DNA of 26,961 nt, taken from the IMG/VR virus record IMGVR_UViG_3300038379_000623, positions 1-26,961 of that record. One strand, 5' to 3'. The position numbers and the translations under genes were made by a program. A model generated the notes under the pieces. That model ran no database searches. It saw nothing but the letters and a program-made list of their open reading frames with translations, and was not told the DNA's origin. Source of the DNA: a virus (lineage: Duplodnaviria; Caudoviricetes). Shown piece after piece: positions 1 to 26,961 of the stretch. Every line of letters starts with the position of its first letter. The first letter of the stretch is position 1.

Positions 1-2
1 GG

Positions 3-524
3 AAGGGAAGGGCGTTTCTGCTCCATGAGGCGCCTGGCCTCGGCCAGGAGGGCAGGGTCGCTCATGGAGATGTTGATCTGGGTGGCAGTTGTGGGGGCTG
101 CGGCTGCTCCGGTGCGGGGTGCGTAGCCGAGGCGATGGAGGAGCATGTCGGCGGTTTCGCGGAGTTCACTGTGATCGTCTACGTGTTCGATGCTGTCGGC
201 CATGCGGTCGAGGGCGCGGTGGGCGAGGCCTTCGACGCGAGCGCGCAGGGGCACGGTGACGGAGCTGAAGATGGCGTCCTGGCGGGCGGCGAGGCGTTCC
301 CGGAAGGCGTCGCTGTTCATGATGATGGAGAGCCATGTGGGGGTGACGTTGAAGTAGCGGGCAACGTCGCCCATTTTCATCATGGGGTTGGCGATGAGGA
401 AGTTCAGGATGGCGTCGTGGCGGATGGAGAGGCGGGCAATGGTGGGGGAGGTAGTAGGCGTGGTCGTGAGGATTTCCTCGGGTGTGGGGTCGGGATGGGT
501 GGAGATGGGGGGTGTAGTTGGCAT
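3..524 (-). CDS. Partial (runs off left edge) HTH protein, probable terminase small subunit
   Basis: Not in the ORF track. Manual translation from ATG 524: MPTTPPISTHPDPTPEEIL...RLSIRHDAILNFLIANPMMKMGDVARYFNVTPTWLSIIMNSDAFRERLAARQ..., open to the edge. HTH-like segment followed by helices; same strand as the virion genes at the far end of the window. Confidence 0.6.
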   Translation of the reverse strand, partial: MPTTPPISTHPDPTPEEILTTTPTTSPTIARLSIRHDAILNFLIANPMMKMGDVARYFNVTPTWLSIIMNSDAFRERLAARQDAIFSSVTVPLRARVEGLAHRALDRMADSIEHVDDHSELRETADMLLHRLGYAPRTGAAAAPTTATQINISMSDPALLAEARRLMEQKRPSL

Positions 525-795
525 GGTAGGGTGGGAGATGGGTGGAGTTGCTTGGAGGATAGACGATGATCGAGGGGGTTTGCAAGGTTTGGGTGGTGAG
601 AGCGTGCACTGGTATGGGGGAGTGTTTGCGTGCTGCTTTCGGTGGCTTTCGCGGTATGGCAGGGGAGGGAGTTGGGAGTTTCGGGTGGCGGGGAGGGGGT
701 TTGAAAATTTTGAGCGGCGGAGAAAGGGGGTATGTGAGTAGGTCACCCCTCCCCCCTCCATGGGGTCGTGGCCACTCCCTGCGCGTTCACTGGGC

Positions 796-824
796 AAAAA
801 AAAGCCCGGCCATAGGGACCGGGC
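796..824 (-). terminator. Rho-independent terminator
   Basis: Minus strand GCCCGG-tccctatgg-CCGGGC followed by T8, 25 nt downstream of the stop at 849. Confidence 0.8.
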
Positions 825-848
825 AAAGGGGGGATACTGGCAGGGACT

Positions 849-1052
849 CTATCGAGCCAACAGGACGGCGGCAGGGACTAGGGGATCATGCCCTTGTGAG
901 GCCGCCTGAGCCGCCTCACGCGGCGTATAGTGAGCGAGGTAGGCCATATGCAGGGCGGCCTCCTCATCGCTCCCTGGAGGGCACTCCAGGGCCATTTCCT
1001 CCGCTGCGAGGAGTAGCAGGACCTCCAGTAGCCATCGCTGATATTCGCTCAT
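849..1052 (-). CDS. Hypothetical protein (67 aa)
   Basis: MSEYQRWLLEVLLLLAAEEM...; AAGGGGG precedes ATG 1052; lies directly downstream of 1063..1401 and upstream of the terminator. Confidence 0.6.
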   Translation of the reverse strand: MSEYQRWLLEVLLLLAAEEMALECPPGSDEEAALHMAYLAHYTPREAAQAASQGHDPLVPAAVLLAR

Positions 1053-1062
1053 GTCGGCCCCC

Positions 1063-1401
1063 TTACTCATCGTCGCCCAGATCTGCGAGATCCTCCCGCT
1101 GCGCAGCGAAGGAGTAACGTGAGGGGAGCGCCGCCTTCCCCCTCGCGCGCTGTGGAGCCTCATCACGGCGCTCGTCGCGGCGCTCGTACAGATTCAACCC
1201 CAGGTGCACGACGCGGCCATCGCTGAGGGAGATGCTGCGATTGCCGCGCGTGGTCGCGATGCCGAGGCTCTTGCCCGACGCCGAAGGCCCCACAGATGCA
1301 CTGGTATCGATAGTCAGGATCAGATGCGTCCCGTCGAGGCGGGCTACTACGTTGTCGCCGATACTGCGCGCCGCGGAGGTGGATTTCTGCTTGCTATTCA
1401 T
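1063..1401 (-). CDS. Small hypothetical protein (GPSASGK...TxGN...GLNLY type)
   Basis: Strong RBS AAGGAG. The pattern LTIDTSASVGPSASGKSLGIATTRGN...LGLNLY resembles a widespread small uncharacterised phage/bacterial protein type (recognised from memory). Confidence 0.75.
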   Translation of the reverse strand: MNSKQKSTSAARSIGDNVVARLDGTHLILTIDTSASVGPSASGKSLGIATTRGNRSISLSDGRVVHLGLNLYERRDERRDEAPQRARGKAALPSRYSFAAQREDLADLGDDE

Positions 1402-1619
1402 GGTCTTACTCCTTACAGGTTTCAGGTTTCAGGGCGCTGGCGCATTGCTGCCAGCGCCCGCAATCATACGCTGCCGGCGCCCGAGTGCATTACCGCTCGT
1501 CGGGTAGATTGCGCCGTTCGTCGGAAAGTTATTCGCAGGGGGTAGCCCTCTTGCGTGGAACCCTAGGCGCAACTTTTCACCTGCCGTAAATTGTCACATG
1601 AGCAAAATCAAGCACTTAC

Positions 1620-1815
1620 GCTAGGAGAGATCGAGACATCGAGACCAACGGACCAACGGACATCGACCCTGATCTTTCATCTCCAAATCGTCAGTATGTA
1701 GGGGTATAGTAGTCCGTTAGTATATTATTTTTTTCTAATACACAAATTACGCGCGCGCATAAGCATTTCCGACCCGCCACATCAAGGCCAATCTCCGGTG
1801 GTCCGGTGGTCTAAG
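1620..1815. other. Divergent intergenic region; candidate replication origin/control region
   Basis: AGACCAACGGACCAACGGA (1642-1660) and TCCGGTGGTCCGGTGGTCT (1794-1812) form an inverted pair (17/19), each with internal tandem periodicity. They flank the AT-rich tract TAGTATATTATTTTTTTCTAATACACAAATTA. Confidence 0.45.
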
Positions 1816-1850
1816 TTCTGCTACACTCCAGCACTCCAAGGAGGCATCTT

Positions 1851-2204
1851 ATGAAACACCGACCCACCAACTTCGCCGACCCCCTACTCCTCCACGCCCT
1901 CCACACCTGCTGCACCACCGGTCACCACACCATACCCATGCCATCGACACGCGAATCCACCTCTTACCGACTGCGCCTCATCAACGTCGCACGCACCCTA
2001 TCCACTGAACAACCCCCTCAACCCTGGGCCTACCTCCTCCCCTACATCCACTACCATACGCGCCCCACCCCACCGCACGCCCTCGACCTCCACGCCGCTA
2101 ACTACCCCTTCATGCTCACCCTCTCCCTCCCCGGCCACGACCCCGTAGAACACCCCCTCTACATCCTTCAAGGCCTCACCCCCATGCCACCCTACACCCC
2201 ATAA
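1851..2204 (+). CDS. Hypothetical protein
   Basis: RBS AAGGAGG before ATG; first gene of the rightward block; followed by a hairpin. Confidence 0.7.
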   Translation: MKHRPTNFADPLLLHALHTCCTTGHHTIPMPSTRESTSYRLRLINVARTLSTEQPPQPWAYLLPYIHYHTRPTPPHALDLHAANYPFMLTLSLPGHDPVEHPLYILQGLTPMPPYTP

Positions 2205-2211
2205 CCCTTAC

Positions 2212-2237
2212 GGGCTCCCCTCCCGGCAGGGGAGCCC
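2212..2237 (+). terminator. GC-rich hairpin, possible terminator or processing site
   Basis: GGGCTCCCCT-cccggc-AGGGGAGCCC, a perfect 10-bp stem just after the stop at 2204, with only a weak TCTCTC tail. Confidence 0.5.
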
Positions 2238-2254
2238 TCTCTCGTACCTGCAAT

Positions 2255-2400
2255 TCACGCGCCAACACGCGCACACGCAAAATTCGCGCCAAAATCCACC
2301 CGACGAACGGCGCAATCAACCCGCCAAACGGTACTTCCACGCACGCCCGCACGCGCGCAAAATGCCACCCGCACGCAAGAACACGCGCGCACATACGCAC
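2255..2400. repeat. Non-coding tract of degenerate CACGC/ACGCGCGCA repeats
   Basis: Multiple CACGCG/CACGCA/ACGCGCGCA units and CGC(C)AAAAT units lie between genes, followed by TTGACA at 2411. Confidence 0.5.
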
Positions 2401-2434
2401 CCCTAACCACTTGACACGAAAGGAGCCTCCCTCC

Positions 2435-2650
2435 ATGACCAAGAAAGATTACATTCTGATCGCCGCCGCCCTCCACCGCGGCAAACCGGCCACCCAGGAA
2501 GGTGTCCCCTGCAACACCTACACCAGCATCGCATGCAACACCTACACCAACATCGCAACCCACATCGCCACCGCCCTGGCCACCGACAACCCCCGCTTCA
2601 ATCGCTCCCGCTTCCTCGAAGCCTGCGGTCTGCAATCCACCACCCTGTAA
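2435..2650 (+). CDS. Small phage protein (MTxKDY...DNPRFxxxRFLxACG type)
   Basis: RBS AAAGGAG; recognisable N-terminal MTKKDYILIA and C-terminal DNPRFNRSRFLEACG motifs. Confidence 0.8.
   Translation: MTKKDYILIAAALHRGKPATQEGVPCNTYTSIACNTYTNIATHIATALATDNPRFNRSRFLEACGLQSTTL
2510..2557 (+). repeat. 24-bp in-frame tandem duplication
   Basis: TGCAACACCTACACCAGCATCGCA / TGCAACACCTACACCAACATCGCA (23/24), encoding CNTYTSIA / CNTYTNIA. Confidence 0.9.
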
Positions 2651-2693
2651 CCACCGAACAACCAACCCCAACACAGCCCCGAAGGAGGCTCCC

Positions 2694-3455
2694 ATGTCAA
2701 CGACACCCCTCACCCTGTCCGCCGCAGCCCTCACGCAGCCCTACAAGGGCTCCTGCTGGGATTTAGCTCTCGAAGTCTTGCCACACACCCAACGCACCCT
2801 CCTCTACGGCGCCCCCGGCACCGGCAAGACTTACGCCGCCCAACACATCCACCACGACGCCGCCACCCCCATCTACTCCGTCACCCTCGACGAAGACACC
2901 CCGGCCTCCGAACTACGCGGCCACTTCATCCCCGCCAAAGGCGGCTTCAAGTGGCACGACGGCCCCGCCATCCGCGCATGGCGTGAGGGCGCCCGCCTCA
3001 TCCTGAACGAGATCAACCGCGCCTCCGATTCCGTGCGCACCCTCCTTTACGCCATCCTCGACGACACCGAGAGCGCCCAATACACCTTACCTACGGGCGA
3101 GACCCTCCGTCCTGCCCCGGGCTTCGCTGTCGTCGCCACCATGAATGGCACCCCCGACGAACTCCCCAATGGCCTGCTCGACCGCTTCACCTTCTGCCAC
3201 GAAATCACCACAGTCCACCCGGACGCCCTGCTGCGCCTCCCCGTGGAATTCCGCGCCCTCGCGCAGGAAAGCACCTCCCCATCGAAAGGCTCCAAGCGCC
3301 TCAGCATCCGCGCTTGGCTGTACTTCTGCACCCTGTTGGCCTCCGGTCTGACCCCCGACAGCGCAGGCACGGCAGCCTTCGGCTCTAACTGGAAGGAACT
3401 CGCAGCAGCCCTCGCCATACAAATCGCCCCCCAGGTAAGCGAGCCAACAGCCTGA
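2694..3455 (+). CDS. MoxR/CbbQ/CobS-like AAA+ ATPase
   Basis: RBS AAGGAGG and ATG 2694; Walker A GAPGTGKT; WHDGPAIRAW; Walker B variant LILNEINRA; sensor ATMN; Arg finger LLDRF. Confidence 0.9.
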   Translation: MSTTPLTLSAAALTQPYKGSCWDLALEVLPHTQRTLLYGAPGTGKTYAAQHIHHDAATPIYSVTLDEDTPASELRGHFIPAKGGFKWHDGPAIRAWREGARLILNEINRASDSVRTLLYAILDDTESAQYTLPTGETLRPAPGFAVVATMNGTPDELPNGLLDRFTFCHEITTVHPDALLRLPVEFRALAQESTSPSKGSKRLSIRAWLYFCTLLASGLTPDSAGTAAFGSNWKELAAALAIQIAPQVSEPTA

Positions 3456-3490
3456 ATCGCCCAATCGGCCACCCACCAAGGAGCACTCCC

Positions 3491-4138
3491 ATGCCGAAGC
3501 ACTCTCCCATCCTGAAAACCCTGCGTGCCCGCTACAGCCTTCAGCTCGTGCGCTTCCTCTCTGTCGGCCTCCCCATACTCCTCCTTCTCGACTCGCCGAT
3601 GGGCGCCCTCGCCCTCTCCACCACCCTCATCCTTACCACCTACCTCATACCCGATCCCCGGGACTCCCACATCCCTCCCTTCACCACCATCCTCAGGGCC
3701 ATCTACGAGATCGCCTGGAGCTTCCATAACTCCACGTCCGCCTTCCACAAGGCTGCGCAGATCTCCAACGACAGTGAGCGCGCCAACGCCAGCCAAATCG
3801 CCACCTCGGCGTTCTCCGAGAGCACAGGAGCCCTCCTGCTCCTCTACCGCGAATTCGAGCGTACCCATCCCGAAGTCGCGGAAATCTCCCTGAAGCACGC
3901 CTCCGAGCGCGTCTCCAGAGAGAGCGGTACTACCGCCGAAGTCCTGCGACCCGGACTCCTCCTCCTGCAACCCATGCACGCCGCCCTGCGCGATGTACTC
4001 GCAGAAGCCCTCCTGGAGGACTCCTACAGCATCCGCAAGGCCCTGCGCGACAGCGCACTCCCCTCCTACACCTACCAAGGGGTACCGCTCGGGAAACTCC
4101 TGACAGAAACCCTCCCGGATCGCGGCCCCCTTCTATAA
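3491..4138 (+). CDS. Hypothetical protein with N-terminal hydrophobic segments
   Basis: RBS AAGGAG; fills the gap between the ATPase and vWA genes; hydrophobic stretches FLSVGLPILLLL and MGALALSTTLILTTYLI. Confidence 0.7.
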   Translation: MPKHSPILKTLRARYSLQLVRFLSVGLPILLLLDSPMGALALSTTLILTTYLIPDPRDSHIPPFTTILRAIYEIAWSFHNSTSAFHKAAQISNDSERANASQIATSAFSESTGALLLLYREFERTHPEVAEISLKHASERVSRESGTTAEVLRPGLLLLQPMHAALRDVLAEALLEDSYSIRKALRDSALPSYTYQGVPLGKLLTETLPDRGPLL

Positions 4139-4155
4139 GCAACGTGGAGACCCCC

Positions 4156-6021
4156 ATGACCACTATCTATCCAGCATCCGCCGAAACCGTCCGCAGCCAC
4201 CCCAGCAAGCTGCCAAAGAGCACCTCCAGTCGCCGTGCCCGTGCACACCTCCCCAAGCTCTCTCACTGGACGGTCCACCCCACGACTGCCCTGGCCAGCG
4301 CACACGTCGATCTGAATGCCCGCACTATCTACATCCCCATGCGAGGTGGGGCCTGCGCGCGTCACACCGCTTTCCATGAAATCGGCCACATCCTGTACTC
4401 CCCCATGAAACCCTGCCCCGATTTCCACACCCCCACGCAGCTCCGCCTCTACCGCTACATCGAAGACGTGCGCGTCAATACCCTGCTGACCCGCCACATC
4501 CACCTTCCCATCTCAACCTTCGACCCATCCTCCCCGGAAGACGCCCAGGAGCGGCTCCGCCTCAGCGCACGTGCTCCCACCTCCGGCGTCGCGCGCATCC
4601 TCATGGCCCTGCTCACCGTGGACACCCCCTACCACGGCACCGTTTCACTCCCTGCCCATGAGCAACAACTCGTCGACAACACCATCGCATCGCTGTGGCG
4701 CAACGGCCCTCCGTCGCACGCAGACGCCATCCGTGTCACCCACGAACTACTGGCATCTTCCCCCTCATGGCAGCCATCCCCCATTCCCCAGCAACCAGCC
4801 CCATCCGAAGGCCAGGGCCTGCCCATGTTCTCCGACATCGCCACTCCCTCGAAGGCACTGGCAAAGGAAGCGGGGGTACCGGCAATGGGAGAAGCCCCGG
4901 AAGCGTCTGCCACCGGAGGGCAATCCACGCCGCAGGAACTACAACAGCCTACGCCCGGCCCGGAACCCCTGCTGCAAGAAGCCCTCGACCGGGTGCTCGC
5001 CGCTGGAATCTCCACAGGCAGCGAGAACAGCCTTAATCAGTCCTTCTTCGGGAGCAAGGTCCGGTATGACCAGAAAAAAGCCATCTCCGCCGAGGAAGCA
5101 CGCTGGCTCCCCATGAACATCCTCCAGCCACGCCTGAGCCAACCGGCAAGCGGCTCCAGGAGACTACGATCCTCTCCCCGCTGGGTAGGAGGTTATGAAG
5201 AAGGCACCATCCTCCGCAGCCTGCATCGCTACGCCTCCGATGGCGCCATCTTCGCGCGCCGCCGCAAAAGCGCCCCTGCCCTGACCGTACTGGTGGACTG
5301 GAGCGGTTCAATGCACCTATCCCCTGGGAATATGGCCCGCCTCGCAGCCCTGACCAGATTCAGCCGCGTCACCCTCGCCTACTATTCATCAGGCCGCACC
5401 GTATATTCATCAGGCCACACCATATCGTCGGGATCTCAACAAGAGGGTGCCCTCGTCGTCGTCGCCGACCACGGCAGAATGCTCCCCACCGGACAATGGG
5501 CGATCTACAGAGCGGGAGGGAACAACGGCTGCGACGGCCCTGCCCTCCAATGGTTGAATCGGCACACCGGCCTCAAGGTATGGGTCAGCGACGGCGGCAT
5601 CACAGGACGTGCGGGTACCTCCCAGAGAGCTCTCCTGCGCGAGTGCTACAAGCACTGTCAGCAAGGACAGATCGTACAGGTCCCTACAGTAGAGTTACTC
5701 CTGCGCCTGCTGACCTCCGACGACGGTCCCGATCTGGTCGAAGCCCTGCTCACCCACCGCGCTTCCATCGCCGAACTCCACTGGGCAACCCCCGTCTACT
5801 ACAACGGCACCCCGCTCCTGCCACTGACCAGTCCCGCCACATGGCAGCCGGAAAGCAACGAGAGACTCAAGGCAATGCGAGAGGCCCGCATCGACTCCGA
5901 CGGCTGCATCGTGGTCTTCGCCGCAGGCTTCTACACTCTCCTCTCAGGTGCAGCAGCGGGAGTCGTCCTTCCCGCTCCCTGGGAACGGACTTTCCTGAAA
6001 GTCCTGTCGAGATGCTCATGA
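4156..6021 (+). CDS. HExxH metallopeptidase-like + vWA (MIDAS) protein, CobT-like partner of the AAA+ ATPase
   Basis: AFHEIGHILYS...YIEDVRVN; low-complexity P/Q/S linker; VLVDWSGSM (DxSxS); GGNNGCDGPAL; WVSDG. GGAG precedes ATG 4156. Confidence 0.85.
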   Translation: MTTIYPASAETVRSHPSKLPKSTSSRRARAHLPKLSHWTVHPTTALASAHVDLNARTIYIPMRGGACARHTAFHEIGHILYSPMKPCPDFHTPTQLRLYRYIEDVRVNTLLTRHIHLPISTFDPSSPEDAQERLRLSARAPTSGVARILMALLTVDTPYHGTVSLPAHEQQLVDNTIASLWRNGPPSHADAIRVTHELLASSPSWQPSPIPQQPAPSEGQGLPMFSDIATPSKALAKEAGVPAMGEAPEASATGGQSTPQELQQPTPGPEPLLQEALDRVLAAGISTGSENSLNQSFFGSKVRYDQKKAISAEEARWLPMNILQPRLSQPASGSRRLRSSPRWVGGYEEGTILRSLHRYASDGAIFARRRKSAPALTVLVDWSGSMHLSPGNMARLAALTRFSRVTLAYYSSGRTVYSSGHTISSGSQQEGALVVVADHGRMLPTGQWAIYRAGGNNGCDGPALQWLNRHTGLKVWVSDGGITGRAGTSQRALLRECYKHCQQGQIVQVPTVELLLRLLTSDDGPDLVEALLTHRASIAELHWATPVYYNGTPLLPLTSPATWQPESNERLKAMREARIDSDGCIVVFAAGFYTLLSGAAAGVVLPAPWERTFLKVLSRCS

Positions 6022-6323
6022 AGCCATTGCCCTTCAACCTGCACGGCCTCTTGGTCCTGCAAGCCGTCTCTCCGGAGTCGATCTTCTACAAGGATCGCCG
6101 TCTCCTGGAGTCGGAACTGTGCCGGATCGTCAGTCGGCGCTGCCTTGCCTGCCGGGGCGGTTATGCCGCCTCGCTTCAGATGCTCACCGGCCCATACGCA
6201 GGCAAGGTCCTCCACATGATCGGTGTCTCCCTCGCCGACTACGACCCTTCGACTCCGGCGCCACGGAAACCCCCAAACGCCGGCAAACCCGAAGCGCAAG
6301 GCACCGCGCAAACCAACCTGTAA
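6018..6323 (+). CDS. Hypothetical protein
   Basis: ATGA overlap with the vWA stop; MKPLPFNLHGLLVLQ... is the 3' part of track ORF 5496..6323. Confidence 0.6.
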   Translation: MKPLPFNLHGLLVLQAVSPESIFYKDRRLLESELCRIVSRRCLACRGGYAASLQMLTGPYAGKVLHMIGVSLADYDPSTPAPRKPPNAGKPEAQGTAQTNL

Positions 6324-6335
6324 AGGAGAAAAGCC

Positions 6336-6674
6336 ATGAACGACAGCACACAGCAATTGATCCGCGAACTGGCCGAAAAGCTCGGCACTACAGCAGAGCA
6401 CTTATGGGGCGTCCTGGTCAGGCAAGCACCGATAAGCGGAACCCTCGGACTGCTCGGTATCGCGGCACTCCTGGGGTTCGTATACATTGCCTGGAAACGA
6501 CTGACGAAAATCGACTTTACCAAATGGGACCACGATCTTGCCAAGGGTACAATGTATGGCGGGTTGTTAATCGCAACAGTAATTGCCCTTCTCAGTCTTC
6601 TTTTGTTAGCTCCCTTATACGTCGCCGGGATACTCAACCCGGAATACTGGGCACTCAGGCAAATCCTGAAATGA
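6336..6674 (+). CDS. Phage membrane protein (two TM segments)
   Basis: RBS AAAGGAG; LAEKLGTTAEHLWGVLVRQA, two hydrophobic helices, C-terminal LNPEYWAL. Confidence 0.8.
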   Translation: MNDSTQQLIRELAEKLGTTAEHLWGVLVRQAPISGTLGLLGIAALLGFVYIAWKRLTKIDFTKWDHDLAKGTMYGGLLIATVIALLSLLLLAPLYVAGILNPEYWALRQILK

Positions 6675-6682
6675 GGCGTGTT

Positions 6683-6705
6683 ACCGAACGAACGCCGTGT
6701 TATAC
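6683..6705 (-). repeat. Truncated attC-like site 1
   Basis: ACCGAAC-GAACGCCGT-GTTATAC. GTTATACGGCAC (6699-6710) is complementary to GTGACGTATAAC (6900-6911), 11/12. Confidence 0.55.
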
Positions 6706-6720
6706 GGCACTGGAGGCAAA

Positions 6721-6903
6721 ATGGTCATGAAGAAGATGTTTGTTGCAGCACCGAACTACCTAATTGCTTTTGCAATGTGCATGGCGCTGACGGTGATGGC
6801 GGCGCTGACCAAAAACCCGGAATGGTACTGGCTGTTGGTGAGCGACATGAACGTGGCGATATGGCTGTTGGTTGCATACTGGCTCGACCCGCTCAGGAAG
6901 TGA
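6721..6903 (+). CDS. Cassette ORF: small membrane protein
   Basis: RBS GGAGG; two hydrophobic segments; bounded by sites 1 and 2. Confidence 0.7.
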   Translation: MVMKKMFVAAPNYLIAFAMCMALTVMAALTKNPEWYWLLVSDMNVAIWLLVAYWLDPLRK

Positions 6904-6904
6904 C

Positions 6905-6951
6905 GTATAACGCTGCGGCGTAGCCGGTCGGCCTCGAACTGCTTGCTATGG
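6905..6951 (-). repeat. attC-like site 2 (internally deleted relative of site 9)
   Basis: GTATAAC GCTGCGGCGTAGCCGGTCGGCCTCGAACTGCTT GCTATGG; matches site 9 minus 12 nt. Confidence 0.75.
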
Positions 6952-6965
6952 CACAGGAGGAAAGA

Positions 6966-7199
6966 ATGAAGATTTTTCGGGTAGTGACAGAACGGGATGG
7001 AGCAACCACCAAAGTGCCGGGAGAGCATACGACTGAGATTGTGCGTGAAGAACTGCGCTATGCAGCCGATACCATGCAAGAAGTCTGGGACGAGATCGCA
7101 TGGATACGCAACGACCCGGAAAAGACTTTGCTGGCTGTGCATGAGGAGGCGCCGGCAGTTACGGTTCTGGGGCATAGCGCAAAGTCGGGCCAAGCATAA
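6966..7199 (+). CDS. Cassette ORF: hypothetical protein
   Basis: RBS AGGAGG; MKIFRVVTERDG...; the TAA stop lies in the GCATAAC core of site 3. Confidence 0.75.
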   Translation: MKIFRVVTERDGATTKVPGEHTTEIVREELRYAADTMQEVWDEIAWIRNDPEKTLLAVHEEAPAVTVLGHSAKSGQA

Positions 7200-7255
7200 C
7201 GCCGTGTCGAGCGGCGCGCCGAATAGGCGCATCCGGGTTGAAGCGGTTGTTAGAT
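7194..7255 (-). repeat. attC-like site 3 (62 bp)
   Basis: GCATAAC...GTTAGAT imperfect hairpin. GTTAGATTGC is complementary to GCAATCCAAC (7640-7649), 9/10. Confidence 0.8.
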
Positions 7256-7271
7256 TGCAATTGGAGGGACG

Positions 7272-7751
7272 ATGGTAAAGAGAACCGAAAGAGGGTGGCC
7301 CGGGCATTTTACTTGCGCCGACTGGTGCTTGTTCAGAAGGAACACGCTCCTGGACTTTGGCAGGAGGAAAATAATCGTGAGCACGGTTGGGAGGATGCGC
7401 GATGCCAGGAACGGAGGCGCTTACGCCCCCGTTTGCGCAAGCGGAAGGTACTACGAAACGATGGCATTTTATGCCAAGAGAAACGGACCGTATTGGGATG
7501 CCGATGTTACCAGGCAGATCGGCTTTGAAAGCGAATGGGAAATTTGCGCAGATTCGGTAAAAAAATTACCGAAGGATGCCGACAACAAAGCGAACGATAT
7601 GCACGAGGCGGTTGTGGCAGAGCTTATTGAACGATTCGGGCAATCCAACGCCGTGTTGAGCGGCGCGCCTGACGACAACAACGAGGTGCCGGGAAGCGGC
7701 ACACCGCCTCACCGCGTCCGGCCGAAAACAAAACAGAGGTACACGACATGA
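7272..7751 (+). CDS. Cassette ORF: phage hypothetical protein (RGWPGHF...CLFRRNTLL), C-terminus read through site 4
   Basis: RBS GGAGG; the tail SNAVLSGAP... is encoded by the attC-like sequence. Confidence 0.8.
   Translation: MVKRTERGWPGHFTCADWCLFRRNTLLDFGRRKIIVSTVGRMRDARNGGAYAPVCASGRYYETMAFYAKRNGPYWDADVTRQIGFESEWEICADSVKKLPKDADNKANDMHEAVVAELIERFGQSNAVLSGAPDDNNEVPGSGTPPHRVRPKTKQRYTT
7643..7744 (-). repeat. attC-like site 4 (long, degenerate)
   Basis: ATCCAAC GCCGTGTTGAGCGGCGCGCC is nearly identical to the left arm of site 3; the right end is CGCGTCCGGCCGAAAAC...GGTACAC. Confidence 0.65.
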
Positions 7752-7793
7752 CCCTGACATTCTATTCCGTGAGTCTCAGGGCATGGAGGAAAC

Positions 7794-7997
7794 ATGGCTC
7801 AATGTAAAACATGCAGATTTTTCGAATTTATCGATTCCAATCCGGAGTCGTACGGAATATGTAGATGGTTCGATCATCACACACTTCCAGGGCCAATATG
7901 GTTTCATCGGGAACTGCGGGATACGGTATCCATTGGCAGCGGTGCTCTACACCCGGAACAGGAGTTATGCCTCGCGCACCGGGACAAAGCCGTATAA
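7794..7997 (+). CDS. Cassette ORF: small Cys-containing protein (CxxC...C...C)
   Basis: RBS GGAGG; MAQCKTCRFF...GICRW...LC; the stop falls in the core-like GCCGTATAAT. Confidence 0.7.
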   Translation: MAQCKTCRFFEFIDSNPESYGICRWFDHHTLPGPIWFHRELRDTVSIGSGALHPEQELCLAHRDKAV

Positions 7998-8019
7998 TGC
8001 AAAGTCGGTAAGGTGGAAT

Positions 8020-8265
8020 ATGGAAAAAATACTGGCAAACATCGAAATGGCTGTCTCTAACGGCGTCAAACGGGCAAATAGGCGCGAGTTTGAGATTGGC
8101 GACCTTGTGGAACGAAGCGGACAACCTGATTGTATTTTTGAAGTAGTTGGGTGCATTCACGATACAGAAAGACTATTTGTTATCGACCGTACTGGACGAT
8201 TCGCCAAGGGGAAGGAATTTGAAATGTGTTTTGCCGAAGTATCCAGGCAATTTCGTGCCGTATAA
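8020..8265 (+). CDS. Cassette ORF: hypothetical protein (FEIGDLV, possibly SH3/KOW-like)
   Basis: AAGGTGG before ATG 8020; 3' half of track ORF 7783..8265; the stop is in the GTATAAC core of site 5. Confidence 0.65.
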   Translation: MEKILANIEMAVSNGVKRANRREFEIGDLVERSGQPDCIFEVVGCIHDTERLFVIDRTGRFAKGKEFEMCFAEVSRQFRAV

Positions 8266-8338
8266 CGAAACGATGGAGGTAACGCGCGCCATGACCAAGC
8301 ATGCAAACGATGCAACGCCATTAAGCGATTTGTCAGAT
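8260..8338 (-). repeat. attC-like site 5 (degenerate; contains RBS and start of the next ORF)
   Basis: GTATAAC...GGAGGT...ATG(8291)...GTCAGAT. GTCAGATTG (8332-8340) is exactly complementary to CAATCTGAC (8471-8479). Confidence 0.6.
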
Positions 8339-8503
8339 TGTCCTGTGTGCGATGGATACGGCGGCATTCGGTTTCAGCGGTGTTGCGGTCGTGATCGCAA
8401 CGGCGAATGCTGCGGAGACCCGAAAATCGATGTCGAACAATGCCACGCTTGCGGCGGCAGCGGACAAGTGCAATCTGACGATGGAGCTAAGCAGCATGAG
8501 TGA
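8291..8503 (+). CDS. Cassette ORF: DnaJ-type zinc-finger mini-protein
   Basis: CPVCDGYG and CHACGGSG (CxxCxGxG twice) plus two CCG; RBS GGAGGT. Confidence 0.8.
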   Translation: MTKHANDATPLSDLSDCPVCDGYGGIRFQRCCGRDRNGECCGDPKIDVEQCHACGGSGQVQSDDGAKQHE

Positions 8504-8544
8504 AGCGCAGCGTAACGAATGTCCTCTTGAGCGGGTTGTTAGCC
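8473..8544 (-). repeat. attC-like site 6 (contains start of the MTase-like ORF)
   Basis: ATCTGAC...GCTAAG...CTTGAGC...GTTAGCC. GTTAGCCCCGTTT is complementary to AAATGGGGCTAAC (9096-9108), 12/13. Confidence 0.75.
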
Positions 8545-9107
8545 CCGTTTTGGTGGGCTGCGAGGAAAGCCAGGTTGTTTGCAAGGCGTTTCGGGATGCC
8601 GGACATGAAGCCTACTCTTGCGACTTGCAGCCGACACGCGGAAATCCCGATTGGCACTTTCAGCAGGACATTATGGAAGTGATACCGATCCGGCGATGGG
8701 GGCTGATAATTCTGCACCCGGATTGCACGGCGCTGGCAGTAAGCGGGAATCGCTGGTATGGACGCGGGATGCCGAGACACAGCGAGAGAGAGAGAGCAAT
8801 CAAGTGGACTCTGGATTTGTGGGAGCTGGCAAAAATGCACAGTGACAGGGTGGCACTGGAAAACCCGGTGAGTGTGATATTTACGCACTTACCGAATGTG
8901 TTTTACACACAGCCGTATGACCACGGGCACGGAGAAACGAAAAAGACCGGCTTTGCACTGCATAATCTGGAGCCGCTGGAACCGACGAACAAGGTTGAAG
9001 GCCGGGAACAGCGGATATGGAAAATGCCACCTTCGGCCACGCGGAAACGCGACAGGAGCGAGACGTTTCCCGGGATTGCTGCCGCGATGGTGAGGAAATG
9101 GGGCTAA
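8496..9107 (+). CDS. Cassette ORF: short phage C5-cytosine DNA methyltransferase-like protein
   Basis: VLVGCEESQVV...AYSCDL (SAM-binding region), HPDCT (motif IV-like), LENP (motif VI), RSETFPGIAAAMV.KWG; GGAG before ATG 8496. Confidence 0.75.
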   Translation: MSEAQRNECPLERVVSPVLVGCEESQVVCKAFRDAGHEAYSCDLQPTRGNPDWHFQQDIMEVIPIRRWGLIILHPDCTALAVSGNRWYGRGMPRHSERERAIKWTLDLWELAKMHSDRVALENPVSVIFTHLPNVFYTQPYDHGHGETKKTGFALHNLEPLEPTNKVEGREQRIWKMPPSATRKRDRSETFPGIAAAMVRKWG

Positions 9108-9182
9108 CGCTCCGCATGAGCGGCAGACGAAGGAGGAATGAAATGACGACTGAGACTGTCCGACTTGATGCGCTTGTTATGC
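9102..9182 (-). repeat. attC-like site 7 (RBS and ATG in its loop)
   Basis: GGCTAAC GCTCCGCATGAGCGGCAG-[ACGAAGGAGGAATGAAATGACGACTGAGA]-CTGTCCGACTTGATGCGCTT GTTATGC. Unit ends GTTATGCGCC / GACGCATAAC pair 9/10. Confidence 0.85.
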
Positions 9183-9460
9183 GCCTTCGTGCGGCTGCGG
9201 CTAACAAGGCGCTGGATATTGGCACGGCGTGGAAGTTATTGGATGAATCAGCCGATGTAATTGAAAAGATTTTTAACGGCCTAGATTGCGAAACTGAGTG
9301 CCCTTGCTGCCAAGAAAACACAGAGTGCCTCGAAGGCTGTACGTTCTCAACTGATTCATACGATGGGTATGGGCGGATGCAATTCTTTCGCGAACTGCTG
9401 ACGCATAACGGCGTTTTCAGTGGCACGCCGTCAGGCGGGTCCGCCGGAAAACAGGGTTAG
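9143..9460 (+). CDS. Cassette ORF: Cys-rich hypothetical protein
   Basis: RBS AGGAGG; CETECPCC...CLEGC; starts in site 7 and stops at the TAG within GTTAG of site 8. Confidence 0.75.
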   Translation: MTTETVRLDALVMRLRAAAANKALDIGTAWKLLDESADVIEKIFNGLDCETECPCCQENTECLEGCTFSTDSYDGYGRMQFFRELLTHNGVFSGTPSGGSAGKQG

Positions 9461-9462
9461 GT
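9403..9462 (-). repeat. attC-like site 8 (60 bp)
   Basis: GCATAAC GGC GTTTTCAGTGG...CCGCCGGAAAAC AGG GTTAGGT. Unit ends GTTAGGTTGC / GCAACCTAAC pair 10/10. Confidence 0.85.
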
Positions 9463-9478
9463 TGCGATTGGAGGGCAC

Positions 9479-9709
9479 ATGAATTTTGTACAGGTAACAG
9501 ACCGGCTACCACAAGCCAAGGAAACTGTATTGGTTCGCGGATGGGGCGAAGGCAAGAAACACTACATTTATGGATTCGCCTGCATTGAACCATTGCGTAG
9601 CGGTGGCTGGCGTTGGTGGTCGCATGACCATGGTGAGGAGCTGTGGTTCGAGCCGATTGCATGGACTGAGCTTGAGCAACCTAACGCTGCGGTTGAGCCG
9701 CCGGCGTAG
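9479..9709 (+). CDS. Cassette ORF: DUF551-like protein
   Basis: FVQVTDRLP...VLV...W...PIAWTEL pattern; RBS GGAGG. Confidence 0.7.
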   Translation: MNFVQVTDRLPQAKETVLVRGWGEGKKHYIYGFACIEPLRSGGWRWWSHDHGEELWFEPIAWTELEQPNAAVEPPA

Positions 9710-9737
9710 CCGGTCCGCCTCGAACCGCTTGTTATGC
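9679..9737 (-). repeat. attC-like site 9 (59 bp, best conserved)
   Basis: Minus strand: GCATAAC AAGCG GTTCGAGG CGGACCGGCTACGCCGGCGG CTCAACC GCAGC GTTAGGT, i.e. R''-spacer-L''(extra C)...L'-spacer-R'. Unit ends GTTATGCCTCAA / TTGAGGCATAAC pair 12/12. Confidence 0.9.
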
Positions 9738-9756
9738 CTCAATGTTGGAGGACAAA

Positions 9757-10029
9757 ATGAAAGCAACAGAATACTGCGATGTATTGAACCTGGAAATGCG
9801 GTTGACGTACTACCCAAACCAGGGTGGCCGGTGGACCGCATTTTTTGAAAATTGCGAACTGAAGGAAACACCGGATTCCGGTGTTCTTTGCGGTGCGTAT
9901 GGAAATGGGGCCTCTCCGGCATTGGCGATTGCCGATTACGTGAACAGGATTCGCGGCAAGACGTTGGTTGTCGATGCGATGAGCCCACAGCGCCGTGTTT
10001 ACATGGTGCCTGAATCGCTTGAGGCATAA
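9757..10029 (+). CDS. Cassette ORF: hypothetical protein (YGNGASPALAIADY)
   Basis: RBS GGAGG; the TAA stop lies in the GCATAAC core of site 10. Confidence 0.8.
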   Translation: MKATEYCDVLNLEMRLTYYPNQGGRWTAFFENCELKETPDSGVLCGAYGNGASPALAIADYVNRIRGKTLVVDAMSPQRRVYMVPESLEA

Positions 10030-10076
10030 CGTTGGAGTTAACGCGACCTTCGGTCGCGTTCGACGACGAGTTGGAT
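10024..10076 (-). repeat. attC-like site 10 (53 bp)
   Basis: GCATAAC...AACGCGAC-CTTCG-GTCGCGTT...GTTGGAT. Unit ends GTTGGATTT / AAATCTAAC pair 8/9. Confidence 0.8.
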
Positions 10077-10091
10077 TTGGAGAATTGCGAT

Positions 10092-10325
10092 ATGCACAAA
10101 ACAGATAGTCACACCCCCGATGGCAAGCGCGGCGAGGTATTCGCTGCTTCCATGCTACGCGACATTCTTCTCGCTGGCGATAATTTGCGCGGATATGGGC
10201 AAGAGGCACCTTGGGAAACGGTTGCGCATTACGTCATAAACCTTGAGCGACGAGTGTGCGAATTGGAAGATATGCTGAAATCTAACGGCCCGCTAACCGG
10301 CGAGCCGGAAGGCGAGTCCGGTTGA
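10092..10325 (+). CDS. Cassette ORF: hypothetical protein
   Basis: GGAG before ATG 10092; the tail SNGPLTGEPEGESG is encoded by site 11. Confidence 0.7.
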   Translation: MHKTDSHTPDGKRGEVFAASMLRDILLAGDNLRGYGQEAPWETVAHYVINLERRVCELEDMLKSNGPLTGEPEGESG

Positions 10326-10339
10326 GCGGAGAGTTATAC
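10280..10339 (-). repeat. attC-like site 11 (60 bp)
   Basis: ATCTAAC GGC CCGCTAACCGG...CCGGTTGAGCGG AGA GTTATAC; the stem has a single extrahelical G in the right arm on +. Confidence 0.9.
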
Positions 10340-10349
10340 GGAGGTATGT

Positions 10350-10613
10350 ATGGCAAGCAGCTTTGCTCCTTGGTGGAAAAGGCTTTTGTTTAAGACGCCA
10401 CTCTACAAGCGCGGACCATGCCAAAACTACCATTTGAGAACCGACAAGTTTTGTTTCTGCCGTGTTAACGAGCACTGCGGAGATTGGAATGGCGGTATCT
10501 ACAGTTTCGAGACAGGGCAAGAATTGTTCCTCGATACTTCACGACCGCGGGCCACGAAAGACCGGAAGTGCGCCGACCTGTCCCGGTCGGCTCGATTAAA
10601 TTGTGGGGCGTAA
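10350..10613 (+). CDS. Cassette ORF: hypothetical protein
   Basis: RBS GGAGGT directly after site 11. Confidence 0.65.
   Translation: MASSFAPWWKRLLFKTPLYKRGPCQNYHLRTDKFCFCRVNEHCGDWNGGIYSFETGQELFLDTSRPRATKDRKCADLSRSARLNCGA
10583..10609 (-). repeat. Degenerate right half of attC-like site 12
   Basis: CCGGTCGGCTCGATTAAATT GTGGGGC resembles CCGGTCGGCCTCGAACTGCTT GCTATGG of site 2. Confidence 0.4.
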
Positions 10614-10624
10614 ACGGAGGCACT

Positions 10625-10762
10625 ATGACTGAAGGCGATATTTTCCAGATTCTTTGGCTTTTGGGTGGACTTGCACTTCCGTTCTTCCCGATTGCCGCAC
10701 TGGTTTATTTATTACTGCTTGTTGCGGCATTGTTTGTACCAGCGTCATGGTTTGGTTTATGA
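10625..10762 (+). CDS. Small membrane protein (45 aa)
   Basis: RBS GGAGG; MTEGDIFQILWLLGGLALPFFPIAALVYLLLLVAALF..., almost entirely hydrophobic. Confidence 0.7.
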   Translation: MTEGDIFQILWLLGGLALPFFPIAALVYLLLLVAALFVPASWFGL

Positions 10763-10835
10763 CGCCTGACAAGGAATAGACCGCCCAACTGCGGTAATAC
10801 AACGCCGCAATCGCCCACAATACAGGAGAACCGGA

Positions 10836-10994
10836 ATGAAACATCCCGTCTCGCTGTTCCGATCCGCACTGGTGCTGGCGCTGCTCGCTGTACTGCTCGA
10901 CGGCGCCGGCTGCCGCGCTCACGTACAGCCGCGCAGTGCTGGCGTAGTCTACGCCACGGGCGGCGTCTGCGATCCGTGCGGTGCCGTGCAATGA
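10836..10994 (+). CDS. Small secreted/membrane peptide (52 aa)
   Basis: Below the track cutoff. RBS AGGAG; MKHPVSLFRSALVLALLAVLLDGAGC...; ATGA overlap with the next gene. Confidence 0.55.
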   Translation: MKHPVSLFRSALVLALLAVLLDGAGCRAHVQPRSAGVVYATGGVCDPCGAVQ

Positions 10995-11221
10995 AAGCGC
11001 ATCATGCGTTGGGCATCGGCCTTATTTGCATCGGCATCGTGGTCGCGGTCGGTGTGTATACCCTGCCGCCGTATCTCAGGGCGCATGCAGACGCCGAGGC
11101 ACGATTCGCGCTGCTACGGGAGCAGGATGCCGTAATGCAGGCGATGGCCGAAACCATCGCCGAGTGCAATGCCGCGCTCAGGAAGGCCGGCGTAACCTTC
11201 AACCACCGACAGGAGGACTGA
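10991..11221 (+). CDS. Hypothetical protein with N-terminal TM and helical tail
   Basis: MKAHHALGIGLICIGIVVAVGVY...; coupled start. Confidence 0.7.
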   Translation: MKAHHALGIGLICIGIVVAVGVYTLPPYLRAHADAEARFALLREQDAVMQAMAETIAECNAALRKAGVTFNHRQED

Positions 11222-11223
11222 CC

Positions 11224-11460
11224 ATGTATGACAGTAGAGAGAAAGAGCAGAGCAGTGAGACGATGCGAATCCCTGCGGACGAACTTGCCAAGGTACGGGG
11301 GGAGGCGATCAACGAGTTTCTGCTTCTTCTGAGCCTTGGCTATCGCCCGATAGCAGCGTTCGAGCGCGTCACGGGGAGGCCGGGCACGGAAGCGATGCGC
11401 GCCCTCGAGCACGTGGCCATTGGCAAGTCGTTGAATTGCGAGGACAGTTTCAAATCTTGA
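11224..11460 (+). CDS. Hypothetical protein
   Basis: RBS AGGAGG; MYDSREKEQ... Confidence 0.7.
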   Translation: MYDSREKEQSSETMRIPADELAKVRGEAINEFLLLLSLGYRPIAAFERVTGRPGTEAMRALEHVAIGKSLNCEDSFKS

Positions 11461-11485
11461 CACACGCGCGAATAGCTGAGAACAT
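11457..11485 (+). promoter_or_regulatory. Possible sigma70-type promoter for the recombination/replication operon
   Basis: TTGACA, a 17-nt spacer containing CACGCGCG, then a weak -10 GAACAT, at an intergenic gap. Confidence 0.35.
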
Positions 11486-11548
11486 TGCATGCGCAGCGGC
11501 ACTCGCCTCCTGCGCGATTTGAATTCAACCCGGAAAGGAGATCGATCC

Positions 11549-11815
11549 ATGGCAAAGAGAAACGGCACCCGCACTACCGTCGGCCCTGTGCAGTCGGGCA
11601 TTCCACTACCGTCGAGAATGGCAGGAGTGCGTGGCACTTCCAAGTACCCCCTGCGCATGCTGCGCGTCGGGCAATCCTTTGAGGTGTCCGGAAAGACTGC
11701 ACCCGCCAGACTTCGGGGGACGATCTCGAATCTCTTGCAGGTGCACCCGGAGTTCAAGGGCCGGTTTGCCACCCGCAAGACCGAACAGGGCGTGCGGGTA
11801 TGGCGCGTCAAGTGA
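11549..11815 (+). CDS. Small basic putative DNA-binding phage protein (GIPLP...KYP...VGxSF...GVRVWR type)
   Basis: RBS AAAGGAG; characteristic motif series. Confidence 0.8.
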   Translation: MAKRNGTRTTVGPVQSGIPLPSRMAGVRGTSKYPLRMLRVGQSFEVSGKTAPARLRGTISNLLQVHPEFKGRFATRKTEQGVRVWRVK

Positions 11816-11823
11816 GCCCTGCC

Positions 11824-12009
11824 ATGAGTGAAGACACATTGATGCAGGCTGTCCTGAACCTGAACGATCTGCGGCGCTCCGTGCTGGAGGGGAAGGAAGT
11901 TTCAGCTACAGAGTACGCCCGTCTGATAGAGGAGCTGCGCGCCGCCCGGGAGGCAGCCCCGAAAAGAAAACGTCCCGGCAAGGCAAAGAACGATGCCGAC
12001 CCCGCGTAA
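11824..12009 (+). CDS. Hypothetical protein
   Basis: Fills the operon gap; helical with a basic tail. Confidence 0.65.
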   Translation: MSEDTLMQAVLNLNDLRRSVLEGKEVSATEYARLIEELRAAREAAPKRKRPGKAKNDADPA

Positions 12010-12295
12010 CCTGAATCAGTACCCGATCAGCTACCTGACTGCGCTATTGAGAGCTGCGGTGAAACCCGTGACCTTCGCGTGTGACAGCCCGGGCAGTGCA
12101 AAGACGCTGCGGGGGGAACTCTACCTGATGCGTGCCAAGCTGGTACGTGAAGCGGGGAAGCGCAAGCGCGGGCGCCTCGTAACGACAGCAGGCACGATCC
12201 GGCGCGTAAGGATGCGCGTTGTCAACAGCTCCCTCATTCTGGAGCCGCGCCTCACCAAGGGCGAACTCGTCACACGGGCGATGGAGGAGCGATGA
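11993..12295 (+). CDS. Hypothetical basic protein
   Basis: Overlaps both neighbours in operon fashion; MPTPRNLNQYP... Confidence 0.7.
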   Translation: MPTPRNLNQYPISYLTALLRAAVKPVTFACDSPGSAKTLRGELYLMRAKLVREAGKRKRGRLVTTAGTIRRVRMRVVNSSLILEPRLTKGELVTRAMEER

Positions 12296-12516
12296 CATAT
12301 CCACTGGAGGCATTCAGGTTTGCCCTGCTGCACGCCCGCACCGTGGCAGACGTGCTGCGGGCATACAAGGAGTTCGCGTCATTCTACGGCGTTCATGCGG
12401 AACTGCCGGAGGAGCAGTGGGCGCGCATATCCGCCGCGCTCGCCTTGGGCGATTCCATTCAACTTCCCTTGAAGGAGGGTATCCATGACAGCAATTCCAT
12501 TCCCGCAGGGGATTGA
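12292..12516 (+). CDS. Hypothetical protein
   Basis: RBS GGAGGAG; ATGA overlap. Confidence 0.7.
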   Translation: MTYPLEAFRFALLHARTVADVLRAYKEFASFYGVHAELPEEQWARISAALALGDSIQLPLKEGIHDSNSIPAGD

Positions 12517-13423
12517 CTCGACGATGCGGGGGGCATTCGTCTCCTGTCCCCGGAAATTCTACTGGGAGTTCATGCGGCACAAGCGCCCCATGACCCCCTC
12601 CGTACACCTGCATGCAGGGGCCGCGTTCGCACGGGGGCTGGAGGTGGCGCGCATCGAATTCTACGGCAACGGCAAGAGCGCACAGGAGGCAGTCGGTCTT
12701 GGCGCCATCGCACTGACGCGCTCCTACGGGGAGTTCTCGCCGACCAACCCCTACAGCGGTAAAACCTGGGACGGTATGCTGGGAGCGTATGCCGCCTACT
12801 TCCTCAAGTGGCCTCTCGACAGCGACCCCCTGATTCCCCTGCGCAAAATCGACGGCACTCCCTACGTTGAATTCTCCTTCGCCGTACCTGTCCCGGGCAC
12901 GCGCCATCCCGATACGGGCGACCCGATCCTGTATACAGGGCGTGCCGACATGATCGGAGAGGTGCAGGGGCTCAAGTTCATCGTGGACGAGAAAACCACC
13001 AGCCTCCTCGGCGCTTCCTGGAGCAGGCAGTGGGACTTGCGTGGGCAGTTCATTGGATACGTATGGGCTGCGCAGCAGTCCGGCATCGACGTGTGCGGCT
13101 CCCGCATTCGCGGTATCTCCATCCTGAAAAGCGGCTACGGAACGGCGGATGCCGTCATGTACGCGCAGCAGTGGAAGATAGACTCGTGGCTGCGCTCGCT
13201 GCGCTACGACGTGGATCGGATGGTGCGGCTGTGGGTCGGCTCCGAGAGCAGGAATAGCGCAGCCTCCCACGCCTGGCCCCAGGCCTACGATCACGCCTGC
13301 ACGGCGTATGGAGGGTGCCCGTTCGTGGAGCTGTGCAGCGTGGAGCACCCCGAAGAATGGGCTGAAACGAATTTTCGTGAAGAAGTCTGGAACCCCCTGA
13401 CGAAGGAGACTGGCAATGACTGA
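12485..13423 (+). CDS. Cas4/AddB-like PD-(D/E)XK exonuclease
   Basis: DST...CPRKFYW; GRADMI; VDEKTT; QFIGY; C-terminal CTAYGGCPFVELC (1+3 Cys Fe-S pattern); RBS AAGGAGG. Confidence 0.88.
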   Translation: MTAIPFPQGIDSTMRGAFVSCPRKFYWEFMRHKRPMTPSVHLHAGAAFARGLEVARIEFYGNGKSAQEAVGLGAIALTRSYGEFSPTNPYSGKTWDGMLGAYAAYFLKWPLDSDPLIPLRKIDGTPYVEFSFAVPVPGTRHPDTGDPILYTGRADMIGEVQGLKFIVDEKTTSLLGASWSRQWDLRGQFIGYVWAAQQSGIDVCGSRIRGISILKSGYGTADAVMYAQQWKIDSWLRSLRYDVDRMVRLWVGSESRNSAASHAWPQAYDHACTAYGGCPFVELCSVEHPEEWAETNFREEVWNPLTKETGND

Positions 13424-14339
13424 GAAAGCTGTAATACCCGCATCTGTACCTGCAACGGCGCGCACGGCTGTGCCTGAAGGAGCTGCCTTCACGGTTACTG
13501 CTGCTACTGCTGCTGTGCCGACGAGACTGCCCGGACCCAAGGTGCTGCTTATGGGCGAGAGTGGCACCGGAAAAACCCACGCCCTGCGCACCCTGCTGGA
13601 TGCCGGAGTGACACCCTTCATCCTTTTCACGGAGCCGGGGATGGAAGTTTTGGGCGATCTGCTGCCTCCCGAAGGACAGCCCTGTCGGTTCCACTGGACG
13701 TACATTCCTCCCTCGTCGGCCCCCTGGGAGGCACTGGAGGCTTCGGCAAGGCAAATCAACAACCTGACTATGGAGCAGTTGTCGCGCTTGTCCGATATCA
13801 GCAAGCGGGAGTACAAGGAATTCCTGGGCGTCGTGGCGGCCTCGCGCAACTTCATCTGTGATCGCTGCGGGCAGAATTTCGGCGATGTCTGCACGTGGGG
13901 AAAGAATCGGGCGTTCGTGATCGACTCCGGCTCGGGTCTGGCGATCATGGCGATGAACCTTGCGGTGGGAAGCAAGCCGGTGAAGTCGCAGGCTGACTGG
14001 GGAATCGCCGTCGATAATCTGGAGCGGTTCTACGTCAAGCTGCTGACGGATGCGCGCTGCATCGTCGTTCTGATATCGCACATGGAGCGTGAACAGAACG
14101 AGATCACGGGAGCCCTGAGTATTACCGCGGCGACGCTGGGGCGCAAACTGGGACCGAAGCTGCCCCGTTTCTTCTCCGACGTGATCGAGGCCCGGCGTGA
14201 CGGGACGAAGTTCTCCTGGAGTACCGCGACACCCAACATGACGCTGAAGGCCCGCAACGTCCCTCTCGCCGACGGGCTTCCGGCTTCGTTCAAGCCGCTG
14301 ATCGAAGCGTGGCGGACCCGCATGGGCATCGAGGGCTGA
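13416..14339 (+). CDS. Sak4-like (AAA_24) P-loop ATPase, putative recombination protein
   Basis: KVLLMGESGTGKT; FVIDSGS; LISH; CxxC insert (CDRC); located between the exonuclease and the SSB-like gene. Confidence 0.82.
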   Translation: MTEKAVIPASVPATARTAVPEGAAFTVTAATAAVPTRLPGPKVLLMGESGTGKTHALRTLLDAGVTPFILFTEPGMEVLGDLLPPEGQPCRFHWTYIPPSSAPWEALEASARQINNLTMEQLSRLSDISKREYKEFLGVVAASRNFICDRCGQNFGDVCTWGKNRAFVIDSGSGLAIMAMNLAVGSKPVKSQADWGIAVDNLERFYVKLLTDARCIVVLISHMEREQNEITGALSITAATLGRKLGPKLPRFFSDVIEARRDGTKFSWSTATPNMTLKARNVPLADGLPASFKPLIEAWRTRMGIEG

Positions 14340-14403
14340 AAGAGTTGTACCCCAGCCGGCGGGCAGGCCGGCATGTTCAAACCTGAAACCGGAGAGTAAG
14401 ACG

Positions 14404-14865
14404 ATGAGTGACTTTGATACTGAGGAATTCCTGTCCACTTCCGTGGCGACGGCGTTCGATACGCGCCGCAAACCGCTGCCGGAGGGGGAGTACACAGGAG
14501 TCATTGACAGCGTGGAAGTGCGCAAGGTGATCTACCGCAAGGGAGAAAATGCCGGCAGCGAGGGCAAGGGCCTGGACGTGTTCGTGACAATCGACAACGT
14601 GCAGGACAAGATCGGGCAACCCTCGGTGAAGCTGCGCTACAGCTTCCTGCTGGACCTGACCCCCTCGGGCGGACTGGACACCTCCAAGCACCGCAACCTG
14701 CGCCTGGGACGCCTGCGGGAGGCAGTGGAGCAGAACACTGACAAGCCGTGGAATCTCGGGATGCTCGTGGGGCAGCCCTTGCAGGTGCGGGTGAAGCACC
14801 GCCCCGACACCAACGATCCCGAGGTGATCTACGACGAGATCGCGTCTGTGGCGAAGATGGCGTAA
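14404..14865 (+). CDS. Putative ssDNA-binding protein (DUF669-like)
   Basis: PLPEGEYTGVI...LGRLREAV...LVGQPLQVRVKHR...YDEI; typical position after a Sak4-like gene. Confidence 0.75.
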   Translation: MSDFDTEEFLSTSVATAFDTRRKPLPEGEYTGVIDSVEVRKVIYRKGENAGSEGKGLDVFVTIDNVQDKIGQPSVKLRYSFLLDLTPSGGLDTSKHRNLRLGRLREAVEQNTDKPWNLGMLVGQPLQVRVKHRPDTNDPEVIYDEIASVAKMA

Positions 14866-14900
14866 GTCAGGAGCCGGGCGACTCACTCCTTCTGGGCCGC

Positions 14901-14945
14901 GCCCTCCCGGCCCATGCCGTTCCCGGCAGGAGGGCACCTTTCCCT
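14901..14945 (+). terminator. Imperfect hairpin after the SSB-like gene
   Basis: GCCCTCC-CGG...CCG-GCA-GGAGGGC followed by ACCTTTCCCTT. Confidence 0.35.
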
Positions 14946-14969
14946 TCACTACCAAGGAGATAGTTAACT

Positions 14970-15392
14970 ATGCCCCGGATCGAAAAAACCCGATTTCGCA
15001 CTGCGCCTCCCCTTGAGTTCTCTGTGGCTCCTCTCCCGGTGCGCGTGCGCATCTGGCGGCGCCTGCGCAGCCTGAATCTGGATGTGATGTTGTACTACGG
15101 GCTTGCCTGTGTCGTCCTGCTTTTGGGGATATTGCTGCTGGCGGGCTGTGCCAGCACACCCTTTGCGGAAATCGGAATTGGAGGAGTCCGACAACCGCTG
15201 ACGCACGCGACGGCTTCTCCGGTGGTGATGCAGGTTGAGCTGGGAACGCAATGGCGCTCGGGATTCGGCTTCAAGTACAACCATACCAGTTCCGTCGATG
15301 GGCCTCCCGTGAACAGTCGCAGGGACGACCGCTGGACCGAGTACGGCGGGATGTACTGGCGCATGTCATTCGACAAGGCTCATCCCAAATGA
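14970..15392 (+). CDS. Putative lipoprotein / outer-membrane beta protein
   Basis: RBS AAGGAG; hydrophobic segment ending in lipobox LAGC; alternating beta-strand-like segments, YNHTSS and terminal YWRMSF. An alternative start is at 15087. Confidence 0.65.
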   Translation: MPRIEKTRFRTAPPLEFSVAPLPVRVRIWRRLRSLNLDVMLYYGLACVVLLLGILLLAGCASTPFAEIGIGGVRQPLTHATASPVVMQVELGTQWRSGFGFKYNHTSSVDGPPVNSRRDDRWTEYGGMYWRMSFDKAHPK

Positions 15393-15441
15393 TACGCCTT
15401 ATCGCGGACCGAGTACGGCGGGATGTACTGGCGCATGTCAT
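15334..15441 (+). repeat. Exact 36-bp direct repeat separated by 36 bp
   Basis: GGACCGAGTACGGCGGGATGTACTGGCGCATGTCAT at 15334-15369 and 15406-15441. Confidence 0.95.
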
Positions 15442-15456
15442 GGTAGGAGGAAGCGT

Positions 15457-15645
15457 ATGCTTGCCAAGCCTGTGAATCCGAAGATCGTCTGGCCTGCGCG
15501 CGTCTGGATATGCGACCGCAACGGCAAGTGGTACTCGCGGCCGGCGACCCTGCACGACTGGAAACGGCGGGGGCGCGTGGAGAGGAGTCTGCTCTCGGGT
15601 GCGCCTCCGGGGAAAGAGACGCATGGAGGGGATTTTCCCTGCTGA
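15457..15645 (+). CDS. Hypothetical protein
   Basis: RBS AGGAGG; 62 aa. Confidence 0.6.
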   Translation: MLAKPVNPKIVWPARVWICDRNGKWYSRPATLHDWKRRGRVERSLLSGAPPGKETHGGDFPC

Positions 15646-15787
15646 ACTACAGGGCACGGCCTGACTACTGCCCGGGCCTGGGGCCTCTCCCGTGTGAAAA
15701 GGCTCCGCTGTTGCTACACAGGCCCGTCTGCGTCGAAGTCGTGCTGTTACAGATTTGTTTTTTCTTTTCAGATTGGAGTCAGACGCC

Positions 15788-16027
15788 ATGGCAGACGTGA
15801 TCGATCTGAAGGTTGTCTCTGAAGATAACCATCACTGGGGAATAGAGGAAATGTTGCAGGATGCCCTGCGGGACTTCTCCGGCATAAGGCAGGGCCGGGC
15901 GCTCCTGATCGTTGAGGGTCCGGAGAAACACCATTATCAGGTGAAGCGGGTGCGCCTGGATTTGGCGCAGACACTCCTGTTGCTGCGCGTTGTCGAGCGT
16001 GGATTTCTCCGGGAGAGTGGACTGTGA
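15788..16027 (+). CDS. Hypothetical protein
   Basis: GGAG before ATG 15788; MADVIDLKVV...; GTGA overlap with the polymerase. Confidence 0.75.
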   Translation: MADVIDLKVVSEDNHHWGIEEMLQDALRDFSGIRQGRALLIVEGPEKHHYQVKRVRLDLAQTLLLLRVVERGFLRESGL

Positions 16028-18381
16028 CGGGGAGAAAAGTCCGCTCCAGCGGGCCGGTGGACGCCGACACCATGATCGTGGGGGAGGCTCCCGGCGCGGA
16101 GGAGGAACGCCGGGGTGAGCCCTTTGTCGGACTCTCGGGGCAGGAGTTGTCCCGGATGCTCCAGGAGGCAGGGATTCATCGGGCCTTCTGCCGCATCGTG
16201 AATGTCTGCCCGTATCGCCCGCCGGGAAATGACATTGACGGGTTCTTTCTGAACAAGACGGCGGCGCGGAAAGCCGGCGTCCCTTGCGTACAGGGACGAT
16301 ATCCTGCGGCACCTGTTGTGGAAGGCTTGCAGGAATTGCGGCGTGAGATTCTGACGACGCGCCCAAAGCGGATTCTCCTGTTGGGAGGGACTGCCCTGTG
16401 GGCTGTCCTGGGGTTGGAAGGTATTGCGCATTGGCGTGGCTCCGAGCTGACGGGGACGCTGGATGGCGTCTCCTTCCGGGTCGTTCCTACGTGGCACCCG
16501 GCGGCGGTGCTGCGCTCGTGGGAGTTGCGCTACATTGCCGTGCGGGATATGCGCCGCCTTGTCTCCCCGGGGACGCCCCCGGTAGACGACTTCCGGATAG
16601 CGCCTGCGAAACAGGAAGTGCTCGATACGCTCAGTCGCTTGCAGGGATATGCAGGGGACATCGCAGTTGATCTGGAGACGCACCCCGCAAGCAAGCACAT
16701 CACCTGCTGTGGGCTGGCATGGGAGGAGAGTGGTGAAACCCGTGCGTTGTGCATCCCGTTCACGACAGGAGCAACGATGCAGCCGTACTGGAGGAGTGCG
16801 GCGGAGGAAGCCGGGATTCTTTTGGCGCTCCGGCGCTGCCTGCAATCGGAGGTGCCGCGCTTTGCAGGGCATAATTACCTGTTCGATATGCAGATGATGG
16901 CGCGCTGGTGGGGATTCCTTCCCCGTCTGCACATGGACACAATGCTCACGCATCATGTCGTGCTGCCTGGATTGCTGAAATCGCTGGACTTCTGCGCTTC
17001 CTTGTATCTGCCCTACTACCGGCAATGGTCGCTGACTGAAGCGGACTGGAAGCTCGGTGTCCCGGACGAGACGTTGTGGACATACAACTGCCGTGACGTG
17101 CAGGTGACGCTGGCTCTGGTGGCGAAGCTGCGCGAAGCCGTGCACAAGGAGAAACTGGAGGAGCAGGTCAGGCAGCAACATGCTCTCCTTCCGATGGTGC
17201 TGGAAATGTCGCTGCGAGGCATGCGACTGGACGTGCAACGCCTTCCCGAGGTACGGCAGCAACTCCAGGAGGCGATGAGGAAAACGCAGGAGTTTCTGGA
17301 TACCAGCGTGGGGCATCCACTCAATCCACGATCTGCGGTGCAACTGAAGCGGCTGTTCTACGCAGACTTGCAGGTGAAGCCCCGGCTCAAACGGGGAAGC
17401 TCCTCTGTGACATGCGACAAGACTGCGCTGCGGGAGATCGGACAAAGCCATCCCCTGCTGCGACCTTTGACGAATGCCATCCTGGATTACCGTTCCCTCG
17501 GCGTTCTGAAATCCACGTTCGTGGATGCCCAATACGACCCGGACGGTCGGGCACGGACGTCATTCAATATGGCGCGTGTGCACACCTTTCGCCTGTCGTC
17601 GAGCGAGAGCATCTTCGGGACCGGGATCAACATGCAGAACGTCCCCAAGCCGGACAAGGGCAAGGCTGTTGGAGTGAATCTCAGGGAGTTGTTCCTGTTC
17701 GACGGCATCGGGCTGGAGTGCGATCTGGATCGGGCCGACTTGCAGGTGGTGGTTTGGGAAGCCGACGATGCGGAGCTGAAGCACCTGCTGCGCAGTGGCG
17801 CCGATCTGCACATGGAGAATGCCAGGACTATTTTCGGGGCGGCAGCGACGGCGCGGCACCGGGAGCTGGCAAAAGCCGGCGTGCACCTGACGAACTACGG
17901 GGGGCGGCCTCCGGTGCTGGCCGCGACCCTGGGAATCACACGGGCGGAAGCGGAGAAATTCCAGGCGCGCTGGTTCGCGGCACACCCCGGAATAAAGCGC
18001 TGGCATCGCCGGGTGGAGATGGAGTTGGCGACGACGCGAGCGACACGGAACGCCTTTGGATATCGCCGTCACTGGTTCGACCGGCTCGACGCCATTCTGC
18101 CGGAGGCGCTGGCGTGGGGTCCCCAAAGCACTGTCGCTCTCGTCATCAATCAGGGTATCTTGCAGTTAAAGACCGCGCTGCCCCAGGTCCAGTTGTTGAT
18201 GCAGATACATGACAGTGTGGTGTTTCAGCTCCCCCCGGACACCGATCTGCCCGGCACGCTGCCTGCGGTGAAGGCGGCCTTGCGTGTCCCTGTCCCCTAT
18301 CCCGATCCCTTGATTATCCCGGCGTCGGCCAGGATATCGACAACGACATGGGCGGCCTGTACGCCCGTTCCCAACTGGTGA
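16024..18381 (+). CDS. polA: Family A DNA polymerase with N-terminal uracil-DNA glycosylase (family 4-like) domain and 3'-5' exonuclease
   Basis: UDG motifs IVGEAPG.EE...G.PFVG.SG, RPPGN and PTWHPAAVLR; Exo I DLET, Exo II HNYLFD, Exo III YNCRD; TFRLSSS, NMQN; motif A DLDRADLQVV, motif B RELAKAGVHLTNYG, motif C QIHDS. Confidence 0.95.
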   Translation: MTGRKVRSSGPVDADTMIVGEAPGAEEERRGEPFVGLSGQELSRMLQEAGIHRAFCRIVNVCPYRPPGNDIDGFFLNKTAARKAGVPCVQGRYPAAPVVEGLQELRREILTTRPKRILLLGGTALWAVLGLEGIAHWRGSELTGTLDGVSFRVVPTWHPAAVLRSWELRYIAVRDMRRLVSPGTPPVDDFRIAPAKQEVLDTLSRLQGYAGDIAVDLETHPASKHITCCGLAWEESGETRALCIPFTTGATMQPYWRSAAEEAGILLALRRCLQSEVPRFAGHNYLFDMQMMARWWGFLPRLHMDTMLTHHVVLPGLLKSLDFCASLYLPYYRQWSLTEADWKLGVPDETLWTYNCRDVQVTLALVAKLREAVHKEKLEEQVRQQHALLPMVLEMSLRGMRLDVQRLPEVRQQLQEAMRKTQEFLDTSVGHPLNPRSAVQLKRLFYADLQVKPRLKRGSSSVTCDKTALREIGQSHPLLRPLTNAILDYRSLGVLKSTFVDAQYDPDGRARTSFNMARVHTFRLSSSESIFGTGINMQNVPKPDKGKAVGVNLRELFLFDGIGLECDLDRADLQVVVWEADDAELKHLLRSGADLHMENARTIFGAAATARHRELAKAGVHLTNYGGRPPVLAATLGITRAEAEKFQARWFAAHPGIKRWHRRVEMELATTRATRNAFGYRRHWFDRLDAILPEALAWGPQSTVALVINQGILQLKTALPQVQLLMQIHDSVVFQLPPDTDLPGTLPAVKAALRVPVPYPDPLIIPASARISTTTWAACTPVPNW

Positions 18382-18392
18382 GGAGCATTGCC

Positions 18393-19667
18393 GTGCCGCA
18401 GACTCGCAACTTTTTTAAGGACTATCTGCACTACACTGCACATCTCGAAGCCCCGGATCGGATGCACTTCTGGTGTGCTGCCGTCGCCGTGGCAGGCGCG
18501 CTCCGGCGCCGCACCTGGATAGAGATGGGGGAGTTCCAGTGGGTGCCGAATTTTTACGTTGTTCTCGTGGCCCCGCCCGGTGTCGTGGCCAAAAGCACGA
18601 CAGCAGGAGTGGCGATGCGGCTCCTGCGGGAAATCCCCGGGATCAACTTCGGCCCCGATGCCGCGACGTGGCAATCGCTGGTGCAGGCCATCGAGGCCGC
18701 GCAGGAGCAAGTGGAGATAGACGGAGAGTATCACCCCATGGCGTGTGTAACGCTCGCCTTGAGCGAGTTCGGCACGCTGCTGGATACGGAGAACAAGCAG
18801 CTCATCGACGTGCTGACTGCCCTGTGGGACGGGAGCAAGGGAACATGGAACAAGACCACCAAGACGCAGGGTAACAACACGATTGTGAATCCGTGGATCA
18901 ACATGATCGCCTGCACGACCCCGGCGTGGATGCAGGGAAATTTCTCGCAGCAGGCTGTCGGTGGGGGGTTCGTATCGCGGTGCGTGTTCGTGTACGCGGA
19001 CAAGAAACGGCACTTGCGCGCGCTCCCTGACGAGCACTTGCCGGAGGATCACAAGGCGATCCGGAGCAAGCTCGTGAGCGATCTGCTCCGGATCGCAGAA
19101 ATGCGGGGACCGTTCACGATCCTGCCGGAGGCGCGTGCCTGGATACGGGAGTGGTATCGCAGGCACAACGAGGAGCGGCACCTACGCTCAGCCAACGAGC
19201 TGCTCTCGGGTTACGTGGAGCGAAAGCAGGTGCAGTTGCTCAAGCTGGCGATGGTGGTGTCGGCAGCGCACGGGGACTCCCGGCAGATCGCCCTGTCTGA
19301 CATCGAGTTCGCGCACGGAATGGTGACGGCGCTGGAACTCGACCTGCCACGGGTGTTCAGTCACATGAACGGAATGCGTGATCGACCGATGGGAGCGGTG
19401 CTGGAAATAGAGAAATTGCTGGAGCAGCGAAAGGAGCTGCCGTATGCGGAGGCGTTTCAGCAGTTCTACTCCCGCATGACCTCGCGGGATTTCGATGCGA
19501 TGTTGCGCAACGGCGCCCTGGCGGGAGTGCTGACGCTCGTGTCCCGCAACGGGACGACGTTCATCTGCAAGCCCCGGATTCAGGGAGGAGGCAGTCCGGA
19601 GGCAGGGGGAGGAAGTTCGCCGGAGAGCGCAGAGGGTTTCCGGCCGGACAGGAGCGACCGGGCATAA
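18393..19667 (+). CDS. DUF3987/YfjI-like P-loop NTPase (putative replicative helicase-type protein)
   Basis: GAGGAG then GTG 18393; PNFYVVLVAPPGVVAKST; SEFGTLL; LTALWDG; CTTP; GGGFVSR; follows polA. Confidence 0.8.
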   Translation: MPQTRNFFKDYLHYTAHLEAPDRMHFWCAAVAVAGALRRRTWIEMGEFQWVPNFYVVLVAPPGVVAKSTTAGVAMRLLREIPGINFGPDAATWQSLVQAIEAAQEQVEIDGEYHPMACVTLALSEFGTLLDTENKQLIDVLTALWDGSKGTWNKTTKTQGNNTIVNPWINMIACTTPAWMQGNFSQQAVGGGFVSRCVFVYADKKRHLRALPDEHLPEDHKAIRSKLVSDLLRIAEMRGPFTILPEARAWIREWYRRHNEERHLRSANELLSGYVERKQVQLLKLAMVVSAAHGDSRQIALSDIEFAHGMVTALELDLPRVFSHMNGMRDRPMGAVLEIEKLLEQRKELPYAEAFQQFYSRMTSRDFDAMLRNGALAGVLTLVSRNGTTFICKPRIQGGGSPEAGGGSSPESAEGFRPDRSDRA

Positions 19668-22600
19668 GGCACATCGCGTGCGGAGGGCACCCCGTAGCGC
19701 TCTTTCAGGATGTCGCTCGTGGCACTTTGCCTGACGGAGCGCTCCATATCCTTGTCGCCGATTCCCGGAATCATGTGAGGCTTGTTCCGGTGAAACTCGT
19801 GGATGCGCCGGGTAACGTCTGCCATGCCTTCCCGGTTCCGGAAGTCCCGGGCGTAATTGAACTGGCGCATCAGATCGCTGCGGCGTTGACTCCAGTATCC
19901 GACGTTTTCCGCGATCAGGCGCAACTCCTCCCTGCGACGATTCACTTCGGCGATGGGGAAGCCGGCTGCATGGCCGGCGAGCGCGATCACTTTACGGGCT
20001 TCTGCCGGGTCGAAGCGCCAGACAAAGGCATTCGTCGCATCCGTGACGCCGCCATGCCGGGCGATTTCGTAAGCATCGAGGATATTGGACGCCGCCGTTC
20101 CTGCGAGAGTGCGCCACTTGCGTATGGTGTTGGGATCGTTGGAGAGGGCGGTGTTCATCAGGAGCAGCGGGTAGCCCAGTACAGGGCCGAGGGCTTCCCG
20201 TTCCGCATACAGTACGGAGCTTTCCGGGCGGTCTGACGACCTCCATGAACGAAGCAGTCCGGTACCCGGGATAACCCGTCCTAGCGAAAGCGAGCCACTG
20301 ATATCCAGTCCAAGCCCGAACGCGTTCCGGGACAACCCGTGCATGAAATAATCGCTGGCGTCATTGATCCCGGTGCGCTCCAGGGTTTCCCCGATGAACT
20401 TCTTCAGTTCCGCCCGGACATTGGCAGGTTTGCCGAGCATCTGTATGGCAGCATCGCCCAGGTCAGTCAGGTTTTCCAGGAAGGGCAGCCCCAGCACTCC
20501 GCCGTAAAGGAACATCATCAGCCACGCCCTCCACCAGCCGGCATTGCCTCCCAGCATGAAGTGCAGCATGAGTTGCGTGTACATCTTGAACAGGAAGATC
20601 ACGCTGCCCTTGTTGCGGAAAATCGTCGGACGGTTCCAGCGGGCGTACTCTCCCTGGGTCGCATCGACGGCTTCGATGGCGTGCTCGACGGCCTGCTGAG
20701 GGGACATGCCATTCTTGCGCCCAAGCCGGTACGCCGCGACAAACGTGACTTCGCGGTTCAGTCCCTCGGCTGCCTGAAACATATAAGCCGCGTAGTAATT
20801 GAAAGAGTGCCATGCCTGTCCTGCCCGCGTCCCCGGAAGCATGCGCTCGATGTTTCCGGCCTCGGCAAGCCCGGCCAGTGTCGCGGCCAGCGACTCGTCG
20901 AGGGAGCCGCGCAGGCGCCCCATGTCTATTGCGGATTGCAGCTCGATATACTCCAGTTGCCGGGCCTGCCCGGCAGTTGTCTTCGTGTAAGAACGGTATT
21001 TGGTAAGGATGTCCTTGTAGGCCCGGGCGATCTCCCCGACAGCGGCCCTGTCCCCGTACAGGGCTGCCAGATGCGGATACGTGGCGAGCTGTGTCTGCGT
21101 CAGGTTCACGACAGCACTTTTCAGATTGAACCCGAGATAATGCAGGAAGCCGAGCTGGCGCAGGAAGACGCCTTCGTTTCCGGGGTGCATGACGTATTCG
21201 AGATGGCGGTCGAGCCATGCCGTCAGGCGTTCCCGGGCCTCCGTATTCAGACCTTGCATCCGGCGCTCTTTTATCGTCGCGGCGACTTCGCGGACTTTGC
21301 GGTGCAGTCGCGGGCGATACGTGGCTTTGGCCAGGGCGATGGGTGTGAAGAAGAAATAATTGGCGTACTGGCGCAAGCCATCTTCGCTCCAGCCCCCTAT
21401 ATTCTCCTTGCGCATGAAATGTTTGCGCGCGCTCTGTCCGGGAAGCATCTCCAGCTTCAGCTCTTGCAGCTTCTCGAACTGGTCCGAGGTCAGGCCGAGG
21501 CGATTTTGCACGTTTTCGAGGAACTGCGGCGGAATACCGTAGAAGACTTCCGCGCCGTCCTCCATCGTGCCGGAGGATACAATCTCCTGTGGATAGAGTT
21601 TGCGGAGTTGCTTCTCCAGGGCCTTCTGCTGCGACCGCGTGTAGGTGTGTTCGCGCCATAAAGTCTTGCCGCCGTGCTTTTCGACAACGACGGTGTAGAA
21701 CTTGCCGAAGCGGCTCTGCGGAAAGTACGGCTTCGAGGCCAGAGCTCCAAACTGTTTCTTGATGTCTGCCAGCTTGACTGCCAGCTTGGCGGGATCGGCC
21801 TGAAGCTGCGTGTGGGCCTCTGCGATGGCAAGGCGCTCCCACGCCTTCAGCATGTCCAGGAAGTCCGCCTTGATATCGAGGTAGAGTTTTTCCTGTGCCT
21901 GCGACAGCTTGAATCCCTTGCCGAACAGGCGCGTCCAGCCAGGGGAGCCTGGCAGGAGGAAAGCGCCCTGAGCGCTCTCTGCGGCGAGCAGTTTGAATAC
22001 GGCGTCTGCGTCACGCCCCAGGAGGGAGACTTCAGTCACGCGGCCGATGGCTCGCTTCTCCCACAGCTTCGACATTGCCGTGAAGTCCCGGATCAGCTCC
22101 ACGTATTCCTGCAACGGCTGCACATGCTCGTACTTCCTGGCGATTTGCAGGAGTGTATACCCGTACTTCACGAGGGCGCTGAAACGCTCGCTGTCCTGCG
22201 CCATGGATTGCTGCGTAGCTCCGATGTTCGCCATGGCCTCCGGGGCGAATTTGCGCCCGACGCGAGCGATCCGGGCAGCGAAGGTCTGCGGGGTGTCGGG
22301 TGCCTCGTACTTCGGGGTTGCCTCCAGGGAGTCGTTCAGGGCGCGCGTCAATCGATTGCTGCTCCTGACCGATTGCAGGAAGTGCCGATAAGTCGGCATC
22401 GGAGCGTACCGGGAATACCGCAGGGAGGCGATATTCCAGATTTGCTTCAGGGCGTGATGCAGTTTTTGCCAGAATGTGTCCAGAGGCGCGGAAAGGCCCT
22501 GTCTGCTGTATTGGGCACGGGCTCCCTGCTCCCCCATCCATTCCTGAAAGGAGAGCAGATAATCGGTGAGGCGCTTGTTGTCATGGCTTCGCCGCTCCAG

Positions 22601-24463
22601 CGCGCGCAGGGCCACGTCTCCCCGGGTGTGGGGGGAAACCCCGACCTTTTCCAATGCTGCCATGACTGTGCGGTAGCGATCCTGCGAGAATGCCTTCTTG
22701 CCGTACTGCTGCATTGTAAGTTCGCCGCTGCGAAGCCTGTCAGTGAGAGCCTTCCACTCGGCATAGAGGGCTTTTCGTACAACGGGGGCTGCTGTGTCGT
22801 AGTAACGGACAGCCAACGAGTGCGAGAACTCATGCGCCAGGGTTTGCCGCATCAGGTCGCGCAGGCGCCTGCGCTCTTTTGCAGGGGTCTGTGGATCGAA
22901 GGCCCGCCACACGTCTGCCGGATTCAACTGCAAGACTTCAACTCGTTGCGACGTCGCGGGATCGTGGTAGTAGTATTTACCGAGGGTGCTGTCTCTCCGG
23001 GGGATTCCGAGGTGGGGCTCTCCCTCGACGATTCGTGCTTGCAGGTTCGTGTCCTCCAGTACGAAGGCCGCATCCTGCGAACCTGTCACGTCGATCATTT
23101 TCTGCACGAAAGCCGCTGCCTCACGGCGCAGTGTCTCCGCTGCGAGCGTGTAGCGCCGGGCAACAGCATCGCTCGCATTTAGCTCCGGCACGGCCTCGAA
23201 TCCGGTCACGGCCACGCGCCCTTCACGCAAGGCCGTGTCGAGCGACTTGCCGACAAGAGTCAGGTCTTCTGCTGTCGTGTGCGTAACGGGGGCCGTGCGG
23301 GCGCGCGCCCATTGGGCATCGTCCAGTCTGGAGCGCTCGTTGGCAGCTCCTTCCGGATCGAGTTGTCCGATCTCCGGGTCAGCCCCGAGCTGCTCCAGCT
23401 TGTCCACAGCGCTTCGCCAGCGACGGAATGCCCGATCCCCGGGAGACTCCCACAGGGTATCCTTGCCCGGGCGCAGCAGAGCAGCGCTGCCACCCATAAG
23501 TCCTGACTGGAAAGCGGAGGCAATCGCAGTAATCTGCAACTCCCGTGGGAGTTCCCGGGTGAACCGGGGATCGGAGAATGCCTCGTAAAAAGCCTGCTCG
23601 GGATGCGTGTGCGCCCACGCATTTACTTTCTGCCCGACTGTCGTGGCGAGTTCCCCGGTGATATCGAGCCCACCGAGCTTCAGGAGAAGCGCGCCAAGCC
23701 CCTTGCCGACACGACCCTCGATGTATTTGCCCAGCAGCAGGAAGGGGGCGACTTCGCCCGCATCGGCTATCGCGGCATTGATCGCGGCGTAGCGCTGCTG
23801 ATTCTCCAGTGGGATTTTCCTGTCGATGGCATCCTCGATGGCCTCTCCGTATTCGGCGAAATGGTTCACGAGAATGGGTGCCGCGAAATACGAACGTGTC
23901 AGCACCCCCAGACCCAGGCCCATGAGAGAAGTGCCCAACGATGCCGCGCCGCTTAACAATCCCTCGGAAGTTGCCGAGAGGGGCTCTCCGGTCTGCGCCG
24001 TGATTTCCTCTCGCCGCTGCTGCATCCCGGATTTGGCCGCTTCGCTCAACGCCTTGCCCGCCTGTTGCAAGGCAGGCATGTAACCCGGGGGAGTCATCAG
24101 TTCGCTCTCAGGTGTCTGGAACTCGTAGCCTTCCAGCACTCCAAGGACGTTTTGCCCTGTGTTCACACTCTCCTGATCGAGAGCAGCAGGGGCTCCCAGC
24201 GCGCTGCCGGTGGTGCCTATAGAGGCCTTGACACCCTGTCTGAAGAAATACGGGAGCGCCTTGACTGTCGGCCAGATATCGGAGACGCCCAGGGCATCCG
24301 TGTCGGCGGCGGTCATCGCCTCGATGTCGTCTTCCGCGTTCCACGGCGAATCTTCCAGGGGCAGCGTTCCGGGGACAGGGGGAGGCGGAAGTGCCAGGGA
24401 GTCGGGGGTGGCCGGATCGGGAAGCTGCTGCGGGAGAGAAGGCAACTCCTCGAAGTCAGTCAT
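19580..24463 (-). CDS. Large internal virion / polyvalent protein with HExxH and PLxRFG-type regions (~1627 aa)
   Basis: GAGGAG and a TAATG overlap place the start at 24463; LAHEFSH...FQEWMGEQ (zincin-like); YFPQSRFG; LGFNLKSAVVNLTQ; last gene of the minus-strand block. Confidence 0.8.
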   Translation of the reverse strand: MTDFEELPSLPQQLPDPATPDSLALPPPPVPGTLPLEDSPWNAEDDIEAMTAADTDALGVSDIWPTVKALPYFFRQGVKASIGTTGSALGAPAALDQESVNTGQNVLGVLEGYEFQTPESELMTPPGYMPALQQAGKALSEAAKSGMQQRREEITAQTGEPLSATSEGLLSGAASLGTSLMGLGLGVLTRSYFAAPILVNHFAEYGEAIEDAIDRKIPLENQQRYAAINAAIADAGEVAPFLLLGKYIEGRVGKGLGALLLKLGGLDITGELATTVGQKVNAWAHTHPEQAFYEAFSDPRFTRELPRELQITAIASAFQSGLMGGSAALLRPGKDTLWESPGDRAFRRWRSAVDKLEQLGADPEIGQLDPEGAANERSRLDDAQWARARTAPVTHTTAEDLTLVGKSLDTALREGRVAVTGFEAVPELNASDAVARRYTLAAETLRREAAAFVQKMIDVTGSQDAAFVLEDTNLQARIVEGEPHLGIPRRDSTLGKYYYHDPATSQRVEVLQLNPADVWRAFDPQTPAKERRRLRDLMRQTLAHEFSHSLAVRYYDTAAPVVRKALYAEWKALTDRLRSGELTMQQYGKKAFSQDRYRTVMAALEKVGVSPHTRGDVALRALERRSHDNKRLTDYLLSFQEWMGEQGARAQYSRQGLSAPLDTFWQKLHHALKQIWNIASLRYSRYAPMPTYRHFLQSVRSSNRLTRALNDSLEATPKYEAPDTPQTFAARIARVGRKFAPEAMANIGATQQSMAQDSERFSALVKYGYTLLQIARKYEHVQPLQEYVELIRDFTAMSKLWEKRAIGRVTEVSLLGRDADAVFKLLAAESAQGAFLLPGSPGWTRLFGKGFKLSQAQEKLYLDIKADFLDMLKAWERLAIAEAHTQLQADPAKLAVKLADIKKQFGALASKPYFPQSRFGKFYTVVVEKHGGKTLWREHTYTRSQQKALEKQLRKLYPQEIVSSGTMEDGAEVFYGIPPQFLENVQNRLGLTSDQFEKLQELKLEMLPGQSARKHFMRKENIGGWSEDGLRQYANYFFFTPIALAKATYRPRLHRKVREVAATIKERRMQGLNTEARERLTAWLDRHLEYVMHPGNEGVFLRQLGFLHYLGFNLKSAVVNLTQTQLATYPHLAALYGDRAAVGEIARAYKDILTKYRSYTKTTAGQARQLEYIELQSAIDMGRLRGSLDESLAATLAGLAEAGNIERMLPGTRAGQAWHSFNYYAAYMFQAAEGLNREVTFVAAYRLGRKNGMSPQQAVEHAIEAVDATQGEYARWNRPTIFRNKGSVIFLFKMYTQLMLHFMLGGNAGWWRAWLMMFLYGGVLGLPFLENLTDLGDAAIQMLGKPANVRAELKKFIGETLERTGINDASDYFMHGLSRNAFGLGLDISGSLSLGRVIPGTGLLRSWRSSDRPESSVLYAEREALGPVLGYPLLLMNTALSNDPNTIRKWRTLAGTAASNILDAYEIARHGGVTDATNAFVWRFDPAEARKVIALAGHAAGFPIAEVNRRREELRLIAENVGYWSQRRSDLMRQFNYARDFRNREGMADVTRRIHEFHRNKPHMIPGIGDKDMERSVRQSATSDILKERYGVPSARDVPYARSLLSGRKPSALSGELPPPASGLPPP

Positions 24464-25899
24464 TACTGTAACTCCTCTGCCGTGATCGGGTCCCATCTGG
24501 CGCCGGCACGGCGGGCTTCGAGTAGCTGTCTTACGTCGGCGCGGCCCAGGTATTGCCCGATGGCAGCAGAGTCCTTGATCCCGTGCTTTGCCATGAAGGC
24601 CCGAAGCTCCTGTACCATGGCAGTCCGGGCTTCAGGCCCGCGACGTATCGCGGTCTGTCCCGGACGGTTCTCCTGCCGTACTGCAAACTGCTTCTGCAAG
24701 CGCTCCCGCTCCTGCTTCAACTCCCGCAGGCGGGCTGCCTTTTCCTCCGGTAGCAGGGTCAGGCTGTTGTGCAGGGCGGTTTCCAGTTTCGTCAGCTCCT
24801 TCATCTGCTGGTCGTAGGCGACCTCGGGAGAAGCGGTCTTGGCCGTGAGTTGCATCTCTGCTCCGGAGAGCATGTCGATGCCTTTCTGGCGCTGCCTGGG
24901 GTCCTTGCTGCGCAACAGCTCCTTCGCCGCGCCGATCTCCCGCATGATCTGAACGAATCCCGTAACGTTGCCCGCTCCCGCCATCTTCTGCGCACGCTCA
25001 TCGCGGTAGAGCTTCTCCAGCCCGGTGAGAGCGAGCTGCACGAGCTTGGGGTTCCTGGTAGTCATCATGTCTGCGTATACTTGCCGCAGCACAGCGCCAT
25101 CCCCAAGATTCCGCCCTTTGTACCTCGCCATGACGTGCGGAACGAGCGCCATGGCCTGTTGTTCATCCCACTGATTCGCCATCCCGTTCATCACCTGAAG
25201 GGCTCCCGAAGGATTATGCCCGGCCCAGATCATCCCGCGCACGAGCTTTGCCATGCGCTGCGGGTCGCGGTACGGATTCGCTTCCTGCAGGGGCAGGCTG
25301 GTCCCGGACGCCGGAGCTGCCGTAACATCCTCCGGACGCAGCCCTACTGAAGTCCGTGTCGGTAGGGAAGTCTCTGCTTCCGGCTCGCGCGTAATATCTT
25401 TGGAGCCCTCCGCGACACCGGGGGAGGTGTCCTCCTTGGCATCGGTCTCCGGCGCAGGAAGTGTGTCGTCCGTTGAAGCCTCCCCGGATGGGGTAGCGAA
25501 CCGTGTCGTGGAGTCATCGTCCGCCATGTACCGCTTGAGAAAGCTGCCGATGTCCAGCATCCCGCCGCTCTGTTGTTTCGCCTGTCTGGCAGCGAGGTCT
25601 TCTTCCTCCTCCTGGGAACGGCTCTTTTCCAGCTTCGTGTCTTGCAGCCCGGTCATCCCGGTGCTTTCCGCAGGTGCCCAGGTCACTCCTTGCTCCCCTG
25701 GAATGGAGGGCGCGCCGAATAGTGGCGGAATCCGTCCAAGGAGTCCGCTGTTCGCCGGATCGAAGTTAGGCCGCGGCGGTTGCCACTCAACGCCCCCGAA
25801 CAGGGGATCGACTTGCAGGGCGCCCGGTTGACGCATCCGCTCGAAGATATCGATAAGCTGCTGCGTTATGCTGCCTGCTCCTGGTGATGGAGATGCCAT
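24463..25899 (-). CDS. Putative internal virion (ejection) protein
   Basis: 478 aa; RBS GGAGG; low-complexity N-half and helical C-half; coupled to the downstream large gene. Confidence 0.7.
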   Translation of the reverse strand: MASPSPGAGSITQQLIDIFERMRQPGALQVDPLFGGVEWQPPRPNFDPANSGLLGRIPPLFGAPSIPGEQGVTWAPAESTGMTGLQDTKLEKSRSQEEEEDLAARQAKQQSGGMLDIGSFLKRYMADDDSTTRFATPSGEASTDDTLPAPETDAKEDTSPGVAEGSKDITREPEAETSLPTRTSVGLRPEDVTAAPASGTSLPLQEANPYRDPQRMAKLVRGMIWAGHNPSGALQVMNGMANQWDEQQAMALVPHVMARYKGRNLGDGAVLRQVYADMMTTRNPKLVQLALTGLEKLYRDERAQKMAGAGNVTGFVQIMREIGAAKELLRSKDPRQRQKGIDMLSGAEMQLTAKTASPEVAYDQQMKELTKLETALHNSLTLLPEEKAARLRELKQERERLQKQFAVRQENRPGQTAIRRGPEARTAMVQELRAFMAKHGIKDSAAIGQYLGRADVRQLLEARRAGARWDPITAEELQ

Positions 25900-25923
25900 T
25901 CTGCTGTCCTCCGGAATCTGCTG

Positions 25924-26961
25924 CTAAGCACCGCCGCCCATGGCCGAGCCGGCCTGCCCGCCGCCGACCCACGAACGGATGATGTTGTTGACGACTTCCG
26001 CGACCTTGTATCCGGGATCGGTCTCGTAATACATGCCGCTCTGACCGTACTGGCCGGCGAGCGCCTTTTGATAGTTGGATAGCTGCTCCCATGGATACTG
26101 CTGGCGCATCTGTCCCACGCTCATCAGGGAAGTCGCTGGCGTGTCATACATGCCAAGGAGGGACGTACCCAGATTCGTCCCGCCTTGTGCGAGATTGCCG
26201 AACGCGCTCCCGAGCCCACCGGCCTGTCCAAGGGCATTCGACATCGCTCCCAATCCTTGTCCGTAGCCACCGCTGTAAATTTTGGCGAGGGCATCGCTGG
26301 CGGCATCTTGTGTCCGCCCCGCAGCAAGCCCTTCTGCGATGCCTTGCCGCGTCGAGCCGTACTGCCCGGCACCTCCGGCTTCGCTCCTGATGTTGGGCAA
26401 TATCTGCTCCACCAGATTCCGGTAGAGGGGGCGTGTCGCCGCAGTTCCCGTTGCCGCCAGATACGGGTTGCTGTCCGGAGAGAGCAGCGCGGGATTGAGC
26501 AGGAAGTCCAGTCCGGAAGCTCCCCGATTCAGGGTGGCGCCGCCTCCCGCATAGTTACCAAGCGCACCCCCGCCAAGCATCTGCATCAACGGCCCTGATG
26601 ACAGGGCGTTCTGCACGCGCCAGTCCTGCCCAATCGTCGTAAGCTGATTCGGGCCTTCCCCGACTTGCATCCCGGCCCGATTGAACAAGTCCGCCAGGTA
26701 TTGCGCCTGCTCCTCCCATGGCCCCATGTTGCGCGCGCCGATGCGACTGATCGGCTGCACCGTCATCATGGTCTTCGGGCTCCATGGATCGCGGACGGCC
26801 TCGTCGAAGGGGTACCCTCCGGCGCGGTACATCCAGTTCACAAGGTCTTCAGTATTCTGCCCACTCGGCAGTCCGGTGCGTCCACCGCTGTCAGGGAACT
26901 CCAGACCTCCTCCACCAGAATTACCCCCTCCCCCTCCTCCGGGGAATCCACTCCCGCCACC
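25924..26961 (-). CDS. Partial Gly/Ala/Gln-rich internal virion / DNA-ejection protein (start beyond right edge)
   Basis: The frame is open for 40 more codons upstream of the track start, to the edge (GGGSGFPGGGGGGNSGGGG...). NPYL...AGQYGSTRQGIAEG and PWEQLSNY patterns are typical of podoviral pilot/ejection proteins. Confidence 0.7.
   Translation of the reverse strand, partial: GGGSGFPGGGGGGNSGGGGLEFPDSGGRTGLPSGQNTEDLVNWMYRAGGYPFDEAVRDPWSPKTMMTVQPISRIGARNMGPWEEQAQYLADLFNRAGMQVGEGPNQLTTIGQDWRVQNALSSGPLMQMLGGGALGNYAGGGATLNRGASGLDFLLNPALLSPDSNPYLAATGTAATRPLYRNLVEQILPNIRSEAGGAGQYGSTRQGIAEGLAAGRTQDAASDALAKIYSGGYGQGLGAMSNALGQAGGLGSAFGNLAQGGTNLGTSLLGMYDTPATSLMSVGQMRQQYPWEQLSNYQKALAGQYGQSGMYYETDPGYKVAEVVNNIIRSWVGGGQAGSAMGGGA

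What the first reader, a model, noticed from the sequence alone, without database searches (positions are those of the whole stretch)
6699..10286. Units have unit-specific complementary ends (9-13 bp) with covariation
Seen, start vs end of each unit: GTTATACGGCAC/GTGACGTATAAC; GCTATGGCACAG/CTGGGGCATAGC; GTTAGATTGC/GCAATCCAAC; GTCAGATTG/CAATCTGAC; GTTAGCCCCGTTT/AAATGGGGCTAAC; GTTATGCGCC/GACGCATAAC; GTTAGGTTGC/GCAACCTAAC; GTTATGCCTCAA/TTGAGGCATAAC; GTTGGATTT/AAATCTAAC. Pairing is better within a unit than within a linear site. Two units covary even in the normally invariant triplet (GCT/AGC and GTC/GAC). Inference: each unit existed as a circle with a fully paired hairpin, which is strong evidence of real mobility. 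The non-GTT cores hint at relaxed specificity or templated formation of the ends.
Basis: partly seen in the sequence, partly recalled or inferred. Interest (0 to 1): 0.8.

Follow-up and report, generated by a model that had tools for sequence, protein, structure and literature searches.

The report
Backwards integron cassettes in a phage
A freshwater phage carries about a dozen small genes as integron-type cassettes with matching ends, an ordinary sign that each likely once moved as a circle, but each folding site lies on the opposite strand from the bacterial layout and likely travels with the gene behind it, and two cassettes carry rare paired changes in the normally fixed core.

Summary
All 18 end strings are present. 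Own-unit pairing is 54 of 63 positions against 30.7 for re-paired ends; 4 of 362,880 permutations reach it. The units are integron-type attC cassettes in a phage contig with no integrase found. Matching ends are published and as strong in bacterial integrons (143 of 175), so they are ordinary.

The unusual part is polarity. The extrahelical-base geometry is on the coding strand in all 5 detected sites. In relatives of the methyltransferase cassette the upstream site travels with the gene (38 pairs against 0, from four site families), with breaks at AA|C just after the gene. Related phages carry a true IntI downstream of such arrays. GCT/AGC is a real compensatory pair: a homologue is canonical at both ends. 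GTC/GAC pairs 9 of 9 but has no homologue to compare. IntI1 is known to tolerate both (PMC2811028). No circle was seen.

This scan found the inverted layout before on other DNA. Eight literature searches found no description of it.

The parts
6680..6705 (+). Remnant of site s0: only the right arm (G at position 16 from the end, then 3+5 nt, then the GTT core at 6699); left arm not found
   Evidence: sequence printed; read by eye, not detected by the scanner
6721..6903 (+). Unit 1 gene, 60 aa, hydrophobic, no family hit; ends 6699 and 6911 pair 11 of 12
6905..6951 (+). Site s1, decayed (47 nt; a sister of s9 lacking 12 nt of the left arm); right core is GCT
6911..7177 (+). Cassette 2 (site s1 plus gene; ORF 6966-7199 reads through its end); compensatory GCT/AGC cores
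7178..7199 (+). 22-nt remnant between the AGC end and site s2; likely a collapsed site or cassette
   Evidence: inference
7194..7255 (+). Site s2, partly mismatched arms
7200..7648 (+). Cassette 3 (ORF 7272-7751 reads through into s3); 4 of 4 other phage homologues found have no attC ends
7643..7740 (+). Site s3, right core lost (end coordinate approximate)
7794..8265 (+). Two genes (7794-7997, 8020-8265) in a decayed stretch; the second ends at a full core that pairs 12 of 12 with the start at 6699
8260..8338 (+). Site s5, irregular; right core is GTC; holds the start codon(s) of gene 6
8266..8478 (+). Cassette 6 (Cys-rich ORF from 8273 or 8291 to 8503); GTC/GAC cores, 9 of 9 paired; no homologue found
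8473..8544 (+). Site s6, full geometry on the coding strand, left core GAC; holds the ATG (8496) of the methyltransferase
8479..9107 (+). Cassette 7: DNA methyltransferase-like gene (phrog_757, E 2.8e-49), stop codon inside the end core
9102..9182 (+). Site s7; its loop holds a ribosome-binding-like motif and the ATG (9143) of gene 8
9108..9408 (+). Cassette 8 (ORF 9143-9460, reads through into s8)
9403..9462 (+). Site s8
9409..9684 (+). Cassette 9 (ORF 9479-9709; weak phrog_924 hit, E 0.009)
9679..9737 (+). Site s9
9685..10029 (+). Cassette 10 (ORF 9757-10029); ends pair 12 of 12
10024..10076 (+). Site s10 (extrahelical base is C)
10030..10285 (+). Cassette 11 (ORF 10092-10325, reads through into s11)
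10280..10339 (+). Site s11, best-scoring site
10350..10762 (+). Two further genes (10350-10613, 10625-10762) with a decayed site between them (about 10555-10609, right core GTG)
   Evidence: read by eye
10783..10800 (+). Candidate attI-like end of the array (weak); no integrase gene follows it
   Evidence: uncertain

Best explanation
The units are integron-type gene cassettes whose attC hairpins lie on the coding strand, turned round relative to bacterial cassettes, so each cassette likely consists of the hairpin plus the gene after it and was likely excised and inserted as a circle by an integron integrase cutting at AA|C just behind a gene. In the circle the gene's 3' end would pair with the arm in front of the gene, which is why starts and ends match within a unit and not across a linear site. 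The integrase was most likely a phage-encoded IntI of the kind found downstream of such arrays in related phages; this contig has none, so the array is likely an orphan that now depends on an integrase supplied by the host or another phage, and its left half is decaying. The GCT/AGC and GTC/GAC cassettes likely passed through a circular insertion step after acquiring both changes, since a paired triplet is needed for insertion and positions 2 and 3 are tolerated. Shown here: sequences, pairing, site geometry, which site is shared among homologues, IntI genes and junctions in other phages. Inferred: circles, strand of cleavage, the enzyme, present activity.
For: Pairing test and folding. Geometry: an unpaired base at position 16 from the 3' end with paired flanks on the + strand in 5 of 5 sites the scanner found, none on the - strand, 0 in 3 shuffles; a sixth, s6, when one non-canonical core is allowed; G at that position in 7 of 9 sites. 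Position 16 of the recombinogenic strand is usually G (PMC5027507 introduction). Control: the same scanner on 80 bacterial IntI loci gave 25 inter-site segments in 9 loci, with the ORF in classical polarity in 18, flipped in 3, unclear in 4; on 25 viral IntI loci it gave 5 segments in 3 loci, flipped 4, classical 0, unclear 1. Methyltransferase cassette: of 155 usable homologue loci, 27 at 70% or more amino-acid identity are in cassette form (26 distinct contexts); of 138 pairs with genes at least 85% alike, 38 share only the upstream site, 0 only the downstream site, 3 both, 97 neither or intermediate; sequence left of the upstream AA|C is unrelated. Start codons lie inside the upstream site for genes 6, 7 and 8. 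A phage record with this cassette family encodes an integron integrase (TIGR02249, 412.8 bits, cut-off 265) downstream of and co-directional with cassette ORFs. ORFs upstream of intI run the same way in 10, mixed in 3, opposite in 1 of 14 viral loci long enough to test (7 too short), against 9, 3 and 23 of 35 bacterial loci (44 too short). Three phage intI loci share sequence from exactly AA|C onward with unrelated genes to the left. IntI1 recombines a paired GTC site at 1.0 (aadA7) or 0.044 (VCRd) and a paired GCT site at 0.15 or 0.48 of wild type, and an unpaired triplet at 6e-6 against 2.2e-3 (PMC2811028).
Against: No tyrosine recombinase in the contig (estimated 60% complete) or in its near-identical sister record; none in 79 backbone-relative loci, and no excess of sites there (4 against 6 in shuffles). 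The 38 pairs come from four site families and are not independent. The window's own copy is not among them, so its polarity rests on geometry, start codons and analogy. The crude ORF test left 2 of 4 window segments unclear and called 2 of 13 segments classical in the related phage arrays. Three of nine sites (s1, s2, s5) fail the geometry test on the coding strand. The candidate attI is weak, and a low-depth contig shares 10760-10886 with different sequence to the left, breaking 29 nt left of the predicted junction. The GTC/GAC unit has no homologue. No recombination was measured.
Confidence: 0.8

Rival explanations
1. Same cassettes and polarity, but the mover is not a phage IntI: a host integrase or a short Xer-like recombinase shuffles them, and phage intI genes are occasional passengers.
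For: No integrase in this contig; 1 of 5 related virus records searched had one. IntI1 recombines phage attC sites (PMC9892861). One site in the IntI-bearing phage record closely resembles the aadA7 site printed in the supplement (compared by eye). An earlier scan note reports Xer-like genes beside similar arrays (not tested here).
Against: Viral IntI proteins form several virus-only clades with starred support in a fast tree and sit at a fixed place behind an attI-like junction.
Confidence: 0.25
2. An ordinary bacterial cassette array (site after each gene, cut at G|TT) was captured whole by the phage.
For: Matching ends are predicted equally by both polarities. The array has lower GC than the backbone (0.53 against 0.62). 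TJE1, a published phage array, has classical polarity.
Against: Geometry on the coding strand; upstream site shared 38 to 0; cargo has site-free homologues in phages.
Confidence: 0.05
3. The hairpins act in the mRNA (translation starts, processing, termination), and genes are swapped by homologous recombination between similar hairpins.
For: The structured strand is the coding strand, start codons lie in the loops, and a Sak4-like annealing protein and an exonuclease are encoded nearby.
Against: Arms that pair are 200-600 nt apart in different hairpins and mismatch across each linear site. Breaks fall at AA|C between unrelated sequences. No Rfam match. An RNA role may still be a second function.
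Confidence: 0.07
4. The two non-canonical pairs are drift in dead sites and the pairing of the changed bases is chance.
For: Both right-hand non-canonical cores sit in decayed or irregular sites (s1, s5); a third change, GTG near 10603, shows no sign of compensation (by eye). An earlier scan note read such changes in a bacterial array as drift (not tested here).
Against: In both units the change at one end is matched by the complementary change at the other; the rest of the arms still pair (10 of 12 in both); the homologue of unit 2 is canonical at both places.
Confidence: 0.15

Closest known systems
CALINs (attC clusters without integrase) in phage genomes; Qi et al. 2023, PMC9892861
   Same: attC array in a phage with no intI nearby; methyltransferase cargo; IntI1 recombined 5 of 6 such sites tested, with a bottom-strand preference.
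   Different: In the text I read (parts 1-4 of 7 and part 1 of the supplement; figures not visible) there is no statement that genes are inverted relative to attC. By my scan TJE1 is classical (3 clustered sites) while MW202573, their Fig. 2D, is flipped (3 sites). This array is longer (9 sites with both cores plus remnants).
Integron gene cassettes and attC sites (Bouvier 2009 PMC2727003; Nivina 2016 PMC5027507; ACID PMC2674596)
   Same: RYYYAAC...GTTRRRY cores, 53-81 nt sites, extrahelical base at position 16, self-pairing to 9-11 nt, site defined in the circular form.
   Different: The recombinogenic geometry is on the coding strand; the site precedes its gene, often supplies its start codon, and receives read-through from the gene before it.
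Inverted-integrase ('reverse') integrons, e.g. Treponema (passage in Cury 2016, PMC4889954)
   Same: intI and cassette genes point the same way.
   Different: There intI is turned relative to attC. In the phage loci here intI keeps the usual orientation to attC and attI, and the genes are turned.
Engineered non-GTT cleavage sites (Frumerie 2010, PMC2811028)
   Same: Paired GCT and GTC triplets are tolerated when only one partner carries them; position 1 is invariant, as in all nine units here.
   Different: These are natural cassettes, and one has a canonical relative.

Membership tests
attC site | RYYYAAC and GTTRRRY cores 57-141 nt apart overall | tested here: met
   7 of 9 sites with both cores are 59-81 nt; s10 is 53 and s1 is 47; 3 cores are non-canonical
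attC site | L boxes with an extrahelical base at position 16 on one strand only | tested here: met
   6 of 9 sites (s6-s11) pass on the + strand and none of these on the - strand; s1, s2, s5 fail on +
attC site | Cores complementary in the circular form, 9-11 nt | tested here: met
attC site | Single-strand recombination by IntI | not testable with these tools
   needs a recombination assay
CALIN | Two or more attC sites close together, no intI nearby | tested here: met
   contig estimated 60% complete. IntegronFinder and HattCI were not run; my own scanner was used
Classical gene cassette | ORF on the attC top strand, site at the gene's 3' end, boundary at G|TT | tested here: not met
Complete integron | intI next to the array | tested here: not met
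   no PF00589 match; no significant tblastn hit with IntI (best E 0.96)
Complete integron | attI at the integrase end | tested here: inconclusive
   weak candidate at 10783-10800
Complete integron | Cassette promoter Pc | tested here: inconclusive
   sigma-70 scan found 1 site against 3.8 in shuffles; phage promoters may differ
Inverted-integrase (reverse) integron | [quoted passage not shown] | tested here: not met
   in related viral loci the clustered sites upstream of intI keep the usual orientation; the window has no intI

The most novel reading that the evidence does not exclude
Phages run their own mirror-image integron system and repeatedly turn their own accessory genes into cassettes, with the arm in front of the gene copied from, or corrected against, the gene's own 3' end in a folded single-stranded intermediate. 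The GCT/AGC unit, changed at both ends relative to a canonical homologue, and the methyltransferase family, which appears with at least two different matched end pairs and switches between cassette and plain form 8 times on a quick tree, would be footprints of that step. This would give a direct handle on how integron cassettes are made.
Probability: 0.3. Interest if true: 0.85.

Novelty: new variant of a known kind. Interest (0 to 1): 0.58.

Why it matters
Its value here is that it marks a phage cassette pool of reversed polarity, tied to phage-encoded integron integrases, which I did not find described in eight searches of the open library. If confirmed, phages shuffle accessory genes (methyltransferases and others) by single-strand site-specific recombination, with the hairpin doubling as a translation start. 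A phage cassette entering a bacterial integron would be predicted to land antisense to its promoter, and the reverse, which would keep the two pools partly separate. Gene families found both as plain phage genes and as cassettes make the origin of cassettes testable by comparison, and the natural GCT/AGC and GTC/GAC units are ready substrates.

Tried and rejected
Rfam: no match at gathering thresholds and one chance-level hit. Annotated phage genomes: no blastn match to the array. Relatives of cassette 10, of the s1/s9 site pattern, and of the exonuclease as a single query: only the near-identical sister record, which has the same array. Cassette 6: no protein homologue. Sequencing runs: one DNA holder, possibly the source sample, and no RNA holder listed. 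Its contigs show no circle or core-to-core excision joint; one joint (8101 to 10054, 21 nt on the short side, depth 2.5) does not fall on cores and was set aside. Contigs drop rare variants, so this is not evidence against circles. My early idea that the GCT/AGC end was a misreading was rejected. Survey of non-canonical triplets: 1 site in the window, 0 beside 98 canonical sites in phage and metagenome loci, 2 beside 44 in bacterial loci, neither with a perfect partner. The scanner misses decayed sites (it missed s1 and s5), so this suggests rarity but does not measure it. Polarity of the published P12002L sites: my scanner and two primer-derived motifs did not locate them in bases 1-48,000; inconclusive. 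PH101 was not examined. The careful tree did not finish; the quick tree is quoted. Promoter and terminator scans were at chance level. No earlier notes exist for this genome or for look-alikes of the methyltransferase stretch.
Full report
Setting. The window is a whole virus record of 26,961 bases, linear, estimated 60% complete. It encodes a family A DNA polymerase, a primase, a Sak4-like protein, a PD-(D/E)XK exonuclease and an ejection-protein match. The finding lies in a run of small co-directional genes with GC 0.53 against 0.62 elsewhere. No tyrosine recombinase was found in it or in a near-identical sister record that extends further left.

Observation. All 18 strings are present. Own-unit pairing at positions 4-10 is 54 of 63 against 30.7 on average, and 4 of 362,880 re-pairings reach it; across linear sites the cores match 1-3 of 7. 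Circular junctions fold better than linear sites in 8 of 8 units, and the own end ranks first in 6 of 8. Unbroken runs are 3-12 nt, not 9-13. The start at 6699 pairs 12 of 12 with the end at 8266 and 11 of 12 with its own end, which I cannot resolve; the block 6699-8266 may have moved once as a unit.

This part is ordinary. The sites between units have attC cores and lengths. [quoted passage not shown] With one metric, the window scores 0.857, 25 units from bacterial integrons 0.817 and 12 units from another phage array 0.881. attC clusters in phages, with methyltransferase cargo, are published (Qi 2023; main text parts 1-4 of 7 and supplement part 1 of 2 read).

Polarity. The recombinogenic strand of attC carries an unpaired base, usually G, at position 16 (Nivina 2016, abstract and introduction). 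I wrote a scanner for that geometry. It found 5 sites in the window, all on the coding strand, and none in 3 shuffles. s6 passes when its GAC core is allowed; s1, s2 and s5 fail. As a control, 80 bacterial IntI loci gave 25 segments in 9 loci with ORFs classical 18, flipped 3, unclear 4; 25 viral IntI loci gave 5 segments in 3 loci, flipped 4, unclear 1; five stretches from phages with the methyltransferase cassette gave 13 segments, flipped 9, classical 2, unclear 2; the window gave flipped 2, unclear 2. Of two published phage arrays scanned successfully, TJE1 is classical and MW202573 flipped.

Which site travels with the gene. Matching ends cannot tell a cut at G|TT from a cut at AA|C, so I compared homologues. 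From 160 loci for the methyltransferase gene (80 of 181 viral and 80 of 535 metagenome hits), 155 were usable and 27 at 70% identity or more had both cores in register. Among 26 distinct contexts, 138 pairs had genes at least 85% alike: 38 share only the upstream site, 0 only the downstream site, 3 both, 97 neither or intermediate. The 38 come from four site families and do not include the window's copy. In the two large families the shared stretch starts at AA|C with unrelated sequence to its left. All scored sites had coding-strand geometry (21 upstream, where only that strand was required, and 15 of 15 downstream, where both were allowed). One homologue (L239) has an upstream loop much like s6 (by eye). 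This fits the start codons of genes 6, 7 and 8 lying inside their upstream sites, and six genes reading through into the next site.

The likely enzyme. One of 5 related virus records searched encodes an integron integrase (TIGR02249, 412.8 bits), downstream of cassette ORFs on the same strand. It retrieved 26 viral loci, itself included. Upstream ORFs run with intI in 10 of 14 testable viral loci and against it in 23 of 35 bacterial ones, and viral proteins cluster in several virus-only clades in a fast tree. Of 12 neighbouring genes scanned, 10 hit phage families, including a terminase small subunit and methyltransferases. Three loci share an attI-like stretch from AA|C onward with unrelated left sides. 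So the layout is intI-attI-attC in the usual mutual orientation with every gene turned, which differs from the inverted-integrase integrons mentioned by Cury 2016 (passages). For this window the enzyme is unknown: 79 backbone-relative loci have no IntI and no excess of sites, and the two syntenic relatives have plain accessory genes here. The array is therefore likely a lineage-specific acquisition. Loot 2017 shows that excision rises when the recombinogenic strand is the lagging-strand template (abstract and passages); if phage genes run with the fork, reversed polarity would favour shuffling. That is my inference and untested.

The non-GTT cores. L287 has canonical cores at both places. Both ends therefore changed, in a complementary way. 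Unit 6 pairs 9 of 9 with GTC/GAC, but no homologue was found. Frumerie 2010 (passages and sections 8 and 15) tested both: paired GTC 1.0 or 0.044, paired GCT 0.15 or 0.48 of wild type against attI1, and an unpaired triplet about 400-fold down. So these are the tolerated changes, and insertion would select for pairing. The two ends do not meet in a linear array, so the second change must have arisen by an independent mutation, by repair in the folded circle, or at the making of the cassette. I cannot choose among these. Within the methyltransferase family, matched end pairs also differ between lineages (GTTAGCC/GGCTAAC against GTTATGC/GCATAAC), and cassette status changes 8 times on a quick tree of 60 rows, at least 4 forced by starred branches. 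Site-free homologues exist for this gene and for gene 3. Repeated capture and repeated loss both fit.

Against and unresolved. No circles were seen, but only contigs were available. The attI candidate is weak and a low-depth contig breaks 29 nt left of it. The left half of the array is decayed, and so is the site nearest the candidate attI.

Novelty. Eight searches listed no paper on phage arrays with genes inverted relative to attC; most listed papers were seen only as listings, and the library lacks most subscription papers. Ghaly 2021 'Natural History of Integrons' (passages) has nothing on it. This scan has noted the inverted layout on at least 7 other genomes; I had reached the reading before that look-up and count those notes as leads only. 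Verdict: observation confirmed, ordinary in itself; the system it marks is a new variant of a known kind; interest 0.58.

Noticed in passing
L095 (G004:C1:15000-34000), 9867-16425: A fresher flipped array of 13 sites; 11 of 12 units have all 7 core positions matched, and two methyltransferase-like cassettes begin with nearly the same N-terminus and the same ends. No integrase in that record.
   Followed up: partly
L092:574-633 (G002): A site in the IntI-bearing phage record closely resembles the aadA7 attC printed in the supplement of Qi 2023, which suggests exchange of sites between bacterial and phage pools (by eye).
   Followed up: no
L103, upstream of intI: The gene just before this phage attI and intI looks like a member of the same methyltransferase family as window cassette 7 (by eye).
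   Followed up: no
window 7178-7188 and about 7998-8008: The same 10-nt stretch follows two decayed cores, suggesting two collapsed copies of one site family.
   Followed up: no
window 15334-15369 and 15406-15441: A perfect 36-nt direct repeat 72 nt apart at the end of an ORF.
   Followed up: no
window 1491-1524 and 2300-2333: A 34-nt inverted repeat, 88% complementary, 775 nt apart, where the GC skew changes sign.
   Followed up: no
window 2502-6021: An AAA_5 ATPase and a large partner gene precede the array and are syntenic in two relatives that lack it.
   Followed up: partly
L115, about 8830-9830: A tandem duplication of a cassette-sized stretch just before the phage intI.
   Followed up: no

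Follow-up and report, generated by a model that had tools for sequence, protein, structure and literature searches.

The stretch of DNA analysed here (hereafter the window) is a virus record of 26,961 bases, about 60% complete, which codes for a DNA polymerase, a primase, a Sak4-like annealing protein and a PD-(D/E)XK nuclease. From position ~6700 to 10600 it carries an array, i.e., a lower-GC run of small plus-strand genes, with imperfect palindromes between them that start near TAAC and finish near GTTA. With at least seven full attC-type sites within 4 kb and no adjoining intI, the array corresponds to a phage CALIN. It does not amount to a complete integron (intI, attI, Pc promoter), as the contig gave no intI match and positions 6200-11600 no promoter match, a plus-strand sigma-70-like promoter having been sought there. 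An Rfam scan of positions 6000-12000 matched no family, and Pfam returned 0 matches for the 11 array proteins submitted. Among public sequencing runs, the stretch was present in one DNA run labelled freshwater metagenome, which may be its source; no RNA run containing it was listed, and the contigs of that one DNA run yielded no usable cassette-skipping joint. Elsewhere in the window, a MoxR-like AAA_5 ATPase (2664-3455) and then a protein of 625 aa that matches a PHROG family weakly (4144-6021) lie upstream of the array. A 34-nt inverted repeat (1491-1524 and 2300-2333, 775 nt apart, 88% complementary) sits near a switch of GC skew and gene direction, and an exact 36-nt direct repeat at 15334-15441 (copies 72 nt apart) has duplicated a gene end. 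The N-terminal part of the DNA polymerase (16024-18381) may, judging by its motif, resemble the start of a family 4 uracil-DNA glycosylase.

The sites of the array all lie on the minus strand, which would be the attC top strand, and the genes on the plus strand. Site 0 (6685..6705) is a lone right arm; its core and the left core of site 1 (6905..6951) are perfectly complementary, site 1 itself being an internally deleted relative of site 9. Site 2 (7194..7255) is short, and in the eroded site 3 (7643..7669) only the left arm was recognised, which shares 22 of 23 nt with that of site 2. Site 5 (8260..8338), a weak inverted attC-type site, is followed by ORF5 (8291..8503, 70 aa), a 16-aa site-encoded leader joined to a domain with a CxxCxGxG motif, which has no library match and is probably zinc-finger-like. 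Site 6 (8473..8544), also of inverted attC type, precedes ORF6 (8496..9107, 203 aa), in which a 16-aa leader is joined to a C5-cytosine DNA methyltransferase-like domain; the ORF6 stop codon, TAA, lies inside the left core of the inverted attC-type site 7 (9102..9182). ORF7 (9143..9460, 105 aa) consists of a 13-aa leader and an unknown domain, with site 8 translated as its C-terminal tail. Sites 8 (9403..9462), 9 (9679..9737), 10 (10024..10076) and 11 (10280..10339) are short. The six shorter sites examined (1, 2 and 8-11; 47-62 nt) are each followed by a gene with a separate Shine-Dalgarno sequence (SD) and ATG past the core, at 6966, 7272, 9479, 9757, 10092 and 10350, respectively. Several genes read into or through the next site instead of stopping in its left core (7646-7751, 9403-9460, 9682-9709 and 10283-10325), thereby gaining site-encoded C-terminal tails; homologues of ORF7 carry different tails after the same core.

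A sequence-only reading of this DNA had proposed that sites 5, 6 and 7 double as translation-initiation modules, and the ATGs that it placed inside them (8291, 8496 and 9143), as well as the three leaders that it quoted, were reproduced here. Its placement of the ribosome-binding site (RBS) in the variable centre held for site 7 only, where a strong SD (AAGGAGG, 9130-9136) lies in the loop of the predicted fold, 6 nt ahead of the ATG, which the loop also contains. In the other two sites the SD overlaps the left arm: GGAGG (8275-8279) at a spacing of 11 nt in site 5, and a weak GGAG (8483-8486) at a spacing of 9 nt in site 6. Its description of the cores as GTT was likewise right apart from the right core of site 5 (GTCAGAT) and the left core of site 6 (ATCTGAC). 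These two sequences (8332-8338 and 8473-8479) are the two ends of cassette 5, both GTC/GAC rather than GTT/AAC, and the matched non-canonical core supplies a TGA.

We compared the predicted anti-SD pairing of all in-frame starts, and found the in-site ones to be the best, at -10.6 (8291), -5.6 (8496) and -11.3 kcal/mol (9143). The starts in or just past the right cores gave +0.3 (GTG 8345), -3.6 (TTG 8550), -2.7 (GTG 8553) and +0.4 (ATG 9179, a second in-frame ATG included in the site 7 right core GTTATGC and lacking an SD), and further in-frame ATGs upstream (8273, 8481 and 9116) have poorer SDs. All four ORF7 homologues carry a leader, and one of them (P0123) does so without a Met at the core. 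In line with the earlier proposal, then, the site probably provides both start signal and leader, there being no comparable start past cores 5-7. The domain proper also begins after the core, as had been claimed: the structural model of the methyltransferase places the beginning of the first strand two residues past the core, at residue 18, and gives residues 1-10 a mean pLDDT of 54. The three longer sites thus hold the predicted RBS, the start codon and a leader of 13-17 residues of the gene that follows. The end of the leader is fixed by the right arm, where a single DNA motif read in two frames gives L[ED]xxV[SRM] or LS[ED]xL[GS]. Two methyltransferase homologues (P0007 and P0010) share the beginning of their leader and end in different right-arm frames, which suggests that a third frame is usable if the core is free of stops.

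The orientation of the sites can be deduced from several of their features. Inverted cores of the form RYYYAAC ... GTTRRRY stand 47-150 nt apart, as in attC, with the GTC/GAC variants noted above. When the minus strand is taken as the top strand, the L box forms 5-7 of 7 Watson-Crick pairs in sites 6, 7, 9 and 10, as opposed to 2-4 when the plus strand is so taken; site 6, for example, shows a 5-nt spacer, an unpaired C at AAC+9 and 6 of 7 L-box pairs on the minus strand. Sites 8 and 11 fit the same orientation with variant spacing, and with the spacing held fixed neither orientation suits sites 2 and 5; site 5 also scores at noise level in the site profile and is recognised mainly by core complementarity. 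In 8 of the 9 sites, G is enriched on the plus strand. Bottom strands of attC are described as purine-rich and better-folding (PMC5027507), and the window's coding strand is laid out like the bottom strands published for attC aadA7 and phage TJE1 (PMC9892861, Table S3). Judged by these sequence features, the window sites are attC-type sites of integrons that lie backwards, the coding strand being the attC bottom strand. The textbook cassette layout, a top-strand gene that starts outside the site and carries it at the 3' end, is not the one found in the window.

Core complementarity leads to the cassettes themselves. The right core matches the left core of the next site at 7 of 7 positions for the site pairs 5-6, 6-7, 7-8, 8-9 and 9-10, compared with 4-5 of 7 within those sites. 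Complementarity across the cassette extends to sites 0 and 1, and the GTC/GAC variants of sites 5 and 6 covary. As each right core is the complement of the next left core, these cassettes have the matching ends that a circular cassette requires.

To place the window among related sites, we surveyed viral contigs and bacterial genomes. A first scan, using a pattern built from the window's own site family and relying on site geometry alone, was run on both strands and took in 126 of about 130 viral stretches and 136 of about 1900 stretches from bacterial genomes. The coding strand was called by a codon model, which was correct for 51 of 56 window genes, some of them in its training set, and which leaves about 40-45% of flanks without a strand call; it was used instead of a classifier by ORF length, which proved too noisy. 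Among the viral sites (n=110), the left flank was inverted in 44, canonical in 10, without a call in 50 and missing in 6, and the right flank was inverted in 58, canonical in 5, without a call in 44 and missing in 3. The bacterial genome sites (n=158, among the matches listed) gave 24 inverted, 66 canonical, 60 without a call and 8 missing on the left, and 14, 77, 61 and 6, respectively, on the right. By these codon-model calls, sites of this family mostly have the inverted layout in viral contigs and only exceptionally have it in bacterial genomes. An early geometric detector was rejected, as it gave 23 hits in 118 kb of shuffled sequence (the profile that replaced it gave 0 in 193 kb), and a relaxed version of the profile was discarded for its spurious hits.

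With a two-arm profile, we collected 264 viral and, among the matches listed, 307 genome sites. The cores matched across the cassette at 4 of 4 positions in 104 of 140 viral cassettes, a set that may include copies of the window, versus 49 within sites (permutation p<=2e-4), and cross-cassette complementarity was found in 130 of 166 genome cassettes among the matches listed. An in-site SD with an ATG whose frame stays open for 30 codons or more beyond the core was present in 40 of 224 viral sites (~18%, window copies left out), as compared with 4 of 227 for the opposite strand and, among the matches listed, 5 of 275 sites in genomes. Sites with an in-site start were longer (median 96 vs 72 nt) and less often had a separate downstream start (12/42 vs 110/185 in the others, p=5e-4), i.e., the two kinds of start tend toward mutual exclusion; here and above, the p-values overstate independence, since the leader sites are related to each other. 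The surveyed leaders ended in L[ED]xxV[SRM] (15), LS[ED]xL[GS] (26) or otherwise (1). By these counts, the in-site start layout is more than chance and is widespread in one attC family of phages. In one viral contig (L117:1497-3146), five cassettes that are almost identical are arranged in tandem at intervals of 316 nt.

The methyltransferase allowed leaders to be followed across a gene family. ORF6 matches phrog_757 (E 5e-49), and its fold matches HhaI, HaeIII and DNMT structures; a PDB sequence search with the methyltransferase alignment gave no match. Of 120 close homologues, 118 contained the anchor motif and were retained. A leader ending in the site signature was present in 26, another longer end in 28, and a start no more than 9 residues from the anchor in 64, a number not to be read as that of non-cassette genes, as the short forms at the protein level may include cassettes called from a core ATG. 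At the DNA level, a site adjoins the start of the methyltransferase gene in 5 of 77 loci, one of them a copy of this phage. Two further loci (L005 and L007) keep the SD, ATG and leader ahead of the methyltransferase, with a site so degenerate that it was not detected. A leader shared with non-cassette homologues, which would have spoken against site-encoded leaders, was not seen, and loci without a site begin straight at the domain. At least 12 different leaders precede this one methyltransferase domain, and the leader-bearing proteins are not one clade (27 leader rows, including that of the window, against 22 of 55 short rows; p-AU 4.6e-5), so that leaders must have been gained, swapped or lost several times; the tree itself, which is unrooted and weakly supported, implies 11 changes. 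In five AT-rich loci (L049, L052, L054, L056 and L061), what seem to be right arms of a different, longer attC family lie upstream of the methyltransferase, and in L056 an in-frame leader passes through such an arm. For the neighbouring genes homologues were scarce: in viral contigs the ORF7 search returned only a copy of this phage, and for ORF5 one search gave no candidate and another nothing beyond this phage's own copy and 8 short matches to CxxC, so that no real homologue is on hand.

Comparing loci that share one flank revealed where exchange takes place. When viral loci shared the upstream flank and differed downstream, the site had changed in 8 of 9 independent groups and was kept in one, and when they shared the downstream flank (14 groups), 6 groups retained the site, 6 had different ones and 2 were mixed. 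Among 14 pairs with a common upstream flank, 12 ceased to be identical 1-4 nt past AAC. In three loci (L003, L004 and L006), the same site and leader remain on the methyltransferase, and the neighbours differ beyond AAC on both sides. Since the neighbour changes at AAC, the usual unit is the site, its gene and the stop codon; and since the sites are inverted, the usual crossover falls at the left core, which assigns the site to the cassette of the downstream gene. The geometry implied by the sequence-only reading, in which the start signal comes from the preceding cassette, is thus mainly wrong. Its picture of exchange at the right core does apply to a minority of events: right-core junctions are sharp, with 0-3 identical nt inside the core in pairs of different sites, and in one case a locus with the order site A, gene X, site B, gene Y (L123) has a counterpart in which site A is joined straight onto gene Y, in frame (L193). 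As read from these junctions, exchange is mostly at the left AA|C, just past the upstream stop, and occurs also at the GTT core, where it swaps leaders in frame. Changes at the right core are as common as retention in the groups sharing a downstream flank (6 vs 6), which is above what strict bottom-strand selectivity predicts.

Which recombinase acts on these sites was approached through the contig and its relatives. No match to PF00589, the tyrosine recombinase family, was found in the contig, and because only about 60% of the genome is present, a phage-encoded recombinase is possible. Of five related records, one carried tyrosine recombinases and the complete one carried none; among five others, a complete genome included, the IntI cut-off was reached by 0/5. 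IntI1 is reported to have recombined five of six phage attC sites tested, bottom strands better than top strands (PMC9892861). We infer that a host IntI is the likely actor.

The folding of sites 5-7 was compared with that of shuffled sequences. In place, the z-scores as DNA were +1.05 for site 5, +2.19 for site 6 and a marginal -0.08 for site 7; in the computed circular form they were modest (-0.66, +0.74 and -1.49, respectively). Site 11 reached -2.8, sites 8 and 9 reached -3.5 in the circular form, and site 9 folded better on the opposite strand. Across 40 leader sites, the coding strand was the better-folding one in 39. Given their weak folds and the GTC/GAC cores of sites 5 and 6, sites 5-7 may be decaying or rarely used now. 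As RNA, in place, the three sites scored +1.12, +0.52 and -1.69. The suggestion that an mRNA hairpin regulates initiation found no support in this comparison: the RNA of sites 5 and 6 folds no better than shuffles, and across the 40 leader sites pairing of the SD and AUG is somewhat lower than the average for the site, only slightly so for the SD (0.50 vs 0.41).

The alternative suggestion, coupling to translation of the upstream gene, fits site 6, where the ORF5 stop (8501-8503) overlaps the ORF6 start, and fails at sites 5 and 7, where the preceding gene already ends within the left core and leaves 25 and 35 nt, respectively, to the ATG. More widely, 38 of 40 internal ATGs have an out-of-frame stop in the interval -8..+5, versus 66 of 100 ordinary starts, the leader sites in this count being non-independent, and this sequence pattern gives a hint of built-in coupling. 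A related contrast with non-functional ATGs (30/40 vs 37/126) was dropped, as its control ignores second-codon bias.

Taken together, these results lead us to propose, with a probability of roughly 0.7, that the window contains an inverted attC cassette array in which a host integrase likely moves the site, the gene and the stop codon as one self-starting module. During phage replication, the coding strand would fold as single-stranded DNA, and host IntI would cut it at the A|C just past the upstream stop, excising or inserting the unit. Since the site then lies 5' of the gene, any SD and ATG that arose in the variable part would be inherited with that gene, whose own start could then be lost. 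A rarer crossover at the GTT core would fuse the site in frame to another gene, by which a leader may be swapped or first installed. The leader itself would be a tolerated and mostly unstructured by-product, and the ATGA-type overlap may catch ribosomes from upstream genes that read into the site.

Other accounts of the array deserve consideration. The sites could be fossils, i.e., attC sequences that came in through integron activity and now serve mainly as start or boundary sequence, the present turnover of genes being the work of the phage's own Sak4-like protein acting on the short homology of the arms. Sak4-like annealing proteins recombine short diverged homologies, and the window codes for one, together with a PD-(D/E)XK nuclease. 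This account would also suit sites 5 and 6, which fold no better than shuffles, sites 0, 1 and 3, which are half sites or deleted, the use of both arms as exchange points, and the two loci whose SD, ATG and leader have outlived a detectable site. We nevertheless consider it unlikely, because the stretch of identity past AAC is too short for homology-driven exchange, and because decay would erase the core complementarity that is kept both in the viral survey and in five consecutive cassettes here; the unpaired C and the spacer lengths are kept as well.

The geometry of the sequence-only reading, in which canonical sites recombine at the right GTT and the site of an upstream cassette lends its start to a captured gene, would in turn explain the sharp right-core junctions, the one clean in-frame leader swap, the variety of leaders on a single methyltransferase domain and the one group of nine that keeps its site with the upstream flank. 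It is very unlikely all the same, seeing that the unpaired base, the spacer lengths, the purine skew and the folding bias mark the coding strand as the bottom strand, that the site changes in the other eight groups, and that the three methyltransferase loci keep the whole site while the sequence 5' of AAC differs. Finally, the in-site ATGs might be incidental products of gene calling, the true starts lying at or after the right core. A public gene caller does start ORF7 at the core ATG 9179 (P0121, 93 aa), the site 6 SD is weak and the spacing in site 5 is long. Against this stand the lack of a comparable SD past cores 5-7, the leader-bearing homologue without a core Met, the tendency of internal and downstream starts to exclude each other, and the fact that an SD and ATG read on through the core in 40 of 49 viral cases, compared with 5 of 20 in genomes (among the matches listed) and 4 of 11 on the opposite strand; we regard such an artefact as scarcely credible.

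An inverted cassette array of this kind has both likenesses to and differences from known systems. Our literature search, which included few subscription papers, returned phage attC clusters and no description of bottom-strand genes with in-attC starts in phages. The phage CALINs of PMC9892861 are alike in that attC sites of the same direction lie between small accessory genes, including DNA methyltransferases, with no integrase; we saw no mention of bottom-strand genes or in-site starts there. Of the phages it reports, TJE1 has an array that is canonical by our profile (the degenerate pattern had no match there, and the sites were placed by reading and profile), so that inversion is not universal in phages. 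MW202573, its Myoviridae example, is inverted in the 6 kb examined, a feature on which we saw no remark in the article; at least four sites in it (L357:2069-3738) have the bottom-like strand on the annotated gene strand. With canonical attC, as described in PMC5027507 and PMC8946536, the window's sites share the R and L boxes, the 5-nt spacer, the unpaired base, the variable terminal structure, the purine-rich and better-folding bottom strand and the cassette-specific core complementarity. Canonical cassettes in those accounts have the gene on the top strand, attC at the 3' end and the start outside the site, whereas in the window the gene is on the bottom strand and the site is at the 5' end and translated.

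Participation of att sites in translation has precedents in class 1 integrons: attC is reported to contain small ORFs that enhance the cassette behind it (Jacquier 2009, cited in PMC11511950), the gcuF1-blaOXA-28 fusion is read through attC (PMC3375312), and attI1 reportedly holds an initiation element (Hanau-Bercot 2002). There too, an att site has a part in translating the gene behind it and can itself be read as peptide. As described, those cases involve separate small ORFs or read-through from the upstream cassette in canonical orientation, whereas in the window the only good start lies in the site, and that site belongs with the gene in one cassette. As to how attC could enter a phage, IntI is reported to insert attC cassettes at loose GWT sites (attG) in genomes (bioRxiv 10.1101/2022.09.11.507474). 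This offers a possible route to stop codons, as TAA|C is GTT on the other strand; top-strand attC insertion was at background level in that study, and the installation of leaders here would need the other core. The 'reverse' integrons of Treponema (PMC4909258, PMC8352920) also depart from the textbook orientation. In these it is reportedly the integrase gene that is flipped relative to the array, and the stops lie in the usual attC box. In the window it is the genes that are flipped relative to attC, and an integrase was not found.

A broader proposal, which we offer tentatively and regard as possible rather than probable, is that phages are the workshop in which host integron integrases turn ordinary genes into cassettes. 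A backward attC would land at a stop codon, fusion through its second core would join it to the 5' end of a phage gene, and the SD, ATG and leader of the site would replace the gene's own start and make of it a mobile cassette that drives its own expression, repeatedly and independently within one and the same gene family. The origin of integron cassettes from genes is a long-standing open question. If true, this proposal would provide a visible and testable route by which cassettes arise, and a site-specific engine that drives phage mosaicism and shuffles N- and C-terminal peptides. One phage gene family with and without attC, with scattered leader forms and junctions defined to the base, makes the birth and loss of cassettes testable. 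Our findings further suggest that in arrays like this one gene callers and attC finders misplace starts and the limits of cassettes, that a second code, for translation, can be borne by a recombination site, and that many phages borrow the host integrase to shuffle accessory genes, with no need of an attI platform.

Follow-up and report, generated by a model that had tools for sequence, protein, structure and literature searches.

The window analysed here, the whole 26,961-nt stretch of virus record IMGVR_UViG_3300038379_000623 from a tailed phage, carries an array of 12 genes and 13 junctions at approximately 6683-10615. The initial annotation had placed the array at 8473..10339; its sites were found where it had put them, but the left half (6683-8338) and the last cassette (to 10615) had been missed. 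The features are given below from left to right, the strand of each attC being that of its top strand and the scores being those of covariance model R1.

6336..6674, plus strand: left flank gene for a membrane protein (PHROG 1486, E 6e-16), not a cassette; no GTT box seen upstream
6683..6705, no strand: J0, leftmost junction and distal end of the array, a 23-nt site remnant; AA|C at 6689, G|TT at 6699
6721..6903, plus strand: cassette gene A, hydrophobic product of 60 aa without a match in PHROG or Pfam
6905..6951, minus strand: S2, attC with an internal deletion, relative of S9; GCT replaces GTT; 14.1 bits
6966..7199, plus strand: cassette gene B, 77 aa; its stop is the TAA of the next left box
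7194..7255, minus strand: S3, attC; AA|C at 7200; 26.4 bits
7272..7751, plus strand: cassette gene C; reads through S4 with AAC in frame
7643..7744, minus strand: S4, degenerate attC; AA|C at 7649; no attC-like fold
7794..7997, plus strand: cassette gene D, 67 aa; decayed junction at its end, TAA|T at 7998
8020..8265, plus strand: cassette gene E, 81 aa
8260..8338, minus strand: S5b, degenerate attC; no attC fold and no model match; right box GTCAGAT
8291..8503, plus strand: cassette gene F, Cys-rich, 70 aa; end runs into S6
8473..8544, minus strand: S6, attC; left box GA|C at 8479; 35.0 bits
8496..9107, plus strand: cassette gene G, DNA methyltransferase-like, 203 aa (PHROG 757 'DNA methyltransferase', E 3e-49)
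9102..9182, minus strand: S7, attC; AA|C at 9108; 49.7 bits
9143..9460, plus strand: cassette gene H, 105 aa; runs from within S7 into S8
9403..9462, minus strand: S8, attC; AA|C at 9409; 13.2 bits; bulged G on plus
9479..9709, plus strand: cassette gene I, 76 aa; end runs into S9
9679..9737, minus strand: S9, attC; AA|C at 9685; 55.9 bits
9757..10029, plus strand: cassette gene K, 90 aa
10024..10076, minus strand: S10, short attC; AA|C at 10030; no model match
10092..10325, plus strand: cassette gene L, 77 aa; end runs into S11
10280..10339, minus strand: S11, attC; AA|C at 10286; 21.3 bits; bulged G on plus
10350..10613, plus strand: cassette gene M, 87 aa, last in the array
10609..10615, no strand: J12, probable right end and expected place of attI; AAA|C; the weakest junction

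Both the AAC and the GTT triplet are present in S3 and S7-S11, and the left triplet of S6 is GAC. J0, S2, S4 and S5b are degenerate; the array is decaying in its left half. A 40-nt part of S2 is 88% identical to 9702-9741, and S3 and S4 have their left arm in common. Two genes start inside the hairpin of an intact site and four end within the next site: S6 contains the Shine-Dalgarno sequence (SD) and ATG of gene G together with its codons 1-14, and the loop of S7 contains the SD and ATG of gene H. The degenerate S5b likewise contains the SD and ATG of gene F. Six homologues of gene C were found at 47-50% identity, and one of gene B (L370, 59%), the flank of which had no attC-like site as judged by eye. 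For gene K no further viral homologue was found, and for gene G no match among solved structures. Genes for a Sak4-like annealing protein and an exonuclease lie 2-3 kb downstream of the array.

No integrase (PF00589) was found in the window or in the overlapping record G001, which together cover 34.4 kb of two incomplete records (60% and 54%), and neither an attI-like sequence nor intI was seen to the right of J12. With seven same-strand attC matches, no intI nearby and both flanks sequenced, the array is a CALIN, defined as at least two same-strand attC sites within 4 kb without a nearby intI. It differs from a complete integron, in which intI and attI adjoin the array, and from a reverse integron of the Treponema type, since intI is missing here; nor are its units canonical bacterial cassettes, with a co-oriented ORF, attC 3' of it and expression from PC.

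The array is identical in both records of this phage. A search of Rfam gave no match, there was no DNA match to it among GenBank phages, and a pattern specific to S9 recovered only the second record of this phage among viral contigs and nothing in genomes. Close backbone relatives, sought through the exonuclease and gene K, were not found, no empty site was seen, and no variant of this phage with a gained or lost cassette was found. Mobility of these exact copies is therefore inferred from homologues of two cassettes. Among sequencing runs, one DNA run, possibly the source, contained this phage, and no RNA run was listed. A weak joint of 8101 to 10054 in the contigs of that DNA run (21-nt side, with 42 other letters between) lay away from the cassette ends and was dismissed, and a first rule-based hairpin scan was rejected as too permissive.

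The polarity of the sites was determined with R1, which was built solely from the top strands of 40 bacterial attC sites. On the window (filters off, E<=10) R1 gave 10 matches, of which the best seven were all on the minus strand, as the initial annotation had predicted; the other three were noise (7.9-8.9 bits, E 5-8.5). The polarity of R1 itself was fixed independently by the longer adjoining ORF at 149 bacterial sites with full flanks, which was co-oriented with the R1 top strand in 139, opposite in 8 and undecided in 2. As a positive control, the experimentally tested sites of TJE1 were scored as canonical. For the genes, a longest-ORF test proved noisy when applied to viral loci (3 top, 3 bottom, 1 undecided); it miscalled S9 as canonical owing to an antisense frame of 156 codons, so a test for an SD plus start codon reading away from the site was used instead. 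Such a start was found on the plus strand at 7/7 complete sites and on the minus strand at 0/7; every gene and ribosome-binding site of the array is on plus. Applied to 150 bacterial sites, the same test detects few starts, with 24 top, 3 bottom and 124 neither (one counted twice).

An unpaired G in the right arm on plus had also been proposed for several sites. Folding of the plus-strand DNA gave a single bulged G there in S8, S9 and S11, and in S6 once the box pairs were forced. S7 is ambiguous, as its minimum-energy fold places the G in a small internal loop and a clean bulge appears only if a G-T pair is accepted; in S3 and S10 the bulge was not resolved. R1 aligns the GAC motif on the minus strand. 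Plus folds were more stable than minus folds in 6/7 complete sites, the exception being S9. By themselves the hairpins are modest: z was about -2.4 to -3 for S8-S11, while S3, S6 and S7 were no better than shuffles; when five sites were folded as RNA, only S11 clearly beat shuffles.

The boxes flanking each gene are complementary at 46/63 positions, compared with 20/63 for boxes within sites, and 46 was reached in 37 of 200,000 permutations. The right box of J0 and the left box that follows it match at 6/7 positions, as do the left box of S4 and the right box of S3; S5b right matches S6 left at 9/10, and S10 is complementary at 7/7 with S9 and 5/7 with S11. J12 against the S11 box gives 0/7 ungapped and a match if a one-base gap is allowed. 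The 13-site array of G004 behaves in the same way, with 7 of 12 adjacent pairs matching at 7/7. The complementary boxes around each gene are the mark of a former circular cassette, a mark that is the same for either cassette orientation.

What travels with each gene was followed in relatives, for the methyltransferase in 29 cassette-type loci chosen by eye among 86 examined. Among gene pairs 85-95% identical, which are not independent of each other, the upstream site was common to 58/187, the downstream site to 0/150 and the left neighbour to 0/186. Homologues thus go with the upstream site and not the downstream one. One hairpin family stands behind nine different left neighbours and another behind seven, with conservation beginning at (T)AA|C. 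Relatives of the gene G cassette (8479-9107) retain the upstream site while their neighbours switch at AA|C. In P0002 and P0004, homologues of gene H, the N-terminus encoded by the hairpin is preserved, and divergence sets in past the AAC codon. Both agree with the earlier proposal that the mobile unit is an attC plus the downstream gene, with crossover at the plus-strand AA|C. Natural mobility is seen in this way for two of the twelve cassettes, G and H.

The upstream site is not permanent either. Its hairpin body differs in 129/187 of the same pairs, and hairpin families interleave on the methyltransferase gene tree, indicating that there is a second exchange route, with the hairpin body itself being replaced more slowly. 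Different bodies join the same gene at or slightly before G|TT, and in L312 and L313 the downstream sites resemble the upstream sites.

Phages with homologues of the methyltransferase cassette have their own IntI just downstream of arrays of the same polarity. G003, which carries a cassette homologue, encodes an IntI (TIGR02249, 412.8 bits, cut-off 265) directly after its array, and in L025 the methyltransferase homologue adjoins intI; both have a candidate attI by position. Across 26 viral IntI-related loci, 26 of the 27 model matches (in 11 loci) are opposite the intI strand, as in bacteria, nearly all of them upstream of intI, and the genes run with intI. A tree of IntI (21 viral and 6 bacterial rows), too thin for conclusions on origin, contained several supported viral clades and no single one.

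The polarity of sites and genes, the co-travel of genes with their upstream sites, the AA|C breakpoints and the complementary boxes argue for an integron-type array without an integrase, in which attC and the following gene form the unit, cut at the plus-strand AA|C, most likely by an IntI acting in trans; we regard this as the probable explanation. Every gene lies on the strand forming the attC bottom-strand hairpin, so the moving unit would be an attC plus the gene after it. The enzyme would be an ordinary IntI catalysing ordinary bottom-strand recombination, supplied by the host or by a co-infecting phage with its own intI. In intI-bearing phages the intI/attI/attC geometry would be normal with the genes flipped, which makes the array and intI one co-directional run, and any newly acquired cassette would be added at the downstream end. 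The hairpin also serves as coding sequence, providing the SD, start and first residues of some genes and the last residues of others. Since the cassette genes run along the bottom strand, transcription from a PC at attI would be antisense to them; they could instead be expressed from the early/replication transcript of the phage, in which case PC would not be needed. Read-through expression is plausible; no sigma-70-like promoter was found on plus between 1400 and 12500, where the promoter/terminator scan performed at chance level.

Other explanations have to be weighed against this one. The cassettes could be derived from attC arrays but now be swapped by homologous recombination of the phage through similar hairpin arms, without IntI. 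The nearby Sak4-like and exonuclease genes, the missing integrase over 34.4 kb, the hybrid-looking sites (the left arm of S3/S4, and L312/L313) and the swapping of hairpin bodies among 90%-identical genes would all fit. However, annealing of similar sites would scatter the breakpoints, whereas left arms are constant from the first base past AA behind nine and seven neighbours; the boxes obey the cassette-circle rule, and related phages retain IntI adjoining such arrays, so we consider this unlikely. A further possibility is an old, IntI-built array that is now fixed, its hairpins being kept mainly as elements for translation start, coupling or RNA processing. The truncated or degenerate state of J0, S2, S4, the 7998 junction and S5b, the two intact sites with the start of the next gene, the four genes ending in the next site and the identity of both records over the array are in keeping with it. 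Box matches and bulges would erode without recent recombination, yet in S7-S11 the two bulged positions are retained and the boxes match those of adjacent sites almost perfectly, and only one of five hairpins folds clearly better than shuffles as RNA; a fixed array is therefore improbable. For the left half, a fixed state is compatible with the trans-IntI explanation.

The units could also be canonical, a gene and its downstream site, if an integrase of inverted strand preference cut at the plus-strand G|TT. Box complementarity is blind to this difference, the joining of different bodies at or just before G|TT would be expected, and IntI1 is described as recombining the top strands of two-bulge sites at a low rate (PMC5027507). 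Such units should share the downstream site, which was common to none of the 150 pairs; moreover, homologues of gene H have in common the N-terminus that the upstream site encodes but not the tail that the downstream site encodes, and intI is on the strand opposite to the top strand, just as it is in bacteria. Crossover at G|TT is thus largely refuted as the main route, for which it is very improbable, and may be a rare route of body swapping. Finally, chance palindromes or terminators could be mistaken for attC, or the real genes could be on minus; some hairpins are energetically weak, and the crude ORF test did call S9 canonical. This is refuted by model scores of up to 55.9 bits that are confined to the array, by plus-strand genes with homologues and SDs, and by the similarity of S7 and S9 to bacterial attC sites (75% across 81 nt to a site in L110, and 86% to one in L228).

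Integrase-less attC arrays with methyltransferase cargo have been described in tailed phages by Qi et al. 2023 (PMC9892861), and in those respects the present array is alike; as far as the text of that paper goes, the present array is longer (12 genes) and differs in having genes that begin and end within sites. Section 3.4 and the supplement of the same paper report that two PH101 sites were recombined by IntI1 via the bottom strand, which we found to be the strand that encodes the annotated genes flanking them. When the published arrays were rescored, TJE1 was canonical (3/3), while PH101 (4/4) and MW202573 (3/3) were inverted. Inverted arrays are therefore already among the published ones, although the text seems to pass over this: it describes the TJE1 and PH101 arrays as typical and says nothing of antisense gene polarity. 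No description of ORF-inverted arrays was found in the literature searched, which included few subscription papers, and the polarity may be visible in the figures or the Dryad file belonging to PMC9892861. The initial annotation had called such polarity across an entire array unusual, which is so for bacteria, but it is common among phage records.

The attC anatomy, with its R and L boxes, a G and a T bulged out of the bottom strand and crossover at AA|C, is the same as in the accounts of bacterial arrays and CALINs (Cury et al. 2016, PMC4889954; Nivina et al. 2016, PMC5027507), and the geometry of intI versus attC in bacterial integrons equals that of the phage relatives. Unlike in bacterial cassettes, it is the bottom strand that encodes the genes here, each gene comes after its site and PC is unable to drive expression. 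The rare top-strand inversion in Nivina et al., as described there, flips a whole cassette, whereas here the gene alone is flipped relative to its own site, and uniformly so. In the reverse integrons of Treponema, according to PMC7691350 and PMC4889954, intI is flipped, the cassettes are downstream of it and the stop codon is in R''; the phage relatives instead have flipped genes upstream of intI. Insertion at attG (Loot et al., bioRxiv 10.1101/2022.09.11.507474) is one way in which an array lacking an integrase could be seeded at a secondary site, although what the preprint text presents is canonical cassettes in bacterial chromosomes, and here an empty site was not found. The two plain ends of the array suggest that it may have been seeded at one secondary site, the candidate being 6689 joined to 10615.

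In integrons, bottom-strand selectivity is held to serve the alignment of promoterless genes with PC. The same chemistry appears, in many phage records, to serve genes facing the opposite way, for which PC is useless. A cassette from one pool would be antisense in an array of the other, implying a largely separate viral cassette pool. Small phage genes are known to be shuffled as modules by short intergenic elements, such as the PeSL regulatory cassettes of T4 and the boundary sequences of lambdoid phages. Those are promoter or homology elements, whereas the attC hairpins here have a site-specific crossover point, and could give a site-specific account for part of phage mosaicism and for the odd, variable N- and C-terminal tails of small phage proteins.

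We tentatively put forward, as a possibility on the doubtful side, an integron economy among phages with its own IntI and attI, a backward cassette pool, attC as a portable translation start and rare grafting of hairpins at the second box. How cassettes are created is a long-open question in integron biology. If the grafting is real, joining a hairpin with an in-frame start to the 5' end of a gene at the second box would amount to catching the creation of a cassette as it happens. One methyltransferase gene occurs both in plain form and with at least eight different hairpins attached, almost every one of them having an in-frame start within or at the site, so that the genesis of cassettes can be tested directly.

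The initial annotation had described six attC-like sites inverted relative to their genes, and all six were present within an array that runs on beyond them at both ends. The features needed here are:

6336-6674, membrane-protein gene bounding the array on the left
about 6683 to about 10615, extent of the array, with twelve small plus-strand genes
8496-9107, plus strand, methyltransferase-like gene G, with site S6 upstream
9143-9460, plus strand, gene H, starting in site S7
10625, gene bounding the array on the right

The inversion was confirmed with bacterial sites, mostly from Rhodanobacteraceae, that were gathered by means of a generic pattern taken from the sites of the window. At 139 of the 149 bacterial sites having full flanks, the pattern and the longer of the adjoining ORFs had the same orientation, therefore the pattern represents the canonical top strand. 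A covariance model of 40 bacterial sites, selected for diversity, gave seven matches above 13 bits in the window, all on the minus strand, while the genes lie on the plus strand; S10 and the degenerate sites gave no match to this model. As a control, the same model placed the sites of the published phage array TJE1 on the coding strand, which corresponds to the strands tested in the available text of PMC9892861. In plus-strand folds, a bulged G was found in the right arm of S6, S8, S9 and S11, with S7 less clean, and the plus fold was the stabler at 6/7 complete sites; S3, S6 and S7 folded no better than shuffles. A Shine-Dalgarno sequence and a start reading away on the plus strand were found at 7/7 complete sites.

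Each mobile unit had been proposed to be an attC site plus its downstream gene, with crossover at AA|C. Gene G homologues were taken from viral and metagenome contigs (86 loci examined, 29 with an upstream site chosen by eye). Among gene G pairs 85-95% identical, the upstream site was common to 58/187, the downstream site to 0/150 and the left neighbour to 0/186, and among the seven pairs at least 95% identical these values were 7/7, 4/5 and 2/7, the pairs not being independent. To the left of gene G, one hairpin family followed nine different neighbours and another followed seven, the sequences being conserved from (T)AA|C onwards, and to the right the gene was constant as far as AA|C and variable beyond it. 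At the protein level, two gene H homologues (P0002 and P0004) kept the S7-encoded N-terminus and diverged after the Asn of AAC. The co-travelling site, the breakpoints and the agreement of gene H therefore support the proposed unit and crossover; the unit and the breakpoint are thereby shown, as is the polarity.

Sites and coding sequences overlap. The starts of genes G and H lie within the hairpin, 42 nt and 33 nt ahead of the right box, respectively, and in the same frame as GTT, and gene F starts within the degenerate site S5b. Five genes (B, D, E, G and K) take their stop from the TAA in the left box that follows, whereas the AAC there is read as Asn by genes C, H, I and L, and the GAC of S6 is read in frame by gene F; these last five genes end within the next site or beyond it, so their tails vary with the neighbour. 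The GAC at S6 may also lock cassettes F and G together, and the left half of the array is decaying.

With fixed triplets left out, the right box matched the following site's left box at 46/63 positions, compared with 20/63 for its own left box, and at least 46 matches were reached in only 37 of 200,000 permutations. The last junction adds 0/7 matches unless a one-base gap is permitted. The same rule holds in the array of another record, G004. This pattern marks former circles and is, alone, silent on orientation. The right box of the leftmost junction remnant J0 (6699-6710) is complementary at 12/12 positions to the gene E terminus (8255-8266), four cassettes away, and at 11/12 positions to that of gene A, which reflects either a box sequence that is common or an earlier reordering.

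The interpretation of the initial annotation thus stands with one caveat, as hairpin bodies differed in 129/187 gene G pairs at 85-95% identity (example lengths 55, 64, 67, 85 and 98 nt). Hairpin families are also interleaved on the gene G tree. Bodies join gene G at the right-hand G|TT or shortly before it; 28/29 bodies supply an ATG or GTG in frame ahead of G|TT, and the four loci with the shortest bodies have an additional ATG within the box itself. At many gene G homologue loci the site is absent altogether. The body at locus L323 resembles S6 by eye, though on the tree its gene lies far off. A second, slower exchange therefore exists; it may proceed by top-strand recombination, which for two-bulge sites is known at a low rate according to the available text of PMC5027507, by annealing between similar arms or by repeated cassette creation.

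No tyrosine recombinase was found in the window or in G001, an overlapping record of the same phage. An integron integrase (TIGR02249, 412.8 bits) is encoded by another phage, G003, whose gene G cassette is 81% identical. Its inverted cassettes, a hairpin-less AA|C junction, intI and a terminase-like gene follow in this order, all co-directional, with the array part containing gene G at the opposite contig end, joined via a repeat. G003 (L262:1-2953) looks temperate, and has a complete integron with a candidate attI and a separate Xer-type integrase (L090).

With this IntI as query, 26 viral loci were found, where 26/27 model matches lay on the strand opposite intI, and the matches were upstream of it with a single exception. 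This is the bacterial geometry (L135, L146, L173, L176), but genes run with intI among the viral loci listed. A start was found on the bottom strand at 54/74 viral sites and on the top strand at 3/74, the 74 comprising 21/27 intI-locus matches and non-duplicate further viral matches, with one excluded for a short flank. At L025, the cassette adjoining intI is a gene G homologue. One viral record, L095, has apparently canonical attC polarity and is probably a captured bacterial array. Several loci with differing upstream genes (L264, L266, L267, L269-L274, L287) have in common a conserved motif that directly follows the last AA|C, upstream of intI, and is a candidate attI family. There are two copies of intI in L266, intI is internally deleted in L283 and L285, and in L286 (9882-9942) a lone attC-like match, in opposite orientation, lies immediately upstream of intI, the other matches there being different.

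Phage CALINs have already been published, as the available text of PMC9892861 reports. Rescored against annotated genes, TJE1 was canonical, whereas PH101 (L379:25919-27987) was inverted at 4/4 matches and MW202573 (L377:2069-2703) at 3/3. The PH101 array is termed typical in the text of that paper, figures and annotation file aside; one of its sites is duplicated together with flanking DNA (26529 and 27931). The same available text describes recombination of two PH101 sites with IntI1 via the bottom strand, which is the coding strand of the annotated genes, and this is the nearest experimental backing for the mechanism. In the reverse integrons of Treponema, as portrayed in the accessible parts of PMC7691350 and PMC4889954, intI is flipped and the genes are not, whereas here the genes are flipped. 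No description of ORF-inverted arrays was found in the literature searched, a scope outside which most subscription papers fall.

The window array falls within the definition of a CALIN and functions in the manner of integron cassette arrays, but departs from the canonical gene-orientation rule. We suggest that an ordinary IntI acting in trans would fold the coding strand and cut it at AA|C, so that the site is excised with its gene and both would then be inserted at another AA|C. Expression would come from the co-directional transcript of the phage; no array promoter was found in a sequence scan for sigma-70-like promoters on the plus strand (1400-12500). Excision is favoured when the lagging-strand template is the strand that recombines (PMC5371416, available text), which would be the case here if the genes point the same way as the fork moves. 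A positive GC skew across the array fits this, although it may be codon-driven.

The window spans an entire linear virus record whose genome completeness is 60%, and its virus is a tailed phage. G001 extends it to the left by 7.5 kb, with terminase, portal and capsid genes identified by eye. The gene products of the window include a family A DNA polymerase (16024-18381) with a uracil-DNA glycosylase (UDG) domain at its N-terminus, together with a primase, a Sak4-like annealing protein, an exonuclease, an AAA ATPase and proteins of the ejection type. The GC content of the array stretch is lower (50-56% vs about 61-65%). At 2694-6021, where the plus strand is strongly C-rich (GC skew to -0.49), an AAA ATPase (AAA_5) lies beside a 625-aa protein that resembles its VWA-type partner. 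A 34-nt inverted repeat (1491-1524 and 2300-2333; 88% complementary, 775 nt between) surrounds the divergence of two gene blocks and is a candidate origin or control region. A perfect 36-nt direct repeat (15334-15369 and 15406-15441, 72 nt apart) lies where a 140-aa ORF ends, and in G001 (L259:5240-5320) an alternating purine-pyrimidine simple repeat has a terminase-like gene on one side and a portal-like gene on the other.
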